Source: Dictyostelium discoideum (lineage: Eukaryota). Taken from it: a stretch of 64,000 nt of DNA. Shown piece after piece: positions 1-64,000 of this stretch (position 1 is the stretch's first letter; the number at the start of each line of letters is the position of its first letter). The position numbers were made by a program, and so were the translations under genes. The DNA lies in contig CM000155.2 of assembly GCA_000004695.1 (NCBI GenBank), positions 544,001 through 608,000 on the forward strand, in the 5' to 3' direction. The notes under the pieces were generated by a model that was not told the DNA's origin, made no database searches, and saw only the letters and a program-made list of their open reading frames with translations.

Positions 1-131
1 TTATTTAATAATTGACTCCATAATCCATTGGGTGTTAAATCACCTTTTAAATTTGGAAATCTAAAACCTATTCCGATTATTGCAACTTTATTACAATTTT
101 CATTACTTTGATATTTATTTTTATAATCCAT
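1..131 (-). CDS. Partial CDS (N-terminal roughly 43 codons) of a second type I polyketide synthase paralog. The ATG is at complement(129..131) and the gene continues leftward out of the window.
   Basis: The minus-strand translation is MDYKNKYQSNENCNKVAIIGIGFRFPNLKGDLTPNGLWSQLL. This is near-identical, including a 60-nt identical DNA stretch, to the N-terminal KS exon of the complete PKS at 9466-9580. Confidence 0.8.
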   Translation of the reverse strand, partial: MDYKNKYQSNENCNKVAIIGIGFRFPNLKGDLTPNGLWSQLLN

Positions 132-1414
132 TGTTTGTTAATTGTTTTACTTTGAATTTTTTTAAAAATTAAATTTTTTTGGTTTTACTTTACTTAAAAA
201 ACTATTATTATTTAAAGAAAAAAAAAAATTATTTATAGTTAAGATTTTTAATTATGAAAAAAAAATAAAAAATTAGAAAAAAATAAAAAAATAAAAACAA
301 ACTATTTTTTTAAACTTACCAACTAAATCTCAAATCTCCCAATTATACAAGTCCTATATATTTTTTGGAGATTACCATTTGAAAAATAAGGATGGCTTAT
401 TTCGGAGTTTCGGGAAATAATAATAAAGTCAAAAAAAACCATAGGCTTTTTTATGACACCAAAAAAAAAACTAGTAAATAAATAAAAAAAAGGAGAATTT
501 TTGAAAAAAAAAAAACGTGTTTAATTGTTTTTTTAATAGGAAAACCAAAAGGATAGGAATGACCAATCATTTCTTAAAAAAAAATAATAATTATAATATA
601 ATATAAATTTTTTTATCGCTTTCTTCCCACATTATAATGCCTTTGATTTTCAAACCCTAATTTATTTTTAGTAATTGATTTTTATTACTTTAAAAATATA
701 ATAATAAAATAACCAATTAAAAAATTAGGGATGCAAATCAAAGGCATTATGTTATTGGTTATTTTATTATTATATTTTTAAAGTAATAAAAATCAATTAA
801 TAATTATTTTTATTATTCATTTTATTTTTTATTTTATTTTATTTTTTTATTTTATTTTATTTTTTATTTTATTTTATTTTTTTATTTTTTTATTTTTTTA
901 TTTTTTATTTTATTTTTTTTTTTATTTTTCCTCAAATAATGTTCGATTTTATATTAATATACCCACACCCCCCTATAAAAAAAATAAAAAATAAAAAATC
1001 AGGAAATTGGAAAAAAGGGTTGAACCACTAAAAAAAAAAAAGGGATTTTTTTAAAGAAAAAGAGATTAAGATGTATTATAAAAAAATATATTAGGCAATA
1101 AATAAAAAAAAAATATTATTTCTTTTTTTAAAAAACCATTCAAACTTTACCTTTTTATTTCAAAACAAAAGATTTAATTTTTTTATTTTAAATATTAATT
1201 TATTATAAAAAATATAACACTGAAAAATACACAAAATGATATTAAATATATAAAAAATAAATGTAACCATTCAGTTTTTTTTTTTTTTTTTTTTTTTAAC
1301 CAAAAATTCATTTGTGATTTTTTTTTTATTTTGAAGAACAACGAGAAGGAAATATTTTAATTAAAAATAGATATTAAAAAAAAGACCAAAAAAAAAATGA
1401 TTTGATTGAATTGA

Positions 1415-1453
<39 letters not shown>

Positions 1454-1873
1454 TAGTAATATCACTGGAAAAAAAAACCTAGTAAAATGTTAAAATATAA
1501 TTAAATTAAATTTTTATAAAAGTTTGTAATGCTATTATATAAATTAATAAAAATTATTACAAAATAAGATTAATAATAACAAAATCAATAAATTTTTTAT
1601 TATTTAACGACAAATTAATATTCATTAATAATATTAGATTTTATCAATTTTTAATTTATTAAAATATATTTTTATTATGGCCAGATTCTTTTTTATTATT
1701 TTATGATAATTTAATAATAAAGTGTGATTAATTATTAATTTGAAATTGATATTAGTTTGTTAAAATTTTTATTAAATCATAATATCGTTTCTTAAAATAT
1801 GAGTTTTTGCAGTAGTTTAATTTCTCACAAAATAGTAAAATTTCTTAGATTTTATTCTCTGGTGATGTTTTTT

Positions 1874-4800
1874 TTATTTTTTATTTTTATCCATAGAATT
1901 TTTAACAAGTTGAATAAATGAATTGATCGTACTATTTTGGATTTTTTGAATTGTTAATTCATTTGGAATTGAAAATTCTTTATCTACCCAATTCTTTAAT
2001 TGAATGATAACTAAAGAATCAATCCCATAATCAACTAAAATGATATCTTTATTAAGTTTTAAAATATCAGTTGATAATATCTCTGAAATTTTAAATGTTA
2101 TTAATTGGTCAACAGTTAATTCAACATTGTCATCTTTTAATAATGATTTTGATTTTTCATTTTCTTCATTTATATTAATTTGGTAATCAAATTTAGATAT
2201 TAATGATTTTTGAGGTAATCCATTCAACGAGGTGAAATTGAAATTTGATAAAATTAAATTTGATGATTGTGCTTGATTTTGTAATTGTAAATCCAATGTA
2301 CCTAAAATTAAATTTGCTGATATTGGTATAAACCCTTCACCACTTAATAATGCTGCAACACTTTCATTTCTTGAAACGAAACCTGTGGATTCAATTAAAC
2401 CATAATTTGTACAAATTGTTGGTAAACCAATTGAAATTCTATATTTTGATAATGCATCTAAAACATTATTAGATGAGATGTAACCGCATTGATTTGCTGT
2501 ACTTGTTTTACTTGAAACACTTGATGACATTATAAAATTTTTTAATTTCCAATTTCTTTTAATTGATTGATTATGTAAATTAATTGCACCCATTGATTTT
2601 GCACTATGAGATTGTGTTAAATGATGTAAATCAACTTCATCAGAATTACAAGTGGCTTGAGTGTATGCGAAATGGAATATTGAATCGATATTATTAATAT
2701 CTGGATTTTCAATTAATAATTTATTAATTGATTCATCAATTAATCCAGAATCACTAATATCGACACTCTTGAAATGAAATTTAATATTATTGAAAAAATT
2801 ACCAAGCTTATTAATTAATTTTACCTTGTTTATTAAATACTCCATTTCCCATTTAATTGATGATTTTGATAAAATGATTATATTGCCAATTGAATTATTT
2901 TCAGAATTTCTTAATATCCATTTTAAAATTTCTAAAACTATACCTGATTGACCTGTTAATAATATGTTTCTACCTAATAATGATGGTTCAAGTTTATAAT
3001 TTTGTTTAAAAATTGATTGATCAAATTTATTAATTGATTTTTGTTTTTCAATTAATTCATTTATAATTGAATCTTGATTTTCATGATTTATAATGATTTT
3101 ACCCATATGAACTCTTTCATTTATAAATTCAATTGATTCTTTAACTTTTTCAATTGAATAATGTGTAATTGGAATTAATTGTAAATCATTCGATGAAACT
3201 GCATTTGAAATTATTGATAAAGTTGATTTTATAATTTTCTTATCAACATATTGTAATTCAATATTATGATAACCATAATTATATTTAAATTTCTTATTAT
3301 CAGTAAATTCATTTGAATTTAAATGAGTAATTGATAAATCAACAATTCTACCACTCATATTTAAACATTTGAAATTTGAATCCATATAATCACTTGATGA
3401 TAATGTATTCAATATAAAGTCAACACCACTTTTACCAAATGGATTTAATTTACTAATTTTTGATTTAATTTGTTTAACGAAATTTTTATTTCTTGTTGAA
3501 TATATACCTGAAATCATATCACCATAATTTTCTCTTAAATACTCTTCTTTTTCATTTGAACCAACAGTTACAAAAATTAAACCAGAATGGCCTTTCCATT
3601 TTAATATTTCTAAAGTTGATAAACCAACACCACCAGTTGCAGAATGAATTAATATTGTTTCATTATTTTTTAATGCACCAATATTATAAAGTGAATGATA
3701 TGAAGTTAAATAAACAACTGGAATTGATGATGCTTCTGAATGAGATATGTTTGATGGTTTATGACTTATTACATCGATATCTGTAATAATATGAGATGAT
3801 GTTGTACTTTTACCAATACCGTAAACGTGATCACCAACTTTAAATTCTTTACTACCTGTACTAATTCTTGTAATAATACCAGAAAACTCTATACCGAAAA
3901 TTGGTTCAACACTCTCTACTAAACCTGCATATATTAAATAATCTTTATAATTTAAACCTGTTGACATTACTTTAATTTCAACTTCATTTTCTTTTAATAT
4001 TGATGTTGGTTTTACTTTTACTTTATATTCTAAATTTGGTGTTAATGATATCATAAAGTTATCAACTTGTTCTAATGATTCAAATGAACTTGAGTTCTTG
4101 AAAATTGATTTTAATTTTGTTTCATTTTTAATTCTTTCATAATAAACCTTATGATTATTAATTATAAACTCTCTTTGTATATTAATTGATGAATTAATTA
4201 ATGGTTCAATTGTTTTAAATAAATTTTGATTTTCAATAATTGATGGGGTATCGAAATTTAATATAAACAACTCTAAAGGACATTCATGATAATATCTTGC
4301 AGCACCAATTAATGAAGAACTTAAATAATTGGTTGTTGTCGAATCATTTGTAATTAAAACATGCTTACATTTACAATTCAATTCCATTAATTTTTGATTG
4401 ATTTGAGTATATTCATGTGTAATGTTTACGAAATTATCAACAGATAATTCATCAATTGATTTAATGAAGTAAATAATTGATTCATTTGAAATATATTTTC
4501 CAATTTTATTTAACTCTTCAATTGTTGATATAAATTGTAAATTACCATTATCAATTGATTTTATAAAATGATTTGATAAATTTGAAGCATATTTATTACC
4601 AAAAACAATAATACTATCATAATTTGTGGTTTCAGATTTTGAAAATGAAAGATTTGAAATTGATGGTTTTTGAGCTTGAATTACAAAACATGTTAATTCT
4701 GGTGTCATTCTAATATCATCATTAAAATTTACTGATTTTAATAACTTATACCAAGTTTTTTGTTTCATACAACATCTATCTTTTCTAATTTCAGTATCTT

Positions 4801-7800
4801 GGAAAGACCACCATTGATCAAAAACACCAAAAATACCATCACCTATAATTGATTTATAAATTGGTTCGATGAATAATAAATGACCATTTGGTACTAATAA
4901 TTGATAAATTTGTTCAACACCATATTTAACATCTTTAATGACATGTAATACATTAAACATAATTATATAATCAAAGTATTGTGGTTTTAATCCTTGTTTT
5001 TCACCAATCAATGGTTGTTCTAAATTTAATGCTTTATAAATAATATTAAATCTATCATTAAACTTTTCAAATTTAGCTTTTGCTTCGGTAATAAAAGATG
5101 GTGATATATCTGACCATGTATATTCAATATCAATTTGATAATTTGGATATTGAATTAATAATGAATTGATTTTTTCAAGTACTAATAACGATAATGATCC
5201 AACACCACCTCCAAATTCTAATATTCTAAATACTAATTTTTCATTTAATATTGGTTTGATGGATTCTTGAATGATTTCACCCACCAATTCATTTTGAGCA
5301 GAAAAACCACTTGAATAGAATTTATCTAATAACCCACCTTCGAATAATGATTGTGGTGAATCTTCATCATTATCATTTTCTAATGGGAATAATAACTTTG
5401 AAATTATCTTTGTTGACTTTGAGAATATCTTAAAATTATGAGGACTTAAAACATTTTCAAAATCATAATCTTCATTATGGTACCATTGTTTTATTGATTC
5501 AAATGCAAATGTAAATAATCTTGAAAGCCATTTATTATCATTATCTTCTTTAATTTTATAATATTTTAATAATAATTGTTCAATTTCACTTGATTGAATT
5601 TCATCAATTGTAATTTCTGGACATCTTTTATTGATATTTGAAAATAATAATTTTGGAATAAATGATTCATAGATATTAATTTGATCAACATATTCATTAG
5701 GTATTTTTCTTTTGAAAATATGATCAAATGATGATAGTGATGGAATTAATGAATCTTTTGATTGTAAATTACATGAATAAATTTCATTTGTTGGATATTC
5801 CATTGCCAATGGATCTTTAATTTTTGTAGTTGATTTAAATGATGCATTTTCCATTTCAAATAAAACAGTACCATTTTCTAACATTACAATAATTGATGCA
5901 GAATATGAATCACCAATTCTTGGTTTTAATTTTGAATAAACATATATTTTAGAATGTTGACTTGTTGTCTTTGGAACCTTTGATGAATAGTATGTTAATT
6001 CTTCAAGTTTTTCAAATACCAATTGACAATTCTCATCAATTAAACCAATTGAACCATGTAAACAACAATCAATAATTGATGAATCAAAAAAGGTTGATCT
6101 ATTTTCATTAACACCTTGAATAATTGATATTTCAGATAATGAACAATTGTAACCTAAATAACATTTATCAACTCTTTGGAAATCACCAGAATAATTTAAA
6201 CCACATTTTGTTTTAATATGAGAATATAATTCTTGTTTTGATAATTTTGTAAGGTTACATTGATTTGAAATTAAATCATTTATATTATACATAAATAAGG
6301 ATTGTTCGTCATCTTCGTTTAAATTAGGACCTCTTGAAAATAATTGGAAATTTGCAGTTGATGTTTGTACCCAATCGCTTGATGATTTTTCATCTTTAAA
6401 ATGGAATAATGCTTTATATTCTTTTTTACCAGTTGAGTGAATGTTGGTTTGTAAACATTGACTGATTCCATCCATAAAAATTAATGGAGTTTTAAATTCA
6501 ATAAAACTAATCAATATATCTGGTAACTCTTTATTTGGGTTTGTATCAGTTTTTGATTCACCAAATATTTTTAAAATGTTGTCAATGTAACCACAACCTG
6601 GGAAATAATACTTTCCTTTAATTTGATGTCCTTTTAACCATTGGAATGGTTTCTTTTGAATATTAATATGAGTTTGATATGATTTAATTGGTGTATGATT
6701 TGAATTTGAAATACCAAGATGATTGATTGATGGACCATTTGAAAGATGATATTGGTGAAGATTATCAAGTTTCCAATATTCCTGATCTTCCCATTGATAT
6801 AATGGCAAATTTACCCTAGTTTGATTATTGGTATTATTATGATCAGATAATTGAATATTAAATCCGATACCATTATAACCTAAACAATATAATTCTGAAA
6901 TTAATTTTTGAATTTCAAATAAATCATTTGATTTCTTTTTTGAAAGTGGTGAAAAGATTGAAACTGATTGTTTTTTATCCTCTGGTACCATTTGTTTTAA
7001 ATAAAATGATAAAGTTGGATGTGGTGCAATTTCAATAAATATAACTTCATTACTATTATTATTAACTGAATAATTTAATTCAATATGTTTATAAATATTT
7101 GAAATTGTATTTGTAAATCTTACAGGATTAATGATATTATCATAAACATATTTGGTATCAAATGGATTCATTTCATCATATAAATTTGTTGTAACTGTTG
7201 AGAAAATTGGAATAGTTGGTTGTTTTGATTTGAATGAAATTTTTAAAATTTCATCTTTTACTGATAATTGACTTGAGGTATGGAATGAAGTTGGAGAACC
7301 TAATATTGCACAAAATACACCATCTTTTTTTAATTCTTTAATAATTTCATTCAAGATTAATTCTTTACCAGCAATAACAATTGATGATGGTGAATTGTAA
7401 CATGCAATTTCTAATTCTGGATATCTTGAAGAGTATTTTGAATTATATTCATTCTCGCCAATTGAAATTGATAACATTCTACCGAGACCATTTGTTTTTG
7501 ATTGTACCATTGATCTGTGATAAATTAAATAACAAAAAGTATCTAAATCAATCATACCAGAACAATATGATGATGAAATTTCACCTAAACTATGACCGAC
7601 GATAATTGATGGTTTAATACCCCAATGACAGTATAATTCAAATAATGAAATTTGTACCATACAAGTTGATGGTTGTGCAATTATTGAATATTGAATACCT
7701 TTTAAATCATTTTCATTAAATGATCTTAATTTTTCTAAAATTGAAAATCCATAATATTCATTTAATTTTGAATCAATTTTGTCCATTGATTTTTTGAAAA

Positions 7801-9580
7801 TTGGTTCATTATCATATAAATTCTTTGCCATTGTTGAATATTGAGCTCCTTGACCACAGAATACAAATACCATTGTTACATTCTTTTTATTTGATGATAC
7901 TAACATATTTGATGTTAATTTATCATTTGATGTATTGATAGTATTTGATTTTAAATTAAACTCATCCCAATTACTTGCAATTACAACTGAACGTTGAATT
8001 AATTTTTTAGATTTTGATTTTATTTGATTTTCTGCAAATTCTTTAAATTCAACATTATTATCAATTCTTGATTTATATAAATCTAATGATTTAATTGAAT
8101 TTGTTGAAAATGGGATTAAATATTGTTTTGGTGATTTTGATTTATTATTAATATTATTTCTAATTTGATTTCCTTTGAAACTTGATACAATTAAACAACA
8201 ATTTGAACCAGTGACACCGAAATTATTAATTGCAATTGAAACTCGTTTATTTATATAATTTAAAGTTGAAAAATCAATTGGGTCTGTTACAACCTTTAAA
8301 TTCCATTGATCAAATTTAATAAGTGGATTTGGTTTATTAAAATTTAAATTTGGAACAAAACATTGATTTTTTAAAATTAAACAACATTTAATTAATGATG
8401 ATATACCGGATGCAGATTCAGTGTGACCGATATTTGGTTTAAATGAACCAATTAATAATGGATTATCAGATGACCGATTTTCACTGGTTTTCAAAGCTAT
8501 TGAAACACTTTCCAATTCAATTGGATCACCAGTTGGTGTACCAGTGCCATGAGCTTCAAAATAAACGATATCATTTTCATTGACCTGTCCATTTGTTGAC
8601 TCCAGTGCCAAACGAATACATTCAACTTGTGATGATTTTGAAGGTGAATAAAAATTTGATTTATCTGAAAATCCATTACCATCGACATTTGATGCTGAAC
8701 CATCAATTACACAATAAATATTGTTATCATCTTTGATTGCATCATTTAAATTCTTCAAAATTGCAATACCTGCTGCATCAGATCTAACATAACCATCTGC
8801 ACCAGCATCAAACGATTTACACTTCCCATCTTTACTTAAAATATTTAAACGTGAATATGATTTTGATATATTTGGATCTATTAAAAAAAAAAAAAAAATA
8901 TTAATATTTTTAACTAATTTTTAATATTAAAATTATATATTATATATTTATATACCTAATAAAATATTAATACCACCAACAACAGAAATATTACTTGAAC
9001 CATCAATAATTGATTTATAACCTCTTCTGATTGCATTTGATGATGATGAGCATGCAGTATCAATTGTCATTGACTCACCATGTAAATCAAAACAATAAGA
9101 TACACGATTTGATATTGAATGTGTTGATGAAGAGAATATTTCTTGTTGAACTTTATTATCGTTTTTATTTAAATTTTGATAATCAGCACCACTACAACCA
9201 ATGAAAACTGAAGTATTGGAACCACGAATTTCAATTGGATCAATTCCAGAATCTTCCAATGCTTCCCAAGTACACTTTAATAATAATCTTTGTTGTGGGC
9301 ACATGTGAATACCTTCAGATGGATTAATTCCAAAAAATAATGGATCAAATGATTTCAATTCTTCAAATGGTATAAATCCAGCATAATTTGTTGAAATATC
9401 ACCTGATTTAAAAAAACTTTCATTCCATCTATCATTTTTAACAATTCCATCATACCTATTCAATAATTTACTCCATAGTTCATTTGGTGTTATATCACCT
9501 TTTAAATTTGGAAATCTAAAACCTATTCCGATAATTGCAACTTTATTACAATTTTCATCCACTAGATTTTTAGAATCCAT
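1874..9580 (-). CDS. Type I iterative highly reducing polyketide synthase. Structure is complement(join(1874..8877,8956..9580)), about 2542 aa, with a 78-nt phase-1 intron at 8878..8955 (GTATAT...AATAG).
   Basis: The ORF track gives a 2294-aa ORF plus a 210-aa upstream ORF. These join by a canonical GT...AG intron that restores the KS motif (...KCKSFDAGADGYVRSD...). Visible motifs are the AT GHSLGE, the DH HxxxGxxxxP (GHQIKGKYYFPG), the C-methyltransferase LEFGGGVGSLS, the ER HSATGGVGLST, the KR LLTGQSGIVLE and the ACP GIDSL. There is no C-terminal chalcone-synthase or TE domain. Confidence 0.9.
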
Positions 9581-12338
9581 TTTTCAATTATTTAAAATTT
9601 AAAAAAAAAAATTGATAAAAATTAGATAATTTATCCAAATTTTAAAAATAGATAAAAATAGGTAATTTTTTTTTTTTTTTTTAAATTTTAAATAATTAAT
9701 TAAAATTTTTAATTTTTAATTTTTTGGACATTTTTATTATTTTATTAATTAAATTAAAAGAAAAAAGGTTACATTACACTTTTTCTTGTGGTTAAAATTA
9801 TTAAGATCGAAATTAAAAAAAATTATTTGTTTTTTTTTTTTTTAAACTGTTAAAAAAAATAATTTAAATGTAGGTTTGGAAGGTTAGCCCATTTTTATTA
9901 CTTGCAACTAAAATTAAAATAAATATATTCAAAATAATAAAAAATAAATTCAAAATAAAAAAGTAAAAAAACAATTTGTTTTTTTTTTTTTTTTTTATTT
10001 TTTTTTTTTTTTTTGAGATCCAAACAAGATTTATTAAAAATTAAAAAAAAAAAAAAAAAAAAAAAATTATTAATAATTACCCCATCCAAAATAATAAAAT
10101 TTCAGCATATTAAATTATACCATTATAATTACATAAGTTTTTTTTTTTTTTTTTTTTTTAAATATATAAAAAATAGCCAGGCGATTAATTTTCTTTTTTT
10201 AATATTATTCGTAAATTTTTAAGTTATAATTTGAAAAAGTTATAATTTTAATAACAATAATATAAATGCAAATTTTATACATATATGGTTATTTTTTTTT
10301 TAATTTTAACGTGTGTACATTTATGTGTGGGTGTTTTTTTTATCTTCAAAGAATATAATAAAATTTACATAAAAAAAATAATTTTAAAATAAAACAAAAA
10401 TTGTAATGGTGAAGTTGATTTAGTTTATGATACTACTGGTATTTTGTTTAAATTATTTATTAAATTATTAAAATGGAATATTTTTTTTTGTTTGTGGTAA
10501 TTATTTTTATTGTTGGTTGTGGGTTACAATTTCCATTTTTTTTTTTTTATTTTTATTTTTTTTTTATTTTTATTTTTTTTTTTTCTGATTTAAATTCCAT
10601 TAATTTATAAAAATGAATTCAATACCAACACTGTTCTTATAATAGGTTTTTCTATTTTTTTTGGTATTTTTTTTTCTTCACTAACCACAATAACATTATT
10701 ATAATTTTTTAATAGAGGTAGCTTGATTTAATATTAGTACACACTACCACACACAATTTAATTCACTGACTTAATTATTTTAAATCTTTTACCAAATTTA
10801 TATAATATCTATAGTTTATTTAAAAGGTGTACCATTATTGGAAAAACAATTGTTTTTTTAATTATAATTATTATTATTATTATTATTATTATTTTTTTTT
10901 TTTTTTTTTTTTCATTTTATATTAACACCTCAAATAACAATAACAACAACACACATGTTCTAAATCTCTGAGTTTGGAATACAAATGCACATTCATATTA
11001 TTCCAAACATACACATAAATGTAACACCTCACAAGATAATTTAATTTGGTATTCAGAAAAAAAATTCACCTTCTATGTATAGTTTGGGGGTGCAATTATT
11101 GTAATATTATTAATAGAGTGAGTGGGAGAAAGGGTGTGTGAGTGTGTGTGAACGGGGTGAAAAAAACAATATTTTAGTTTTTCTAATTTTTTTTTTTTAT
11201 TTATTTCCATTTTTATATATGTTTTGTTTTATTTTTTTTTATTTTCTTTTTTTCATTTTTACTAATTACGGTTAATGTGCACAATATATTTGATAAATCA
11301 AAATAAAAATAAATAGGATACCAAATGTATGTTATTAGTACTATTTATCCACAATGATTTTTTTTATTTTTTTTTTGTTTTTTTTTTTTTTGCTAATTTT
11401 AAAATTAAAAAGAAAAACAAAAAACCAACAATAAAACAAAAATACCCTTTTTTTTGATCAAAACTACATCTAATATGTAAATTTTTTTAATATTATAAAT
11501 ATTAATATTATTATTTTTTTTTTAAAATAAAAAAATAAAATAAAAAAAAAAAAAAAAAAAAAAAAAGAAAAAAGCAACTTATTTAAATAACAAATTAATT
11601 TCTTATTTTCAATAACACACAATTGTCTTTTGAAAATTATAATAATTATATAATTATTAATAAAAAAATTAAATGGAAATTACATATATTTTATCTAAAT
11701 GTATGTTTTCTTTAAAATATTATTTGTGGATTAAAAAATAAAAAATAAAAAATAGTGATTGTATTTTTTTATATAAATTTAAAATAATTATTTTATATTC
11801 ATAAAAAAAAAAAAAAAAAAAAAAAAAATGGTATCAAATTATAATTATTTGAATTTTAAACTAATCAATTAAAAATAAAATATAAAAAATAAAATATAAA
11901 AAATAAAATTTTATTATTATTAGACTTTGGTTCAAGTAGATCAAATATCTATCAATCAAATAGCCAACAAAGTTTAACAATTCAAAATTCAAATGTTGCC
12001 TCTAAAAAATTAAATGTTTATGAATTTATACCTTATTATTAAAAAAAATAAAAAATAATCAAAAAAAAGAAATAAAAAAAATAAAAAAATAAAAAATAAT
12101 AATAATAATAATTAATAATAATAATAATCCATAAAAAAAAAAAAAAAAAAAAAAAAGAATAAAATTAGTGCCGATTCTAATAAACAAACTAAAATATATA
12201 TATTATATATTTAAAGTAATAAAATAAAAATAAAAAAAAAAAAAAAAACAAACAAACTTTTTATTATTTTATATTTTTTTATTTTTTTATTTTTTTTATT
12301 TTTTTTATTTTTTTTATTTTTTTATTTATTTTATTATT

Positions 12339-13876
12339 TTATTCTTCACTATTTGAAGATTTAAAAATATTAAAACCATCAATTGAAGTTGAAATAGCAA
12401 CATGAGGAATTTGTGGATGCCAATGAACTTCTTTAATATCATGTTGACCTTGGTGAATAAAGAATAATTGTGGTGGATATTGGAAATCATCATCTGGATT
12501 AGCATTTGCATTTGTAAATTCTTCAGTATCCTCTTCCAAAGAGAAATCCCAAATTGTGACTTGATCATCACTTGAAGAGACGATAACTTGTGACTCTTCG
12601 TATGGGTTCCATTCGATGGAGGTGATAGGACCAGTGTGGTATTTAAAGTCAGAGACTGGTGAATTATCTTTGAAAGCACGTAAATCCCAAACTCTAAAAG
12701 AACCATCATCACAACCACTAACTAAAAGATACTCAACATTTCTACTCCAAGAGATAACATTAACATCGGCAGTGTGAGCCTTTACTGTGATTGCTGGTTT
12801 TGGTTTTCTAATATCCCAAATTCTAACAGTCTGATCGATAGAACAACTTGCAAATACCTTCTCTTCAGATGGTGACCATTGAATATCCTCAACTGACTCT
12901 GTGTGACCTTTAAATGCTTGTGTATCAGTCTTCCATGTTGACTCACTTGCATTGGTAACGAAAATACTATTATTACAATCACCTGTTGCTAAACGACCTG
13001 CAATCTTTGGTGACCAGTCCAATGCATACCCCTCAATCGAATGATTACTAATAGTATGTAATGGTGCTGTTTGTTTTGGTGCTACTGTCTCATTATCCAA
13101 TGCTTTCAAATGATTTGCAATATTCCAAATATAAACACTTCTATTATCTGACCATGTTGCAACAATATTTGATTGTTGATCCATTGACTATTATATTATT
13201 AAATAATATATATATATATATATATATATTAATAAACAATAATAAATTATAAATAATAAATAATAATATGACTTACTCTAATTCTATTTACAGCACCATT
13301 ATGGTTAATAAATGCAAGTTGTAATTCTGGGTCAACATCTTTATCTTCATCATCTTCATCATCAGACTCTTCATCGTCGTCAGAATCTTCGTCATCGTCA
13401 GAATCTTCATCGTCATGTTTTGTTTTATGTAATTGTTTTGCTTTCATAATGATAACTTTATTGTTTTTAGCCTCATCAGCTTGTGTACCTGCTACTAAAT
13501 ACATTGTGTGTGGGTATTTATTACGTTGAGCACCTAATTCATCTTTAATTGGGTGGAATGAAAGACATGGCCATTCAACAGACATTGAATGCATCATATC
13601 GTATGCTGTTGAATCGTAATCTAAGACCTCATCCTCTTCCAATGGGTCAACACCTGCTCTCCATACTTTTTTTGGTCCTTTATCTTCACCATCGTTATCA
13701 CCACCTTCTTCACCACCTTCTTCAATCTCTTCAAATGATTGTTCATCATCTTCGAATGATTCAACCTCATCATCGTTCTCAAAATCATCTTCACCATTTA
13801 CATCTACATTAGTTCCACCAACTTCATCTGATTCTCCAAATTCAATATCTCCAAAACTTCTTTTTTTACTTGACAT
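12339..13876 (-). CDS. grwd1: Glutamate-rich WD-repeat protein GRWD1/Rrb1 homolog. Structure is complement(join(12339..13187,13277..13876)), about 482 aa, with an 89-nt intron (GTAAGT...AATAG).
   Basis: Two minus-strand ORFs (209 aa acidic N-terminus plus 281 aa WD40) join in frame across GTAAGT...AG. The N-terminus is an acidic D/E tract followed by a ...WRAGVDPLEEDEVLDYDSTAYDMMHSMSVEWPCLSFHPIKDELGAQRNKYPHTMYLVAGTQA block that aligns to the GRWD1 family, then WD repeats. Confidence 0.8.
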
Positions 13877-13914
13877 TTTAAAATTTTATTTATATTGATT
13901 ATTGTTGGTTTGGG

Positions 13915-13948
<34 letters not shown>

Positions 13949-14876
13949 CGGTCGTTTTTTTTTTTTTTTTTTTTTTCATTAACGAAAAAAAAAAAAAATA
14001 AAATAAAATAAAATAAAAAAAAAAAAATTATTTTAAAAATCTCATTTTTTAACAAAATAAAGAAATAATAAGCAATATATTATTCAAATAATAAAAAATA
14101 ATAATAATAATAAAAATTAAATCTCTCATTTTTATTATTTCTTTTATTGTAACAAAATAAATTTTTTTATTTTTTTTTTTTTTATTATTTTTTTTTTTAT
14201 TATTTTTTTATTTTTTTTTTTTATTATTATTTAATTCCGATTTTAGTCATTCGCCGATCATCATGTTTAAAATTATTTTTTTTTATTTTTAAACTCAAAA
14301 ATATGGAACTATTTCCATAATAAACATCCCTAAAAAAAATTAAAAAAAAAAAAAAATAAAAAAAAAAATTAAATGAAATTTTAAATAAAAAAAAAATAAA
14401 AATAAAAAAATAAAAAATAAAAATAAATTAAAATTTCATTTAAATTTTTTTGAAATTAAATATAGATATCAACAGAAATTTTAAATAATTTTTTACAAAA
14501 ATGGATATCCACAGCCAACAGATTTTATTTTAATTTTTTTTTTTTTTTTAATATAAATAAATTTTTTTTTCTTTTTTCTTTTTTTTTACTTTTTATAATA
14601 AAAAAGAATTAAAATAATATTAAAAAAATAAAAAAAAAAAAACATATAATTTTTTTTTAATAAAAAAAAAAAAATAAAAGAATAAATTTATTTAACATTA
14701 AAAATTCTAATAATAATAATAAATAATAATAATAATAATAAATAATAATATATCAAAAGATAATTTTTTTTTAAAAAAAAAAATAAATATAAAAAGATCA
14801 TAAAAAAAAAAAAAATTGTTTTTTTTATTTTTAATACATAAAACTGGATTATAGAAATAGTAGAAAAAAAGCAAAA

Positions 14877-14898
14877 ATGGTAAAAGTAAGTATTTTAA

Positions 14899-14929
<31 letters not shown>

Positions 14930-16367
14930 TTCTTTAAAATTAATTACTAATATATATTTTTTTTTTTTTTTTTTTTTTTAATATAAATTTTAAAAGGAAA
15001 AAGAATATTATGAAAGATTAGGTGTTAAACCAGATTGTACAGAAGATGAATTAAAGAAAGCATATAGAAAGATGGCTGTTAAATACCATCCAGATAAAAA
15101 TCAAGGACCAGGTAAAGATGCAGCCGAAGCAAAATTTAAAGATATTAGTGAAGCATATGAAGTTTTAAGTGATCCAGAGAAGAGAAAGATGTACGATAGT
15201 TATGGTTCTGAAGGTATGAAGGAGAGTGGTTTCCATGCATCATCAGCTGAAGACCTCTTCTCACATTTCTTTGGTGCAGGAGGTGGCGGTGGTGGATTTA
15301 GTTTCGGAGGTGGTGGTGGTGATGATTTTGGTGGATTTAGTTTTGGTAATATGGGAGGTATGGGCGGCATGGGTGGCATGGGTGGTGGTCACAAGAAGAG
15401 AAGAAAGGGTGAAGATATTGAACATGAAATGAATAGAAGTTTGGAAGAATTATATAATGGAAAATTAGTTAAGATTTCAATTAGTAGAGATGAAGTATGT
15501 AAAACCTGTAAAGGTAGTGGTAGTAATAAACCTGGTGTAACCACAACTTGTCCAACATGTAATGGTAGTAGATACGTTTTCCAAAAGAAACAAGTGGGTC
15601 CAGGTATGATACAACAAGTTCAAACAGCATGTCACACATGTCATGGTACTGGTGAAAAGATAAAAGAAGAGGATAAATGTAAAGAATGCAAAGGTAAAAG
15701 AGTTATACAAGGTAAGAAGATCGTACAATTCCAAGTCGAGAAAGGTACTAGAGATGGCGAAAGAATCATGTTACAAGGTCAAGGTTCCGAGTATCCAGGT
15801 GTACCACCAGGTGATGTAATCATTACAATTCGTGAGAAACCAAATGTAAATTTCAAGAGAAATGGTGATAATTTAATCTACACCAAACGTTTAAAATTAT
15901 TAGACTCAATCGCTGGTAGTCAATTCATTATAAACACATTGGATCAACGTAAACTTTGGGTCAATCATGAGAAAGGTGATATAATTAAGCAAGGTGATAT
16001 GCGTTACATAGAGAATGAAGGTATGCCAATTAAAGGTACCTCTAGAAAAGGTAAATTAATCATTGCTTTTGATATTGAATATCCATCGAATCTTACAAAT
16101 GATGATATTGAAAAACTCTCTAAAATCTTACCAAAAGCTGCCACCCCTTCTGTTTCAAAATCTGATTGTAAATCGGTTGGTCTCTCAAAGGTAAACTTTA
16201 ATACCAACGAACAAAGTTCTCATGGTGGTGCTGGTGGTGCTTATCAACAACATGGTGGTGCTTATGGTCATCAAAAACAACAACAACAAGGTTTTAATCC
16301 TGCTGATTTTGGTGCTCAATTTGGTGGTGGTGGTCCACAACAAGCACAACAGTGTCAACAACAATAA
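14877..16367 (+). CDS. Type A (class I) DnaJ/Hsp40 chaperone. Structure is join(14877..14885,14997..16367), about 459 aa, with a 3-codon first exon (ATG GTA AAA) and a 111-nt intron.
   Basis: The spliced N-terminus is [38 protein letters not shown], a J domain with HPD. It is followed by a G/F-rich region ([14 protein letters not shown]), four CxxCxGxG zinc-finger repeats and a C-terminal CaaX box (CQQQ) predicting farnesylation. Confidence 0.85.
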
Positions 16368-17000
16368 ACAATTTAAAAAAAAAAAAACTAAAAATATCCA
16401 AAAATATCAAAATACCCAAAAATCTAAAATTAAAAAAAAAAAAAAAAAAATTTCCAAAACTATTATTAAATAAATTTATATAATAATTTTTTCGTTGTAC
16501 ATTTAAAAATAAATAAATCATTGTTAATTTTAAATTTAATTTTTCATTTATATTTTTATTCCTATATAGAAATAATTGGTGTATTTTTTTTTTTTTTATT
16601 ATTTGTTTCCGCCTTTTTTTTCTTAGAATTTGGACCGTTTTTGAAAAAAAAATATTTTTTTTTATTTTTTTTTTCTTTTTTTTTTTTTTTTTTTTAGTGA
16701 ATTATTTTTTTTTAATTTTTTTTTTATTTTTCTTAATGGTATCAAATAATAAAAAATATTATTGTAATATCGAGTAAAAGTAATATTATTCTATTAAGGT
16801 GGTGTTTATAATAAAACTCTATCGCTTAGAAAAAATAAAAAAAAAATAAAAAAAATAAAAAAATTAAAAAAATAAAAAAATAAAAAAAAATAAAAGATAA
16901 AAAAAATAATAAAATTATAATTTTTATAATCAATTCCAAAAAAAATAGAGAATAATAGAAGAGGAAGAAGTAGAGGTGAATAGATAGGTAGGAGTGGAGG

Positions 17001-17044
<44 letters not shown>

Positions 17045-17047
17045 AGA

Positions 17048-20580
<3,533 letters not shown>

Positions 20581-20715
20581 TAATAATAATAATAATAATA
20601 AAAATTTTAAAATAAATTATTACCCCCTTCCCAATTATTTAATAATTAGTTTAATTGATAAAAAAAAGATTTTTTTTTTTTTTTTTTTTTTTGAGTTTTA
20701 TTTAAACTTTAATTA

Positions 20716-21758
20716 TTAAAATAACAAAGAAATTATTAAAATTAATAATAATGAGAATAAAGAATAACTAATTTTTGAGGAGTCATTACAGTATTTTTCA
20801 AATGAATATTTGGTACTTGGACAAGTGTCATCATTGGTACCCAAACTTGTTTGGTAGTATTTACATACTAGTGATCTACAATTTTTAGAAGAACAAGATG
20901 AAAGGGAGAATGAATTACCACCCAAACTGCAATTATATTCATTTAAACAATCATATAATGGTAATAAAACATCTACACGAGTTTTTGGAGAAAACCATTC
21001 ATTGCATTTACTATCACATCCACATTGTTGAAATTGATCGCACACATCGTCATTATTTGTACAATTTCCATTTTGAATTGGTTCAACATATTTTTCACAA
21101 ATATTCTTATTACACTTTAATTATTATTATAAAATTAATTATTTTTGAAAATTTAAATTAGATTTATGTATTTATATTACAATTTAAAATACTTACATAT
21201 AAATCTTGATTAATGTTACAATTTTCATCTGAAACACAAGCACTGCCAAGAACATTTTGGAAAAGATTTTGACAAGTTCCAACATCTTTTTCATTTGAAT
21301 AGGCTTTTTGACAAGATAATGGATGTACACATGGTTCTTCTTTACTATTGAGTGAACAGTTTTTACCTCTTTGAATTCTTTGAGTACAAACTTTATCTTG
21401 ACAATATTGATCATATAAACAATCTTCTTCATATTTACATTCATTAGTTGGATTGGTACAAATATTTTTGGTACATGTAGAGAATTTACTGTAACAATCT
21501 GATTCTTTTTCACATTCATCACCAATTTGAGAGAACTTTGCATTAATACATTTTCCATTTACACAAACTAAACCAATTTCACAAATTCCAAAATCAGTAT
21601 CTGAATTTACAAAACATTCTTCATCCAATTGAGCTGATGGTCTACAAACATAGTTTTCTTTTTTCGTTTCATTAGTATATGGACCACAAACAAAACCATC
21701 ACTCACACAACTTCCTGTGTAAAGGAAATCACTATCAGACTTTTTATAGGTACACTAT

Positions 21759-21797
<39 letters not shown>

Positions 21798-21964
21798 TTA
21801 TGTTTTTAAAAAAATAAATGATTAATCAATTAGTAAATTTTATTCAACTTGAATTAAATTGAAATACAAACTTTTTCTTCATCTTGGAAACATTTCATAC
21901 AACTATCTCCTTTGGTCAATACGATTAGAAATATTAAAGAAATAAATGAAAATAATAATTTCAT
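20716..21964 (-). CDS. Secreted cysteine-rich protein with a hydrophobic C-terminal tail, possibly GPI-anchored. Structure is complement(join(20716..21114,21197..21754,21872..21964)), about 349 aa.
   Basis: Exon 1 encodes the signal peptide MKLLFSFISLIFLIVLTKGDSC. Exons 2 and 3 are dense in Cys (CxxxC spacing, EGF/ecm-like). The C-terminus is ...KISYSLFSLLLILIISLLF. Splice sites are GTTTGT/AATAG and GTAAGT/TTAAAG, and the frames were checked by hand. Confidence 0.55.
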
Positions 21965-22461
21965 TTTTTAATTTTAATTTTTTTTTTTTTGGAAAAAAAA
22001 ATAATAAAATGATTAAATGGTAAAAAAAAAAAAAAAAAAAAAAGAAATAAAAATAAAAAAAAAAAAGAAATCAAAATAAAAAAAATAAAAATAAAAATAA
22101 AATAAAAAGATATTTTCAAAATGATTTTCAAATAAAATAACAAGATTTTTTTTTTTTTTTTTAAAACAAATCAGTAATATTTTTTTTTTTTTTTTTTTTT
22201 TTCAAACTGCCGCCCCAAAAATTGTAAATTTGAACAAATAAATTATGATTTTTTTTTTTAATTTAAATGGATTTATTATTTGTTAAGTTTGAATTGAAGG
22301 CATTAAATTATAACATTTTCCATTACAATCACAACCTTGATCAATTGAACAAACACTTGGATTTACATTTGAAACCTCTGGTTCTACATTTTTTACAAAT
22401 TTTATTTTTATAATAACACTTTTAAAATAAAATAAAATGAAATTAGTAAAATGATTTTTTG

Positions 22462-22504
<43 letters not shown>

Positions 22505-22753
22505 ATTGGTTACTTATAAACCATCACTAGATTTATAAGAACCACCCATACCATTTATTGTTAAAGGTTGACATGTTCCAATTTCTTCGGGGATGGGGAA
22601 ATAATGCTAAAGCATAAAAAATGGTATTGGTTTTAATTTTTAATTTTTTATTATTATTTTTGTCAGAATTTATCTCTATTATTAAAAAAAATTAAATTTT
22701 GTAATTAATTATTTAAAAAGTTTTCTTTTATTGTTATAATTTTTTTATGACCT

Positions 22754-23553
22754 TCAGAATCCAATAATCAAAATAACAGAGAATAATGCCAAAGCATAAA
22801 AAATGTACTGAATGGAATGTTTTGATTGGGCACTAGAGGTAGAATCTGTTGATGAAGTAGTGGTTTTTTCCGGACCGGAACATGGAGTAATATCACTATT
22901 GTATCCTGTTGTGTTAAAAACAAAATTAATTTTATATTGTGGATTATCACTAAAAACTCCATTGAAAAATGATTGTTTGTCAGAGTACAATGAACTAAAT
23001 GTTTTTCCATTTTCTGTTTTAATACTCGAACATGATTCATATAAACCTTGAGCAAAATCAGGATGAAGAATGAAATCAATTTTAACCACTTGAAGTGTTT
23101 GTGTTATTGTCTCAGTTGGTACCATAAATGATTGTTGAAATGGTGAACAAATTGATCCACACCATAAGCTCCAAACATTGGCTAAACATCCTGGACATTG
23201 ACCAAAAAGTGTTTCATTACTTTGAATAAATGTTTTAAGTCCATTAGTTTGATATGTATAACAACATGCTTTTTGTGAATATTCTGGATGTGAAGCTTGA
23301 CATGTTCCTGAAGTAATAGAAACACTGTTATACTAAAAAAAAAAAAAAAAAAAAAACAATTTGTTAATTATGTTTAATTACTTATGGTATTTTGAAAAAG
23401 TAATTCATACTGGAGGAAATTGTGAATTTTTAACAAAAGTTGCATTATTACCAAAAATTGAACATCCTTCAGTTGTATTATAAGGGAATGGTCCTTGTGA
23501 TTTTACTAAAAGAGTAAAACAAAAAAAATAAATAAAAAAAATTAAAATTATAT
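22754..23553 (-). CDS. Secreted cysteine-rich protein with a Ser/Thr-rich stalk and a GPI-signal-like C-terminus. Structure is complement(join(22754..23332,23401..23553)), about 243 aa.
   Basis: Exon 1 is MNLNIILIFFIYFFCFTLLVKSQGPFPY... (signal peptide). The donor is GTATGA and the acceptor TTTTTTAG, with the frame verified. The mature part contains CQASHPEYSQKACCYTY...GQCPGCLANVWSLWCGSICSPF, then TTTSSTDSTSSAQS and the hydrophobic tail FYALALFSVILIIGF. Confidence 0.6.
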
Positions 23554-24897
23554 TTAAATTCATTTTGGTAAATAAAATTTAATATTTTAGAAAAAAAAAA
23601 AAAACAAAAAAATTAAAAAACAGTTCCCAATGGTTTTTTTTTTTTTTTTTTTTAAAAGATTTTTATAATAAAAATAAATATCTAAAAACGACACAATATT
23701 GTGTTGCATGTCTTAAAAAAAAAAATTAAAAAAATAAAAAAATAAAAAATAAAATAAAATAAAATTTCCAATCACTTCGTCATTTTTACAAAATTGATTC
23801 CCAAAGATATTTTTTTTTTTTTTTGGTTAATTTTGATGCATAAAATATATTTTATACAACCATTTTTGACTGAAGAGAAGAGCAATATATATAATGAATT
23901 AAAAAACTAATTACTCTGCCAACTAGGTTGTTTATTTTAAATTAAATAAAAAAATTTATTAAAGAAAATTTTATTACTATTATTATTATTTATTTATTTA
24001 TTTATTTGATTTTTTAAATTTATATGATTTTGAGTATTTTTGGGTGATCTATTTATCTATACTAAATTCATATTAAAAATAATATAATTATGATCGAGTT
24101 ATCTCGAAAAAAGTTTTTTATTTTTTAATAAAAAGCACGATTGGTAATTTAAGTACAGTAGCATTACTTGATAAAGCAGGTTTAACAAATGAAGTTTTAT
24201 TTTAATATTTTTAGGTGTATCATTATCGATATTGGGATTTGCAATATTGAGTAAACCAGTTATAGTTAATGATAAAGGTCAAATAGTAGAGAAAGAGAAT
24301 CAAATTAAGTTTATTATTATTTAAAGATAGACCAACTCGATTACTAGTGGTACCATTACTTTATAGTTAGGGTAAGTGATTTTTTTTTTTTTTTTTCAAT
24401 TGACAACCACATTTTATAACAGTTATCATCTAAAAATAATTAATAAAATTACAAATACATATTAAAAAAAAAAATAAAAATAAAAATAAAAACAATGTAA
24501 AATATAATGTTTCAAATTCAGCTTGCAGTTGAATAGTCATCTACTTTAAGACAATCAACTAAAAGAATGGACTAAAACAATTCCATCAGCTATAATTAAA
24601 ACTTAATTTATATAATTTTAATAATATTAAAAATTAAAAAAAATATTTTAAAATTTGTAAATTATGTATTTTTTTTTTTTTTGTAAATTTTCTATTTTTT
24701 CCACTATTTAAAAGTCATTTGATTTGAATTTTTAAGTTTTTAATTTCACATATTCATTTTTTTTTTTTTTTATTTTAATTTTCAAAACAAATAATAATAA
24801 TTTTTTTTGAGCCCTTATTTTTTTATTTACTCAAAATAGACTCGAATACCCTTTTGTCAACTAATTAATTTCGAAACTAATTCGGTTTTAAGTTTTA

Positions 24898-24937
<40 letters not shown>

Positions 24938-25330
24938 AATATTATTATTTGTTACAAACAAACACAAAAAAAAAAAAATTAGTATTATTATTTGTAACAA
25001 ACACAATAAAAAAAAATAATAATTATGTTATTTATTAAATTATTTTTTTGTTAATTTTCATTCTAATTTTTAGAGATAATCTAAAAAAAAAAACATAATG
25101 TGTTGGGTGGAAAAAAAATATATATATATAAATAGATGAAGATATAAAATCTTTTGATAAAATATTTGTAATTAACCCAAAAAAGGTAAAAATAATATTG
25201 TGTAACTAAATAAATATTATTATGAAAAAAATTATAAGTTTTTAACTTTTTTAAAAAATTAGTTTTTTTTTTTTTTTTTTTTTAGAAATAATAATTATTA
25301 TTATCATTATTATTAATTTGTAAAGTCATA

Positions 25331-26269
25331 ATGTTAAATAAAATAATATTAATATTTTTTTTAATAAATAATATATTTTCAATAGTTGTTTCCTCAACAA
25401 AATTAAATCCATGGGTTTTTGAGGAAAGAATTAAATTATATGATATATTAATTAATTCAACAAAAGTTGAAATTTTTGGAGATGATAATTTAAATAATTG
25501 TTTTCAAGGTTTTAAAATCCAACTTGAATGGCAAAAAACAACAGGTAGATCAATGATAATTGATAATTCGAATATTAGTGTTAATAGTTGGTGGGGATCA
25601 ATGAACTATTATGAATCAATCATACCATTTATATCTGCTATGAATTTAGGTATTATACAACCACCAATTGAACTGGTTAATATTGGAGATGACAGATTTT
25701 GTACAGACTATTCTGAATGTGATAAAGAGTTAATGGAGCCATGGGATTTATATTTCCAATTTTTAATTAAAATTAAAGATGAAAAGTATAGCTATTCAAT
25801 TCAACAACAAATATTAAAATATAATTGGGATGGACATATGAAAAGTTTAAGTATTGGTTTAAAATTATTTAATGATAAATTGAATTATCTTTCAAAAAAT
25901 GAAATTAAATTCTCAACTGGATTTGTTCATTTTGTTGATATTATATCATTAATTAATTTCAATACAAATTATAGCCAAATTTTACCAATTTTCGATTCAC
26001 TTCCACCAAGAATGTTAACAAATTCTGATCATCCACCATTTTTTAAAGGTTTTACAAGAACTCAAAATTTTTATACTGTATCAGTTTTATCAATTAATGA
26101 ATTACATGAAAATCAAATACTATGGAATTATTTTTTAAATCTTTTAAAAACAAAAACTGAAAATGAAAAATGTCGTGATTTTATAAATCAAGAAATTATT
26201 AATTTTACAAAATACCCTGAATCAACATTAGTTAAATTATTATTAAAACTTTTATTAAATAATTGTTAA
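25331..26269 (+). CDS. Hypothetical secreted protein of 312 aa with an N-terminal signal peptide.
   Basis: This is a single ORF. The N-terminus MLNKIILIFFLINNIFSIVVSS is a strongly hydrophobic signal. I recognise no conserved domain, and the codon usage is typical of the flanking genes. Confidence 0.45.
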   Translation: MLNKIILIFFLINNIFSIVVSSTKLNPWVFEERIKLYDILINSTKVEIFGDDNLNNCFQGFKIQLEWQKTTGRSMIIDNSNISVNSWWGSMNYYESIIPFISAMNLGIIQPPIELVNIGDDRFCTDYSECDKELMEPWDLYFQFLIKIKDEKYSYSIQQQILKYNWDGHMKSLSIGLKLFNDKLNYLSKNEIKFSTGFVHFVDIISLINFNTNYSQILPIFDSLPPRMLTNSDHPPFFKGFTRTQNFYTVSVLSINELHENQILWNYFLNLLKTKTENEKCRDFINQEIINFTKYPESTLVKLLLKLLLNNC

Positions 26270-26693
26270 TTTAAATTAAATAAAAAAAAAAAAAAAAAAA
26301 AAAAAAAAAGAATCTGCCCTACCTTTTAAAATTTTTTAACAAAAGTAATGTTTGTGTATGGAATTGGCATAACTTCGAAACATAACTTTAAATTAAAAAT
26401 TTCAAAAAGCAGGGAAGGGTACATTGAGAGTCTCATTACTTTTTCACACTCTGATATCAAAAAAAAAAATAATAATAATATAAAAAGAAAAAAAAATATA
26501 GAAATTGAAGAATAATTATAAAATAAAACGAATATTTTTTGAAATAAAATTTTATTTGTTTTTTTTTTTTTTTTTTTAATTTTATATCTAAAGTTGAGTC
26601 GATAAATTATTAATTACCTTAAAATGGTGAATTACTGAGATAGCTTTCAAAAATTGAAAAATTTCATCTAGAGATATCTCAATCAAAATGGGC

Positions 26694-26745
<52 letters not shown>

Positions 26746-27006
26746 GTTATTATTAATTATTATTATTATTATTACTACTAACTAAATCTTCTTCCTCTTC
26801 TTCTTCTTCCTCTTCTTCATCATCCTCCGAGATATTTTTTTTGAAAAAAAAAAAAAATCACCAAAGCGCTGGTGGTAAAAAAAGATTTTTTTTTTTGCCA
26901 GTTAACTTTTAATTATTACCCAAAAAATTTCAACAAATTTTTTTTTATTTTTTTTTTTTTTTTTATAATTTACTTTTTTTAATTTTTGATCAACATTAAA
27001 CATAAA

Positions 27007-27492
27007 ATGGATAACAATTATAATAAATATTGTTCAGGACAGTTAAAAATAATTTCTGATTTTGATAAAATTCAAGAAATATTTCAAATTGTTTTAAAAA
27101 ATCATGTCAATAACCAAGATACAAACGATAATATTAAAATTTTAGATATCGGTTGTTCACATGGTAAAAATTCAATAATTGTCTTAAAACCATTAATTGA
27201 ACAAATTAGAAATAAATGGAAGCCAAATGAAAAAGTAATTGAAATATTTCATTCAGATTTATCAGTAAATGATTTTTCAAAATTATTTAATGAAGTTTAT
27301 CATTTAAATTCATATTCTAATAAAATCAATAATATTTTTACATATGGTATTGGTAATGGATTTGAGAATCAATTAGTACCAGATAATTCAATTGATTTTA
27401 TATTTTCATTTACAACTTTACAATGGGTACCATTTATAGGTAAATATAAATCATTTGAAGGTTCATTATATAATATTTTTTTAAAAATTTAA
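27007..27492 (+). pseudogene. 5'-half copy of a SABATH/Methyltransf_7-like SAM-dependent methyltransferase, truncated after about 155 codons.
   Basis: MDNNYNKYCSGQLKIISDFDKIQEIF...ILDIGCSHGKNSI... matches the N-terminal half of the intact paralogs at 27564 and 31206. Homology ends at ...FEGSLY, followed by a stop and the promoter of the next copy. Confidence 0.6.
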
Positions 27493-27563
27493 TTTATTTA
27501 GTTTATATTTTTAAATTTATTTTTTATTTGTTTAGTTTTTTTTTTTTTTTTTATAAAAATAAA

Positions 27564-28610
27564 ATGGATAATAGTTATAGTAAATATTGTTCTGGACAAT
27601 TAAAAATAATTTCAGATTTTAATAAATTTCAAGAAATATTTAAAATTGTTTTAAAAAATCATGTTAATAATCAAGGTACCCAGGATAATAATAATATTAG
27701 ATTTTTGGATATTGGTTGTTCACATGGAAAAAATTCAATAATTGTATTAGAGCCATTAATTGAAAAAGTTAGAAATCAATGGAAGCCAAATGAAAAAGTA
27801 ATTGAAATATTTCATTCAGATTTACCAGTGAATGATTTTTCAAAATTATTTAATGAAATTTATCATTTAAATTCATATTCAAATAAAATCAATAATATTT
27901 TTACATATGGCATTGGTAATGCTTTTGAAAATCAATTAGTACCAGATAATTCAATTGATTTTATATTTTCATTTACAGCAATACATTGGATACCATTTTT
28001 AAGTGAATATAAATCATTTGAAGGTTCCTTATACATACCAATTACTTATCGTTTACCAGGTTTTGAAAATTATTATAAAGAAAGATTATTAAATGTATTA
28101 AAAAATCGTTATAATGAATTAAAAGTCGGTGGTATTTTTTCATTTAATCTTTTCATTCAAGAAGATCAAGGTAGTGAAAATGAAGAAAAAAGTAAATCAC
28201 TTTATTATTGTTTGAAAAACATTAAAGAAATTCTTAGAGAAATGAGTTATGAATCAATTTTATCAAGAGAAGAAGTTGAAAATATGATTGTTCCAGCCAC
28301 AATTTATTCTAGAGATGAATATCAATATGCAATTGATAAATCAACTAATAATACTGGTCTAAAATTAATTTATGAAAATAGAATAACATCTAATTGGGCT
28401 GATAGTTATCAAGATGATGAATCTTATATTGGTTCACTTGTTGGATTTATTAGTAATTTCATTAAAAATGCAATTAATGGTGATAGTGATAGAGTTGATT
28501 CAGTATTCAATGATTTCAAACAACGTCTACATTTAAAATATAAATTAAATCCAAAAGATTTCCAATTTCATCTTTGCAATTTATATTTATCATTTTTAAA
28601 AGAAAATTAA
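27564..28610 (+). CDS. SAM-dependent methyltransferase, SABATH/Methyltransf_7-like, intact copy of about 348 aa.
   Basis: The SAM-binding motif is ILDIGCSHGKNSI (compare LDLGCSSGPN in the SABATH family). A ...YKERLLNVLKNRYNELKVGGIFSFNLF segment follows. This is a full-length ORF, 85-90% identical to the copy at 31206. Confidence 0.7.
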   Translation: MDNSYSKYCSGQLKIISDFNKFQEIFKIVLKNHVNNQGTQDNNNIRFLDIGCSHGKNSIIVLEPLIEKVRNQWKPNEKVIEIFHSDLPVNDFSKLFNEIYHLNSYSNKINNIFTYGIGNAFENQLVPDNSIDFIFSFTAIHWIPFLSEYKSFEGSLYIPITYRLPGFENYYKERLLNVLKNRYNELKVGGIFSFNLFIQEDQGSENEEKSKSLYYCLKNIKEILREMSYESILSREEVENMIVPATIYSRDEYQYAIDKSTNNTGLKLIYENRITSNWADSYQDDESYIGSLVGFISNFIKNAINGDSDRVDSVFNDFKQRLHLKYKLNPKDFQFHLCNLYLSFLKEN

Positions 28611-29280
28611 ACTTTATAAAAATAAAATTAAAAAAATGAATAAATAATTTTAAGAAAACAAAAAAATAAAGTATATATGAGTTTACAATCACAATATATA
28701 TATATTTATTTTTTTATTTTTTATAAATATTTTTAAAAAAGTAGTCAAAGTGTTGAATTTTTTTTTTTTTTTTTTTTTTTTTTTTGTGTTCACTTGCTGC
28801 AATGATTTTTTTTATTAATTTTATATATTTATTTTTTTATCTATATGAAAAAATAATAATTTAATAGAATTAATTATCTTTTGAATTAGATATGTGGTAA
28901 AAAAAAGAAATTAATGAAAACGTAATAACCACTTTTTTTTTTCTTTTTTCTTTTTTTTTTTTTTTTGGGGATATGAAAATGCTTTTAATACTATATAAAA
29001 AATAAATTTTATACTTTGGGTTTAAAAAAAAATAAAAAAATACCCAACTCAAATGGCAATCTGAATTTTTAATTTGTAATTTATGTAACATTTTAAAAAA
29101 AAAAAAAAAAAAAAAAATAACTTTGTATTTTAAAAATAAATTAAAAACTATATTTATAATAGTTATAAATTAATGAGTATATAATCTTTCCAATGTTTTC
29201 TATAAAGAAAAACTTTTTTCAAGACACATAAATAATTTTTTTTTTTTTTAAACTATTTTTTCTTTTTGTTTACTATAGTA

Positions 29281-29490
29281 ACTTTGGTGGGTTGAAGGCT
29301 GGTGTGAACGAGTCGTGGAATGAGCCGTCCAAGACTGACTCGTCGTCGACCTTGATGGTGAAGGTGTTGTCTGGTCTGATGATCAAGGTGTAGATATGCG
29401 ACACTCTGTCTTTTCTAACCGATGGTTTTGCAGTGATCAATTTCTCTTCGTGTACGTTTGTGATTGGGTTACGATCGTTTAGTTTTATTT
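29281..29490 (-). pseudogene. Isolated roughly 68-codon fragment of a calnexin/calreticulin-family lectin chaperone gene, with no start codon and no flanking exons.
   Basis: The minus-strand translation is NDRNPITNVHEEKLITAKPSVRKDRVSHIYTLIIRPDNTFTIKVDDESVLDGSFHDSFTPAFNPPK. This matches the conserved HLYTLI(V/L)RPDN(T/S)(Y/F)E(V/I) core of calnexin and calreticulin. Codon usage is GC-rich in third positions (GTC GAC GAC GAG...), typical of highly expressed Dictyostelium genes. The surrounding DNA is AT-rich with stops in all frames. Confidence 0.65.
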
Positions 29491-29505
29491 TTAAAATTAA
29501 AATGG

Positions 29506-30514
29506 ATATTAGCTATAATAAATATTGTTCTGAACAATTAAGATTAATTTCAGATTTTGATAAAATTCAAGAAATATTTGAAATTGTTTTAAAAAATCGT
29601 GCCTGAAATCAAGGTACCCAGGATAATAAAAAAATTTTAAAATTTTAGATAATGTTTATTCACATGGTAAAAATTCAATAATTTTATTAGAAACATTATT
29701 GAACAAATTAGAAATAAATGGAAGCCTAATGAAAAAGTAATTGAAATATTTCATTCAGATGCATCAGTAAATGATTTTTCAAAATTATTTAATTAAGTTT
29801 ATCATTTAAATTCATATTTGAATAAAATCAATAATATTTTTACATATGGTATTGGTAATGAATATGAAAATCAATTAGTACCAGATAATTCAATTGATTT
29901 TATATTTTCATTTTCAACTTTACATTGGGTACCAATTTTAAGTGAATATAAATCATTTGAAGGTTCATTATATATACCAATTACAGATTGTTTATCAGGT
30001 TTTGAAAATTATTATAAAGAAAGATTATTAAATGTATTAAAAATCGTTATTATTAATTAAAAGTCGGTGGTATTTTTTCATGTAATATTTTAATTCAAGA
30101 AGATCAAGGTAGTGAAAATGAAGAAAAAAGTAAATCTATTTATTATTCTATGATAAAAGTTAAAAATATTCTAAGAGAAATGAGTTATGAATCAATTTTA
30201 TCAAGAAAAGAAGTTGAAATGAATATCAATATACAATTGACAAATCAACAAATAATACTGGTCTAAAATTAATTTATGAAAATAGAAAAACTTCTAATTG
30301 GGCTGATAGTGATCAAGATGACGAATCTTATATTGGCTCAATTATTTCAGTTGCTGGTATATTCTTTAAAAATGCTATTAGGTGTGATAAGAATAGAGTT
30401 GATTCAATATTAGATGATTTTGTACAACGTCTACATTTAAAATACAAATTAAATCCGAATGATTTCCAATTTCATCTTTGTAATTTATATTTATCATTTT
30501 TAAAAGAAAATTAA
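29506..30514 (+). pseudogene. Decayed SABATH-like methyltransferase paralog with multiple stops and frameshifts.
   Basis: The DNA is colinear with the intact copies, running from the start MDISYNKYCSEQLRLISDFDKIQEIFEIVLKN to the shared 3' end ...LYLSFLKEN*. It is interrupted by in-frame tga and taa codons and by indels. The largest surviving ORF is 80 aa. Confidence 0.7.
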
Positions 30515-31205
30515 ATAAATTATTAAAAAAAATTATTATTTTTATTATTATAATAATTTTTTTTTTTAAAATATATTTATATTTATCATTTTTAAAAGAA
30601 AATTAAAAAAAAAAGTGAATAAATAAATTTTACAAAATAAATTATTTATTAATTTTAAAACAGAAAATATTTTTCCTTTTTTAGTTTTTTCTTTTTTAAT
30701 TTTATTTTATTTATTTTTTATATCTTTCAAATTAAAACTATTCAAACGATGGCTTGAATAAATTTTTTATCAAAATAAAAAAATCACTAAATCTTTTGAA
30801 CATGACATCATAAATTATGTTATAAAACAAAAGAAATAAAAATTAAAATAAATAAATTGGTACCACTATATAATTAAAAATAAATTTTTTTTTTTTTATA
30901 TTCTTTCATTTTTTTTTTAACCACACCACCTTTATTGAATATGTAACTGCTTTTTTAAATATGTAACTGCTTTTTTAATTGAGAAGTTTGGGAAAACTTA
31001 AGGGGTTAAAAAAAAAAAAAAAAAAAAAAAAAACTTCTGTGTATTAAAAATATGTATAAAACATTTTTACATAAAAATTTGATTTGCTTTTTGTATTTTT
31101 GTAAACTTTTTTCAATATTCCATACAATTATTTTTAAAAATATTTTCATAGCACAATTAAATTTATTTCCAAAAGTTAATTTTAGTTTCAATTTTTTATT
31201 TTAAA

Positions 31206-32255
31206 ATGGATAATAATTATAATAAATATTGTTCTGGACAATTAAGATTAATTTCAGATTTTGATAAAATTCAAGAAATATTTGAAATTGTTTTAAAAAA
31301 TCATGTTAGTAATCAAGGTACCCAAGATAATAATAATATTAAAATTTTAGATATTGGTTGTTCACATGGTAAAAATTCAATAATTGTTTTAAAACCATTA
31401 ATTGAACAAATTAGAAATAAATGGAAGCCAAATGAAAAAGTAATTGAAATATTTCATTCAGATTTACCAATAAATGATTTTTCAAAATTTTTTAATGAAG
31501 TTTATCATTTAAATTCATATTCAAATAAAATAAATAATATTTTTACATATGGTATTGGTAATGGATATGAAAATCAATTAGTACCAGATAATTCAATTGA
31601 TTTTATATTTTCATTTACAACTCTACACTGGGTACCATTATTAAATGAATATAAATCATTTGAAGGTTCATTATTAAATATTTCAATTACAGATCGTTTA
31701 CCAGGTTTTGAAAATTATTATAAAGAAAGATTATTAAATGTTTTGCATCATCGTTATAATGAATTAAAAGTCGGTGGTATTTTTTCATTTAATCTTTTCA
31801 TTCAAGAAGATCAAGATAGTGAAAATGAAGAAAAAAGTAAATCAATGAAAAATTGTACGAAAAAAATTAAAGAAATTCTTAGAGAAATGAGTTATGAATC
31901 AATTTTATCAAGAGAAGAAGTTGAAAATATGATTGTTCCAGCCATAATTTTTACTAGAGATGAATATCAATATGCAATTGATAAATCAACTAATAATACT
32001 GGTCTAAAATTAATTTATGAAAATAGAATAACAAGCAATTGGTATTATTGTTATCAAGATGATGAATCTTATATTGGTTCAATCATTGCATTTATTGGTA
32101 ATTTCATTAAAAACGCAATTAATGGAGATAAGAATAGAGTTGATTCAATATTCAATGATTTCGAACAACGTCTACATTTAAAATATAAATCAAATCCAAA
32201 AGATTTCCAATTTCATGTTAGTAGTTTATATTTATCATTTTTAAAAGAAAATTGA
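31206..32255 (+). CDS. SAM-dependent methyltransferase, SABATH/Methyltransf_7-like, intact copy of 349 aa.
   Basis: This is a full-length ORF with ILDIGCSHGKNSI and the C-terminal helical domain. It is the best-preserved member of the array. Confidence 0.7.
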   Translation: MDNNYNKYCSGQLRLISDFDKIQEIFEIVLKNHVSNQGTQDNNNIKILDIGCSHGKNSIIVLKPLIEQIRNKWKPNEKVIEIFHSDLPINDFSKFFNEVYHLNSYSNKINNIFTYGIGNGYENQLVPDNSIDFIFSFTTLHWVPLLNEYKSFEGSLLNISITDRLPGFENYYKERLLNVLHHRYNELKVGGIFSFNLFIQEDQDSENEEKSKSMKNCTKKIKEILREMSYESILSREEVENMIVPAIIFTRDEYQYAIDKSTNNTGLKLIYENRITSNWYYCYQDDESYIGSIIAFIGNFIKNAINGDKNRVDSIFNDFEQRLHLKYKSNPKDFQFHVSSLYLSFLKEN

Positions 32256-32490
32256 ATAAATTTTATATATTGATAAATAAAATTAAATATTTAAATTGAA
32301 TACTTACTAGAATTTATGTTATTAAAAAAATCGATTCTTTTTAAAAAACTGAGTAGAATTTGAAAGCATCAATTTTTAGAAAGCATTGATTTTTTTAAAA
32401 ATTTAAAAGAATTTTTTTCTTTTTATTTGTTTTTAAATTAAAATTATTTGTTTTTAAGTTTTTTTTTTAAAAAAAAAAAAGATTACTAAA

Positions 32491-33525
32491 ATGGATAATA
32501 ATTATAATAAATATTGTTCAGGACAATTAAAAATAATTTCAGATTTTGATAAAATTCAAGAAATATTTGGAATTGTTTTAAAAAATCATGCCAATAATCA
32601 AGGTACAAAGGATATTAAAAATTTTAGAATTTTAGATAATGGTTGTTCACATGGTAAAAATTCAATAATTGTCTTAAAACCATTAATTGAACAAATTAGA
32701 AATAAATGGAAGCCAAATGAAAAAGTAATTGAAATATTTCATTCAGATTAATCTGTAAATGATTTTTCAAAATTATTTAATGAAGTTTATCATTTAAATT
32801 CATATTCTAATAAAATCAATAACACTTTTACGTATGGTATTGGTAATGGATTTGAAAATCAAATAGTGCCAGATAATTCAATTGATTTTATATTTTCATT
32901 TACAACTTTTCATTGGGTACCATTTATAAATCGTTTGAAGGTTCATTATATAATATTGATTTTTCAGATCGTTTACCCGGTTTAGAAAATTATTATAAAG
33001 AACGACTATTAAATGTATTGAATAATCGATATAATGAATTAAAAGTCGGTGGTATTTTTTCATTTAATATTTTAATTCAAGATAATCAAGGTAGTGAAAA
33101 TGAAGAAAAAAGTAAATCAGGTTATTGTATGATAAAAGCTAATCAAATTCTAAGAGAAATGAGTTATGAATCAATTATATCAAGAGAAGAAGTTGAAAAT
33201 ATGATTATTCCAATCGTACATTTAACTAGAGATGAATATCAATATGCAATTGATAAATCAACAAATAATACTGGTCTAAAATTAATATATGAAAATAAAA
33301 TTACAATTGGTCTGATACTCATCAAGATGATGAATCTTATATTGGCTCAATTATTTCAATTATTGGTAATTCTATTAAAAGTTCAATTAATGGTGATACC
33401 AGTAGAGTTGATTCAATATTCAATGATTTTAAACAACGTCTTCATTTAAAATATAAATTAAATCCAAATGATTTCCAATTTCATGTTTGTAATTTATATT
33501 TATCATTTTTAAAAGAAAATTAAAC
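32491..33525 (+). pseudogene. Decayed SABATH-like methyltransferase paralog with a stop after codon 86, an internal deletion and a frameshift.
   Basis: The sequence is colinear with the intact copies from MDNNYNKYCSGQLKIISDFDKIQEIF through ...LYLSFLKEN*. It has gat taa in place of gat tta/tca, a deletion at ...WVPFI-NRLKV..., and a frameshift near 33300. Confidence 0.7.
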
Positions 33526-33636
33526 TTTATTAAAAAAAAAAAAAAAAAAAGATAAAATAAATAAAATAAAAAAAAGTGATATAATAAGAATTTTATTTAA
33601 TTCAATTTTAAGGTTTATCCAAATTGAAAAAAGTAA

Positions 33637-35628
33637 TTAGTTATCTTCATCTTCCTCTTCTTCATCTTCTTCATCTTCATTATTATTTTGTTCAGTATCA
33701 CTACCCATTAAATCAGAAAATCTTGAAGATTTATCTTTTTTTTGTTGTTTTGATTTTCTAGCTTTTTTAAAAGCTTGAGTTTCATGTAAAATTTCATTAA
33801 TTGATTCTTGTTCTTGTTTTTTCTTTTCTTCTTGTTTTTTTAATTGAATTTCAATTGAAGATTGTTTTGGTTGTTGTTTTTGTAATAATTTATCAGCTTC
33901 TTGTTGTTCTAATTTTCTTTTTTTTTCATTAATTGCATCTTGTCTTTCTTTTGCATCTTTTTCTTTTTTTAATTTAATTTTATTAACTTTTTCTAATCTT
34001 TGTTTTTCTTTTTTCTTTTCTTTATAGGCGATTTTTAAGATTTGATCTTTTGTATAACCACTTGTCCACTCTGCAATTAAAGTTTTATCACGAATTTCAG
34101 GCATTCTTGGTAAGTAAAGTAAACCAAAACCTGTTGCTAATAAACCAATATTTAAACGATGAAATACAAATATATAAGGACAAAGATGTTCTTTATAACC
34201 ACGTACATGCGATACCATTGCAATTACACCCTTTTCCATAATTTCACGATCGTTGAATGATATTTTTTTAATTTCTGGTAGGACGTTTGTAACGTTTTCA
34301 GCTTTCACCATCTCTACCAATGGTACTTTTTTAATTTTTAAAAATTCAATATAGGAATCTTCTTCTGGTGAAAGGAAAATCAAAGCATTACCATCACGAC
34401 CCATACGAGCAGTTCTACCAATACGATGAACAAATGCTTTTGGATCTTGTGGAGAATCATATTGAAGTACCCAATCAACATTTGGAATATCTAAACCACG
34501 AGCAGCCAAATCAGTTGATAATAAACAACCATTGGTAGCTTGAGAGAATGAATCGAAAACTTTAATACGTTGACTGTGTGGTGCTTTACCATGTAATGAA
34601 AAGAATGGTTTCCCACTCAATACTTTAACCGATTGAAGTATCTTAAAGAAATAATCAACAGTTGAACAAGTTAGGAAATAAATTATAATTTTATTCTTAT
34701 CAATATGATTTAATAAAAAGTGAACCAATTGATTCAATCTCTCTTCAACAGGTACAATCATATATCTATTATCCAATGTGGTTGGAATTGATTGATCTTC
34801 ATGAGTTTCAATATGTTTAACTGATACTGAAACTTTGAATGGATTACGCATACCAGTTCTTGCCAATTCTTTAACTTCCGATGTTTGAGTTGCTGAAAAT
34901 AATCCAGTTCTACGTTGTTTTGGTAATTTCAATAAAATTGAATTAATTGGTAAATGAAAACCCATATCCAATAATCTATCTGCTTCATCTAAAATTAACA
35001 TTTCAAATTCTTTAAATTTAAATTGTTGATCATTCCTTACAACTCTTGTTAAAAATTCATCAGTTCTACCTGGTGTACCAATTAAAATATTACCACCATA
35101 ATTTTTATAATTAACTAAATCTTGATAAATATCTGTACCACCAATTAATAATAAACTTGAAATTTCAATTTTTTTTTTTTTTTTTTTTTTTTCAATTTCT
35201 TCTTCTTCTTTTTCATTTTCTTCTTCTTCTTGTTCTTCTAATAATTCATCTTCTAAAGTTTTAATATTTTCTAAATCATTTTGGTCATCAATTCTATTTA
35301 AATCATTTAAAAATTCTAATAAAACTTGTTGGATTTGAATTGCTAATTCACGAGTTGGTGAAATAATAATTGATGCTATATCTGTTTTCTTTAGATTGGT
35401 TTCTCTTTTTAAAATTTTTTCAATAATTGGAATTACAAATGCTAATGTTTTACCTGACCCTGTACATGCTTCAACTAATACATCTTTATTTGACATAAAT
35501 AATGGTATAACTGCTGATTGAACTGGCGACATTGATTTAAATCCTAATCTATTAATTGTATTTAATGTACTATCACTTAATTTATTTTCAAGTTTATTCC
35601 AACCACCTGTATCAACTTTACTTGTCAT
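33637..35628 (-). CDS. ddx55: DEAD-box ATP-dependent RNA helicase, DDX55/Spb4 ortholog, 663 aa.
   Basis: Helicase motifs are visible: Q motif region ...FKSMSPVQSAVIPLF, ACTGSGKTLAFVIP, PTRELA, TPGR, LDEADRLLDMGF, SAT, ARGLDIP and HRIGRTAR. The helicase core aligns well with human DDX55. The tail is K/E-rich, and an A27 run encodes poly-Lys. Confidence 0.85.
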   Translation of the reverse strand: MTSKVDTGGWNKLENKLSDSTLNTINRLGFKSMSPVQSAVIPLFMSNKDVLVEACTGSGKTLAFVIPIIEKILKRETNLKKTDIASIIISPTRELAIQIQQVLLEFLNDLNRIDDQNDLENIKTLEDELLEEQEEEENEKEEEEIEKKKKKKKIEISSLLLIGGTDIYQDLVNYKNYGGNILIGTPGRTDEFLTRVVRNDQQFKFKEFEMLILDEADRLLDMGFHLPINSILLKLPKQRRTGLFSATQTSEVKELARTGMRNPFKVSVSVKHIETHEDQSIPTTLDNRYMIVPVEERLNQLVHFLLNHIDKNKIIIYFLTCSTVDYFFKILQSVKVLSGKPFFSLHGKAPHSQRIKVFDSFSQATNGCLLSTDLAARGLDIPNVDWVLQYDSPQDPKAFVHRIGRTARMGRDGNALIFLSPEEDSYIEFLKIKKVPLVEMVKAENVTNVLPEIKKISFNDREIMEKGVIAMVSHVRGYKEHLCPYIFVFHRLNIGLLATGFGLLYLPRMPEIRDKTLIAEWTSGYTKDQILKIAYKEKKKEKQRLEKVNKIKLKKEKDAKERQDAINEKKRKLEQQEADKLLQKQQPKQSSIEIQLKKQEEKKKQEQESINEILHETQAFKKARKSKQQKKDKSSRFSDLMGSDTEQNNNEDEEDEEEEDEDN

Positions 35629-35699
35629 TTTTTAATTTTTTTTTAATTTTTAATTTATATTCTATTTTTAATTATATTATTTCTTATTTAGAAAATTAG

Positions 35700-35740
<41 letters not shown>

Positions 35741-36024
35741 GAAATAAAAAAAATAAAAATAAAAATAAAAATAAAAACCAATTAAAATTTCATCGTTTTC
35801 GGTTTTTTAAGATTTTGCTTTTTATTTTTATTTTTATTTTTTTTTTTTTTTTTATTTTTTTTTGAGAAATTTTTAATATTTACACTCTGATTTCATTTTT
35901 TTTTTTTTAAACCCCACTTTTAGCAATTTTTTTTGAAAAAAAAAAAAAACTATCATTTATTGTTTTTCTTTTTATTATTACATCGGTGGAGAGTATATTT
36001 TTAAAAACCAATATACAAAATCTG

Positions 36025-38109
36025 ATGACAAATTTAAAAAATAAAAAAATTGAAAATTCAAGTATAGAGGTTGATAACAATAATAATAATAATAATAATA
36101 ACAATAATAAAAATCAAAATAATAAAAAAAGAACATTAGAAATATCCTATACAAATAAATTTCAATTTTTAGATAGTTCAGATAGTGGTGGTGAAAGTGA
36201 TACAGATAAAGAAATGAATAGAGTTTCATTAAAAAAAAAAAAGAAATCATCACCAATTTCAAATAAATTAAGTCAAGATTTAAAGAAAAAAGAACAAAAA
36301 TTTAAAACTACAAATGATACAGTAACTGATTATAACACCAACAATGGTGGTGGTGGTGTAGGTAGTAATGGTGAAATTCAAAAACCAACATTTTCAATTA
36401 ATCGTAATAATTGTACAATTAAAGATATTCAAGATTATATAGTTTGGTTAATGTTAAGATTTAAAGTACCAACACCAAATTGGATTTTCACAGCAATGTC
36501 ACCATTAATTAAAAAAGTTGTAGTAGTATCAATTCAAGGCATTAGTTCGTTGATGCACGATAAATTATCATTGTTATCTGGTAAAGATCATTTATTCTCT
36601 CAAGTATTTGAAGCTAAAAACAAAGTTGAATTACAATTTCCAAATTATAATCATATCTTTGAATCACTATTAAATGTCAAAACTTGTAAAGTTCAAAAAA
36701 TTGATACTTGTGAAAAAATGAGAAAAGAAATTGAACCAATATCATTCTATCTATTAGATGATCAACAATTAGTTGAAAATGGTTATTTTACTATAAAAGA
36801 TTTAAAAGATGGTTGGGTATATAGTAATCAAGTTAAACAAATTTTAAATTTAATAAAACCATCTAATGATGATGATAATAATAATAATAATCAAGAAGAA
36901 GATAATGGAGCATCATCACCAACAACAACCACAGTTAATAGTGATGATGATAATAATGATAATAATAATAATTTAATAAATAAATTAAATTTAAAAGTTA
37001 AAGAAATGTTAGCAATTGATTGTGAAATGTGTAGAACAGAGGGTGGTCAATTAGAATTAACAAGAATTAGTATTGTAAATGAACAAAAAAAAGTAGTATT
37101 GAATGAATTAGTATTACCAGAGAAACCAATTATAGATTATTTAACGCAGTACAGTGGTATTACAGCAGATACATTAAAGAATGTTACAAATCGTTTATCG
37201 GATATTCATGCGAAACTTGAGAAATTGGTTGGAGTTGATACTGTATTGATTGGACATTCCTTGGAGAACGATTTGAAAGCAATGAAATTCATACATCGTA
37301 AAATCATTGACACATCTATACTCTATCCAACAGGATCCAGTGGTAAATTCTCATTGAAATATTTAACAAAGAAATATTTAAATCGTATCATTCAATCTAC
37401 TAAACATGGTAAACTTGGTCATGACTCAATTGAGGATGCACGTGCTGCAATGGATTTAGCTCAATTGAAAATTCAAAAAGGTAAAAGTTTTGGAACTAGA
37501 TTGGCATCAATGGAGAATTTATTCGATAAAATTAATAAACATGAAAAGAAATCAAGTTTCATCGATAGATTAGAAGATATTAAAACTTTTACTTCTCAAG
37601 TGGTATCTTGCTTCAATTGTGAAAATGATAATGAAGTAATTGAAAAAATAATTAAACAATCCTCAAATTCCTCTTCTTCAGATTTAATCTTTTCACAATT
37701 AACTTCATTATCTGATCATTTTAAAAGTTTACTACCAAAACAATTTTCAATTACAAATCCTGAAGAAAATAAATTAACTACTACTACAACCACAACTACT
37801 ACTACTATTACTAATCCAATTGAAACTATTATTGATTCACCATTATTAACTGAAAAAGAAATTAAAGAAATTCATTCACTTGATAGTATTGAAATTAATA
37901 CAACAGTTAAACAAATAGTTCGTCAAATGGAATTACAAATAAAGAATGTTTATGATAAATTACAAGAGAATTCAATGTTATTATTAATTTTAGGTCCTGG
38001 TCCATTAAATGATATTATTCGTTTCCAAGGTGATGGTAATAAACAAAAAGATTATTATTTATCAGTTGATACTGCAAAAGAAGGTGTGGCATTTTTAGCA
38101 TTAAAATAA
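36025..38109 (+). CDS. RNA exonuclease, REX1/REXO1-like (DEDDh 3'-5' exonuclease domain), about 694 aa.
   Basis: The C-terminal third contains LAIDCEMCRTEGGQLELTRISIV...GHSLENDLKAM...HDSIEDARAAMDL (DEDDh motifs I-III). The N-terminal region is Asn-rich low complexity. The ORF track starts at an alternative codon at 35986, and the first in-frame ATG is at 36025. Confidence 0.75.
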   Translation: MTNLKNKKIENSSIEVDNNNNNNNNNNNKNQNNKKRTLEISYTNKFQFLDSSDSGGESDTDKEMNRVSLKKKKKSSPISNKLSQDLKKKEQKFKTTNDTVTDYNTNNGGGGVGSNGEIQKPTFSINRNNCTIKDIQDYIVWLMLRFKVPTPNWIFTAMSPLIKKVVVVSIQGISSLMHDKLSLLSGKDHLFSQVFEAKNKVELQFPNYNHIFESLLNVKTCKVQKIDTCEKMRKEIEPISFYLLDDQQLVENGYFTIKDLKDGWVYSNQVKQILNLIKPSNDDDNNNNNQEEDNGASSPTTTTVNSDDDNNDNNNNLINKLNLKVKEMLAIDCEMCRTEGGQLELTRISIVNEQKKVVLNELVLPEKPIIDYLTQYSGITADTLKNVTNRLSDIHAKLEKLVGVDTVLIGHSLENDLKAMKFIHRKIIDTSILYPTGSSGKFSLKYLTKKYLNRIIQSTKHGKLGHDSIEDARAAMDLAQLKIQKGKSFGTRLASMENLFDKINKHEKKSSFIDRLEDIKTFTSQVVSCFNCENDNEVIEKIIKQSSNSSSSDLIFSQLTSLSDHFKSLLPKQFSITNPEENKLTTTTTTTTTTITNPIETIIDSPLLTEKEIKEIHSLDSIEINTTVKQIVRQMELQIKNVYDKLQENSMLLLILGPGPLNDIIRFQGDGNKQKDYYLSVDTAKEGVAFLALK

Positions 38110-38225
38110 ATAAATAATAATAAATAAATAAAAAAACAAATAATAATAATAAAACAAAAACAAAAACAAAAACAACAAATAATTTTATAATTTAAAATTT
38201 TTATTTTATTTTTTATTTTTATTTT

Positions 38226-38829
38226 TTATTTATTTAAAATTAAACCATTATTAATATCAATTGTATAATTTACTTTATTGGTTGAAGAATCATCACCAAT
38301 TGGTGATAATTCACAAGTTAGTTTTAATAGATAATCATTTTCAAGAATGATTGATTGACAGCTTGGTTGAATGAAATCACTTGATTTAATTAACCCTGTT
38401 TTAACATGCATTATATCATAGTTTCCATTAATTCCATTATATAAAAATAAATATTGATCATTTGTAACTGGTGAATTAAAATGAACGATTTTTGTCCAAT
38501 TATCATTTGTTGAATATTTATATATACTTTGATCTTCACATATTAATTCATTATATCCACTTGGTTCTCTATAATAATATTTAAAATTACAACCATCATA
38601 TTTTGGTGATACATAACTTAGTGATTCTAAAATTATAAAAATAAAAAAATAAAAAAATAAAAAAATAAATAAAAAATGTTATATAAATAAATAATTAATT
38701 TGTTTGTTTTTTTTTTCTAAATAATTATTTTTTGGATACATATATTATTAATTATTAAATTTAATAATACTTACTACTAAATAAAATAAAAAATATTGAA
38801 AATATAATTAAACTTAAAATAATCTTCAT
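38226..38829 (-). CDS. Small secreted protein of about 151 aa. Structure is complement(join(38226..38626,38775..38829)).
   Basis: Exon 1 is MKIILSLIIFSIFFILFSS plus a GTAAGT donor (phase 1). The acceptor TTTTAG restores the frame to ...KSLSYVSPKYDGCNFKYYYREPSGYNELICEDQ.... No recognised domain is present. Confidence 0.5.
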
Positions 38830-38874
38830 TTTTATTTTTTTATTTTTTTAAATTTTTATTTTTTTTAAATTTTT

Positions 38875-38918
<44 letters not shown>

Positions 38919-39520
38919 AAATAATTTAGTGATAAGAGTTTTATTTTAATTTTTTTAATAAAAAAAATAAAATAAAGAAATTTTAATATTTGATCATTCC
39001 ATTGTTTTTTTTTTTTTATTTTTTTTAATTTTTTAAAAAAAAATAAATAAAACAATAATAATAAAAATTAATAATTGTTTTAAAAAATTTAATTAAATTT
39101 TAGCATTTGTAAAAATTAAAATACAAATAATTATAAGGTGTGTTGTATGTGTGTGAATTAAAATTGTATGTTTTATTATTTAAAAATTAATTTTTTTTGA
39201 TTTATTAGTGTGTGGTTAGTTTTTTTTTTTTTTTTTTTTTTTTTGTAGTCTGTCTTTTTTTTGATTTTTTTTTTTTTTTAAATGTGACTTTTATAAAAAT
39301 AGTGACTATTAATTTATAATACAACCCTTTTAAGGTATTACTTTTTTATAATTATTATTATCTATTTATCTTATATAAAAAAAAAAAAAAAATTTAGAAA
39401 TTATTTTATTTTTTTTTAATTGTTAACTGTAATACTGAACTGTAATATGCATATTAACTTCAATAATTTAATCATTATCGTTTTGATATTTTTTTTTAAA
39501 AAAAAAAATTAAATAATAAG

Positions 39521-39591
<71 letters not shown>

Positions 39592-39709
39592 CAAAAATAT
39601 TATATTTATAAAAACCCTAACGGTCAATCTATTTATTTATATTTTTATTTGTTTATTTATTTATATATTTATTTATATATTTATCTATTTATTTATTATT
39701 TATTTATTA

Positions 39710-40099
39710 TTAATTTTGTTTACTTAAAAATTGAGATGATAAATTAAGAGTACAATCTTGGTAATCTAAATTTACTAAACATTGAACAATACAACTAGCA
39801 TCAGTACCACATTCTTCACGACAAACTTGTAAAATGAGTGAGCAACTGGTTTTTAAATTTGGATTTGAATTTAATTGATTTGATTTTTCTTCATGGAAAT
39901 TATTATTTATTGTACAATGTGCATAATCTAAATTTACTAAGCAAGTTGTAAAACAATTTGAATTATTGCCACACATTCTTTCGCATGCATCGAAAATTTG
40001 TTGACAACTTGTTGAAGAAACAATACCATTATTAATATTAATAATATTAAAAATTAATAAAGTAATAAGTAATTTAGATAAAATTTTAACAATATTCAT
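39710..40099 (-). CDS. Small secreted cysteine-rich protein of 129 aa, built from two tandem roughly 35-aa Cys-repeat units.
   Basis: The signal peptide is MNIVKILSKLLITLLIFNIININNG. Repeat 1 is SCQQIFDACERMCGNNSNCFTTCLVNLDYAHCTIN and repeat 2 is SCSLILQVCREECGTDASCIVQCLVNLDYQDCTLN. Confidence 0.5.
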   Translation of the reverse strand: MNIVKILSKLLITLLIFNIININNGIVSSTSCQQIFDACERMCGNNSNCFTTCLVNLDYAHCTINNNFHEEKSNQLNSNPNLKTSCSLILQVCREECGTDASCIVQCLVNLDYQDCTLNLSSQFLSKQN

Positions 40100-40707
40100 T
40101 TTTTTTTATTTCTTTTTTTATTTATTGTATAATATTTTTCGAAAAATGAATTTTTTTTTTTTTTTTTTTCCTTTAAATACCCATTTAAATTTTTTTAAAT
40201 TTAATTTTTTAATTAATTTTTTTTTTAAAAATCTAAGTTGAACTTAAAAAAAAAAAAAGAAATTAAAAAAAAAAATTTCCTTACTTTTAAAAAAATAAAC
40301 TTTTTTAAAAATATAAACATTTCCATACAAGTGGAAATTTTTTTTTTTACTTCAACAATTCAATTGATTTTTACCTCTACTTTTCTTTGTCTCTAAATGT
40401 AAGATAATTGTTTTTTACCTATTTTAGAAATCCCAAAATGATTTTTATTTTTTTATTTTTTTTACTATTATTATCAAAAAATAAATGAAAAAAAAAATAT
40501 GAAAAAAAAAAATAATAATAATTAAAATTGGTTTTGGATTTCAAAATTCACATAATCAAATTCAAAGAAAATTAGAAAATTAGTATTTTTTTCTAAAAAA
40601 AAAAAAAAAATTCTAAAAAAAAAAAAAAATGAATCATTCACACAAAACTATTATTTTATGACTATTATTTAATATGTTTATATTTGTATATATAAATTTA
40701 TAACAAA

Positions 40708-41955
40708 ATGAATATTAATAGTAGTAGTAACGTAGAAGAATATCAATTAATTTATAAATTATATAAACTTGTATTTAGTAATATAGTATTGTCAAGATTA
40801 ATATTTGATTATGCAGCATTATATGAAAAGAATGATTATGTAGAATTTTATAGTATAAATATGTTGAGAAATTATCCAGAAAGAGAATATATAAGATCAT
40901 TATATTATTGCGATGAAGATCATATTTTAGAAATTGGTGATTTACCAATTGGTGGTGTATTAAAATTAGCAAGTATAGGGCACAGAGAAACCTTAATCAA
41001 AGGTGATACAATCCCATATGGAGTCGAAAAATTAAGATACAATTACGAAGAACATAATTCAACAGAAACTCCATTTCAAACATTACCAACAACCCTTCAC
41101 ACAATTAAAAATGCAAAAGTTGATTGTAAAAAAAGTCAAACTAATTTAATACCACCAAATATTACATCCCTTAAATTCTGTGGTTCTCCAAGTATATCAG
41201 ATATCAATCGTGATGGTGATGGTCGTGATGGTCGTGATGGTCGTGATGGTGGAGGTGGTGGTGATGGTGATGGTGATGGTGGTGGATATATTAAAATTCC
41301 AAATACTATTAAACATTTAGAATTCCATAAAAATTGGGATAATGATGGGAAAGTGTTGGGAAAAGGTGATATACCGGAGGGTGTAACTTGTTTAGATTTG
41401 GGTTTATACAAGTTAGAATTTAATCAAGGTGTTTTACCTGAAAGTTTAACAAAGTTAATGATTCGTTCTTATGATGAAACAAATGATAAGAATAATCAAA
41501 TATTGGATGATAATTTTCCAAAAAATATAAAAGATGTTACTATATTTAAATGTAAATTAAATATATCACCAAGTTTGAATTTATTTAAATTGAGTTCAAT
41601 TAAAATTTTACATATTATATTAGATTCTAAATTTAAAATTGAGGCAAATTCATTACCTTCAAGTTTAACAAATTTAAAAATTTCAACATATCAAAAATCT
41701 TTTACTGAAAATGTATTTCCAAATGGGTTACTTTCATTATCAATTAATCAAATTATTGAACAAGAAGGAGTATTACCTGAATCATTAACAAATTTAAATT
41801 TATCAGATTGCAATATTACAATAAAACAAGATAACTTAAATAAAATGATATCAATATTACCAGCTTCAATAAATTCATTAATATTACCCTCAAGATTTAA
41901 AAATTTAAAAATTAATAACATTAAATCTCCAACAATTAATTTAAAATATTATTAA
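40708..41955 (+). CDS. FNIP-repeat (LRR-like, Dictyostelium-specific) protein of 415 aa, with an internal (RDG)/(DG) low-complexity tract.
   Basis: Repeated ...LP(E/S)SLT(K/N)L... FNQ... units are present, for example IPEGVTCLDLGLYKLEFNQGVLPESLTKLMI and EQEGVLPESLTNLNLS. The low-complexity tract is RDGDGRDGRDGRDGGGGGDGDGDGGG. Confidence 0.55.
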   Translation: MNINSSSNVEEYQLIYKLYKLVFSNIVLSRLIFDYAALYEKNDYVEFYSINMLRNYPEREYIRSLYYCDEDHILEIGDLPIGGVLKLASIGHRETLIKGDTIPYGVEKLRYNYEEHNSTETPFQTLPTTLHTIKNAKVDCKKSQTNLIPPNITSLKFCGSPSISDINRDGDGRDGRDGRDGGGGGDGDGDGGGYIKIPNTIKHLEFHKNWDNDGKVLGKGDIPEGVTCLDLGLYKLEFNQGVLPESLTKLMIRSYDETNDKNNQILDDNFPKNIKDVTIFKCKLNISPSLNLFKLSSIKILHIILDSKFKIEANSLPSSLTNLKISTYQKSFTENVFPNGLLSLSINQIIEQEGVLPESLTNLNLSDCNITIKQDNLNKMISILPASINSLILPSRFKNLKINNIKSPTINLKYY

Positions 41956-42136
41956 ATAAATAAAATGTCTTATTACTACAAATAAATCAATTATTATTAT
42001 TTTTATTAATTTGACAGCATCGATTGAAAGGAGACTCGAAAAATTCTATATTTGAGTTTCAGTTATGGCTGAATTTCCATTTTTATCAAGATTTTCCGAA
42101 TGGGTAGTAGCTAATTTTTTTGAAAAATATCGATTA

Positions 42137-42210
42137 GTTCGGATGGTGTAGTCGGTTATCACGAATCCTTAACACGGATTAGGTCGTGGGTTCGATTCCC
42201 GCTCTGAATA
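42137..42210 (+). tRNA. tRNA-Val (anticodon AAC).
   Basis: The cloverleaf was folded by hand. The acceptor is GTTCGGA/TCTGAAT (two G-U pairs) and the D-arm is GTGT/TCAC with an AGTCGGTTA loop. The anticodon stem AATCC/GGATT carries the loop TTAACAC. The variable loop is AGGTC and the T-arm is GTGGG-TTCGATT-CCCGC, with discriminator A. It is near-identical in layout to metazoan tRNA-Val-AAC. Confidence 0.9.
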
Positions 42211-42244
42211 CAACTAGCTTTTTTGGGTGATTTCACATATCACA

Positions 42245-42298
42245 GGTTCGATTCCTAACACCGCTTTTAGGTAAAAAAAAAAAAACAGGTTCGATTCC
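42245..42298 (+). promoter_or_regulatory. Two extra B-box (ex-B) elements, GGTTCGATTCC, located 35 and 78 nt downstream of tRNA-Val.
   Basis: The 15-mer CAGGTTCGATTCCT occurs twice, at 42243-42257 and 42286-42300. It matches the pol III B-box consensus GGTTCGANTCC. Dictyostelium tRNA genes are known to carry downstream ex-B boxes. Confidence 0.7.
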
Positions 42299-42599
42299 TG
42301 TGGATAAATTAATTAATAAATAAAGGAAAAAAAATTAATATTATATTGTTTGAAGTAAATATTCAGTTTTTGGAATGTTTGGATTTGAATTTAAAATATA
42401 TATATCTAAATAAATTAATTATTATTTTAATTATTATTATAATTATTGTTAACTTAAAAGCATGAAGAAACTTGAATTGGATTCCTGAATAGATTCATCA
42501 ATATCTAAAAAACAAAAAGAATCTTTAATTCCAAATCTCCTCCGACCTATCAATTACATTTTGATTTGATTTATTTACATTATTTTTTATTTTAAAATT

Positions 42600-43200
42600 G
42601 TTTTGTTATTTATATAGAATTCTAAGAAAAATAAATCTTTTTTTTTTTTTCTATTACATTTTTATATAGCTATTGTGTAGTATTGACAAAAAAAAAAAAA
42701 AAAACAATAATAGTAATAAAAATCTAAATCAATAGTATTTAATTTATTTATTTTCAAAAACTAAACTATTCTTTATTTGATAATTCAAATTAAAAAATAG
42801 GATAAACACTTAACATTTTAAAATTAAAATTCATAAATAAAACTATTGATTATTGTTCATTTCCTTTAATGGAATAACACTAATTAATCTATGTTTATCC
42901 ATTAAGAAAAAAAAAAAAGCGATATGACATCTTCTTTTTTAAAAAATCGAAATCTGTATTAGATATAAATTAAATAATATCTTTATTTAAATCTAAACAA
43001 AAATAATAATTGTATTAAAGAACAAAAAAAAATAATAATAACAATAATAATAATAATAACACTATATTTTAAAATTAAAATTCTTTATTTGAAAATTAAA
43101 AAAGAATAATTGCTTGACATTTTAAAATTCCATAAATAAACTATTAATTATTGTTTATTTCCTTTAATGGGTAAAAGTTACTAGTTAATATTCTAAGAAA
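42600..43200. repeat. Tandem duplication of two roughly 300-bp units of an AT-rich element with a conserved core ...AAATAAACTATTRATTATTGTTYATTTCCTTTAATGG.... A related inverted copy lies at 55130-55190.
   Basis: Direct comparison of 42770-42905 with 43065-43200 shows colinear homology of roughly 75-80%. The core TTCCTTTAATGG / CCATTAAAGG also occurs at 55140-55160 in the opposite orientation, next to the TRE 3' end. Confidence 0.5.
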
Positions 43201-43916
43201 TTATTTGGACCAAATATACCAAGTTGATAGTTGATTTGGTGTTATGAAAGTGAAACAATTGATAGCAATTTCTAAATTATCCAATAAGTAGAAACCATTG
43301 GCATGCCAGTTTGTTTGGTCTTTGAACCAATTGGGATTGGTAACCAAATTTGAAAGTGATATCTGGTTCATCTACATCTTCTGGTGCTATTGTTATTAAT
43401 AATATCTAAGAATATATAAATCTACCAATTGCAATCTTGGGTGTAACAAAACCAAAGTCTTGATAGATATTGTGATCAATAGTTTGTTTGCTTTAAGATT
43501 TCAAGTTGAATAAACCAATCAATACACCACCATGGTGGTGTATAATTACCAATTAATTAAATGTTGTTGGAGTTAAGGAAAGTTGGATAAAATTCTTTTG
43601 GTAAAGTGAGTGAAAAAACAATAATTGCGCGCCTTGGGTAAAGATAGGTAGGTAGTGAACACCAGTAACCAGAATTGAACTAATTTAAATCAGTTGTTAT
43701 AACGATACAATAATCACATGTTAATAAATTATCAAATTTGTGATTACTTGATTCATTGTTGGTTGTTGTTGTTGGAGTTACAACAAATTAATATTGATCT
43801 GGTTGTGTTTTGAATAAAAATAAAAATTAAAAAAAAAAAAAATTGAAAAAAAAAAAAAAAACTGGGGTGGGAAAAAAAAAAAAAAATAAAAAAAAAAAAA
43901 ATCATAATTTTTGCAT

Positions 43917-43951
<35 letters not shown>

Positions 43952-44030
43952 TTTGTTTATTTTTTATTAATTATTATTATTATTATTTTATATCATAAAG
44001 TTAAGTTTTTTTTTTTTTTTTATTATTAAA

Positions 44031-44339
44031 ATGGAAGTTTTAGTTAAAAAGAATATATGTAAAGATATCGAATTTATAGATCAAAATTATATTGCTCAAA
44101 GAATGGCGAAAATAGAGATAACTACAGATTGGACACAAGATCATTACTCTGTTTGGAGGAATCATCTATTAGATCAAAAATCAAATAAATTCATTCTAAG
44201 AGATAAAGGTGATAGAAGGGATGAATATTTACAAAAAAGGTATCAATTATTAGATTCAAAATATAAAAAACAAACTTTTTCCTCACCAAAAAAACATACA
44301 AACACCACCACCACTACCACTACCACTACTACTACTACC

Positions 44340-44384
<45 letters not shown>

Positions 44385-45494
44385 CAACAACAACAATCAC
44401 AACAAAAACCTAATCAAGTAATTACAAATAATAATAATAATAATAATTTAGAAGATTTTTCATTTAGTGGAATGCATCATATTTTTGATCAACATAAAAA
44501 ATCAATAACTAGAATTAAATTTGCAAAGAATAGTAAAGAGTTATTAGGATTTTCAAGTGAAGATGGTGGATTAAGTATTGTAAAGTTATTACCAAATGTT
44601 GAGATTATTTCTACGTTAAAGTGTGATTCATCGATAATCGATTTCGAATGGTGTAATAATAATCAAGAGATAGTGACTGCAACATCTAATGGTGTAATTA
44701 AATTATTTCAAAATAATGGTGTTGGTGGTGGTAACATCCAACTTTTGAAAACATTTGGTAAAGAGTTGTCAATAACATCAATAGTTTCAATATGTTTACA
44801 TCCAATCAAACCAAATCTACTATTCATATCAGAGGGTGATAATAAATGTATCATAAAGTTAATCGATATATCAAGTGGTAAAATTATTACTAAAATTAAA
44901 GTTCATTCAACTATTACAAGTATGCAATTCGAAGAGAAAGGTACTTATTTATTCTTGGCTGATCAAAATGGTATGATTTTAATATTTAAATATGATTTTA
45001 GTAGTGGTAGTGGTGGTGGTAGTGGTAATTTATCAATGGTATCAAAAACTCAAATTACAAATAATTCAATGCCAATCACTAGTATACAAGTACATTATTG
45101 GTATTCAAATGCACAGAAACCACCAGTATTATCGATACTTTCAAATTCAAAAGATTCAAAAATGAGAGTATTTATTGTGAAAAGTTTATCAACTGGTAGT
45201 TTTGTCCTATTTAGAGAGATTAATGTACCTTGTAAATCGTTATCAATAAAGAGTTGTTTCTCACCATTGGTAACAAAGAATAGACAAGGTGCTTTCTTGG
45301 TTACTGGCTCTGAAGATTCAATCATTTACATTTACGATATCAATAAAAAAGATAAACCTTGTATTAATCAATTAATGGGTCATGCTTCTGCTGTAATCGA
45401 TGTAGCTTGGAATCATGATGAATCTTTATTAGCAACCTGTGATACTTCAGGTATTGTAATAATTTGGAATAGATCAAATTTAAAAAAAAATTAA
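44031..45494 (+). CDS. wdr13: WD-repeat protein, WDR13 ortholog, 487 aa.
   Basis: FSFSGMHHIFDQHKKSITRIKFAKNSKELLGFSSEDGGLSIVKL and the C-terminal FLVTGSEDSIIYIYDINKK...LMGHASAVIDVAWNHDESLLATCDTSGIVIIWNR align to human WDR13 (YAFAGMYHVFDQH... and ...[34 protein letters not shown]). A poly-Thr/poly-Asn/poly-Gln insert is also present. Confidence 0.8.
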
Positions 45495-46100
45495 AAATTA
45501 ACTTTATTCATATATATATGTAATAAAAAAAAAAAAAAAAAAAAAAAAAAAATAAAAATTTTTAAACACGTATATTGTTTTTAAAAAAAAAAATAAATAA
45601 AAATAAAATAAAATAAAATAAAAATCTATTTTTATAGTAAATTAGTTATTTTTATAATAAAAAAAAAATAAAAACAAAAATAGATTTTTTAATTAATAGT
45701 TTTTTTTTAATTTTATTTTATTTTATTTTTTATTTTTTTTTTTTTTTATTTTTTCCAAAATGTCCTCGAAAATTTGGGACATGCAAATTTTGCCACACAG
45801 GCGTTTATTATTTTTATTAAAAAATAAAATAAAATTAAAAAAAAAATAATTTTATAAAAAAAAAAAAAAAAAAAAAATTTTTATTAATAATTTTTTTTTT
45901 AAATTTTTTTTCTTTTTTTTTTTTTTTTCACAAAAATACAAAAACAATTTTATTTTTTGTAATTTTAAAATATTTGTCAACCATTCTATTGCTTACCACA
46001 CGCTTTCACACAAACACAAAAACACACACGTATAACAACAAACGAGTTTTTTCTTTTGTTTTTTTTATTTTATTTTATTTTATTTTAAAAGTTTTAAAAT

Positions 46101-46150
<50 letters not shown>

Positions 46151-46301
46151 ATAAATAATTTGTAAAAGCATTTATAGTTATTTATAAATAACCAATTTTT
46201 ACCCAAATAAAAAAATAAAATAAAAAAATAAAAAAAAATAAAAAACAATAATAATATTAATATTAATAAAAAAATAAATAATAAAAAAAAAATATAAAAA
46301 T

Positions 46302-48187
<1,886 letters not shown>

Positions 48188-48383
48188 TTAAATATTAAAA
48201 AAAAAAAATAAATTAAAAAAAATTTAAAGAAATAAAATAAAAACTATCTATTTATTTATTCAAACTTTTTTTTAAAAATAACTTTAAATCATAAAAAAAA
48301 AAATTAATCTTTATTATATATCTATATCCAAAAAGTGGGTGTTCACCACTTGAAATAATTTTTATATTTTCCTGTAGATTTAT

Positions 48384-49071
48384 TTAATTACGTTTATTTT
48401 TTTTACCCTTTTTACTTTTCTTATTTGAGGATGTTGTTGTTGTTGAAGTTTCTTTTTCATCATCTTTTTGAGTTTGTTGTTTATTTGTTTCTTTTTCTTC
48501 ATTTTCTTCTTCTTCTTGCTTTTGATTATCATATTCTTCTATTTTTGGACCATTATTATTATTATTATTATTATTATTTTTATTTTTATCTTGTTGTTCA
48601 CTACCAGCTTTTAAAGATCCAGAAGCAAGGATTAAATCTCTAAATTCAGCACTCTTTTGATATTGTTCCATAACTTCAGTTGGTGGGAATTTTGAAACAT
48701 CACCAGTTTGACTATCAAATTCAAATCCAATATTTTGTAAATCTCTTCTAAAAGCATGACGCCATTCATCATCTGACATTGCACGTTTATTATTTGCTTG
48801 GGATGATGATGATGAGGTGGCATTAGTAGTTGATGATGATGAACCATTACCAGAGAAATTGGTTGTATTTGTAGTTGGTGGTTTTGGACCTCCCAATTTA
48901 TTTTTATCAACTTCTTGTGAAAATTCTCTCATAAATATTTGTGACCATGTTGATTTATCTTCTTTTTCCTAAATAATAATTCAAATAATAATTCAAATAA
49001 TAATTCAAATAATAATTCAAATAATAATAAATTTTATTTAATTAGCTTTTTTCCAAATTCCTATTTTAATA

Positions 49072-49105
<34 letters not shown>

Positions 49106-49819
49106 CATACAGTTCCTTTATTCCAAAATACTTTAAAAATGACAGGCCATTTTAAGAGTAATAATACTGTAAAACTACCAAATTCTACAAAACCACCTGA
49201 AAATTGATCCCAAATAATTTGTTTATATTTTGATGAATCACTAAATTATAAAATTTAAATAAAAAAAAAAAAAATATATTAATATTGAAATTTAAAAAAT
49301 GGTCACACCATAACTTGTGATTGTATTTGTAATCGTGATAATAATTGCGATATAGTAGTGGTGGTGGTGGTAATGGTAATGGTAATAGTAGTGGTAATGT
49401 GATGATATTATTGTTATTATTTATTGTTGTTGTTGTTGTTGTTTTTATTAAAATTATTACCTTTTCTTTAAAAGTGATAAAGTATCTTTTAATCTCCAAA
49501 AGAATAGGGTACAAGTAATGATGAGCATCATAAAATATAAAGTGTCTGTAAAAAGACAAAAGAAATTATGTTGAACTTTTTCTTTAAATGTTAAATATCG
49601 TTTTTCATCATTTTTATTTGTATTGTTGTTATCATTATCATTATTATTATTATTTTCTATCTTTTTTTTACTATCTATAAATAGGAAATAAACCCTCCAA
49701 GAGAATAAAACTGTTAAAATTTGAATTAAATAAAACCAAAATTCAATAATTTTAATAAAAGTTGATGGGGTTGATTTAGGTGGTTTGTTTTTTGATTTAG
49801 TTGTTGTTGAAGTATTCAT
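48384..49819 (-). CDS. Small multi-pass membrane protein with a hydrophilic acidic/basic C-terminal tail. Structure is complement(join(48384..48968,49111..49240,49461..49819)), about 357 aa.
   Basis: Exon 1 is MNTSTTTKSKNKPPKSTPSTFIKIIEFWFYLIQILTVLFSWRVYFLFI...LYFMMLIITCTLFFW, which contains TM helices. The donor AG|GTAATA (phase 2) joins the acceptor TTTAG|TGATTC to give ...SDSSKYKQIIWDQFSGGFVEFGSFTVLLLLKWPVIFKVFWNKGT. The second intron is GTATGT...TTTAG, and the third exon is EKEDKSTWSQIFMREFSQEVDKNK.... All phases were checked by hand. Confidence 0.5.
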
Positions 49820-49826
49820 TTTTTTT

Positions 49827-49857
<31 letters not shown>

Positions 49858-50552
49858 GTATCTGTTCGTTTATTATTTTTTTATTTAATACACACAAACA
49901 CAATTATTTACTTATTTGTTCTTATTGCACAAAAATGCCAACATATGGAACTAAATTAAAAAAAAAAAAAAAAAAAAATTAAAATAAAATAAAAAATTTA
50001 AAAAAAAAATTAAAAAAAAAATTAAAATTAAATGGAAGTAACAGATATGGTTTTGTTGTCTTTTAATTTTTTTTTTTTTTTTTTTTATAATTTTTTTCAA
50101 AAAAAAAAAAACTCGACAGTGTTTTAAAGAAAATAAAACCTAAAATGGTAAAAAAGTTTATTTTAAAATAATGAACCCTTTTTTATTATTATTTTTTTTT
50201 TTATAATATAATAAAAAAATAACACACAAAAAAATTGATATATGATTATAAGATTGTAAATCTAAATCTAAAAAAAAAAAAAAAAAAAAAAAAAACATAA
50301 ACTACGATGATCTTTTTTATTTATTATTTTTTTTTTTTTCTTTATTTGTTTATTTTTAAAAAAATCGTATCCTTCCTGCCTTTTATGGACACACAATATT
50401 AAATATTTCTTTTAAAAAAAAAAAATAATTGAAATTGTTATAATAAAAAGACATTTGTAATTTATATTAGTATTTTTTTAATATTATTTTTAAATAATTT
50501 TTTTTTTTTTTTAACAAACCACTACAAAACAAAACAAAACAAAACAACACAT

Positions 50553-50594
<42 letters not shown>

Positions 50595-50806
50595 ACAAAC
50601 AGATAAAAGATCAAAACAATTAAAAGAATAAAATAAAATTTACTTTTAAAATAAAATAAAAAAAAATTAAATAAAGTTCAATTTTCTTTTAAAGGGAAAA
50701 AAAAAAAAAAAAAAAAAAAAAATTAAAATTAAGATTTAAATATATAAATAAAAAAAAAAAAAAGAAAAAATAAATCTCGAATAAAAAAAAAAAAAATAAA
50801 AATAAA

Positions 50807-51355
50807 ATGATAAAAATAAATTATTTTAATTTAAAATCTATTTGGATTTTTATAATTATTTTTATATTTATTAAATTGAATGAAAATATTAAAATAGTTA
50901 TATCATCAGCAATACAACAATTAGATTGTCATGATGTTTTTATAAGTCATTTTAGTAATAGCAATAGTAATAATAAATATTTACAAGTTACAGTGATAAA
51001 TCCACAAGGTGTTGTATCATTTAGTAGAGATGCTATATCATATATTACAAAAGGAAATTACATTACCAATGTTAAATTATTCCCAACAGTATTTTCAAAT
51101 GGTGAACAATGTGTTCATAGTCAATTACAACCATTTAGTTTCGATAAAAAAAAGATTAGTTTTGGTGATAGAAATGGTATTATCATTAGTCCAGATGGTA
51201 CTTTCACTTATAAACCCATTTGGAGTACTGTTGGTGAATTAAAATTTAATTATTCATGTGATAAAAATATTTATTATGGTTGGAGTAAAAGTCATTTCAT
51301 TTCATTCTCTTTTATAACTGACCATGAATTAGGTTCACCTTGTACAAATCCTTAA
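50807..51355 (+). CDS. Hypothetical secreted protein of 182 aa with a signal peptide.
   Basis: The N-terminus MIKINYFNLKSIWIFIIIFIFIKLN is hydrophobic. No recognised domain is present. Confidence 0.4.
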   Translation: MIKINYFNLKSIWIFIIIFIFIKLNENIKIVISSAIQQLDCHDVFISHFSNSNSNNKYLQVTVINPQGVVSFSRDAISYITKGNYITNVKLFPTVFSNGEQCVHSQLQPFSFDKKKISFGDRNGIIISPDGTFTYKPIWSTVGELKFNYSCDKNIYYGWSKSHFISFSFITDHELGSPCTNP

Positions 51356-51364
51356 ATAATAAAT

Positions 51365-51396
<32 letters not shown>

Positions 51397-51861
51397 TGTA
51401 CTATTAAAAAAAAAAAAAAAAAATAAAATTTAGATCTGTAAATTTTTCTTTTATTTTTTATTTATTATTAGCTAAAATTAAACAATGAACAATAAATTTT
51501 TATTTTTTTATCTTTTTAATTATGTTTCAAACTAATTCAAAGGATAAATAATCAATGTAATGTAAATTAAAAAAAAAAAAAAAAAACCCTCTGCTTAATT
51601 TTTTTTTATTAAACACCCAAAAACAAAATTTGAAATATAATTGTAATGGTGGTATTTTTTTATTTACTTGTAACACACTTTTTCCTTTGTGTTTGTGTTT
51701 TTTTTTTTTTTTTTTTTTTAACTCTAACTACTTTGGCACACTACACACAGTATGAATACTGTTTTCACACAACATAATTTTAATAAGAGATAAAAAACTG
51801 TTTTTTTTTTATTAAAAATTATTATTAATATTATTATTAATTATATTTTTTATTTTTAATA

Positions 51862-51892
<31 letters not shown>

Positions 51893-51949
51893 CCTATAAA
51901 TAAAATTTTTTTAAATTGATTTAATAATAACTTAAAATAATAAAAAATA

Positions 51950-54900
51950 ATGGAAAATCAAAGAATTTATAATATTAATTTAGATTTACTAAAAGATAAT
52001 ACATTAAATGGGAAAAATAATTATTATCCATCAACTTATTTAATTGAAGAATTAATAAAGATATTTCAAAATACTGATTTAATAATACCAATCTTTGAAT
52101 TTAAACCACCATTTATAATAGATAATGAATTGGAAAAATTTTATTTGCAAACAGAAATCATTGAAATTAATTCAAAAGAATATGAAATAAAATTCAATTT
52201 TAAAGATAATAAAACAAACCAATGGAATCAATTTTCAAAAGGAAATTTCTTACTATCAACTAATAATAATTATAATTTTAATGAAAAAGAAGTAGATTAT
52301 ATTGAAAATTTGAAATCTAAAATTTGTAATTTTACAAAAGTTTCAAAAGATGAATTTATAAATTTTATAGATGAAAAAACTGGATTAAAATATAATGGAA
52401 TTTTTAATAACAATATTAAAGATTGTTTAATTGGTGATAATTGTTCTTTACTAGTTGTATCATTGGAAGGATGTCAAAACCAAAATTTATTTTTTAATAA
52501 ACCTTTATTTAATATATTTTTAAGTGGTATGTTAATATTGGTTGATAGAAAATGTAAATTGAATTTTAATAAAATTGAAGGACTTAAATATTATTCACCA
52601 AACAATCTACCAAAAGATAAGGATCAATTAATTTCAGAAATTTATATTTATTCAAAATTAATTTCATCAAAAACAATTTCCTCAAATTCATATTCAGCAT
52701 CTGTAAAAGTTTTATTACCAGATGGAACTTTATTATTTGATATTGATAGAGTTGAATATAAATCATTAACATCTATTAAACCAATATCAATTGAACCACC
52801 AAATGATCATATGTATTCAGTTTATCAACAACCATTGAATTCATTAATTAAATCACCATTAAAATTTAAATCAAAATATCAAAATAAAATCAATGATTTA
52901 AATCATTTTCTAAATTACCAAGATGGTTCAACATCAAATTACAATGATTTCATTACAATTCAAAATCAAATTATTTCAAATATTGTAAAAGAAGTAATAA
53001 AACCAATTTTAAATGAAAAAATATTATTTAGAATATTAGATTTTCAAGGAGAAATAAATTCAACAACAATTATTTTAGAAAAGATAAATTCATTATTTGG
53101 AAAATTTCCAAATTTCCAAATTGATATTGAATATACAATAAACAATAAAAATCCACCAAAAAACAGTATACCAATTAAATTTGATAAAATTTTTAAAGAA
53201 AATAATTTAAATAATATATGTATAGTTATAAAAGATTTTAATTTAGTTAAAGATCAATTTAAAAATGGAGAAAATAACATTGAATCATATTATGATTTTA
53301 TAATAATATCAAATTTAAATTTAAATGAAAATAATTTAAAATCATTACTATTACAAATAAATCAATTATTAACTCCAAATGGTCATTTATTATTAATGGA
53401 ATTTAAATCAAAAATTTCATTTAACAAAAATAATTTAGAAAAATTATTAATTGAATGTAATTATTGTAATGATTTTGTAATTTTTTTAGATGATTCAACA
53501 CCATTATTGTTAATTCATACACAAAAACAAAATATACAATTATTTAAAAATATTTCAATCTCTAATGATTCAGAACAAATATTAAATAATTTATTATTTG
53601 AAAATATAATAATATTTGGTAATAATAATAATATTGACTTTAAATTGATTTATAAAAATAATGAAAATTATAAATCAATTTATCAAATTTCAAAAATTAA
53701 TGAAATAAATGAAAAATTAATAACCGATAAATCAATAATTTATTTTATAAAAACAATTGATAAACTTTTAATTGAAAATTTTAATGAAATAACTTTTGAA
53801 TATATTCAAATTAATCAAATGATAATGAAATTAAATAGTAAATGTAAACATGTTTTATTAGCAAAAGATATAAAAGGTGAAAATTATTTATCATCATCAG
53901 TAATAGGTGTTTCAAGATACTTTGATCAAATTCCTCAATTAGAATTATTTACAATAGATTTTGACAATAATTCAATTGATTCAATTTATAATGTTATTAA
54001 CGAATTAATTAATTCTAAAATTAATTGGTGGCAAAAAGAATTTACAATTAAAAATAATGAAATTTATTTTGAAATATTTAAAAAGGAATCAAAATTTATA
54101 AATAATATATTTAAATCAAATTCATATGAAAAAAATCATAATGAAATGATTACAAAAAAAAATTATAAAATTGTAGAAAAATATTTAGGTAATTCAATTT
54201 TAATTACAGGTCAATCAGGTTTTGTTTTAGAGATTTATAAATGGATAATTAATTATTCTGAAAGTGTTAAAAATATTATTATACTTTCAAAATCAAAATT
54301 AAAATGGGAATTAGAATTATTAATTAAAAAAAATAAACATATTAATTTCATTTTTAAAAGTATTGACGTTGGTAATACAAATGCAATGGAAGAAACAATA
54401 AATATAATTTTAAAAGAAAATTCAAATATAATTAATATTGATTCAATATTTCATTTCGCCGTTGAATATTGTACAACACCAGATCCTTTAGAAATTACAA
54501 TTAAAAATTTGGAGATTTCAAATTGTGCTAAAACAATGGGTGCAATTAATTTACATAATCAATCAGTTAAAAGAAATTGGAAATTAATTAATTTCATAAT
54601 GGCATCATCGGTTGCATCTTTATTTGGTGTAAATAGTCAATGTAGTTATTCAAGTTCATGTTATGTAATAGATTCATTGTCAGCATATAGAAAATCAATT
54701 GGATTACCATCGATTTGTACAAATTATGGTGTTTTAGGTGAAGCAGGACTATGTTCAAGAGTTCAAATGATACAAGATTTTACATTAAAATTGGGTTATG
54801 AACCATTACCTGCCAATATGGTATTAGGTGCATTAGATTTACAAATTCAAAACCAAAATATAGTCCCACTAGATTTTATACTCTCTAAACTTAATTTTAA

Positions 54901-54979
54901 CTTATTTAAAAACAGTAATCAAAGATTACTTAAAAAATTTGATTTTTTATTTAATTCAGTAAATATAAAAAAAGAATAA
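51950..54979 (+). CDS. Truncated PKS-like gene of 1009 aa. It is homologous to the DH-cMT-(ER deleted)-KR segment of type I PKS and lacks KS, AT, ER and ACP. It is probably a relic or pseudogene, but the ORF is still uninterrupted.
   Basis: It aligns to PKS 1874..9580 over its length. EVIKPILNEKILFRILDFQGE aligns to ESIKPILNEKLVFRILEFGGG, with the SAM glycine motif lost. SIIYFIKTIDKL...YIQINQMIMKLNSKCKHVL is conserved. The KR motif ILITGQSGFVLEIYKWI and ...SSVASLFGVNSQCSYSSSCYV are present. The DH catalytic His context (GHQIKGKYYFPG) is replaced by LNGKNNYYPS. The ER block is absent and the protein ends before the ACP. Confidence 0.7.
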   Translation: MENQRIYNINLDLLKDNTLNGKNNYYPSTYLIEELIKIFQNTDLIIPIFEFKPPFIIDNELEKFYLQTEIIEINSKEYEIKFNFKDNKTNQWNQFSKGNFLLSTNNNYNFNEKEVDYIENLKSKICNFTKVSKDEFINFIDEKTGLKYNGIFNNNIKDCLIGDNCSLLVVSLEGCQNQNLFFNKPLFNIFLSGMLILVDRKCKLNFNKIEGLKYYSPNNLPKDKDQLISEIYIYSKLISSKTISSNSYSASVKVLLPDGTLLFDIDRVEYKSLTSIKPISIEPPNDHMYSVYQQPLNSLIKSPLKFKSKYQNKINDLNHFLNYQDGSTSNYNDFITIQNQIISNIVKEVIKPILNEKILFRILDFQGEINSTTIILEKINSLFGKFPNFQIDIEYTINNKNPPKNSIPIKFDKIFKENNLNNICIVIKDFNLVKDQFKNGENNIESYYDFIIISNLNLNENNLKSLLLQINQLLTPNGHLLLMEFKSKISFNKNNLEKLLIECNYCNDFVIFLDDSTPLLLIHTQKQNIQLFKNISISNDSEQILNNLLFENIIIFGNNNNIDFKLIYKNNENYKSIYQISKINEINEKLITDKSIIYFIKTIDKLLIENFNEITFEYIQINQMIMKLNSKCKHVLLAKDIKGENYLSSSVIGVSRYFDQIPQLELFTIDFDNNSIDSIYNVINELINSKINWWQKEFTIKNNEIYFEIFKKESKFINNIFKSNSYEKNHNEMITKKNYKIVEKYLGNSILITGQSGFVLEIYKWIINYSESVKNIIILSKSKLKWELELLIKKNKHINFIFKSIDVGNTNAMEETINIILKENSNIINIDSIFHFAVEYCTTPDPLEITIKNLEISNCAKTMGAINLHNQSVKRNWKLINFIMASSVASLFGVNSQCSYSSSCYVIDSLSAYRKSIGLPSICTNYGVLGEAGLCSRVQMIQDFTLKLGYEPLPANMVLGALDLQIQNQNIVPLDFILSKLNFNLFKNSNQRLLKKFDFLFNSVNIKKE

Positions 54980-55416
54980 TATATTAAATTAAACATTTTT
55001 TTAGACAAATAAATATTTTTTTTTTTATTGTCTCCAAGATAGAATATTCTGTTTTGGAGACATCTACAGTTATGAAAATTGCATTCATGTTTGATTTTTT
55101 TTTTTTTTTTTTTAGATTTTTTTTTTTTTAATCAATGTTTATCCATTAAAGGAATAGACTGTAATTAATAGGTTTATTTGTGAATTTTAAGTTAAAAAAA
55201 AACAAATAATATTTTGGTTTAAAGAAAAAATTATAATTTAATTTTTTTTTTTTGAAATGTAGCTATTTGTTTGAGATTTAGATTAGTTAAATAAATAAAA
55301 CTAAAATATAGAATTTAATTGATTTGATGAATTAGTCGAAGGATATAAAATTATAAGATATGGTTGGTACTGATTCAGGAATGCAATATACCTTACAAGT
55401 TAATTTCTTCATACAA

Positions 55417-58400
55417 TTCACTTTTTTTTTTTTTTTTTTTTTTTGATATAAATAAACTATTGTAGTATACAATTAGTATGTTATTTTTATTTATTTATTT
55501 TAGGTCGTTTAGTTTTTGTGAATTTAAAATGGTACGTTATTTTAGATTAGGTAATTAATAATTAATTGGTGGTGTAATTGTTGGAATTGATTCATTTGTG
55601 TTTATGCTCCATTCTTTTTTAAATTTTTTGATGGTTTCGGACCATTGGGTTTCTTTTTGTGAGGTTGTTTTTAATTGAGTATTGGTTAAAGTTTGATAAT
55701 GTTCTTGAATATTCCAATCTTATTAACTTGTGCCATTTTGATTTTAATATATCATAATCTAGTGTTGTGTTGTTTATTTGGTTGTCCCAATTGTCAATTG
55801 ATTGAGTTATATAGATGTCAAATAATGATTTGCATAACCATATCCATATTTGGTGAATAACTAATGAGATTATGTTCCAATATGCATGTGTTCTGACTAG
55901 ATCAAGATTTGTGTATATATAATTCCAGTTGAACCTGTATTTTTTATATTGTGCGTTTTCTGCAAAATGAAAATTAATATTGATAGTTGGATCTGGTTTA
56001 AATGCTTTGTTGTTTGTGGTTTATAATGAGTGTGTATAATTTTGTTGTTTGGTTTTTTGTTAGTGACCAGTTTTTGTTTCCATTGCAATTTTTATATATA
56101 AAATATTTTAATTTGTCGTGGTTTATGAAGTTGATTGTGTGCTGACAATTGAAAAACAAATGACCATAGGGATCATTATTCATTTCATTGTTGCAAATGG
56201 GGCAAACTTTGTTGTGTAGATGATTAATCGGAAGACATCTAGCATGGAATCTTTGCATTGTATCACGCCCTTTTGGATCTTTTAATTTTTGAATTTTGAC
56301 AAATAGTTGGTCGTATGTGTATTTCCATAATAGTTGTATTGATTGTTGGTGCGAAGTAAGAAGTAGATCTGAATATTTCTTGCCAATATAGTCTTTTGAT
56401 TTACATTGGTGATTGTTGAGTATTGTCGAGTAGATTTCTTTGAGTGTTGGTGGTAGTGGAATATTATTTGTGTTTAATGTTTGAGAGGTTTGATTTTTTA
56501 TTAATATTGGTTGTAGGATTTGAACTTTATCTTTTAGATGTCCAATTTGAGTTGCATAGTTTTCCCATTCTCTTTTGATTTTTATAAGGTATGGAGAAGA
56601 GATTGATTTGTTGATGATTTGATCCATCCAACTTATCATGTATATTGAATTATTTGCCGATTTATGCATTTGTAAAAATCTGTTGTATATCCAAATCTTT
56701 TGAGCAACTTGTCGTAATTGTATATTCCACATACCCCAACCACCTTCTTTTAATGGTTTTAATGATCTATCATAACACATCAAAGGTATTTTTGCACGTG
56801 AATGGATGGTTGATGTGTTATTTTCAATGGAATTGGCATTGAGAGTTGGTGATTCAGAATTTGTGGGAGAATTCATAAACCATGAGATTAATTTATTAAT
56901 TTGAATTTCTTCATCTTTTGTAAATTCTTCAAGGTATGATAAATATGTTATTGGTGATAGTGAGTAGGTGTTTATGATGGTTGTTTTTGTTTTTAATGTT
57001 GTGCCACTAGTTTTCCATAGTACTAATGATTTATTCAATGTTTTCATTGTTTCTGGTAATTTCCATATGTAAACCATTATGATTAAAGAAATAGCTAAGG
57101 ACTCTTTCTGATTGATCTTTTTTGGTTATTGGTATTCTTTTTGATTGTGGAGTATTGTTTATTATGTGTTTATCAGTGATTTTGTGGGGGTTGATTTCTA
57201 TTATTGCACTTTTGTCAAAATTTAATGATGATGATGTTGAAGCGCAGAAATTATCGAAATGTTTGATTGATTGTTGTTGTTGTTCGTAGTTGATGTTGTA
57301 TGTTGTAGAGTCGTCTGCAAATTGGGTAAATTTGATTTTAATTTGTGGATTGGGTGAAATTGGTAAACCAATTATTGAATTGTCTGCATTTATTGTTCTT
57401 GCTAATATTTCAATTACAATTACAAATAAAGTGGCTTGTTTTACACCTTGTTTTACACCTCTTTTAATATCGAATTTTCTGGTTGTTTTACCATTAATTG
57501 AAATTTTTGCTTGTGAGTCAGATAATAGCTTGTGGATTAAATTTATTAATTTTATTGGTATACCAATATGAATTAATGTTCTTTTAATACTATCGTGAGA
57601 GATAGAATCAAATGCTTTAAAGAAGTCAAATAGTGTGATGATACCAGGGAGGTTTTTAGATTTGAGGTAGTTGATTAAATCATTGATGTTGATGATGTTG
57701 TCTATGATGAATCTGTGGGGTACGAAACCAGTTTGGTTGTTGTTGATGATGAAAGGAAGTATTCTCAGAAGACGTGCATTGATTACTTTTGAGAGGATCT
57801 TGTAATCAGTGTTTAGAAGTGTAATGGGACGACGATTTGATATGAGTAACGGGTTGCCTTTCTTGTATATTGTGTGTATAAGACCTTCGGTGAATTCTGT
57901 TGTGATGTGGTGAGGATTTTCTAGTATATCGTTGAATAATGTAGTGAGAATTGGTTTAACTTGGTTTAAATGATTAATGTAGAATGCATTTGTAACGCCA
58001 TCTGGACCGGGTGATTTGTTGGGGTTACAGGTTTTAATTGCAGCTTCAACTTCATCTTGTATAAATGGTGAGTCTAAACCATTCCAATATTCATTTTTTA
58101 TGATGGGCCATGTGTTTAGCATGAGCTGGTGAGTAATTGGACAACATATTTGTAAGCTATATAGATTTGTGTAGAATTCAACAAACGCATTTTCAATTTG
58201 GTCGGGGTCGGATGTAATGATGTTACCATATTGGATTGATTCAATTTTTGCATCTTTTGATCTTTTGTTTAGTATTGCTGATAGATACTTGCTAGGTATT
58301 TCTCCATTTATATGTTTTTTTAATATGTTTGTGTGGTTTTGATGTAGTTTGTTTTTGTTACATATAATATTGTATTCAGCGATGCATTGTTCTTCAAGAT

Positions 58401-60700
58401 GTTTGAATTTTGCTGCTTTTTCTAATAGTATTTGTTTTGCACGTTGAGTTTGTTTGTCTTTGTTATATTGATAGTTTTTTAGAGTTTTTATAATTTTTGA
58501 TTTTACTTTTGACCAGTTTGTAAATTGATTGATTGATGTGTTATTGTGATTAGTTATTAAATGATTGATAATATTGATTGCTTCATGGTCATTTGCAGTA
58601 CCAGGTGATAATATCCATCTTTTCTTATGTTTATTTATTTGAAAAGGTGAAGAAATTGTTGTTGATATTGGATTATGATCTGATAATGAAGATGGAATTT
58701 GGTGGACTTGTGTATATATATTTTCAGGGTCTATTCTATTGTATTGAGTATATATTCTATCTAATCTGTTGCCATGTGTATGAGTTGGAGTGTTTTTAAA
58801 TTCACCTTGATCAATTAGATGGTGTTGGTATGTGTAGGATTGGATAATATCATCTAATAGTGAATTGTCGTTGTGGATACAGTTGAAATCTCCTGCGATA
58901 ATAGATACATGTTGGGATTGGTTTGGTATTGGGTTTGTTGAGTGGTTGTGGAGAAGTGTTTGTAGTGAAGTTGCATATGAATTCTTTTTGATGGTATTAT
59001 TTGATGCTGGTGCGTAAATTCCAAGAATACCAATTGGTAATTGATTTGGAAATATAACGTCTGCTAAAATAGCTCTACCATCAATTGTTGATATGTGTTT
59101 GAGTTTGAGTGTGTTTGGGTTATGGTTAATGATGATTACACCATTTCCTCGTTTGGTGACAGAGATGATGTGATCGGGAAAATCATGTTTAAGTTGTAAT
59201 GGTGATGAATTGAGTTCAGTGAGTATTGAGATTGTTGGACGAGGTGGAAGTTTTGATATAAGTAGTTGTAGTGTGTCAACAGCTTTTTGGTAGGAATTGT
59301 GTTGATTGTTTGGGTTTTCAGTGAATCCTCTACAATTCCATGTTATAAAGTTGATTTTTGAGCTCATACCTTACTAGGTTTGGCAGCACCAGTATTGACT
59401 GGTTGTGTAGTCAGGGCATTGCTGCTTCTTCTTGTATTTATTGTATTTGGAGTTGGTGCACTTGGTTTGTTTGGTTGAGATTGTAGAGGTTTTTGTGGTA
59501 CAATTGTTGGATCGGTTGGATTGCTCATTGATAATGAGTTTTTCCCGTTATTATTATTTGAAGAATCACTTTTGTGTGAAATTTCATTATTGTTTTGGGA
59601 TTGATTGTTAATATCAAGTGATTCATTTAGTATAGCTTTTGAACCACTATTTTGAAGTGAGTTATTATTGCGATTGGAATTTGCAATTTCGTTGATTGGT
59701 GGGGTGTTAATGTTGTTTTTTGGTGGTTGATTGTTTTTGTTCATGTTTGGGTTTGTGATGGCATTTTTTATAGTTGTTGCCATATCTGCATTTTTTGCAT
59801 GTTGAATTTTGTGTTTAGTGACACTACGTGTTGCAGCTTTGATATATCTTGTGATACCAGATGGTTGTTCGATCTTTTGATCAACAATGTTGTGTGTGTG
59901 ATCAATTAGATGATATGTTATAATGTAGCTTTTAAACGCAACAGCATATGAGTATGTGACAGTAAATGATTCAATTGATGTACAACTGGTGAATTTAGTG
60001 AGGTTGTTTGTAATTGCATCGTTTGCATGTTTGGGTGAGTACGTTTTAATGAATGTTTTAATGATTGCATAATCATTTGATGATATATCGAATCTATAGT
60101 TGAGTTTGTCGATATTTAGTGCAAGTTGGTTTTGAAGGTTGATTATTGAAGTTAATTTATCAACGTTGCAATTTACGAAGGCAGTTGCACCAATTATTTT
60201 GAATGCTGATGGCGACAGTATATCTTCGAAGAGTTTGTGAATGTTTTTGTGAATTTGTTGAATTCTTGTGTCATCTTTTGAGGTTAATTCTTCACGGATG
60301 TGTGGTTGATTAAAGTAACACTTAATGTTGATGGTGTTATTGTTTTTTTCTAAGAAAGAGAGTGGTCTTGTGATTGATGGAGGTGCAATGATATCTAATT
60401 GATTATCAAGTCCTTTGTTTAGTGAGAGTTGGTTTGTTGGGGTTTGTTTTTTAGGTGTGTCGATTTTTGCACTTTTATTTTTTGTTGTTGAGGTTGTGGA
60501 GGTATTATTTGTATTGGTCGTGTTGTTATCTGTATGATTTAACTGTAATTCAGTTGAGTGATCATCAGCCATTGTTGAAAAGTATATAGGACGATAGCCC
60601 TTGCTTTAATGAGCAAAAAAAGGGTAAAATTAAGAGGAATGAATGTGGCGGTGAAGATATAACAGTGATTTATTTATTATATGTATAAATTCTCGTTTAT
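55417..60700 (-). mobile_element. tRNA-gene-targeted non-LTR retrotransposon (TRE-type), about 5.3 kb. ORF1 is 59364..60572 (402 aa). ORF2 is 57031..59367 (APE endonuclease plus RT, 778 aa), continuing frameshifted into 55998..57077 (zinc-finger/C-terminal region). The 3' poly(A) is at 55417..55443. The 5' end lies between the ORF1 ATG (60572) and the tRNA-Leu 3' end (60764).
   Basis: The ORF2 N-terminus is MSSKINFITWNCRGF... (AP-endonuclease). RT motifs are present, including ...FADDSTTYN.... The C-terminal region has a Cys/His motif HARCLPINHLHNKVCPICNNEMNNDPYGHLFFNCQHT. ORF1 and ORF2 overlap by ATGA. A 27-nt T run on the plus strand gives the 3' poly(A). Internal frameshifts are inferred by comparison with the second copy at 62201+. 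Confidence 0.8.
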
Positions 60701-60763
60701 TTCTTTGTTTTTTCGGTTTTTTTTTCGTTTTTTTCGTAAAAAATATATTTCCCAAAAACAATG

Positions 60764-60843
60764 TGGAAGATGAGGGACTCGAACCCACGACCCCGGAGGA
60801 TAGAGCCTAAATCTATTGTCTTAACCATCTCGACCAATCTTCC
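60764..60843 (-). tRNA. tRNA-Leu (anticodon UAG), class II with a long variable arm.
   Basis: The minus-strand fold has a perfect acceptor GGAAGAT/ATCTTCC plus discriminator A. The D-stem is 3 bp (GTC/GAC) with a GG loop. The anticodon stem ATAGA/TCTAT carries the loop TTTAGGC. The variable arm is 11 nt, and the T-arm GTGGG-TTCGAGT-CCCTC has one T-T mismatch. Confidence 0.75.
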
Positions 60844-61107
60844 ATGTCAAGGTTAAAATTTTTTTTCGTCCAATCTTCCGTCTCAACCTTAAAATTTTTC
60901 ATTTAATTTTCAATATTATTATTATATGTTTGAATTGGCTCAATATCTTTTGATAATTCATTTAAGAAGCCCATCATATACTTGAATCAAGGTTGGAATC
61001 CAATCCTGTTGGCCTTTGGTGTAGAATTGATGATTGGACATATCGATAGAATTGAAACCAGTAAAAAGTTTTTTTTTTTTTTTTTTTGTTGACCTGGAAT
61101 GAGTGGA

Positions 61108-61150
<43 letters not shown>

Positions 61151-61591
61151 TTTAAAATATATTTTTATACACAAATAAAAATGGTAAAGAGGATTAAAAA
61201 AAAAAAAAAAAAAAAATTAAAAATGAAAAAATATTTTTTGGGGTAAAACAAGGGGTGTGAATATCTTAAAATTTTTTTTTTTTTTTTTTGCTAAAAACGA
61301 TCATTTTTACTATTATTTTTTTAATTTTATTACTTGACCGCTTGTGACACAGTAAATAGAGGTCCACAATTGTTTGTAAAGATTTTGTGCAAATTGATAT
61401 ATTCAATATTTCACTGGACAAATAATTGGTAGACCCACTGCGAACCCATGGAAGTTTTGATTTATCATGTAGTTTCATCGTCGTTAGAGTGTATAAAATG
61501 AAATCATTACTATTTTTTATACAACCTTAATTTCGAGAGTCTATGAATGATTTTAATTTTAAAAACTTCATTAAACGTTCATTGAATCAAT

Positions 61592-61592
<1 letters not shown>

Positions 61593-61688
<96 letters not shown>
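61593..61688. repeat. (GAT)n microsatellite of about 32 units, noncoding, between the two TRE copies.
   Basis: A perfect gat repeat is visible. No ORF spans it in a coding context, and the flanks are AT-rich noncoding DNA. Confidence 0.9.
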
Positions 61689-62200
61689 AGCATTATATCA
61701 TCATCATCATTAAAATTACAATCACTATTAAATAATAATAATAATGATATGTTTTCAATTTATAGTGATAAAAGAGAGAGATGATTGAACAAAAATCCTA
61801 TGAAATTTCAAAACTCAAAACAAAAAAAAATTGTGGTTGTTACTGTCATTACTTAAGCCATTACTATTAATAGTCTTTCTAATTAGTGCAAGAGTATATT
61901 CTAAATGGTTAATTCTATATAGAAACATCATTTTTTCCTTTTTAACTAGTTTAATGTAAGCCAATATTGATCATTATAAATAAAGGAACACACAATTAAT
62001 ATTATATGAATGCTGTAAAGCGTGAATCAAAACTAACTTTATTTTTTTCATTTTTTTCAGTTTTTATAATTTTCGATCGAGGAGTTTCCAACGAAAACTC
62101 TAAAATATATAAAAACAAAATAAATTATTTTAATTATTATTTTAATTATTATTGTTTAATTGTTATTCATTATTATTCTTATTATTATTAGTATTATTAA

Positions 62201-64000
62201 TTTTTTTTTTTTTTTTTTTTAATATTGGATTAACAAGATTGATATATGTCCATCTGTGTTAATACGAGTTTTTATTTAATATTTATTTATAGGCTTATCA
62301 TTTAAGCTGAAGGGTTATTTTAATCATATGAATTGATCAAAAGATATAATATTTGGGAGAGATGATTCTGGAATACAATAGTAATTAGCTGTTGTTTTTC
62401 TTAGCTTGATCGTTGAGGTGAGAAGGATCTTAGGATCTTTGAAATTATTATGGTCTTTTGCTGATAAGTTTTTCAGATCTTTTGCTTTTTTGATGTATTC
62501 TAGAGTGGCCAATTTGTGCCATTTCTTTAGAAGGGAGCTGTATGATAATGATTCATTTGTTAAAGGATCTTCACTGTATATTTGATTGCAAATCCAAATC
62601 CAAATGTTGTGGAGGATAAGGGCCATTAGGTTTCTATATGCGAATGATCTGGTTAGATCATAGTCTATTGCTTTATAGTTCCATTCAAAGTATTCTTTGT
62701 GGAATCTGTGGTTGGCGTAATCTGCATTCACTTTTTGATCTTTTTTGGCTGTCGGTGATAATTTTGGAGTTATTCTATTAATGAAATTGTTATTTTGCCT
62801 AATTCTTGTATGGTGCCAGTTTTTACCTTTGCCTGTGGTAATATAGATGAAATTTTTGAGTTTATTTATTTTTATGAATTGTTTTGTTTTCTTGCATGAG
62901 AAGAACAGGTGACCGTATGGGTCTTTGCTCATATCTTCTTTGCAGAGTGGGCATTGTTTGTTGTGAAGATAGTTTATTGGAAGGCATCTGGCATGGAATC
63001 TAAACATTGTGTCTCTTGTTTTAGGGTCTTTTATCTTCAGTATGTTGTTGAAGAGTTGATTATAGCTGTAGCCTCTTAAGTTTAGAGATGATTGGAATTC
63101 CGTTTTAGGGATGGTTGGATTTTGGTCTTGAATTGTGGTATACCATTCTGCCAGTGAAAGTGGTTGTCCATTTTCGTTTTTTATGGATGTGAGATTATTG
63201 TTGAAGATTGCTTTTTTTATTCTTATTTTGTTCCATTCGTCTAAGTTTTCTTTTAGGTATCTGGATGTGAATTTGTTTTTTTGGATCTGATATTCCCAGC
63301 TTTTGTGATGAGATGAGTTTGTTTGTTTGGTTTCTAGTGCTAGGATGAACTGGTTTATGATCCAAAGTTTCTGCGCCAGTTGTCTCAATTCTATATTCCA
63401 AATGTTCCAGCCCCCTACTTTTAGTGGGTATCTTGCTCTTTTGGTTCTCATTAAATTAATAACTTGAAATCCACTAGCATTTTTGTTGTTTGGTGCCGAT
63501 AAAAACCATTCGACTAATTTATTGATTTGGTTTAATTCCTCTTCCTTAAAGTTCTCTACATATGAATAGTAGGTTAATTTAGAGAGTGCGAATGCTTTGA
63601 GGATGTTGGTTTTGGTTTTTATTGTTGAGTCAGTGGTTTTCCATAGTACTAAGGATGATCTTATTGTGTTTAATATTTCTGGCATTTTTCTTGTTATCCC
63701 TTTACCTGTGAAGAAGTATCCCAAGTATCTTTCTGGATTTGTAGATATTGGAATTCTTTGGTTGGTATTGTCTGGGTTGCCTATAAGAATTGATGAAGAT
63801 TTGTCGATGTTTAGTTTTGAGGAAGTGGCTTTGCAAAATGAATTGAAGTGTTGTAGTACTAATTCAAGTTGTTGAGAGTCTGGGACCATTGAAGCCGAGT
63901 CGTCTGCAAAGCTTTGGAATTTCTCTCTGTGGTTGCTGTTGTTTAGAGGAAGGCCAGTAATTCGATCATCTTGTAAAATTTTTCTAGCTAAAGCCTCTAT
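62201..64000 (-). mobile_element. Second, diverged TRE-type non-LTR retrotransposon copy, comprising the 3' portion of ORF2 plus 3' UTR and poly(A). The ORF is open from the window edge to the stop at 62324, and the poly(A) is at 62201..62222.
   Basis: The minus-strand ORF of at least 559 codons contains the RT motif FADDSASM, the Cys/His motif HARCLPINYLHNKQCPLCKEDMSKDPYGHLFFSCKKT and a roughly 170-aa C-terminal extension. It is about 50-60% identical to the corresponding region of the copy at 55998-57077. A T22 run on the plus strand corresponds to the 3' poly(A). Confidence 0.8.

Follow-up and report, generated by a model that had tools for sequence, protein, structure and literature searches.

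Results

The pks40/pks41 locus

The analyzed window is a whole stretch of 64,000 nucleotides, at the left end of which two polyketide synthase (PKS) genes lie head to tail, both on the minus strand. The complete one (9580..1874) encodes, after splicing, a protein of 2542 aa that, according to an exact-sequence look-up, is residue for residue pks41 of Dictyostelium discoideum AX4 (DDB_G0291684, Q54ED6). Its tandem neighbor downstream is pks40 (DDB_G0291614, Q54ED7, P0122), represented in the window by its first 131 nt (1..131; 43 codons and 2 nt) and running past the left edge; minus-strand positions 131..3 translate to MDYKNKYQSNENCNKVAIIGIGFRFPNLKGDLTPNGLWSQLLN, the exact N-terminus of the AX4 protein. 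The pks41 gene consists of exon 1 (8956..9580, 625 nt), with the N-terminal part of the ketosynthase (KS), a 78-nt GT..AG intron (8878..8955), and exon 2 (1874..8877, stop codon at 1874-1876), with the C-terminal part of the KS, the acyltransferase (AT), the DH region, MT, ER, KR, and ACP; this structure follows from splicing to Q54ED6 and from Pfam. An AT-rich spacer of 1,742 nt (132..1873) lies between the stop codon of pks41 and the start codon of pks40; it is homologous neither to the upstream flank of pks41 nor to the downstream flank of pks40. The pair is already annotated, under source names of the type 'probable polyketide synthase' 41/40 or 'hypothetical protein', with no assigned product or function, and the repeat at the 5' ends of the genes adds no new catalogue entry.

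All domains of pks41 detected with Pfam are located in one polypeptide: the KS (PF00109, aa 12-255, E=1e-65, and PF02801, aa 263-388), AT (PF00698, aa 545-860), MT (PF08242/PF13489, aa 1424-1594), ER (PF08240/PF00107/PF13602, aa 1838-2138), KR (PF08659, aa 2182-2371), and ACP (PF23297, ACP_SdgA_C, aa 2458-2542). No PS-DH domain (PF14765) was returned for pks41 at the E<=1e-5 cut-off, but the precomputed domain list of P0001, a protein 92% identical to it, includes one. The KS active-site motif TIDTACSSS (DTACSSS) is kept in both proteins, and the overall dN/dS of the pair is 0.33. From this domain order, pks41 and pks40 are predicted to be type I iterative highly reducing polyketide synthases of the fungal/dictyostelid type (KS, AT, DH region, MT, ER, KR, ACP).

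Positions 2-117 and 9457-9572 form a direct repeat within the window with 89% identity, and a 39-mer occurs in the 64 kb exactly twice (39-77 and 9494-9532; 0 expected in 100 shuffles). The 5' ends of the two genes match at 93% over 102 nt (E=1.4e-37). Over the pks41 stretch that corresponds to the whole visible pks40 fragment (nt 1-125, 9456..9580) the genes are 88.0% identical and differ by an indel of 6 nt (2 codons); this identity is lower than the gene-wide value of 95.8%. The similarity ends at ~9456 because the window begins inside pks40. The first-pass annotation had correctly placed the N-terminus of a second PKS in the first ~130 nt of the minus strand, as the translation identical to the start of Q54ED7 confirms, and had recognized the tandem head-to-tail paralogs, as well as the dissimilarity of the rest of the intergenic DNA; the sequences upstream of the two ATGs are indeed not similar. 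The repeat it described is real, and its details need correction: there is no perfect run of 60 nt (the longest exact run has 39 nt, with one mismatch between it and a 25-nt run), 'almost base-for-base identical' overstates 88-89% identity with an indel, and the segment 9466-9580, taken for an exon, belongs to the 625-nt exon 1.

Comparison of the full-length genes

The full-length pks40 was taken from another assembly (L002:10001-17738), to which positions 1-10135 of the window are 99.93% identical over 10.1 kb. The pks40 protein of L002 is identical to that of AX4, and the AX4 pks40 DNA itself was read for window positions 1-131. The first-pass annotation had proposed aligning the full neighboring paralog with pks41; in this alignment, the two genes are 95.5-95.8% identical over 7.7 kb, with the similarity extending from about the ATG to ~8 nt past the stop codon, and tracts of identity alternate with diverged tracts along their length. 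The introns are ~63% identical, with several indels. The flanks were searched for homology by sensitive blastn and global alignment, and only non-collinear matches of 55-63%, equal to those of a control pair, were obtained (z = -1.7 and -0.13 for the global alignments). This search was aimed at the limits of the initial duplicated unit and returned AT-rich background only.

The identity is distributed as a mosaic. Perfect tracts of 554 nt (3222-3775), 437 nt (3879-4315), and 273 nt (5337-5603) are found in the MT/ER part, one of 433 nt (7328-7760) in the KS-C to AT part, and one of 234 nt (2081-2314) near the 3' end, while diverged tracts show 81-93% identity. Under the null, the maximum identical run has a mean of 125 nt and a 99.9th percentile of 232 nt (P<2e-4 for the observed tracts); the significance of recombination here and below comes from custom permutation tests. 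The synonymous divergence, calculated per 100 codons, lies between 0.00 and 0.20 and rises and falls with pN, and across the tracts of 273-554 nt the synonymous sites are likewise identical. Since synonymous divergence is low where pN is low, protein constraint does not explain the identical tracts. No footprint of GC-biased conversion was detected when GC3 was compared between the converted (10.3%) and unconverted (10.4%) parts.

Comparison across lineages

Both copies are present in three discoideum-clade lineages (AX4, FIW, and FIY), and these were used for the cross-lineage comparison. The tandem order and the position of the spacer are unchanged in L001, L002, and L003, and the spacer is kept between strains, though diverged. 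All three upstream copies differ from all three downstream copies at 61 fixed sites, clustered in four islands. The duplication thus predates the split of the sampled lineages, because these paralog-specific differences are common to all three.

Informative sites of each quartet were assigned to the orthology grouping (O), the genome grouping (C), or the third pattern (X), giving O=140, C=95, X=6 for AX4/FIW, O=76, C=190, X=1 for AX4/FIY, and O=85, C=172, X=6 for FIW/FIY. The O and C sites are arranged in long blocks, with 53 runs vs 114 expected, 34 vs 110, and 42 vs 115 in the runs tests; runs as few as observed appeared in 0/5000 permutations, and each quartet contains 13-14 alternating blocks of at least 5 sites. 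The KS-N, part of the DH region, and the KR follow the orthology grouping, and the AT, MT, ER, and ACP follow the genome grouping. Segment identity matrices also place exon 1 and the KR segments with their orthologs. In the AT and MT-ER, the within-genome identity is 98.6% and 98.1% for AX4 and 98.2% and 98.6% for FIY, compared with 93-96% between lineages. The dS values change in the same manner: in the homogenized blocks the paralogs differ by 0.053 (AX4), 0.110 (FIW), and 0.038 (FIY) vs 0.13-0.17 for the orthologs, and in the islands by 0.16-0.19 vs 0.11-0.15. When the AX4 perfect tracts were polarized with the FIW and FIY copies to find the donor, mixed up-type and down-type states were observed.

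The segments with different signal can be followed along pks41 (minus strand, numbered from its ATG). The first one is an unconverted island at nt 1-807 (8774..9580), covering the KS N-terminal domain and the intron, with orthology grouping in all lineages and 27 of the 61 fixed sites. It is followed by a homogenized block at nt 828-2718 (6863..8753; KS-C, linker, and AT), which includes 61 consecutive within-genome informative sites (AX4 vs FIY) and the 433-nt perfect tract. A small unconverted island just after the AT domain (nt 2739-2830, 6751..6842) is defined by fixed sites and the block analysis, and another, in the DH region (nt 3426-3897, 5684..6155), by quartet patterns and fixed sites. 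In the homogenized block of the MT and ER (nt 3992-6382, 3199..5589), an unbroken series of 79 sites groups the paralogs within each genome (AX4 vs FIY). The last island, the KR domain (nt 6418-7252, 2329..3163), is evident from fixed sites and segment identities, and the homogenized 3' block (nt 7309-7483, 2098..2272), before and into the ACP, overlaps the 234-nt perfect tract.

The copy number varies among strains. FIR has pks41 only, through a deletion of ~12 kb, and FIZ has pks40 with a remnant of pks41, through an internal deletion of ~6.5 kb. The FIR gene was also considered as a pks41/pks40 chimera formed by unequal crossing-over, and this was rejected: all 61 diagnostic sites are of the pks41 type, and the deletion junction is located in the spacer and near a hexapeptide-repeat gene.

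Discussion

The pks40/pks41 locus is a known gene pair in an ordinary evolutionary process, best described, with a probability of about 0.88, as an old tandem duplication followed by repeated interlocus gene conversion in patches, with islands spared. The duplication is older than the split of the sampled discoideum-clade lineages, and patches from a few hundred bases to ~2 kb would have been copied repeatedly between both coding regions afterwards. The likely mechanism is non-allelic (interlocus) gene conversion, i.e. repair by homologous recombination with the neighboring copy as template. Such copying would hold the AT, MT, ER, and ACP parts near-identical inside each genome. Four islands (the KS N-terminal domain with the intron, the short stretch after the AT, part of the DH region, and the KR) have remained paralog-specific in all lineages. 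Neither the flanks nor the intron take part in the exchange, and they have diverged beyond the reach of alignment. Repeated copying of stretches from one gene to the other accounts for their 96% identity from end to end. We infer conversion rather than multiple crossovers, bearing in mind that sequence alone cannot separate conversion from repeated double crossovers.

The first-pass annotation had offered recent tandem duplication or ongoing gene conversion as the meaning of the near-identical first exon. The tandem paralogs and the ongoing conversion are supported, the latter by perfect tracts of up to 554 nt beside tracts of 81-93% and by the alternating blocks of the lineages; the recent origin and the first-exon framing are not. 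The 5' segment itself is not a conversion tract; it sits in the largest unconverted island, where informative sites favor orthology over the within-genome grouping by 28:1, 18:1, and 23:2 (nt 1-494). Its similarity is probably a remnant of the old duplication, retained through purifying selection on the KS domain, and no recent conversion tract.

Homogenization could also proceed by rounds of unequal crossing-over, with the array contracting and re-expanding through chimeric genes, in place of short-patch conversion. With 9.4 kb between them, the direct repeats could serve as substrate for unequal exchange, and the copy number is indeed polymorphic (two intact genes in three lineages, single intact ones in FIR and FIZ). 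However, the alternating blocks would call for a long series of crossovers, every one of them bringing the array back to exactly two copies; the junction of the deletion in FIR is not inside the PKS repeats, and the spacer is conserved between strains despite its divergence; we consider this route unlikely.

A recent tandem duplication without later exchange, in which the uneven identity would stem from some domains being under stronger purifying selection, fits the high overall identity and the low pN and pS in the conserved catalytic domains, but not the identity of synonymous sites across the long tracts. It is contradicted by the old differences fixed in all three lineages together with the paralog dS of the AT/MT/ER (0.04-0.11), which is below the ortholog dS (0.13-0.17), and is thus very improbable. 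Equally improbable is the proposal that one ancestral PKS was duplicated independently in each lineage, hence the within-genome grouping. The dominance of C patterns in AX4 vs FIY (190/267) and the different copy numbers among strains are in its favor, but it does not account for the long orthology blocks, the near absence of third-pattern sites, the 61 fixed differences, or the common gene order and spacer position, and the single-copy states are explained by the deletions in FIR and FIZ. Shuffling of a short module, ~100 bp of KS start common to otherwise unrelated genes, is the outcome that the first-pass annotation had itself named as refuting its reading. It could be entertained only as long as 131 nt of the second gene were in view, and is dismissed, as the alignment of full-length pks40 with pks41 spans both genes from ATG to stop at 95.8% identity and the shared segment is no exon.

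Old duplication with patchwise conversion has a classic parallel in the primate gamma-globin genes HBG1/HBG2, in which interlocus gene conversion acts between young tandem duplicates. In both systems the direct tandem repeats are spaced by a few kb, conversion is partial, the flanks are diverged, and paralogs within a lineage are closer than orthologs between lineages; pks40/pks41 differ in their greater length (7.7 kb), in that a single gene contains several unconverted islands that persist, and in the haploid state of the organism. D. discoideum is reported to have tandem pairs or clusters of near-identical PKS genes with promoters far more diverged than the coding regions, a pattern said to have been put down to duplication and species-specific expansion. 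The pks40/pks41 pair, with unalignable flanks and 95.8% identical coding sequence, resembles these clusters of Zucko et al. 2007. Lineage-specific PKS expansion has been described by Sucgang et al. 2011 (PMC3188802). To these accounts of duplication and species-specific expansion, the blockwise evidence of exchange across strains is an addition for pks40/pks41. Our literature search found no report of gene conversion between Dictyostelium PKS genes, and for pks40/pks41 it returned fungal, plant, and unrelated papers only. Concerted evolution and recombination among the domains of bacterial modular PKS clusters were described by Jenke-Kodama et al. 2006 (PMC1592344), who ask whether Dictyostelium PKS genes use the same strategy. 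In both cases PKS coding sequence is homogenized by gene conversion within a cluster; however, in the bacterial systems the modules of a single assembly line exchange sequence and the KS domains are homogenized, whereas in pks40/pks41 the exchange is between two separate iterative genes and leaves the KS N-terminal domain and the KR unhomogenized.

The persistent islands point to domains by which the products of these synthases, nearly identical elsewhere, might differ. As to why the islands persist, we infer a reason only tentatively: selection may keep the four of them distinct because they set different chemical programs, such as chain length and reduction pattern, in the two synthases, with the AT, MT, ER, and ACP freely homogenized, a possibility we regard as worth stating, although more doubtful than not. 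If true, the pair would be a natural domain-swap experiment on the programming determinants of an iterative PKS, and the first documented case of concerted evolution acting on selected domains of amoebozoan PKS genes. The wild isolates that lack one or the other copy are natural knock-outs. In dictyostelid PKS trees built from the AT, MT, or ER, duplications will appear too young and too lineage-specific, and for pks40/pks41 the KS-N or the KR are the safer markers. The pair is a concrete example of the large Dictyostelium PKS family evolving by sustained exchange between neighbors, besides duplication.

Organization of the pks41-pks40 locus

The window (G+C content 22.6%) contains one complete polyketide synthase (PKS) gene on the minus strand, with exon 1 at 9580..8956 (625 nt), a GT..AG intron at 8955..8878 and exon 2 at 8877..1874. 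Its spliced product of 2542 aa is an exact match to the D. discoideum AX4 "probable polyketide synthase 41" (pks41, DDB_G0291684, Q54ED6). The Pfam domains comprise KS (aa 12-388), AT (aa 545-860), methyltransferase (aa 1424-1594), enoylreductase-type ADH domains (aa 1838-2138), KR (aa 2182-2371), and a C-terminal ACP (aa 2458-2542). The minus-strand segment 131..3 translates to MDYKNKYQSNENCNKVAIIGIGFRFPNLKGDLTPNGLWSQLLN, the exact N-terminus of AX4 pks40 (DDB_G0291614, Q54ED7). Both genes are already annotated; they lie head-to-tail on the minus strand, the window comprising pks41, a spacer of 1,742 nt (132-1873) and the first 131 nt of pks40. The spacer carries an inverted repeat (668-725/746-803; 58-nt arms, 93% complementary, 20 nt apart) adjoining a long T-rich (TTTTA)n-like tract (~783-958), which may be an AT-rich low-complexity coincidence.

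The repeat noticed at the PKS start in the first-pass annotation is real: 2-117 and 9457-9572 are 89% identical. It is also far beyond chance, with the same segment found in the cross-assembly blast (E=1.4e-37) and a shared 39-mer present exactly twice in the window and in 0 of 100 shuffles. The perfect 60-nt run reported there resolves into runs of 25 and 39 nt (the latter being the longest) split by one mismatch, and the visible part, described as almost base-for-base identical, is only 88.0% identical, with a two-codon indel. Nor is 9466-9580 the first exon, as the reading frame continues to 8956. The similarity breaks off only because the window starts inside pks40.

The full-length pks40 used for all comparisons (L002:10001-17738) was taken not from the AX4 chromosome but from another D. 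discoideum assembly (GCA_054883475.1), which is 99.93% identical to the window across 10,135 nt and has the same pks40 protein as AX4. We infer that it probably represents the AX2-214 lab strain sequenced by Holland et al. 2025 (PMC12745789). The similarity is not limited to ~100 bp: pks41 and pks40 are 95.8% identical over ~7.7 kb (of 7,797 aligned columns, 323 are substitutions and 73 contain gaps), starting at about the ATG and stopping ~8 nt past the stop codon. No collinear similarity was found between the upstream or the downstream flanks (global alignment z = -1.7 and -0.13, respectively), and their blastn matches are no better than those of a control pair. The introns are only ~63% identical, with several indels, and the 5' end is less similar than the gene average. 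Overall, dS is 0.089 and dN 0.030 (dN/dS 0.33).

Mosaic identity of the two genes

Across 300-nt windows the identity of pks41 and pks40 varies from 81% to 100%. The longest perfect runs are of 554 nt (3775-3222), 437 nt (4315-3879) and 433 nt (7760-7328), with further runs of 273 and 234 nt, while for the same number of differences placed at random the longest run has a mean of 125 and a 99.9th percentile of 232. About half of the alignment (3,939 of 7,797 columns) consists of identical runs that are 100 nt or longer. Synonymous divergence per 100 codons ranges within 0.00-0.20 and varies in step with nonsynonymous divergence, so protein-level constraint does not account for the identical tracts. 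No difference in GC3 is observed between the converted and unconverted parts.

Comparison across lineages

Clustering at 90% protein identity groups nine proteins, which come from AX4 and five other assemblies. Besides L002, four further loci were compared, all from discoideum-clade strains: FIW and FIY each have two copies, FIR has one, and FIZ has one copy and a fragment. FIW and FIR are labelled D. discoideum, FIY and FIZ 'cf. discoideum'. Whole-gene identity of AX4 pks41 is 95.8% to AX4 pks40 and 95.5% to its FIW positional ortholog; the two FIY copies are 96.2% identical to one another and 94.4-94.8% identical to their AX4 orthologs. In D. citrinum, D. firmibasis and D. purpureum the protein search gave no match above 53% identity; judged from annotated proteins, the pair appears to be confined to the discoideum clade.

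Four-sequence informative sites were classified as grouping the copies by orthology, by genome, or in the third pattern. The respective counts are 140, 95 and 6 for AX4/FIW, 76, 190 and 1 for AX4/FIY, and 85, 172 and 6 for FIW/FIY. As sites of the third pattern are nearly absent, the signal of the other two is not noise. These two classes occur in long blocks, with 53, 34 and 42 runs in the respective quartets against ~110-115 expected (runs tests); run counts as low as these were given by 0 of 5,000 permutations. According to the segment identity matrices, the copies fall into two orthology groups in exon 1 and in the KR region, and they group by genome in the AT and MT-ER regions (98.6 and 98.1% identity, respectively, within AX4, and 98.2 and 98.6% within FIY, compared with 93-96% between lineages). 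In the homogenised blocks, where paralogs group by genome, paralog dS is 0.053 (AX4), 0.110 (FIW) and 0.038 (FIY) and ortholog dS 0.13-0.17, while in the paralog-specific islands the values are 0.16-0.19 for paralogs and 0.11-0.15 for orthologs. At 61 sites all three upstream copies (AX4, FIW, FIY) differ from all three downstream copies; these cluster at nt 88-807, 2739-2826, 3430-3897 and 6418-7252 of pks41 (counted from the ATG, intron included), with one more at nt 7501.

The 5' segment from which conversion had been proposed, SPECIFICALLY, lies within the largest unconverted island. Over nt 1-494 the ratios of orthology to within-genome sites are 28:1, 18:1 and 23:2 in the three quartets, and 4 of the 61 fixed sites (nt 88, 96, 101 and 112) fall inside the 125 nt visible in the window. 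What similarity remains at the 5' end dates from the old duplication and has been kept by purifying selection on the KS N-terminus; it is not evidence of conversion.

Copy number and the neighborhood of the pair

The single gene of FIR is of the pks41 type at 61 of 61 diagnostic sites. Its 3' flank shows ~200 nt of spacer followed by a jump to the region beside a hexapeptide-repeat gene (L005:17720-18200, the FIR locus), which corresponds to a deletion of ~12 kb that took out pks40 and its downstream neighbors. The full copy of FIZ is mainly of the pks40 type; upstream of it lies a remnant with pks41 nt 9-267 fused directly to nt 6832-7130 (L004:7135-7700, the FIZ locus), its KR part being 97% identical to the full copy of the same strain. 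This KS-start/KR fusion is all that FIZ keeps of pks41. With FIR lacking pks40 and FIZ lacking an intact pks41, each gene is dispensable in some wild lineage.

The neighborhood downstream of pks40 is structurally unstable. At ~18000-27700 of the five loci (L001-L005) there is a gene family of ~450-600 aa, with no Pfam match and variable copy number, the copies showing 80-88% identity among themselves and between strains; L001 also carries a second, partial hexapeptide-repeat gene copy (19099-19379). Divergence at this locus between AX4 and the tropical 'D. discoideum' isolates is higher than expected (PKS ortholog dS ~0.11-0.13), with the hexapeptide-repeat gene 98.0-98.4% identical and the intergenic DNA only 79-86% alignable.

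Tandem SAM-dependent carboxyl methyltransferase (Methyltransf_7) ORFs (27528-28610 and 31206-32255, both plus strand) lie ~18-22 kb upstream of pks41 and form a further tandem pair of paralogs. A third such gene is found ~7 kb downstream of pks40 (L002:24650-25695, minus strand); these flanking genes may encode tailoring enzymes. A partial PKS ORF of 1009 aa (51950-54979, plus strand), 42 kb from pks41 and on the opposite strand, matches its DH region, MT region and KR at 37-50% identity. It has no KS, AT or ER part, and Pfam reports KR alone; the neighboring ORFs at 46775-48187 and 50807-51355 have no Pfam match. This ORF could be either what is left of a truncated PKS or a stand-alone gene of the reductase type. 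Three abutting or overlapping minus-strand ORFs (402, 778 and 359 aa) occupy 55998-60572, the middle one with an APE-type endonuclease and a reverse transcriptase domain, which identifies a non-LTR retrotransposon. A tRNA-Leu(TAG) gene (60763-60843) lies on the same strand ~190 nt upstream of the element's 5' end, as would be expected of a member of the tRNA-gene-targeted TRE family of Dictyostelium. The remaining features are an RBBP4/CAF1C-type WD40 histone-binding gene (12339-13876, minus strand; two ORFs, presumably intron-split), a type I DnaJ gene (15072-16367, plus), a Leg1-family gene (25331-26269, plus), a DEAD-box SPB4-like helicase (33637-35628, minus) and tRNA-Val(AAC) (42137-42211, plus).

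Discussion

The paralog-specific sites common to the lineages place the duplication of pks41 and pks40 before the split of the sampled lineages, at odds with the recent duplication first proposed. The within-genome blocks, with paralog dS below ortholog dS, indicate that the central and 3' parts were homogenised later and independently in each lineage. This pattern is the one typically left by interlocus gene conversion between tandem duplicates, a textbook process. The AX4 perfect tracts of several hundred nucleotides imply exchange too recent for any later substitution. Repeated unequal crossing-over is a weaker alternative, since the many alternating blocks would require many crossovers, each having to restore two copies, and the sole mapped deletion junction (FIR) is in the spacer, outside the repeats. 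Gene conversion would probably proceed by homologous-recombination repair, with the neighboring copy, 9.4 kb away on the same or the sister chromatid, as the template in this haploid organism. The first-pass observation is partly confirmed and its interpretation partly supported: tandem PKS paralogs and ongoing conversion hold, and the recent duplication, the first exon and the 5' end as evidence do not.

The persistence of the islands has two possible explanations. One is selection for a functional difference between pks40 and pks41; dN/dS in the islands is mildly raised, and still purifying, for paralogs (0.30-0.38) compared with orthologs (0.17-0.24). The other is mechanical, involving a divergence of 8-10%, homology that ends at the ATG, and an indel-rich intron (nt 626-703) that would stop heteroduplex extension.

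D. discoideum reportedly has clusters of 2-5 very similar PKS genes with promoters far more diverged than the coding regions, as Zucko and colleagues are said to have described in 2007. Species-specific PKS expansions were reported by Sucgang et al. 2011 (PMC3188802), and Jenke-Kodama et al. 2006 (PMC1592344), who described gene conversion among bacterial PKS modules, posed the question of whether Dictyostelium PKS genes evolve likewise. Our literature search found no documented gene conversion between Dictyostelium PKS genes. The pks40-pks41 pair provides a new and well-resolved case of an established process, in two genes that were themselves already known.

Follow-up and report, generated by a model that had tools for sequence, protein, structure and literature searches.

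The SABATH methyltransferases are best described in plants, where SAMT, JMT, IAMT, GAMT, LAMT and the caffeine synthases are encoded by genes that typically lie in tandem arrays with pseudogenes and turn over rapidly in a lineage-specific manner. In the plant enzymes, a Gln/Trp pair positions the substrate carboxylate beside the methyl group of SAM. The family is still called 'plant-specific' in recent literature, for instance in one preprint (bioRxiv 10.64898/2025.12.11.693594). FAMT of Mycobacterium marinum (PDB 5f2k, 5f2n, 5f2o) is a non-plant enzyme of the same Pfam family (Methyltransf_7), which esterifies aliphatic acids. Dictyostelium discoideum has one well-established small-molecule methyltransferase that acts on a polyketide, the des-methyl-DIF-1 O-methyltransferase DmtA, and dozens of polyketide synthase (PKS) genes that radiate lineage-specifically (PMC3188802).

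We analysed a stretch of 64,000 nucleotides of D. discoideum AX4 chromosome 6, hereafter the window. A tblastn search with the c4 protein as query recovered exactly five plus-strand paralogs at 27007-33523, and the open reading frames agree with an earlier note, made from the sequence alone, that had described five methyltransferase-like copies in the same orientation, two of them intact. The coordinates given in that note stand overall, except that c3 starts at 29502 instead of 29506 and that the stop codon of c5 ends at 33523. The array and its flanks are as follows:

25331-26269, plus strand: Leg1-family gene, left flank of the array (Pfam Leg1, E = 1e-65)
27007-27492, plus strand: c1 (DDB_G0291578), 5' half of a methyltransferase gene, 161-aa ORF; homology spans 27007-27477 (aa 1-159)
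27470-27485, plus strand: deletion junction of c1, placed by alignment with intact copy 1, spacer and copy 2 of genomes L008 and L002
27564-28610, plus strand: c2 (DDB_G0291580), intact, 348 aa; coding to 28607, then stop
29502-30514, plus strand: c3, pseudogene; tblastn match 29502-30511 in four reading frames
31206-32255, plus strand: c4 (DDB_G0291616), intact, 349 aa; coding to 32252, then stop
31690-31815, plus strand: crossover interval within c4 (codons 162-204), 126 bp identical in both parental copies
32491-33523, plus strand: c5, pseudogene; tblastn match 32491-33520 in three reading frames
33637-35628, minus strand: SPB4-type DEAD-box helicase gene, right flank of the array (Pfam DEAD, Helicase_C, CTE_SPB4)

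The methyltransferase genes of the array are intronless, and their coding sequences are 89-92% identical in pairwise comparisons, far above chance; pairs with c1 score lower (83-87%), the c1 alignment extending into non-homologous sequence. Of the intact copies, c4 carries the SAM-binding motif ILDIGCSHGKNSI that had been noticed, and c2 has FLDIGCSHGKNSI. The gene identifiers of the array were not found in searchable paper text.

The SABATH-like assignment of these proteins is confirmed at the level of sequence profiles and of a predicted structure. The array proteins match Pfam Methyltransf_7 (PF03492) with 107-111 bits (E = 1e-31; 107 bits for c2 and 110.6 bits for c4), well over the cut-off of 29.8 bits, and phmmer and profile matches to solved structures are to SABATH enzymes and FAMT only. 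The AlphaFold (AF2) model of c4 (pLDDT 90.9, pTM 0.91) retrieves from the PDB, with Foldseek, 29 best matches that are all Methyltransf_7 (SABATH/FAMT) enzymes, with TM scores of 0.63-0.77, the next class scoring below 0.47. Both c2 and c4 are predicted to combine a class I Rossmann core with a SABATH-type helical cap, and in both the aspartates that bind SAM, D49 and D86 (D57 and D98 of SAMT), are retained, as is the Gln/Trp pair Q12 and W142 (Q25 and W151 of SAMT). D49, D86 and W142 are invariant among dictyostelid homologs, and among 77 homologs the conservation of Y5 and Q12 is 90% or more. As to the age of the family, D. purpureum, P. violaceum, T. lacteum, C. fasciculata and Synstelium have homologs too. 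The products of the array genes would be cytosolic members of the Methyltransf_7 family that methylate small molecules with SAM as donor.

The three other copies are broken in different ways. The Pfam match of c1 is limited to profile positions 8-122, the protein clusters at 90% with full-length proteins of 350-366 aa from D. citrinum and other strains, and a dictyBase curator note describes it as 'missing the carboxyl half'. By position, c1 corresponds to the copy that comes first after Leg1, in the place occupied by the sole copy of D. citrinum. Comparison with L008 and L002 indicates that its 3' half was removed by a deletion of about 1.1 kb, with ATAATA/T-run microhomology at the junction, which fuses codon ~157 to sequence that lies 86 bp before the start codon of c2. 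Since the 86 bp that follow the end of the c1 homology (27477) are homologous to the sequence that, in other strains, immediately precedes copy 2, c1 is indeed cut at the promoter of the copy that follows it, as had been suggested. The stops and indels reported for the other two broken copies were likewise found. Relative to the c4 frame, c3 carries indels of +2, -1, -3, -1 and -34 nt, four of them frame-shifting (+2, -1, -1, -34), and is interrupted by three premature stops. In c5, stretches of 10, 3 and 4 nt are deleted, and a single premature stop (TAA at 32749, codon 87) interrupts the frame. The AX4 annotation holds c5 as a spliced 214-aa model, DDB_G0291586; the sequence P0032 matches c5, and its 'intron' skips the damaged stretch. 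These lesions are not sequencing errors, because the independent assembly of a near-identical strain, FIT (L001), shows zero mismatches to AX4 over c3 and over c5. Both copies are decayed pseudogenes, and c1 lost its 3' half by the microhomology deletion.

The comparison between strains shows that the array gains and loses copies very quickly, which strongly supports the birth-and-death turnover proposed in the earlier note. In seven related genomes, the number of full-length copies in the interval between the Leg1 and DEAD-helicase genes ranges from one, in D. citrinum, to nine or more, and every one of the seven also has fragments or pseudogenes there; in strains FIY and FIR, fragments are more numerous than intact copies. 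The Leg1 left flank is conserved in all seven genomes compared, with Leg1 directly upstream of the first methyltransferase copy in L001, L002, L005, L006, L007 and L008; the DEAD-helicase gene comes after the final copy in L001, L004, L006, L007 and L008. A neighbour-joining (NJ) tree of the copies mixes orthology with lineage-specific clades; c2 is identical in FIT and groups with copies of FIW and FIY. FIT, which is near-identical to AX4, has nine copies in the array, and two of these account for c4: the 5' part of c4 agrees with FIT copy 4 at 41/41 informative sites (31230-31689) and its 3' part with FIT copy 8 at 56/56 (31816-32254), giving a clean, in-frame chimera with all 97 informative sites concordant and no private changes. 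The strain comparison shows an array that evolves by unequal crossing-over among copies that are about 90% identical, together with small deletions and point lesions; c4 is most probably what a deletion of about 5.7 kb between copies 4 and 8 left behind, fused in frame.

That c4 is a hybrid of two FIT copies points to an unequal-crossover deletion or, less likely, to a collapse of the nine-copy array over the 126-bp identity in the 2005 AX4 Sanger assembly, which would make both the five-copy array and c4 artefacts. Such a collapse would be suggested by the close likeness of AX4 to the nine-copy strain (four substitutions in about 10.5 kb outside c4 and none in the 3 kb downstream), and it would also leave c4 devoid of private changes. 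The join sits exactly in the longest stretch identical between the parental copies, but this does not discriminate between the two, because NAHR too resolves within identical stretches. Against a collapse, there are 97 differences between the parental copies within 1 kb, so that spanning Sanger reads of 600-800 bp would need to be chimeric themselves, and five other independent assemblies also differ in copy number; we therefore regard an artefact as unlikely, although it deserves to be taken seriously. A much fainter prospect is that the whole family here is a relic in decay that no longer has a function, and whose intact ORFs have merely been spared so far. Three of the five AX4 copies are dead, including c1, the positionally ancestral one, fragments predominate in FIY and FIR, and dN/dS, at 0.5 overall, is high by the standards of an enzyme. 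However, at least one intact copy persists in at least six of the seven genomes (the single copy of D. citrinum has no internal stop), pairwise dN/dS between intact copies has a median of 0.48 and is below 1 in 98.7% of pairs, falling to 0.36 in the catalytic core, and the predicted SAM- and substrate-binding residues are invariant in 22 intact copies; moreover, neutral copies about 10% diverged would have gained stops, as c3 and c5 did. The intact copies are under moderate purifying selection on the core, with constraint relaxed in pocket-aligned loops: variable patches that align with SABATH substrate-pocket segments have pN/pS values of 0.8-0.95. Because no region of the intact copies exceeds a pN/pS of 1, adaptive diversification is not demonstrated, and the description of the family as substrate-diversifying stays unproven.

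As to the reaction, the conservation of the carboxylate-clamping Gln/Trp pair makes O-methylation of a carboxylic acid, yielding a methyl ester, the most likely activity of c2 and c4 by analogy with the plant SABATH enzymes. It stays unproven, because the N-methylating SABATH branch also has conserved Gln and Trp. The xanthine-alkaloid N-methyltransferases (CkTcS 6lyh, XMT 2eg5, IpCS3 8uzd) equal the carboxyl methyltransferases in fold and profile scores. In the alignment, His141 of c4 precedes the conserved Trp (LHW), a feature common to many SABATH enzymes, N-methyltransferases included. Nevertheless, most of the characterised members of the family are carboxyl O-methyltransferases, as is FAMT, the sole characterised microbial one, Gln12 and Trp142 are conserved, which argues against N- or S-methylation, and we know of no purine-alkaloid chemistry in dictyostelids. 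Methylation of nitrogen, sulfur or another nucleophile, as by the caffeine/theacrine-type enzymes, hence seems rather improbable. The array had also been proposed as a candidate set of tailoring enzymes, in view of two neighbouring type I PKS loci:

1874-9580, minus strand: complete type I PKS (KS-AT-MT-ER-KR-ACP by Pfam), one intron at 8759-8947
51950-54979: the second proposed PKS locus, a fragment that lacks KS and AT

According to this proposal, the methyltransferases would esterify a free acid released by the first PKS or by a PKS once encoded at the second position. A distance of 17.4 kb separates the array from the complete, highly reducing PKS upstream of it, and this PKS is bracketed by methyltransferase copies, since a sixth copy (DDB_G0291680) lies about 7 kb beyond its other end, as does the FIT ortholog of this copy, which is disrupted and lies about 7 kb past the 3' end of the PKS ortholog. 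In strain ACTFIW, a PKS and a methyltransferase copy even stand head-to-tail, 640 bp apart, inside the array, and FAMT, which is the closest relative among solved bacterial enzymes, has fatty acids as its substrates, compounds similar to the acids of reduced polyketides. Yet about eight unrelated genes separate the array from the complete PKS (CAF1C/RBBP4-like WD40, DnaJ, EB-module, NPC1_N, Leg1 and others), the second locus proves to be only a fragment, and the ACTFIW PKS, whose reading frame is broken, adjoins the array in no other strain and is only 49-60% identical to the PKS of the window, its closest relatives (85%) being DDB_G0271530 and DDB_G0295667 on chromosome 2. No PKS was found within 10 kb of the single D. 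citrinum copy in the interval or of the D. purpureum paralog examined, and the four D. purpureum methyltransferase contigs all differ from those on which the listed PKS genes of that species lie. With dozens of radiating PKS genes in the genome, chance proximity to one is not rare. The tailoring proposal is accordingly not supported and appears quite doubtful; the nearby PKS genes are better viewed as neighbours in a rearrangement-prone region than as demonstrated partners.

The best explanation as a whole, to which we assign a probability of roughly three in four, is that of a SABATH/FAMT tandem array that turns over by unequal crossing-over, contributes to a lineage-variable metabolism and merely neighbours the PKS genes. 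The family would then serve a dispensable, 'ecological' metabolism rather than a housekeeping role.

Compared with known systems, the array resembles the plant SABATH genes, with which it has in common PF03492, the two-domain fold (TM 0.63-0.77), the SAM-binding Asp and the Gln/Trp carboxylate clamp, as well as the organisation in tandem with pseudogenes and the rapid turnover; it differs in its amoebozoan host and in an identity of only 15-17% in structure-based Foldseek alignments. Its core motifs (GxNS, HxD, GxSFYxQ) are closer to the bacterial FAMT type than to the plant type. Mycobacterial FAMT is the best Foldseek match (E = 4e-20) and the second-best profile match (E = 1e-22), and shares variants of the Rossmann-core motifs with the array proteins, but it is encoded by a single bacterial gene, not an array, its identity to the array proteins is 15-16% with a profile alignment that spans positions 44-247 only, and the cap region and C-terminus of the Dictyostelium proteins align better with the plant enzymes. 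DmtA has on a polyketide the role that the earlier note proposed for the array; unlike the array enzymes, it is a COMT-type O-methyltransferase and no member of Methyltransf_7, methylates a phenolic hydroxyl, and is encoded not by a variable array but by one conserved gene, which has an ortholog in D. purpureum. Finally, the radiating dictyostelid PKS genes (PMC3188802) represent a different enzyme class with no demonstrated functional coupling to the array, but they resemble it in their link to specialised metabolism, in their species- and strain-specific gain, loss and fragments, and in sharing the same neighbourhood.

With the protein of the intact copy c4 as query, tblastn located exactly five methyltransferase (MT) copies in the window, which belongs to chromosome 6 of Dictyostelium discoideum AX4 and has a G+C content of ~20% throughout:

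Methyltransferase copies in the AX4 array
27007-27477, plus strand: c1, truncated, amino acids 1-159 only; open reading frame ends at 27492
27564-28610, plus strand: c2, intact, 348 amino acids
29502-30514, plus strand: c3, disrupted
31206-32255, plus strand: c4, intact, 349 amino acids
32491-33523, plus strand: c5, disrupted

The coding sequences are 89-92% identical at the DNA level, and identity reaches the background level within ~100 bp of both ends. Measured against the reading frame of c4, c3 has three premature stops and indels of +2, -1, -3, -1 and -34 nt, and c5 has a single premature stop and deletions of 10, 3 and 4 nt. These lesions are real, since the independent assembly of the near-identical strain FIT shows zero mismatches to AX4 over c3 and c5. 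AX4 thus holds two intact, two disrupted and one truncated copy, i.e. tandem paralogs mixed with pseudogenes and fragments; the five-copy array described in the earlier note is correct save for trivial coordinate offsets, as judged from tblastn, lesion mapping and the independent assembly.

The three annotated array proteins match DDB_G0291578, DDB_G0291580 and DDB_G0291616 exactly, all of them labelled 'hypothetical protein' (3,602,379-bp record). Reference models have also been drawn over pseudogenes by splicing: DDB_G0291586 (214 aa) lies over c5 (32491-33523), its 'intron' bridging the damaged part, and DDB_G0291680, a copy outside the window, is probably another such case. The new strain annotations model c3 and c5 likewise (199-aa and 270-aa models).

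The spacers hold debris of their own. Between c2 and c3, a 55-aa open reading frame (29273-29440, minus strand) is a calreticulin/calnexin gene fragment (positions 152-203 of the 369-position Pfam Calreticulin profile, E = 1e-13); it occurs in FIT too and appears to be a stray pseudogene piece trapped in the array. A (TAT)n microsatellite of ~27 units (26694-26774) separates the Leg1-family gene on the left flank from c1, and long poly-A/T runs are present in all spacers; sequence of this type could favor slippage or microhomology deletions like that of c1 (see below). A scan of the array region for tRNA genes and tandem repeats returned nothing relevant.

The SABATH-like family assignment proposed from the sequence alone held when the proteins were compared with Pfam. 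Indeed, c2 and c4 score 107.1 and 110.6 bits against Methyltransf_7 (PF03492; SAM-dependent carboxyl methyltransferase), whose curated cut-off is 29.8 bits, and cover profile positions 11-329 of 335; the match of c1 is limited to the N-terminal third. In PDB sequence searches, an array protein matched only FAMT, a mycobacterial fatty-acid O-methyltransferase, and enzymes of the SABATH type. For c4, an AlphaFold2 model derived from 77 homologs (pLDDT 90.9, pTM 0.91) was compared with the PDB by Foldseek: ranks 1-29 are all family members (among them FAMT, CkTcS, XMT, DXMT, IpCS3, IAMT, LAMT, GAMT and SAMT; TM 0.63-0.77 over ~350-380 alignment columns), and generic class I methyltransferases come next, after a sharp drop (TM <=0.46). 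The model thus predicts a class I Rossmann core carrying the family-specific alpha-helical cap.

The residues agree with the fold. D49 (DIGCSHGKN) and D86 (SDLPINDF) of c4 align with the SAM-binding D57 (DxGCxxGxN) and D98 (xDLPxNDF) of SAMT, W142 aligns with SAMT W151, and Q12 sits in a conserved N-terminal Y-x3-S-x2-Q motif that aligns with the same motif in GAMT. All four residues are invariant in the dictyostelid alignment; among the 77 homologs, D86 is invariant and Q12 at least 90% conserved. In the published SAMT structure, the Gln25/Trp151 pair hydrogen-bonds with and positions the substrate carboxylate. Conservation of these clamp residues makes carboxyl O-methylation the most likely predicted chemistry of the array enzymes, N-methylation being a less probable alternative. 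Our literature search found no biochemical data for any dictyostelid family member.

To follow the array through other genomes, we inventoried, with the c4 coding sequence, the stretch bounded by the Leg1-family gene (25331-26269) and by the gene for the SPB4-type DEAD-box helicase (33637-35628, minus strand) in six further assemblies:

Copies in the Leg1-helicase interval (totals are full-length plus fragmentary copies)
AX4: 2 intact, 2 disrupted, 1 fragment; total 5
FIT: 5 intact, 2 disrupted, 2 fragments; total 9
FIW: 5 intact (one inverted, beside a PKS), 1 disrupted, 1 fragment; total at least 7
FIZ: 7 intact, 1 disrupted, 4 fragments; array split by DDE transposases and an LTR element; total at least 12
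FIY: 1 intact, 1 disrupted, 4 fragments; total 6
FIR: 2 intact, 0 disrupted, 5 fragments; total 7
D. citrinum: single copy, free of internal stops; total 1

The strains other than AX4 thus carry 1-7 intact and 2-5 disrupted or fragmentary copies, and D. citrinum one copy only. Note that locus-tag numbers were rejected as a guide to how genes are ordered in the new assemblies, neighbours in FIW (ACTFIW) being tagged 000319 and 000336, which are non-consecutive. In FIZ (ACTFIZ), a D. cf. discoideum strain, an LTR retroelement (with RVT_1, RNase H and integrase) and several genes for DDE_Tnp_4 transposases, over 13424-22795 of locus L005 and 195-1499 of locus L004, part two to three Leg1-side copies from six helicase-side copies.

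In a neighbor-joining tree, c2 groups with FIW and FIY copies, as expected of cross-strain orthologs; the FIZ copies form a clade of their own, so that lineage-specific expansion or gene conversion is also at work. By sequence clustering, c1 belongs with the copy that comes first in other strains and species. The pattern agrees with birth-and-death evolution in which local expansion or gene conversion plays some part, and the presence of orthologs across lineages means that the array has not been fully homogenized by concerted evolution.

FIT is almost the same as AX4 in sequence: upstream of the c4 crossover the two differ by four substitutions in ~10.5 kb, and the 3 kb downstream show none, yet the FIT array holds ~5.7 kb of extra sequence. 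AX4 c4 is identical to FIT copy 4 at 41/41 informative sites over 31230-31689 and to FIT copy 8 at 56/56 informative sites over 31816-32254, with no private change. Unequal crossing-over in a 126-bp identical stretch (codons 162-204) probably made this in-frame hybrid, in which the Rossmann core comes from one copy and the cap with the C-terminal half from a second; because the parental copies differ by ~10%, a deletion from nine to five copies is the parsimonious direction. The rival explanation is that the 2005 reference collapsed the array and that its five-copy structure is artefactual. We consider such a collapse unlikely, albeit plausible enough that the AX4 structure calls for long-read checking. 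Under a genuine recombination, c4 would be a clean natural case of unequal crossing-over making an in-frame hybrid enzyme gene.

The truncation of c1 has a different origin. In other strains, the copy that corresponds to c1, the first one past Leg1, has its full length; c1 falls in the same 90% cluster as the D. citrinum proteins. In both AX4 and FIT, ~1.1 kb is gone, corresponding to the 3' half and most of the spacer, and 86 bp of c2 upstream sequence remains; the deletion is bounded by ATAATA/T-run microhomologies. BLAST of the AT-rich spacers against all loci was dominated by low-complexity matches and was informative only for this 86-bp c1-c2 spacer. The birth-and-death turnover proposed in the earlier note is therefore borne out, and the comparison adds to it polymorphism in copy number, the hybrid gene c4 and the microhomology deletion in c1.

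The same note had also proposed that the array may supply tailoring enzymes to neighbouring type I polyketide synthases (PKSs). The features that bear on this link are as follows:

PKS-related features
1874-9580, minus strand: complete KS-AT-MT-ER-KR-ACP synthase (the window PKS)
51950-54979, plus strand: 1009-aa open reading frame aligning solely with residues 918-2405 of the full PKS
3-131, minus strand, at the far left edge of the window: 43-aa match, 79% identity, to a PKS N-terminus
L003 1680-9362 (GCA_054859355.1): ACTFIW_000318, full-length type I PKS paralog inside the FIW array, 85-87% identical to AX4 chromosome 2 PKSs

In AX4, the window PKS and the array are not tightly clustered: 17.4 kb and about eight unrelated genes lie between them (CAF1C/RBBP4-like WD40, DnaJ, several unknown open reading frames, EB-module, NPC1_N and Leg1). 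The alignment of the 51950-54979 open reading frame being limited to residues 918-2405, this second locus is devoid of KS and AT domains. The neighbourhood is strewn with PKS fragments.

In FIW, a PKS and an MT copy lie 640 bp apart within the array, ACTFIW_000318 being head-to-tail with the inverted MT copy and another MT fragment lying farther on. That PKS is found within the array in ACTFIW only, its frame breaks near L003 4139, and it is 49-60% identical to the window PKS versus 85% to the chromosome 2 genes DDB_G0271530 and DDB_G0295667; orthology with either window PKS was thus ruled out (36-60% identity versus 85%). No PKS was found within 10 kb of the single MT copy of D. citrinum, nor within 10 kb of the D. 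purpureum paralog examined, whose neighbours are two zinc-ADH genes, and no listed PKS of D. purpureum lies on any of the four contigs that carry its MT genes. A conserved PKS-MT cluster therefore finds no support in seven genomes and D. purpureum. Considering the intervening genes, the KS/AT-less fragment, the absence of linkage in D. citrinum and D. purpureum and the different, frame-broken PKS of FIW, treating the array as part of a PKS cluster is unsupported, and we regard a functional partnership as improbable. PKS genes are known to radiate lineage-specifically in dictyostelids (PMC3188802). The name pks39 was rejected for the window PKS, as a paper gives pks39 as DDB_G0290943, on another chromosome.

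A sixth MT copy, DDB_G0291680 (252-aa spliced model), lies outside the window on the far side of the window PKS, ~5-6 kb left of position 1, a location inferred from its ortholog in the near-identical strain FIT. That ortholog (L010 10001-11046) is frame-disrupted, with a first stop at aa 78, and lies ~7 kb past the 3' end of the same PKS; its greatest similarity is to copy 8 of the array, an indication of a recent dispersed duplication or of gene conversion. In this region, we conclude, genes of specialised metabolism are especially prone to duplicate and decay. Farther right, a GC-richer (30-35%), strongly GC-skewed block (55998-60572, minus strand) encodes an endonuclease/reverse-transcriptase protein (Exo_endo_phos and RVT_1) and ends ~190 bp from a tRNA-Leu(TAG) gene (60763-60843, minus strand); it looks like a TRE-type tRNA-gene-targeted non-LTR retrotransposon. 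A second, similarly skewed block spans 62324-63889.

The intact copies are under constraint: among 22 of them, dN/dS has a median of 0.48 and lies below 1 in 98.7% of pairs (c2 versus c4, 0.65). Regional pN/pS values are 0.36 for the Rossmann core and ~0.3 for the C-terminal part. Three short patches (residues 141-166, 201-222 and 244-252) stand higher, at 0.8-0.95; in the SAMT alignment they coincide with the substrate-pocket segments around M150/W151, I225/W226 and Y255. Because no region exceeds a pN/pS of 1, the patches are compatible with diversifying specificity or, equally, with relaxed constraint.

An exhaustive HMMER scan returned 665 relatives. Outside the D. discoideum species complex, the next are four paralogs of D. 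purpureum (~39% identity) and a divergent second D. cf. discoideum paralog (34%); further dictyostelid homologs occur in Polysphondylium violaceum, Tieghemostelium lacteum, Cavenderia fasciculata and Synstelium. The second paralog, ACTFIZ_000307 (L011 10001-16935; 34% identical to c4), is followed 1.3 kb downstream, on the same strand, by a full-length ABC transporter gene, and the two could be a methyltransferase-exporter pair. The D. purpureum gene DICPUDRAFT_82327 (L009 11073-13972, GL871229.1) is a singleton between two tandem zinc-type alcohol dehydrogenase genes, flanks that differ from the Leg1/DEAD context, so that it does not share the position of the array. Recent horizontal transfer was ruled out: base composition is that of the host, and homologs occur in all major dictyostelid groups, so the family is old in Dictyostelia.

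The locus is thus an uncharacterised, fast-turnover amoebozoan member of a known enzyme family: an old branch of SABATH in Dictyostelia that grows and shrinks as fast as strains of the main model species diverge. Our literature search found no paper pairing SABATH, Methyltransf_7 or the array gene identifiers with Dictyostelium. Social amoebae may use this dictyostelid-wide branch to turn fatty-acid-like or other acids into methyl esters that serve as volatile or otherwise ecologically active compounds; presence/absence and hybrid variation within the array would then give closely related strains different chemotypes, and c4, with its SAM-binding core from one copy and its substrate-binding cap from a second, would be a natural domain swap whose specificity may be altered. 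We give this proposal a probability of about one in five. The two intact AX4 genes, together with natural variants of one to nine copies, offer a tractable way into amoeba chemical ecology.

Accounts of SABATH enzymes usually describe them as specific to plants, with hormone esters, floral volatiles and caffeine as products. Beyond dictyostelids, the nearest matches of the array proteins are plant, brachiopod and protist proteins at ~25-30% identity, and the core motifs of the array proteins resemble those of bacterial FAMT; on these sequence comparisons, the array proteins are best described as SABATH-like PF03492 members and not as members of the plant clade.

Follow-up and report, generated by a model that had tools for sequence, protein, structure and literature searches.

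The forward strand of a 64,000-nucleotide stretch of the Dictyostelium discoideum genome (the window) carries at 51950-54979 an open reading frame (ORF) that resembles only the middle part of a polyketide synthase (PKS). Such a fragment raises the question of whether it is the remnant of a dead synthase, one piece of a larger gene, or a gene in its own right, and in the last case which activity its product may have kept.

Gene identity

The ORF starts with ATG, has an in-frame stop 3 codons 5' of this ATG, and forms a single exon of 1009 codons plus the stop. Its translation is identical to the annotated protein XP_635328.1 (Q54EB2) of D. discoideum AX4, and the gene identifier DDB_G0291604 is confirmed by Table S1 of PMC11367525. 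Independent gene models in six other assemblies begin at the same Met. A frame of this length had been described as very unlikely by chance, and the composition bears this out. At 81.6% AT, the probability of 1009 open codons is about 1e-49, the longest open stretch in the other five frames is at most 69 codons, and in shuffled copies at most 90 codons. In databases the gene is named "beta-ketoacyl synthase family protein", a misnomer, because the protein has no ketosynthase (KS). In practical terms, DDB_G0291604 offers one compact target for knockout and metabolomics work.

Domain architecture and predicted fold

The useful homology search was an exhaustive representative search; a word-indexed whole-protein search was swamped by low-complexity words. 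The only Pfam domain above threshold is the ketoreductase (KR, PF08659), with 64.2 bits (cut-off 22.6; E = 1.9e-17) at residues 750-929, and a match to Methyltransf_23 is sub-threshold. Alignment with D. discoideum Pks16 (PDB 9nju) proceeds in blocks: residues 13-342 correspond to the dehydratase (DH, Pks16 964-1277), residues 321-740 to the methyltransferase (MT) and structural KR (1406-1857), and residues 716-996 to the KR (2193-2486). The enoylreductase (ER) block, about 1857-2193 in Pks16, is skipped, leaving an ER-sized gap with clean borders, and the alignment places the deletion site near 54125-54169 (SNSYEK/NHNEMITK).

Four parts can be delimited on the forward strand. The pseudo-dehydratase (residues 1-300; 51950-52849) is recognized by its alignment to Pks16 964-1277 and keeps the double-hotdog fold. 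The linker and pseudo-methyltransferase (residues 301-560; 52850-53629) contain the sub-threshold Methyltransf_23 match and no MT lid. They are followed by the structural KR, or pseudo-KR (residues 561-740; 53630-54169), which aligns to Pks16 at about 1690-1857, where the alignment jumps to 2193, and by the catalytic KR (residues 741-1009; 54170-54976), defined by the Pfam KR match and Pks16 2193-2486 and ending just before the acyl carrier protein (ACP) of the paralogues.

No KS (PF00109/PF02801, Cys-His-His active site) was matched by Pfam, and the protein begins at the first strand of the DH. The acyltransferase (AT, GHSxG) is absent by Pfam and by tblastn of the flanks and orthologous loci. 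An ACP (phosphopantetheine Ser, DSL) was found neither in the ORF nor as similarity downstream, and the end of the ORF, FDFLFNSVNIKKE followed by the stop, falls about 15-25 residues before the ACP start of the paralogues. Pfam, the block alignment to Pks16 and tblastn of window positions 10001-64000 thus agree with the preliminary description that KS, AT, ER and ACP are all missing.

In the PDB, the AlphaFold model (pLDDT 82, pTM 0.83) is matched best by Pks16, with a TM of 0.80 over the query; next come PsoA, LovB and human FASN, each with its modifying region. The structural KR is modeled with pLDDT values of 85-97, and the DH-like part is strand-rich, with values mostly of 65-94. The protein resembles the Dictyostelium iterative type I PKSs (Pks16, PKS10, PKS21) in the order DH, MT or inactive MT, structural KR and KR, in its 40-45% identity to PKS paralogues, and in the fit of the model to Pks16. 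Unlike them, it is free-standing, has 1009 aa, lacks KS, AT, ER and ACP, and carries a catalytically dead DH and MT. Dictyostelid PKSs have been described in the literature only as KS-to-ACP proteins of 2000-3500 aa (PMC12828403, PMC3188802), and the published catalogue counts only 40 such synthases (PMC12828403); the view that this architecture had not been described in dictyostelids agrees with both accounts.

Dehydratase and methyltransferase motifs

Motifs were compared in alignments of 12 and of 40 sequences, the latter comprising 4 orthologues and 36 full-length or fragmentary PKS relatives. The degenerate DH His motif LLKDNTLNGKNNYYP (51986-52030, forward strand; LKGHxVKGK-YYFPG in paralogues) is longer by one residue, and Asn17 (51998-52000) occupies the His position in AX4. 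The same replacement occurs in ACTFIW, ACTFIR and ACTFIY, and His is retained in D. citrinum, D. dimigraforme and cf. discoideum ACTFIZ, i.e., in three of the seven orthologues. In the degenerate Asp motif KPLFNIFLSG (52499-52528, forward strand; ILDSCLHG in paralogues), Asn188 replaces the Asp, and Ser192 the His/Gln. This Asn is present in 7/7 orthologues. By the residues that characterize PKS dehydratases (the His of HxxxGxxxxP and the Asp of DxxxQ/H), the catalytic positions are lost in AX4 and the fold is retained. Since the His is polymorphic and the Asp has disappeared from all seven sequences, DH chemistry is dispensable.

MT motif I, LFRILDFQGEIN (53024-53059, forward strand), reads DFQGE in place of ExGxG, and DLDGN or DLEGG in other species; the SAM loop is lost in 7/7 orthologues. 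Of the features of C-methyltransferases, the ExGxGxG motif I and the MT lid as defined in PMC12828403, the first is degenerate and the lid segments are absent. The glycine loop and lid are also missing from the full-length PKS21 and from a D. purpureum PKS. The earlier statement that the DH and MT motifs had been lost therefore holds for AX4, but the DH His survives in the three orthologues mentioned, and the MT loss is not unique to this gene.

Ketoreductase motifs

The predicted NADPH-binding glycine loop, ILITGQSGFVLEIYKW, spans residues 750-765 (54197-54244, forward strand). It contains TGQSGFVL at 753-760, with G754, Q755 and G757 invariant in 40/40 dictyostelid sequences, and is identical or near-identical in all seven orthologues. 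The active-site residues (54530-54661, forward strand) are Lys861 (54530-54532), Ser886/Ser887 (54605-54610) and Tyr900 (54647-54649), and they are invariant in the 40-sequence alignment and equally in the 7 orthologues. The preserved Rossmann motif and Tyr region noted from the first reading are thus accompanied by the Lys and Ser. These motifs (TGQSG and the invariant Lys, Ser and Tyr) are those of the Dictyostelium PKS family itself. All 11 columns that are invariant across the 40 relatives fall in the catalytic KR, and every one is kept. By the features of a PKS-type KR, the protein exceeds the PF08659 cut-off and possesses the glycine loop, the Lys/Ser/Tyr residues and the structural subdomain. 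The YxxxN pattern is not conserved: Cys904 (54659-54661) stands at Tyr+4, where KRs usually have Asn, in all orthologues. Cys is found at this position also in the full-length paralogues P0008 and P0011, so the substitution may be tolerated.

Surroundings of the gene

A short 5' exon is frequent in Dictyostelium PKS genes. In the full-length PKS within the window, the first KS exon lies at 8948-9580 and the remainder at 1874-8758, and by analogy the ORF could be a mis-annotated piece of a larger gene, with upstream KS-AT or downstream ACP exons spliced to it. We regard this as the least probable of the explanations considered. When the full-length PKS was compared by tblastn with positions 10001-64000 of the window, the sole match was the ORF itself, and no KS, AT, ER or ACP fragments were detected there at E <= 10, which means that no exons are hidden in this interval and that the original truncation call stands. 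At the orthologous loci, tblastn gave no KS, AT, ER or ACP similarity either, with the exception of a PKS relic in D. dimigraforme that duplicates DH/KR parts and supplies no KS-AT. Moreover, DDB_G0291602, a separate conserved gene on the same strand, lies about 600 bp upstream, a stop precedes the ATG, a retrotransposon is located downstream, and the start Met is shared by the six other assemblies.

The 5' intergenic region (51356-51949, forward strand), bounded by DDB_G0291602, is the presumed promoter. Read directly, it contains T-runs at 51698-51719 and 51864-51892 and a TATAAA at 51895. The nearest PKS to DDB_G0291604 is 42 kb off, on the opposite strand.

Orthologues and selection

The locus holds an intact single-exon orthologue in four additional D. 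discoideum or cf. discoideum assemblies, in D. citrinum and in D. dimigraforme. With AX4, seven orthologous sequences from at least three species are available, and one AX4-like assembly is identical. Orthology is confirmed by dS, which in these pairs matches the value for the neighbouring gene.

Pairwise dN/dS lies between 0.36 and 0.56 in all 21 pairs, and the about 77 indel runs among orthologues are all in frame. In neutral simulations, none of 300 replicates per pair kept the frame open, 16-43 new stops were expected, and the lowest simulated dN/dS was 0.58-0.78. By domain, the ratio rises from the catalytic KR (0.17-0.26 in orthologue pairs), through the structural KR (0.24-0.46) and the pseudo-DH (0.38-0.62), to the linker and pseudo-MT (0.49-0.78, with some intervals reaching 1). 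For the same strain pair, the full-length PKS21 gave 0.14 for KR, 0.08 for DH and 0.22 for MT. Constraint is thus strongest on the KR, where it is like that of the PKS21 KR, whereas the DH-like and MT-like parts are weakly constrained.

These values bear directly on the proposal of a very recent pseudogene, that is, a functionless, decaying PKS relic that is open by luck or was only recently disabled. These genomes are rich in PKS fragments and pseudogenes: five pks pseudogenes are reported for D. discoideum (PMC9618038), and an eroded PKS relic stands beside the D. dimigraforme orthologue. The protein is also without every domain needed for polyketide building, and its pseudo-MT is near-neutral in some pairs. 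However, seven orthologues are intact, their indels respect the frame, no neutral replicate stayed open, the KR is strongly constrained, and transcription is regulated; true decay, as seen in the D. dimigraforme relic with its frameshifts and large deletions, looks different. A relic is therefore very improbable. A dead sequence had been expected to display dN/dS near 1 and no transcripts, and neither was found. DDB_G0291604 is a working protein-coding gene, because its KR is intact, under selection and developmentally expressed in several species.

Expression

RNA-seq support had been sought for the gene, and two published supplements display developmental induction. In Table S1 of PMC11367525, transcripts are at the table floor at 0-4 h (0.2-0.6 rpm) and reach 11-16 rpm at 10 h (logFC 7.9, adjusted p 1.2e-80). 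In supplement 5 of PMC6198379, the vegetative value is 0, values of 3-6 extend from 8 to 24 h, and cup cells have 8.0 TPM versus 0.05 in spore and 0.6 in stalk. The gene is thus silent in growth, induced from 6-10 h of development and enriched in cup cells, at a low level of at most about 16 rpm or 8 TPM. In PMC11367525, Q54EB2 occurs in the transcript table and not in the other parts of the supplement files searched, and the portions of supplement text searched gave no protein-level evidence for DDB_G0291604. Q54EB2, XP_635328, DDB_G0291604 and pks43 were not mentioned in the main texts of the literature searched.

Possible role and comparison with known systems

The architecture, selection and expression data all fit the suggestion of a PKS-derived stand-alone ketoreductase or scaffold. 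A functional gene derived from the modifying region of a PKS, kept by selection most likely for its KR activity, is the reading that we consider probable, with the activity itself predicted from its residues. A full-length iterative type I PKS duplicate at the locus would have lost its KS-AT head, ER and ACP tail, leaving the modifying region of pseudo-DH, pseudo-MT, structural KR and catalytic KR. The TGQSG Rossmann loop would hold NADPH, and Lys861, Ser886 and Tyr900 would form the triad that turns a beta-keto or similar carbonyl group into a hydroxyl, with the structural subdomain supporting the catalytic one, as it does in every type I KR. The folds of the dead DH and MT may persist as no more than a structural body under loose constraint or a surface for docking. 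As the protein has no carrier domain, the substrate must come from outside; it could be the acyl-ACP of another PKS or fatty acid synthase (FAS), used in trans, or a free ketone. The gene is switched on in multicellular development, from about 6-8 h onward, with enrichment in cup cells. Points against this reading are the overall dN/dS of about 0.4, a high value for an enzyme, the low expression, the Cys at Tyr+4, the intact KR residues of the 36 PKS relatives, and the absence of the gene from the syntenic site in two other species (see below).

Tailoring reductases that act on PKSs in trans are known elsewhere, LovC being a fungal trans-ER. The bacterial trans-KR SiaM has a single domain and is a tetrameric short-chain dehydrogenase resembling FabG and ActKR (PMC4046962). 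SiaM and LovC may serve as a working model for DDB_G0291604, a putative discrete reductase that likewise has no carrier domain, and as with them the substrate would have to come from the ACP of another synthase. Unlike SiaM, the Dictyostelium protein is a megasynthase fragment with pseudo-DH, pseudo-MT and structural KR subdomain. It resembles the psi-ME/psi-KR/KR tri-domain of animal FAS (PDB 4piv), in which an inactive MT fold, a structural KR and a catalytic KR form one body. Animal FAS tri-domain structures are strong fold matches to the model and match in sequence too. The FAS body is an internal segment of a KS-to-TE chain, and only engineered constructs have allowed its study in isolation, whereas DDB_G0291604 is a natural separate gene product with a dead DH attached.

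More tentatively, the protein could be a trans-acting KR subunit or an ACP-docking modulator of one or more full-length PKSs in cup cells of late development. This would give Amoebozoa a first iterative PKS system of the split or trans-complemented type and provide a natural case of a megasynthase modifying region freed as an independent protein. The products of most of the 40 Dictyostelium PKSs are unknown, and accounts treat each synthase as self-contained. A conserved, developmentally regulated KR protein without a carrier would add an accessory player to polyketide making in Dictyostelium, which could alter the reduction pattern, and hence the structure, of polyketides of the fruiting-body stage.

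Somewhat less likely again, the protein could be a non-catalytic scaffold or regulator that binds full-length PKSs or ACPs, e.g., as a decoy or assembly factor, with selection keeping the KR fold because it binds a ligand, possibly NADPH, or a protein, rather than for turnover. The preservation of the entire 1009-codon frame, dN/dS values below 1 for the dead DH and MT in deeper pairs, the Cys instead of Asn at Tyr+4, and a model that retains the overall modifying-region geometry of Pks16 are in line with such a role. So is the lack of an evident KR-deficient partner: in the 40-sequence alignment, the KR Lys/Ser/Tyr are retained by 36/36 PKS relatives, and thus no KR-deficient synthase among them visibly needs a KR in trans. 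Pure binding, however, would need no Lys/Ser/Tyr triad, yet all catalytic and cofactor residues that are invariant in active KRs have been kept over a dS of about 0.5-0.6, and the constraint on the KR equals that of the KR of an active synthase.

Origin and distribution

In NJ trees the orthologues form their own clade with 100% bootstrap and a long stem branch. D. firmibasis and D. purpureum have no orthologue at the syntenic site, and the gene is therefore not essential to the genus. In both species, a gene for a small Cys-rich secreted protein stands at the position of the PKS-like gene, and it is missing from every locus that has the latter. This reciprocal pattern makes primitive absence more parsimonious. 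Secondary loss in D. firmibasis, considered from dS distances, was dropped, given that the Cys-rich gene occupies the site there as in D. purpureum; the dS distances give no resolution of the branching order. The gene is lineage-restricted, and its birth was probably a recent event in the lineage that led to D. discoideum, D. citrinum and D. dimigraforme, before these species separated. It represents a dated natural experiment in which a megasynthase fragment persists as a new gene, the selected domain being tightly constrained while the dead neighbouring domains drift yet stay in frame.

The relic that adjoins the D. dimigraforme orthologue is itself derived from a PKS. An ER-less arrangement also exists in the full-length PKS P0015 of D. 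citrinum (2062 aa), residues 966-1967 of which align uninterrupted to residues 22-1004 of DDB_G0291604. Unlike the latter, P0015 keeps KS, AT, ACP and active-looking DH and MT motifs. Inheritance of the ER loss from an ER-less ancestor like P0015 was considered and rejected: the two are not sisters in NJ trees, in which deep nodes are weak, and the two ER losses therefore look independent.

Gene identity and domain architecture

The open reading frame at window 51950-54979 (+), DDB_G0291604, encodes a protein identical to D. discoideum AX4 XP_635328.1 (EAL61786.1, UniRef Q54EB2), which is named "beta-ketoacyl synthase family protein" in the databases. Its pairing with Q54EB2 in Table S1 of PMC11367525 confirms the gene identifier implied by the accession numbering. 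The frame comprises 1009 codons, preceded three codons upstream by an in-frame stop, in DNA with an AT content of 81.6%. The probability of such an open frame by chance is about 1e-49, and the longest open run in the other five frames is 69 codons. The ORF immediately 5', DDB_G0291602 (50807-51355, +), encodes a small protein that begins like a signal peptide and is strongly conserved (dN/dS 0.09-0.29). Its orthologues reach to D. purpureum, where the UniRef name is carbohydrate-binding-domain protein, and it serves as a stable syntenic anchor at this locus.

Pfam detected only a KR (64 bits) and a sub-threshold methyltransferase in the DDB_G0291604 protein. The top match among solved structures was D. 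discoideum Pks16 (PDB 9nju, E = 1e-85), aligned in three blocks: DH (residues 13-342 to Pks16 964-1277), MT plus structural KR (321-740 to 1406-1857) and KR (716-996 to 2193-2486). The ER of Pks16 (about 1857-2193) is jumped over, and in this structure-sequence comparison its KS, AT and ACP have no counterpart. A tblastn search of window 10001-64000 with the full-length PKS of the window returned this ORF as sole match, with no KS, AT, ER or ACP fragments. Open frame, Pfam, Pks16 blocks and tblastn confirm the preliminary description of the ORF as the middle part of a PKS; its truncation call also stands, as the region searched holds no upstream KS/AT exons. An AlphaFold model built from a 40-sequence alignment reached pTM 0.83 and pLDDT 82.4, with the best values in the KR half. 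Foldseek placed Pks16 first (TM 0.80 over the query), ahead of modifying regions from PsoA, LovB and human FASN. The protein would work in the manner of the KR body found in megasynthases of Dictyostelium and of animals.

The DH His motif reads LKDNTLNGKNNYYPS in AX4, with Asn17 and one extra residue, against LKGHxVKGK-YYFPG in the paralogues. The DH Asp motif is LFNIFLSG or a near variant in all orthologues and ILDSCLHG in the paralogues; Asn has taken the place of Asp, and Ser that of His. The position of the DH catalytic His (Asn17) is Asn in AX4 and the D. discoideum or cf. discoideum assemblies ACTFIW, ACTFIR and ACTFIY, whereas ACTFIZ and the D. citrinum and D. dimigraforme orthologues keep the His, a variation that fits a DH which had lost its activity along with the Asp. 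In the MT, motif I has changed from ExGxG to DFQGE and the lid is absent; this is not unusual by itself, because full-length PKS21 and one D. purpureum PKS have both features. The KR retains the loop TGQSGFVL together with Lys861, Ser886/887 and Tyr900. Across 40 dictyostelid PKS relatives 11 columns are invariant; every one falls within the KR and is kept by this protein. Its sole deviation is Cys904 for the usual Asn of YxxxN, a replacement also seen in two full-length paralogues. By these features the protein is not a PKS (lacking KS, AT and ACP) and has neither an active DH nor an active C-MT; it has the sequence characters of a PKS-type KR, YxxxN excepted.

Orthologues and selection

Single-exon orthologues with intact frames (1012-1127 aa) are found immediately 3' of the DDB_G0291602 counterpart in D. 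discoideum ACTFIW and ACTFIR, D. cf. discoideum ACTFIY and ACTFIZ, D. citrinum and D. dimigraforme, and an identical copy is present in the AX4-like assembly ACTFIT. The D. citrinum gene (L009 9621-13004) contains two in-frame poly-Asn runs of ~70 residues each, in the pseudo-DH and the pseudo-MT. Precomputed Pfam data list no hit for it, and word-indexed protein search missed it. The true ACTFIR ORF has 1026 codons; the deposited model (L006 7212-10664, 1049 aa) is carried beyond the real stop at 10290-10292 by an invented intron.

Nei-Gojobori dN/dS lies within 0.36-0.56 for 21 of 21 orthologue pairs, and dS (0.02-0.61) agrees with that of the neighbouring gene. In simulations of neutral change that used the observed spectrum of substitutions (300 per pair), 16-43 new stop codons were expected per pair, 0/300 per pair stayed open, and the lowest dN/dS (0.58-0.78) exceeded the observed values. 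About 77 distinct indel runs separate the orthologues, every one a multiple of three.

Constraint was compared with that of full-length PKS21, using AX4 versus ACTFIY for both genes. The pseudo-DH has dN/dS 0.57 in this pair (0.38-0.62 over all tested pairs) against 0.08 for the PKS21 DH, and the pseudo-MT 0.75 (0.49-0.78, some intervals reaching 1) against 0.22, a relaxation of about seven and three times, respectively. The structural KR gives 0.31 (0.24-0.46) against 0.12 with the ER included, and the catalytic KR 0.19 (0.17-0.26) against 0.14; the KS-AT, absent here, gives 0.11 in PKS21. Constraint on the KR is equal to that in a working synthase, and purifying selection is centred on this domain with its complete cofactor loop and catalytic triad.

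Expression

Table S1 of PMC11367525 gives DDB_G0291604 values close to the floor of the table during 0-4 h (0.2-0.6 rpm), which then rise to 0.9-1.6 rpm at 6 h, to 3-9 at 8 h and to 11-16 at 10 h (logFC 7.9, adjusted p 1.2e-80 at 10 h). The Parikh 2010 time course in supplement 5 of PMC6198379 gives 0, 0.24, 6.1, 4.1, 5.6, 3.7 and 2.9 over 0-24 h, and prespore 4.5 versus prestalk 1.7; purified cell types show 8.0 TPM in Cup, 0.05 in Spore, 0.6 in Stalk and 0 in Vegetative. From these two RNA-seq supplements, the gene is transcribed; it is off in growing cells and comes on during development, with enrichment in cup cells. Most pks genes follow this pattern, and pks5 is reported to be cup-specific (PMC9618038). 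The supplement text of the publications yielded no protein-level evidence.

A very recent pseudogene, one of two alternatives in the preliminary description, is refuted by the intact orthologues, their dN/dS, the in-frame indels and the regulated transcription, and it is very improbable that the gene is a relic or a mis-annotated part of a larger gene. The other alternative, a stand-alone KR or scaffold, is supported by the architecture, the KR-centred selection and the transcription.

Proposed function

DDB_G0291604 encodes a free-standing pseudo-DH/pseudo-MT/structural-KR/KR protein under transcriptional regulation. A catalytic KR role is somewhat favoured: the protein would perform NADPH-dependent carbonyl reduction through Tyr900, Ser886 and Lys861, and its dead DH and MT domains would be retained as its structural body or as a surface for docking. 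With its triad complete, a non-catalytic scaffold or regulator appears unlikely. The substrate of the putative reductase might come from the ACP of another synthase or as a free ketone; the specifically trans-acting version is a tentative proposal. It may resemble trans-acting reductases such as SiaM (PMC4046962), although SiaM-type trans-KRs are single-domain FabG-like tetramers and not megasynthase fragments. Published surveys list 40 self-contained DdPKSs and five stop-interrupted pseudogenes (PMC12828403, PMC9618038), and neither mentions DDB_G0291604.

Origin of the truncated gene

Relatives were collected by exhaustive profile-free search. The closest non-orthologous ones, only 40-45% identical, are without exception full-length PKSs (2100-3000 aa): D. 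firmibasis P0007 and P0011, and members of the PKS10 and PKS21 families. The truncated genes group in NJ trees as one clade with 100% support and a long stem, amid ER-containing PKSs; deep nodes are weak, and a sister relation to the ER-less D. citrinum PKS P0015 was not recovered.

D. dimigraforme has an eroded PKS pseudogene (L001 8144-9380) between its DDB_G0291602 orthologue and its truncated gene, marked by large deletions and by frame shifts (2 to 1 to 3). The pseudogene retains part of the AT-DH linker and the ER start, neither of which the truncated gene has; a fuller PKS was therefore formerly present at this locus. Identity between the pseudogene and the neighbouring orthologue is 83-90% in the structural-KR piece and just 40% in the DH piece, a mosaic that suggests gene conversion between tandem copies. 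The assembly annotates this relic as two small genes (7841-8728 and 8803-9383).

Neither the truncated gene nor any remnant was found at the syntenic site of D. firmibasis and D. purpureum. Its exact slot is occupied there by homologous genes for a Cys-rich secreted protein of 205-216 aa with a signal-peptide-like start (L004 11213-11860 and L010 9287-9901), missing at every locus that carries the PKS-like gene. On the most parsimonious view, the PKS-derived gene took the place of the Cys-rich gene once, in the common ancestor that D. discoideum, D. citrinum and D. dimigraforme share; the species order is not settled by distances from the single neighbouring gene. PKS genes were near the locus before the truncated gene arose, since D. 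purpureum has a full-length PKS (L010 1-3764) two genes, about 4 kb, upstream of its DDB_G0291602 orthologue.

Other features of the window

The full-length iterative PKS of the window (KS-AT-DH-MT-ER-KR-ACP; 1874-9580, -) consists of two ORF pieces, 8948-9580 with the N-terminal part of the KS and 1874-8758 with the remainder, presumably joined over a short intron. Its KR is 50% identical to that of DDB_G0291604, 42 kb away on the opposite strand.

About 1 kb 3' of DDB_G0291604 begins a non-LTR retrotransposon (55998-60572, -) with an endonuclease and reverse transcriptase ORF and two further ORFs flanking it. It directly adjoins a tRNA-Leu(TAG) gene (60763-60843, -), as expected for a tRNA-targeted TRE element. 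Gene calls at the loci of the other assemblies include no reverse transcriptase at the matching position; ACTFIY carries LTR-retrotransposon genes there instead (L002 13562-19583). A tRNA-Val(AAC) gene lies at 42137-42211 (+). Window 47001-48000, inside the ORF 46775-48187, shows a strong strand-composition anomaly (GC skew -0.61, AT skew +0.30), and a separate 1-kb stretch at 14001-15000 has a GC content of just 8.5%.
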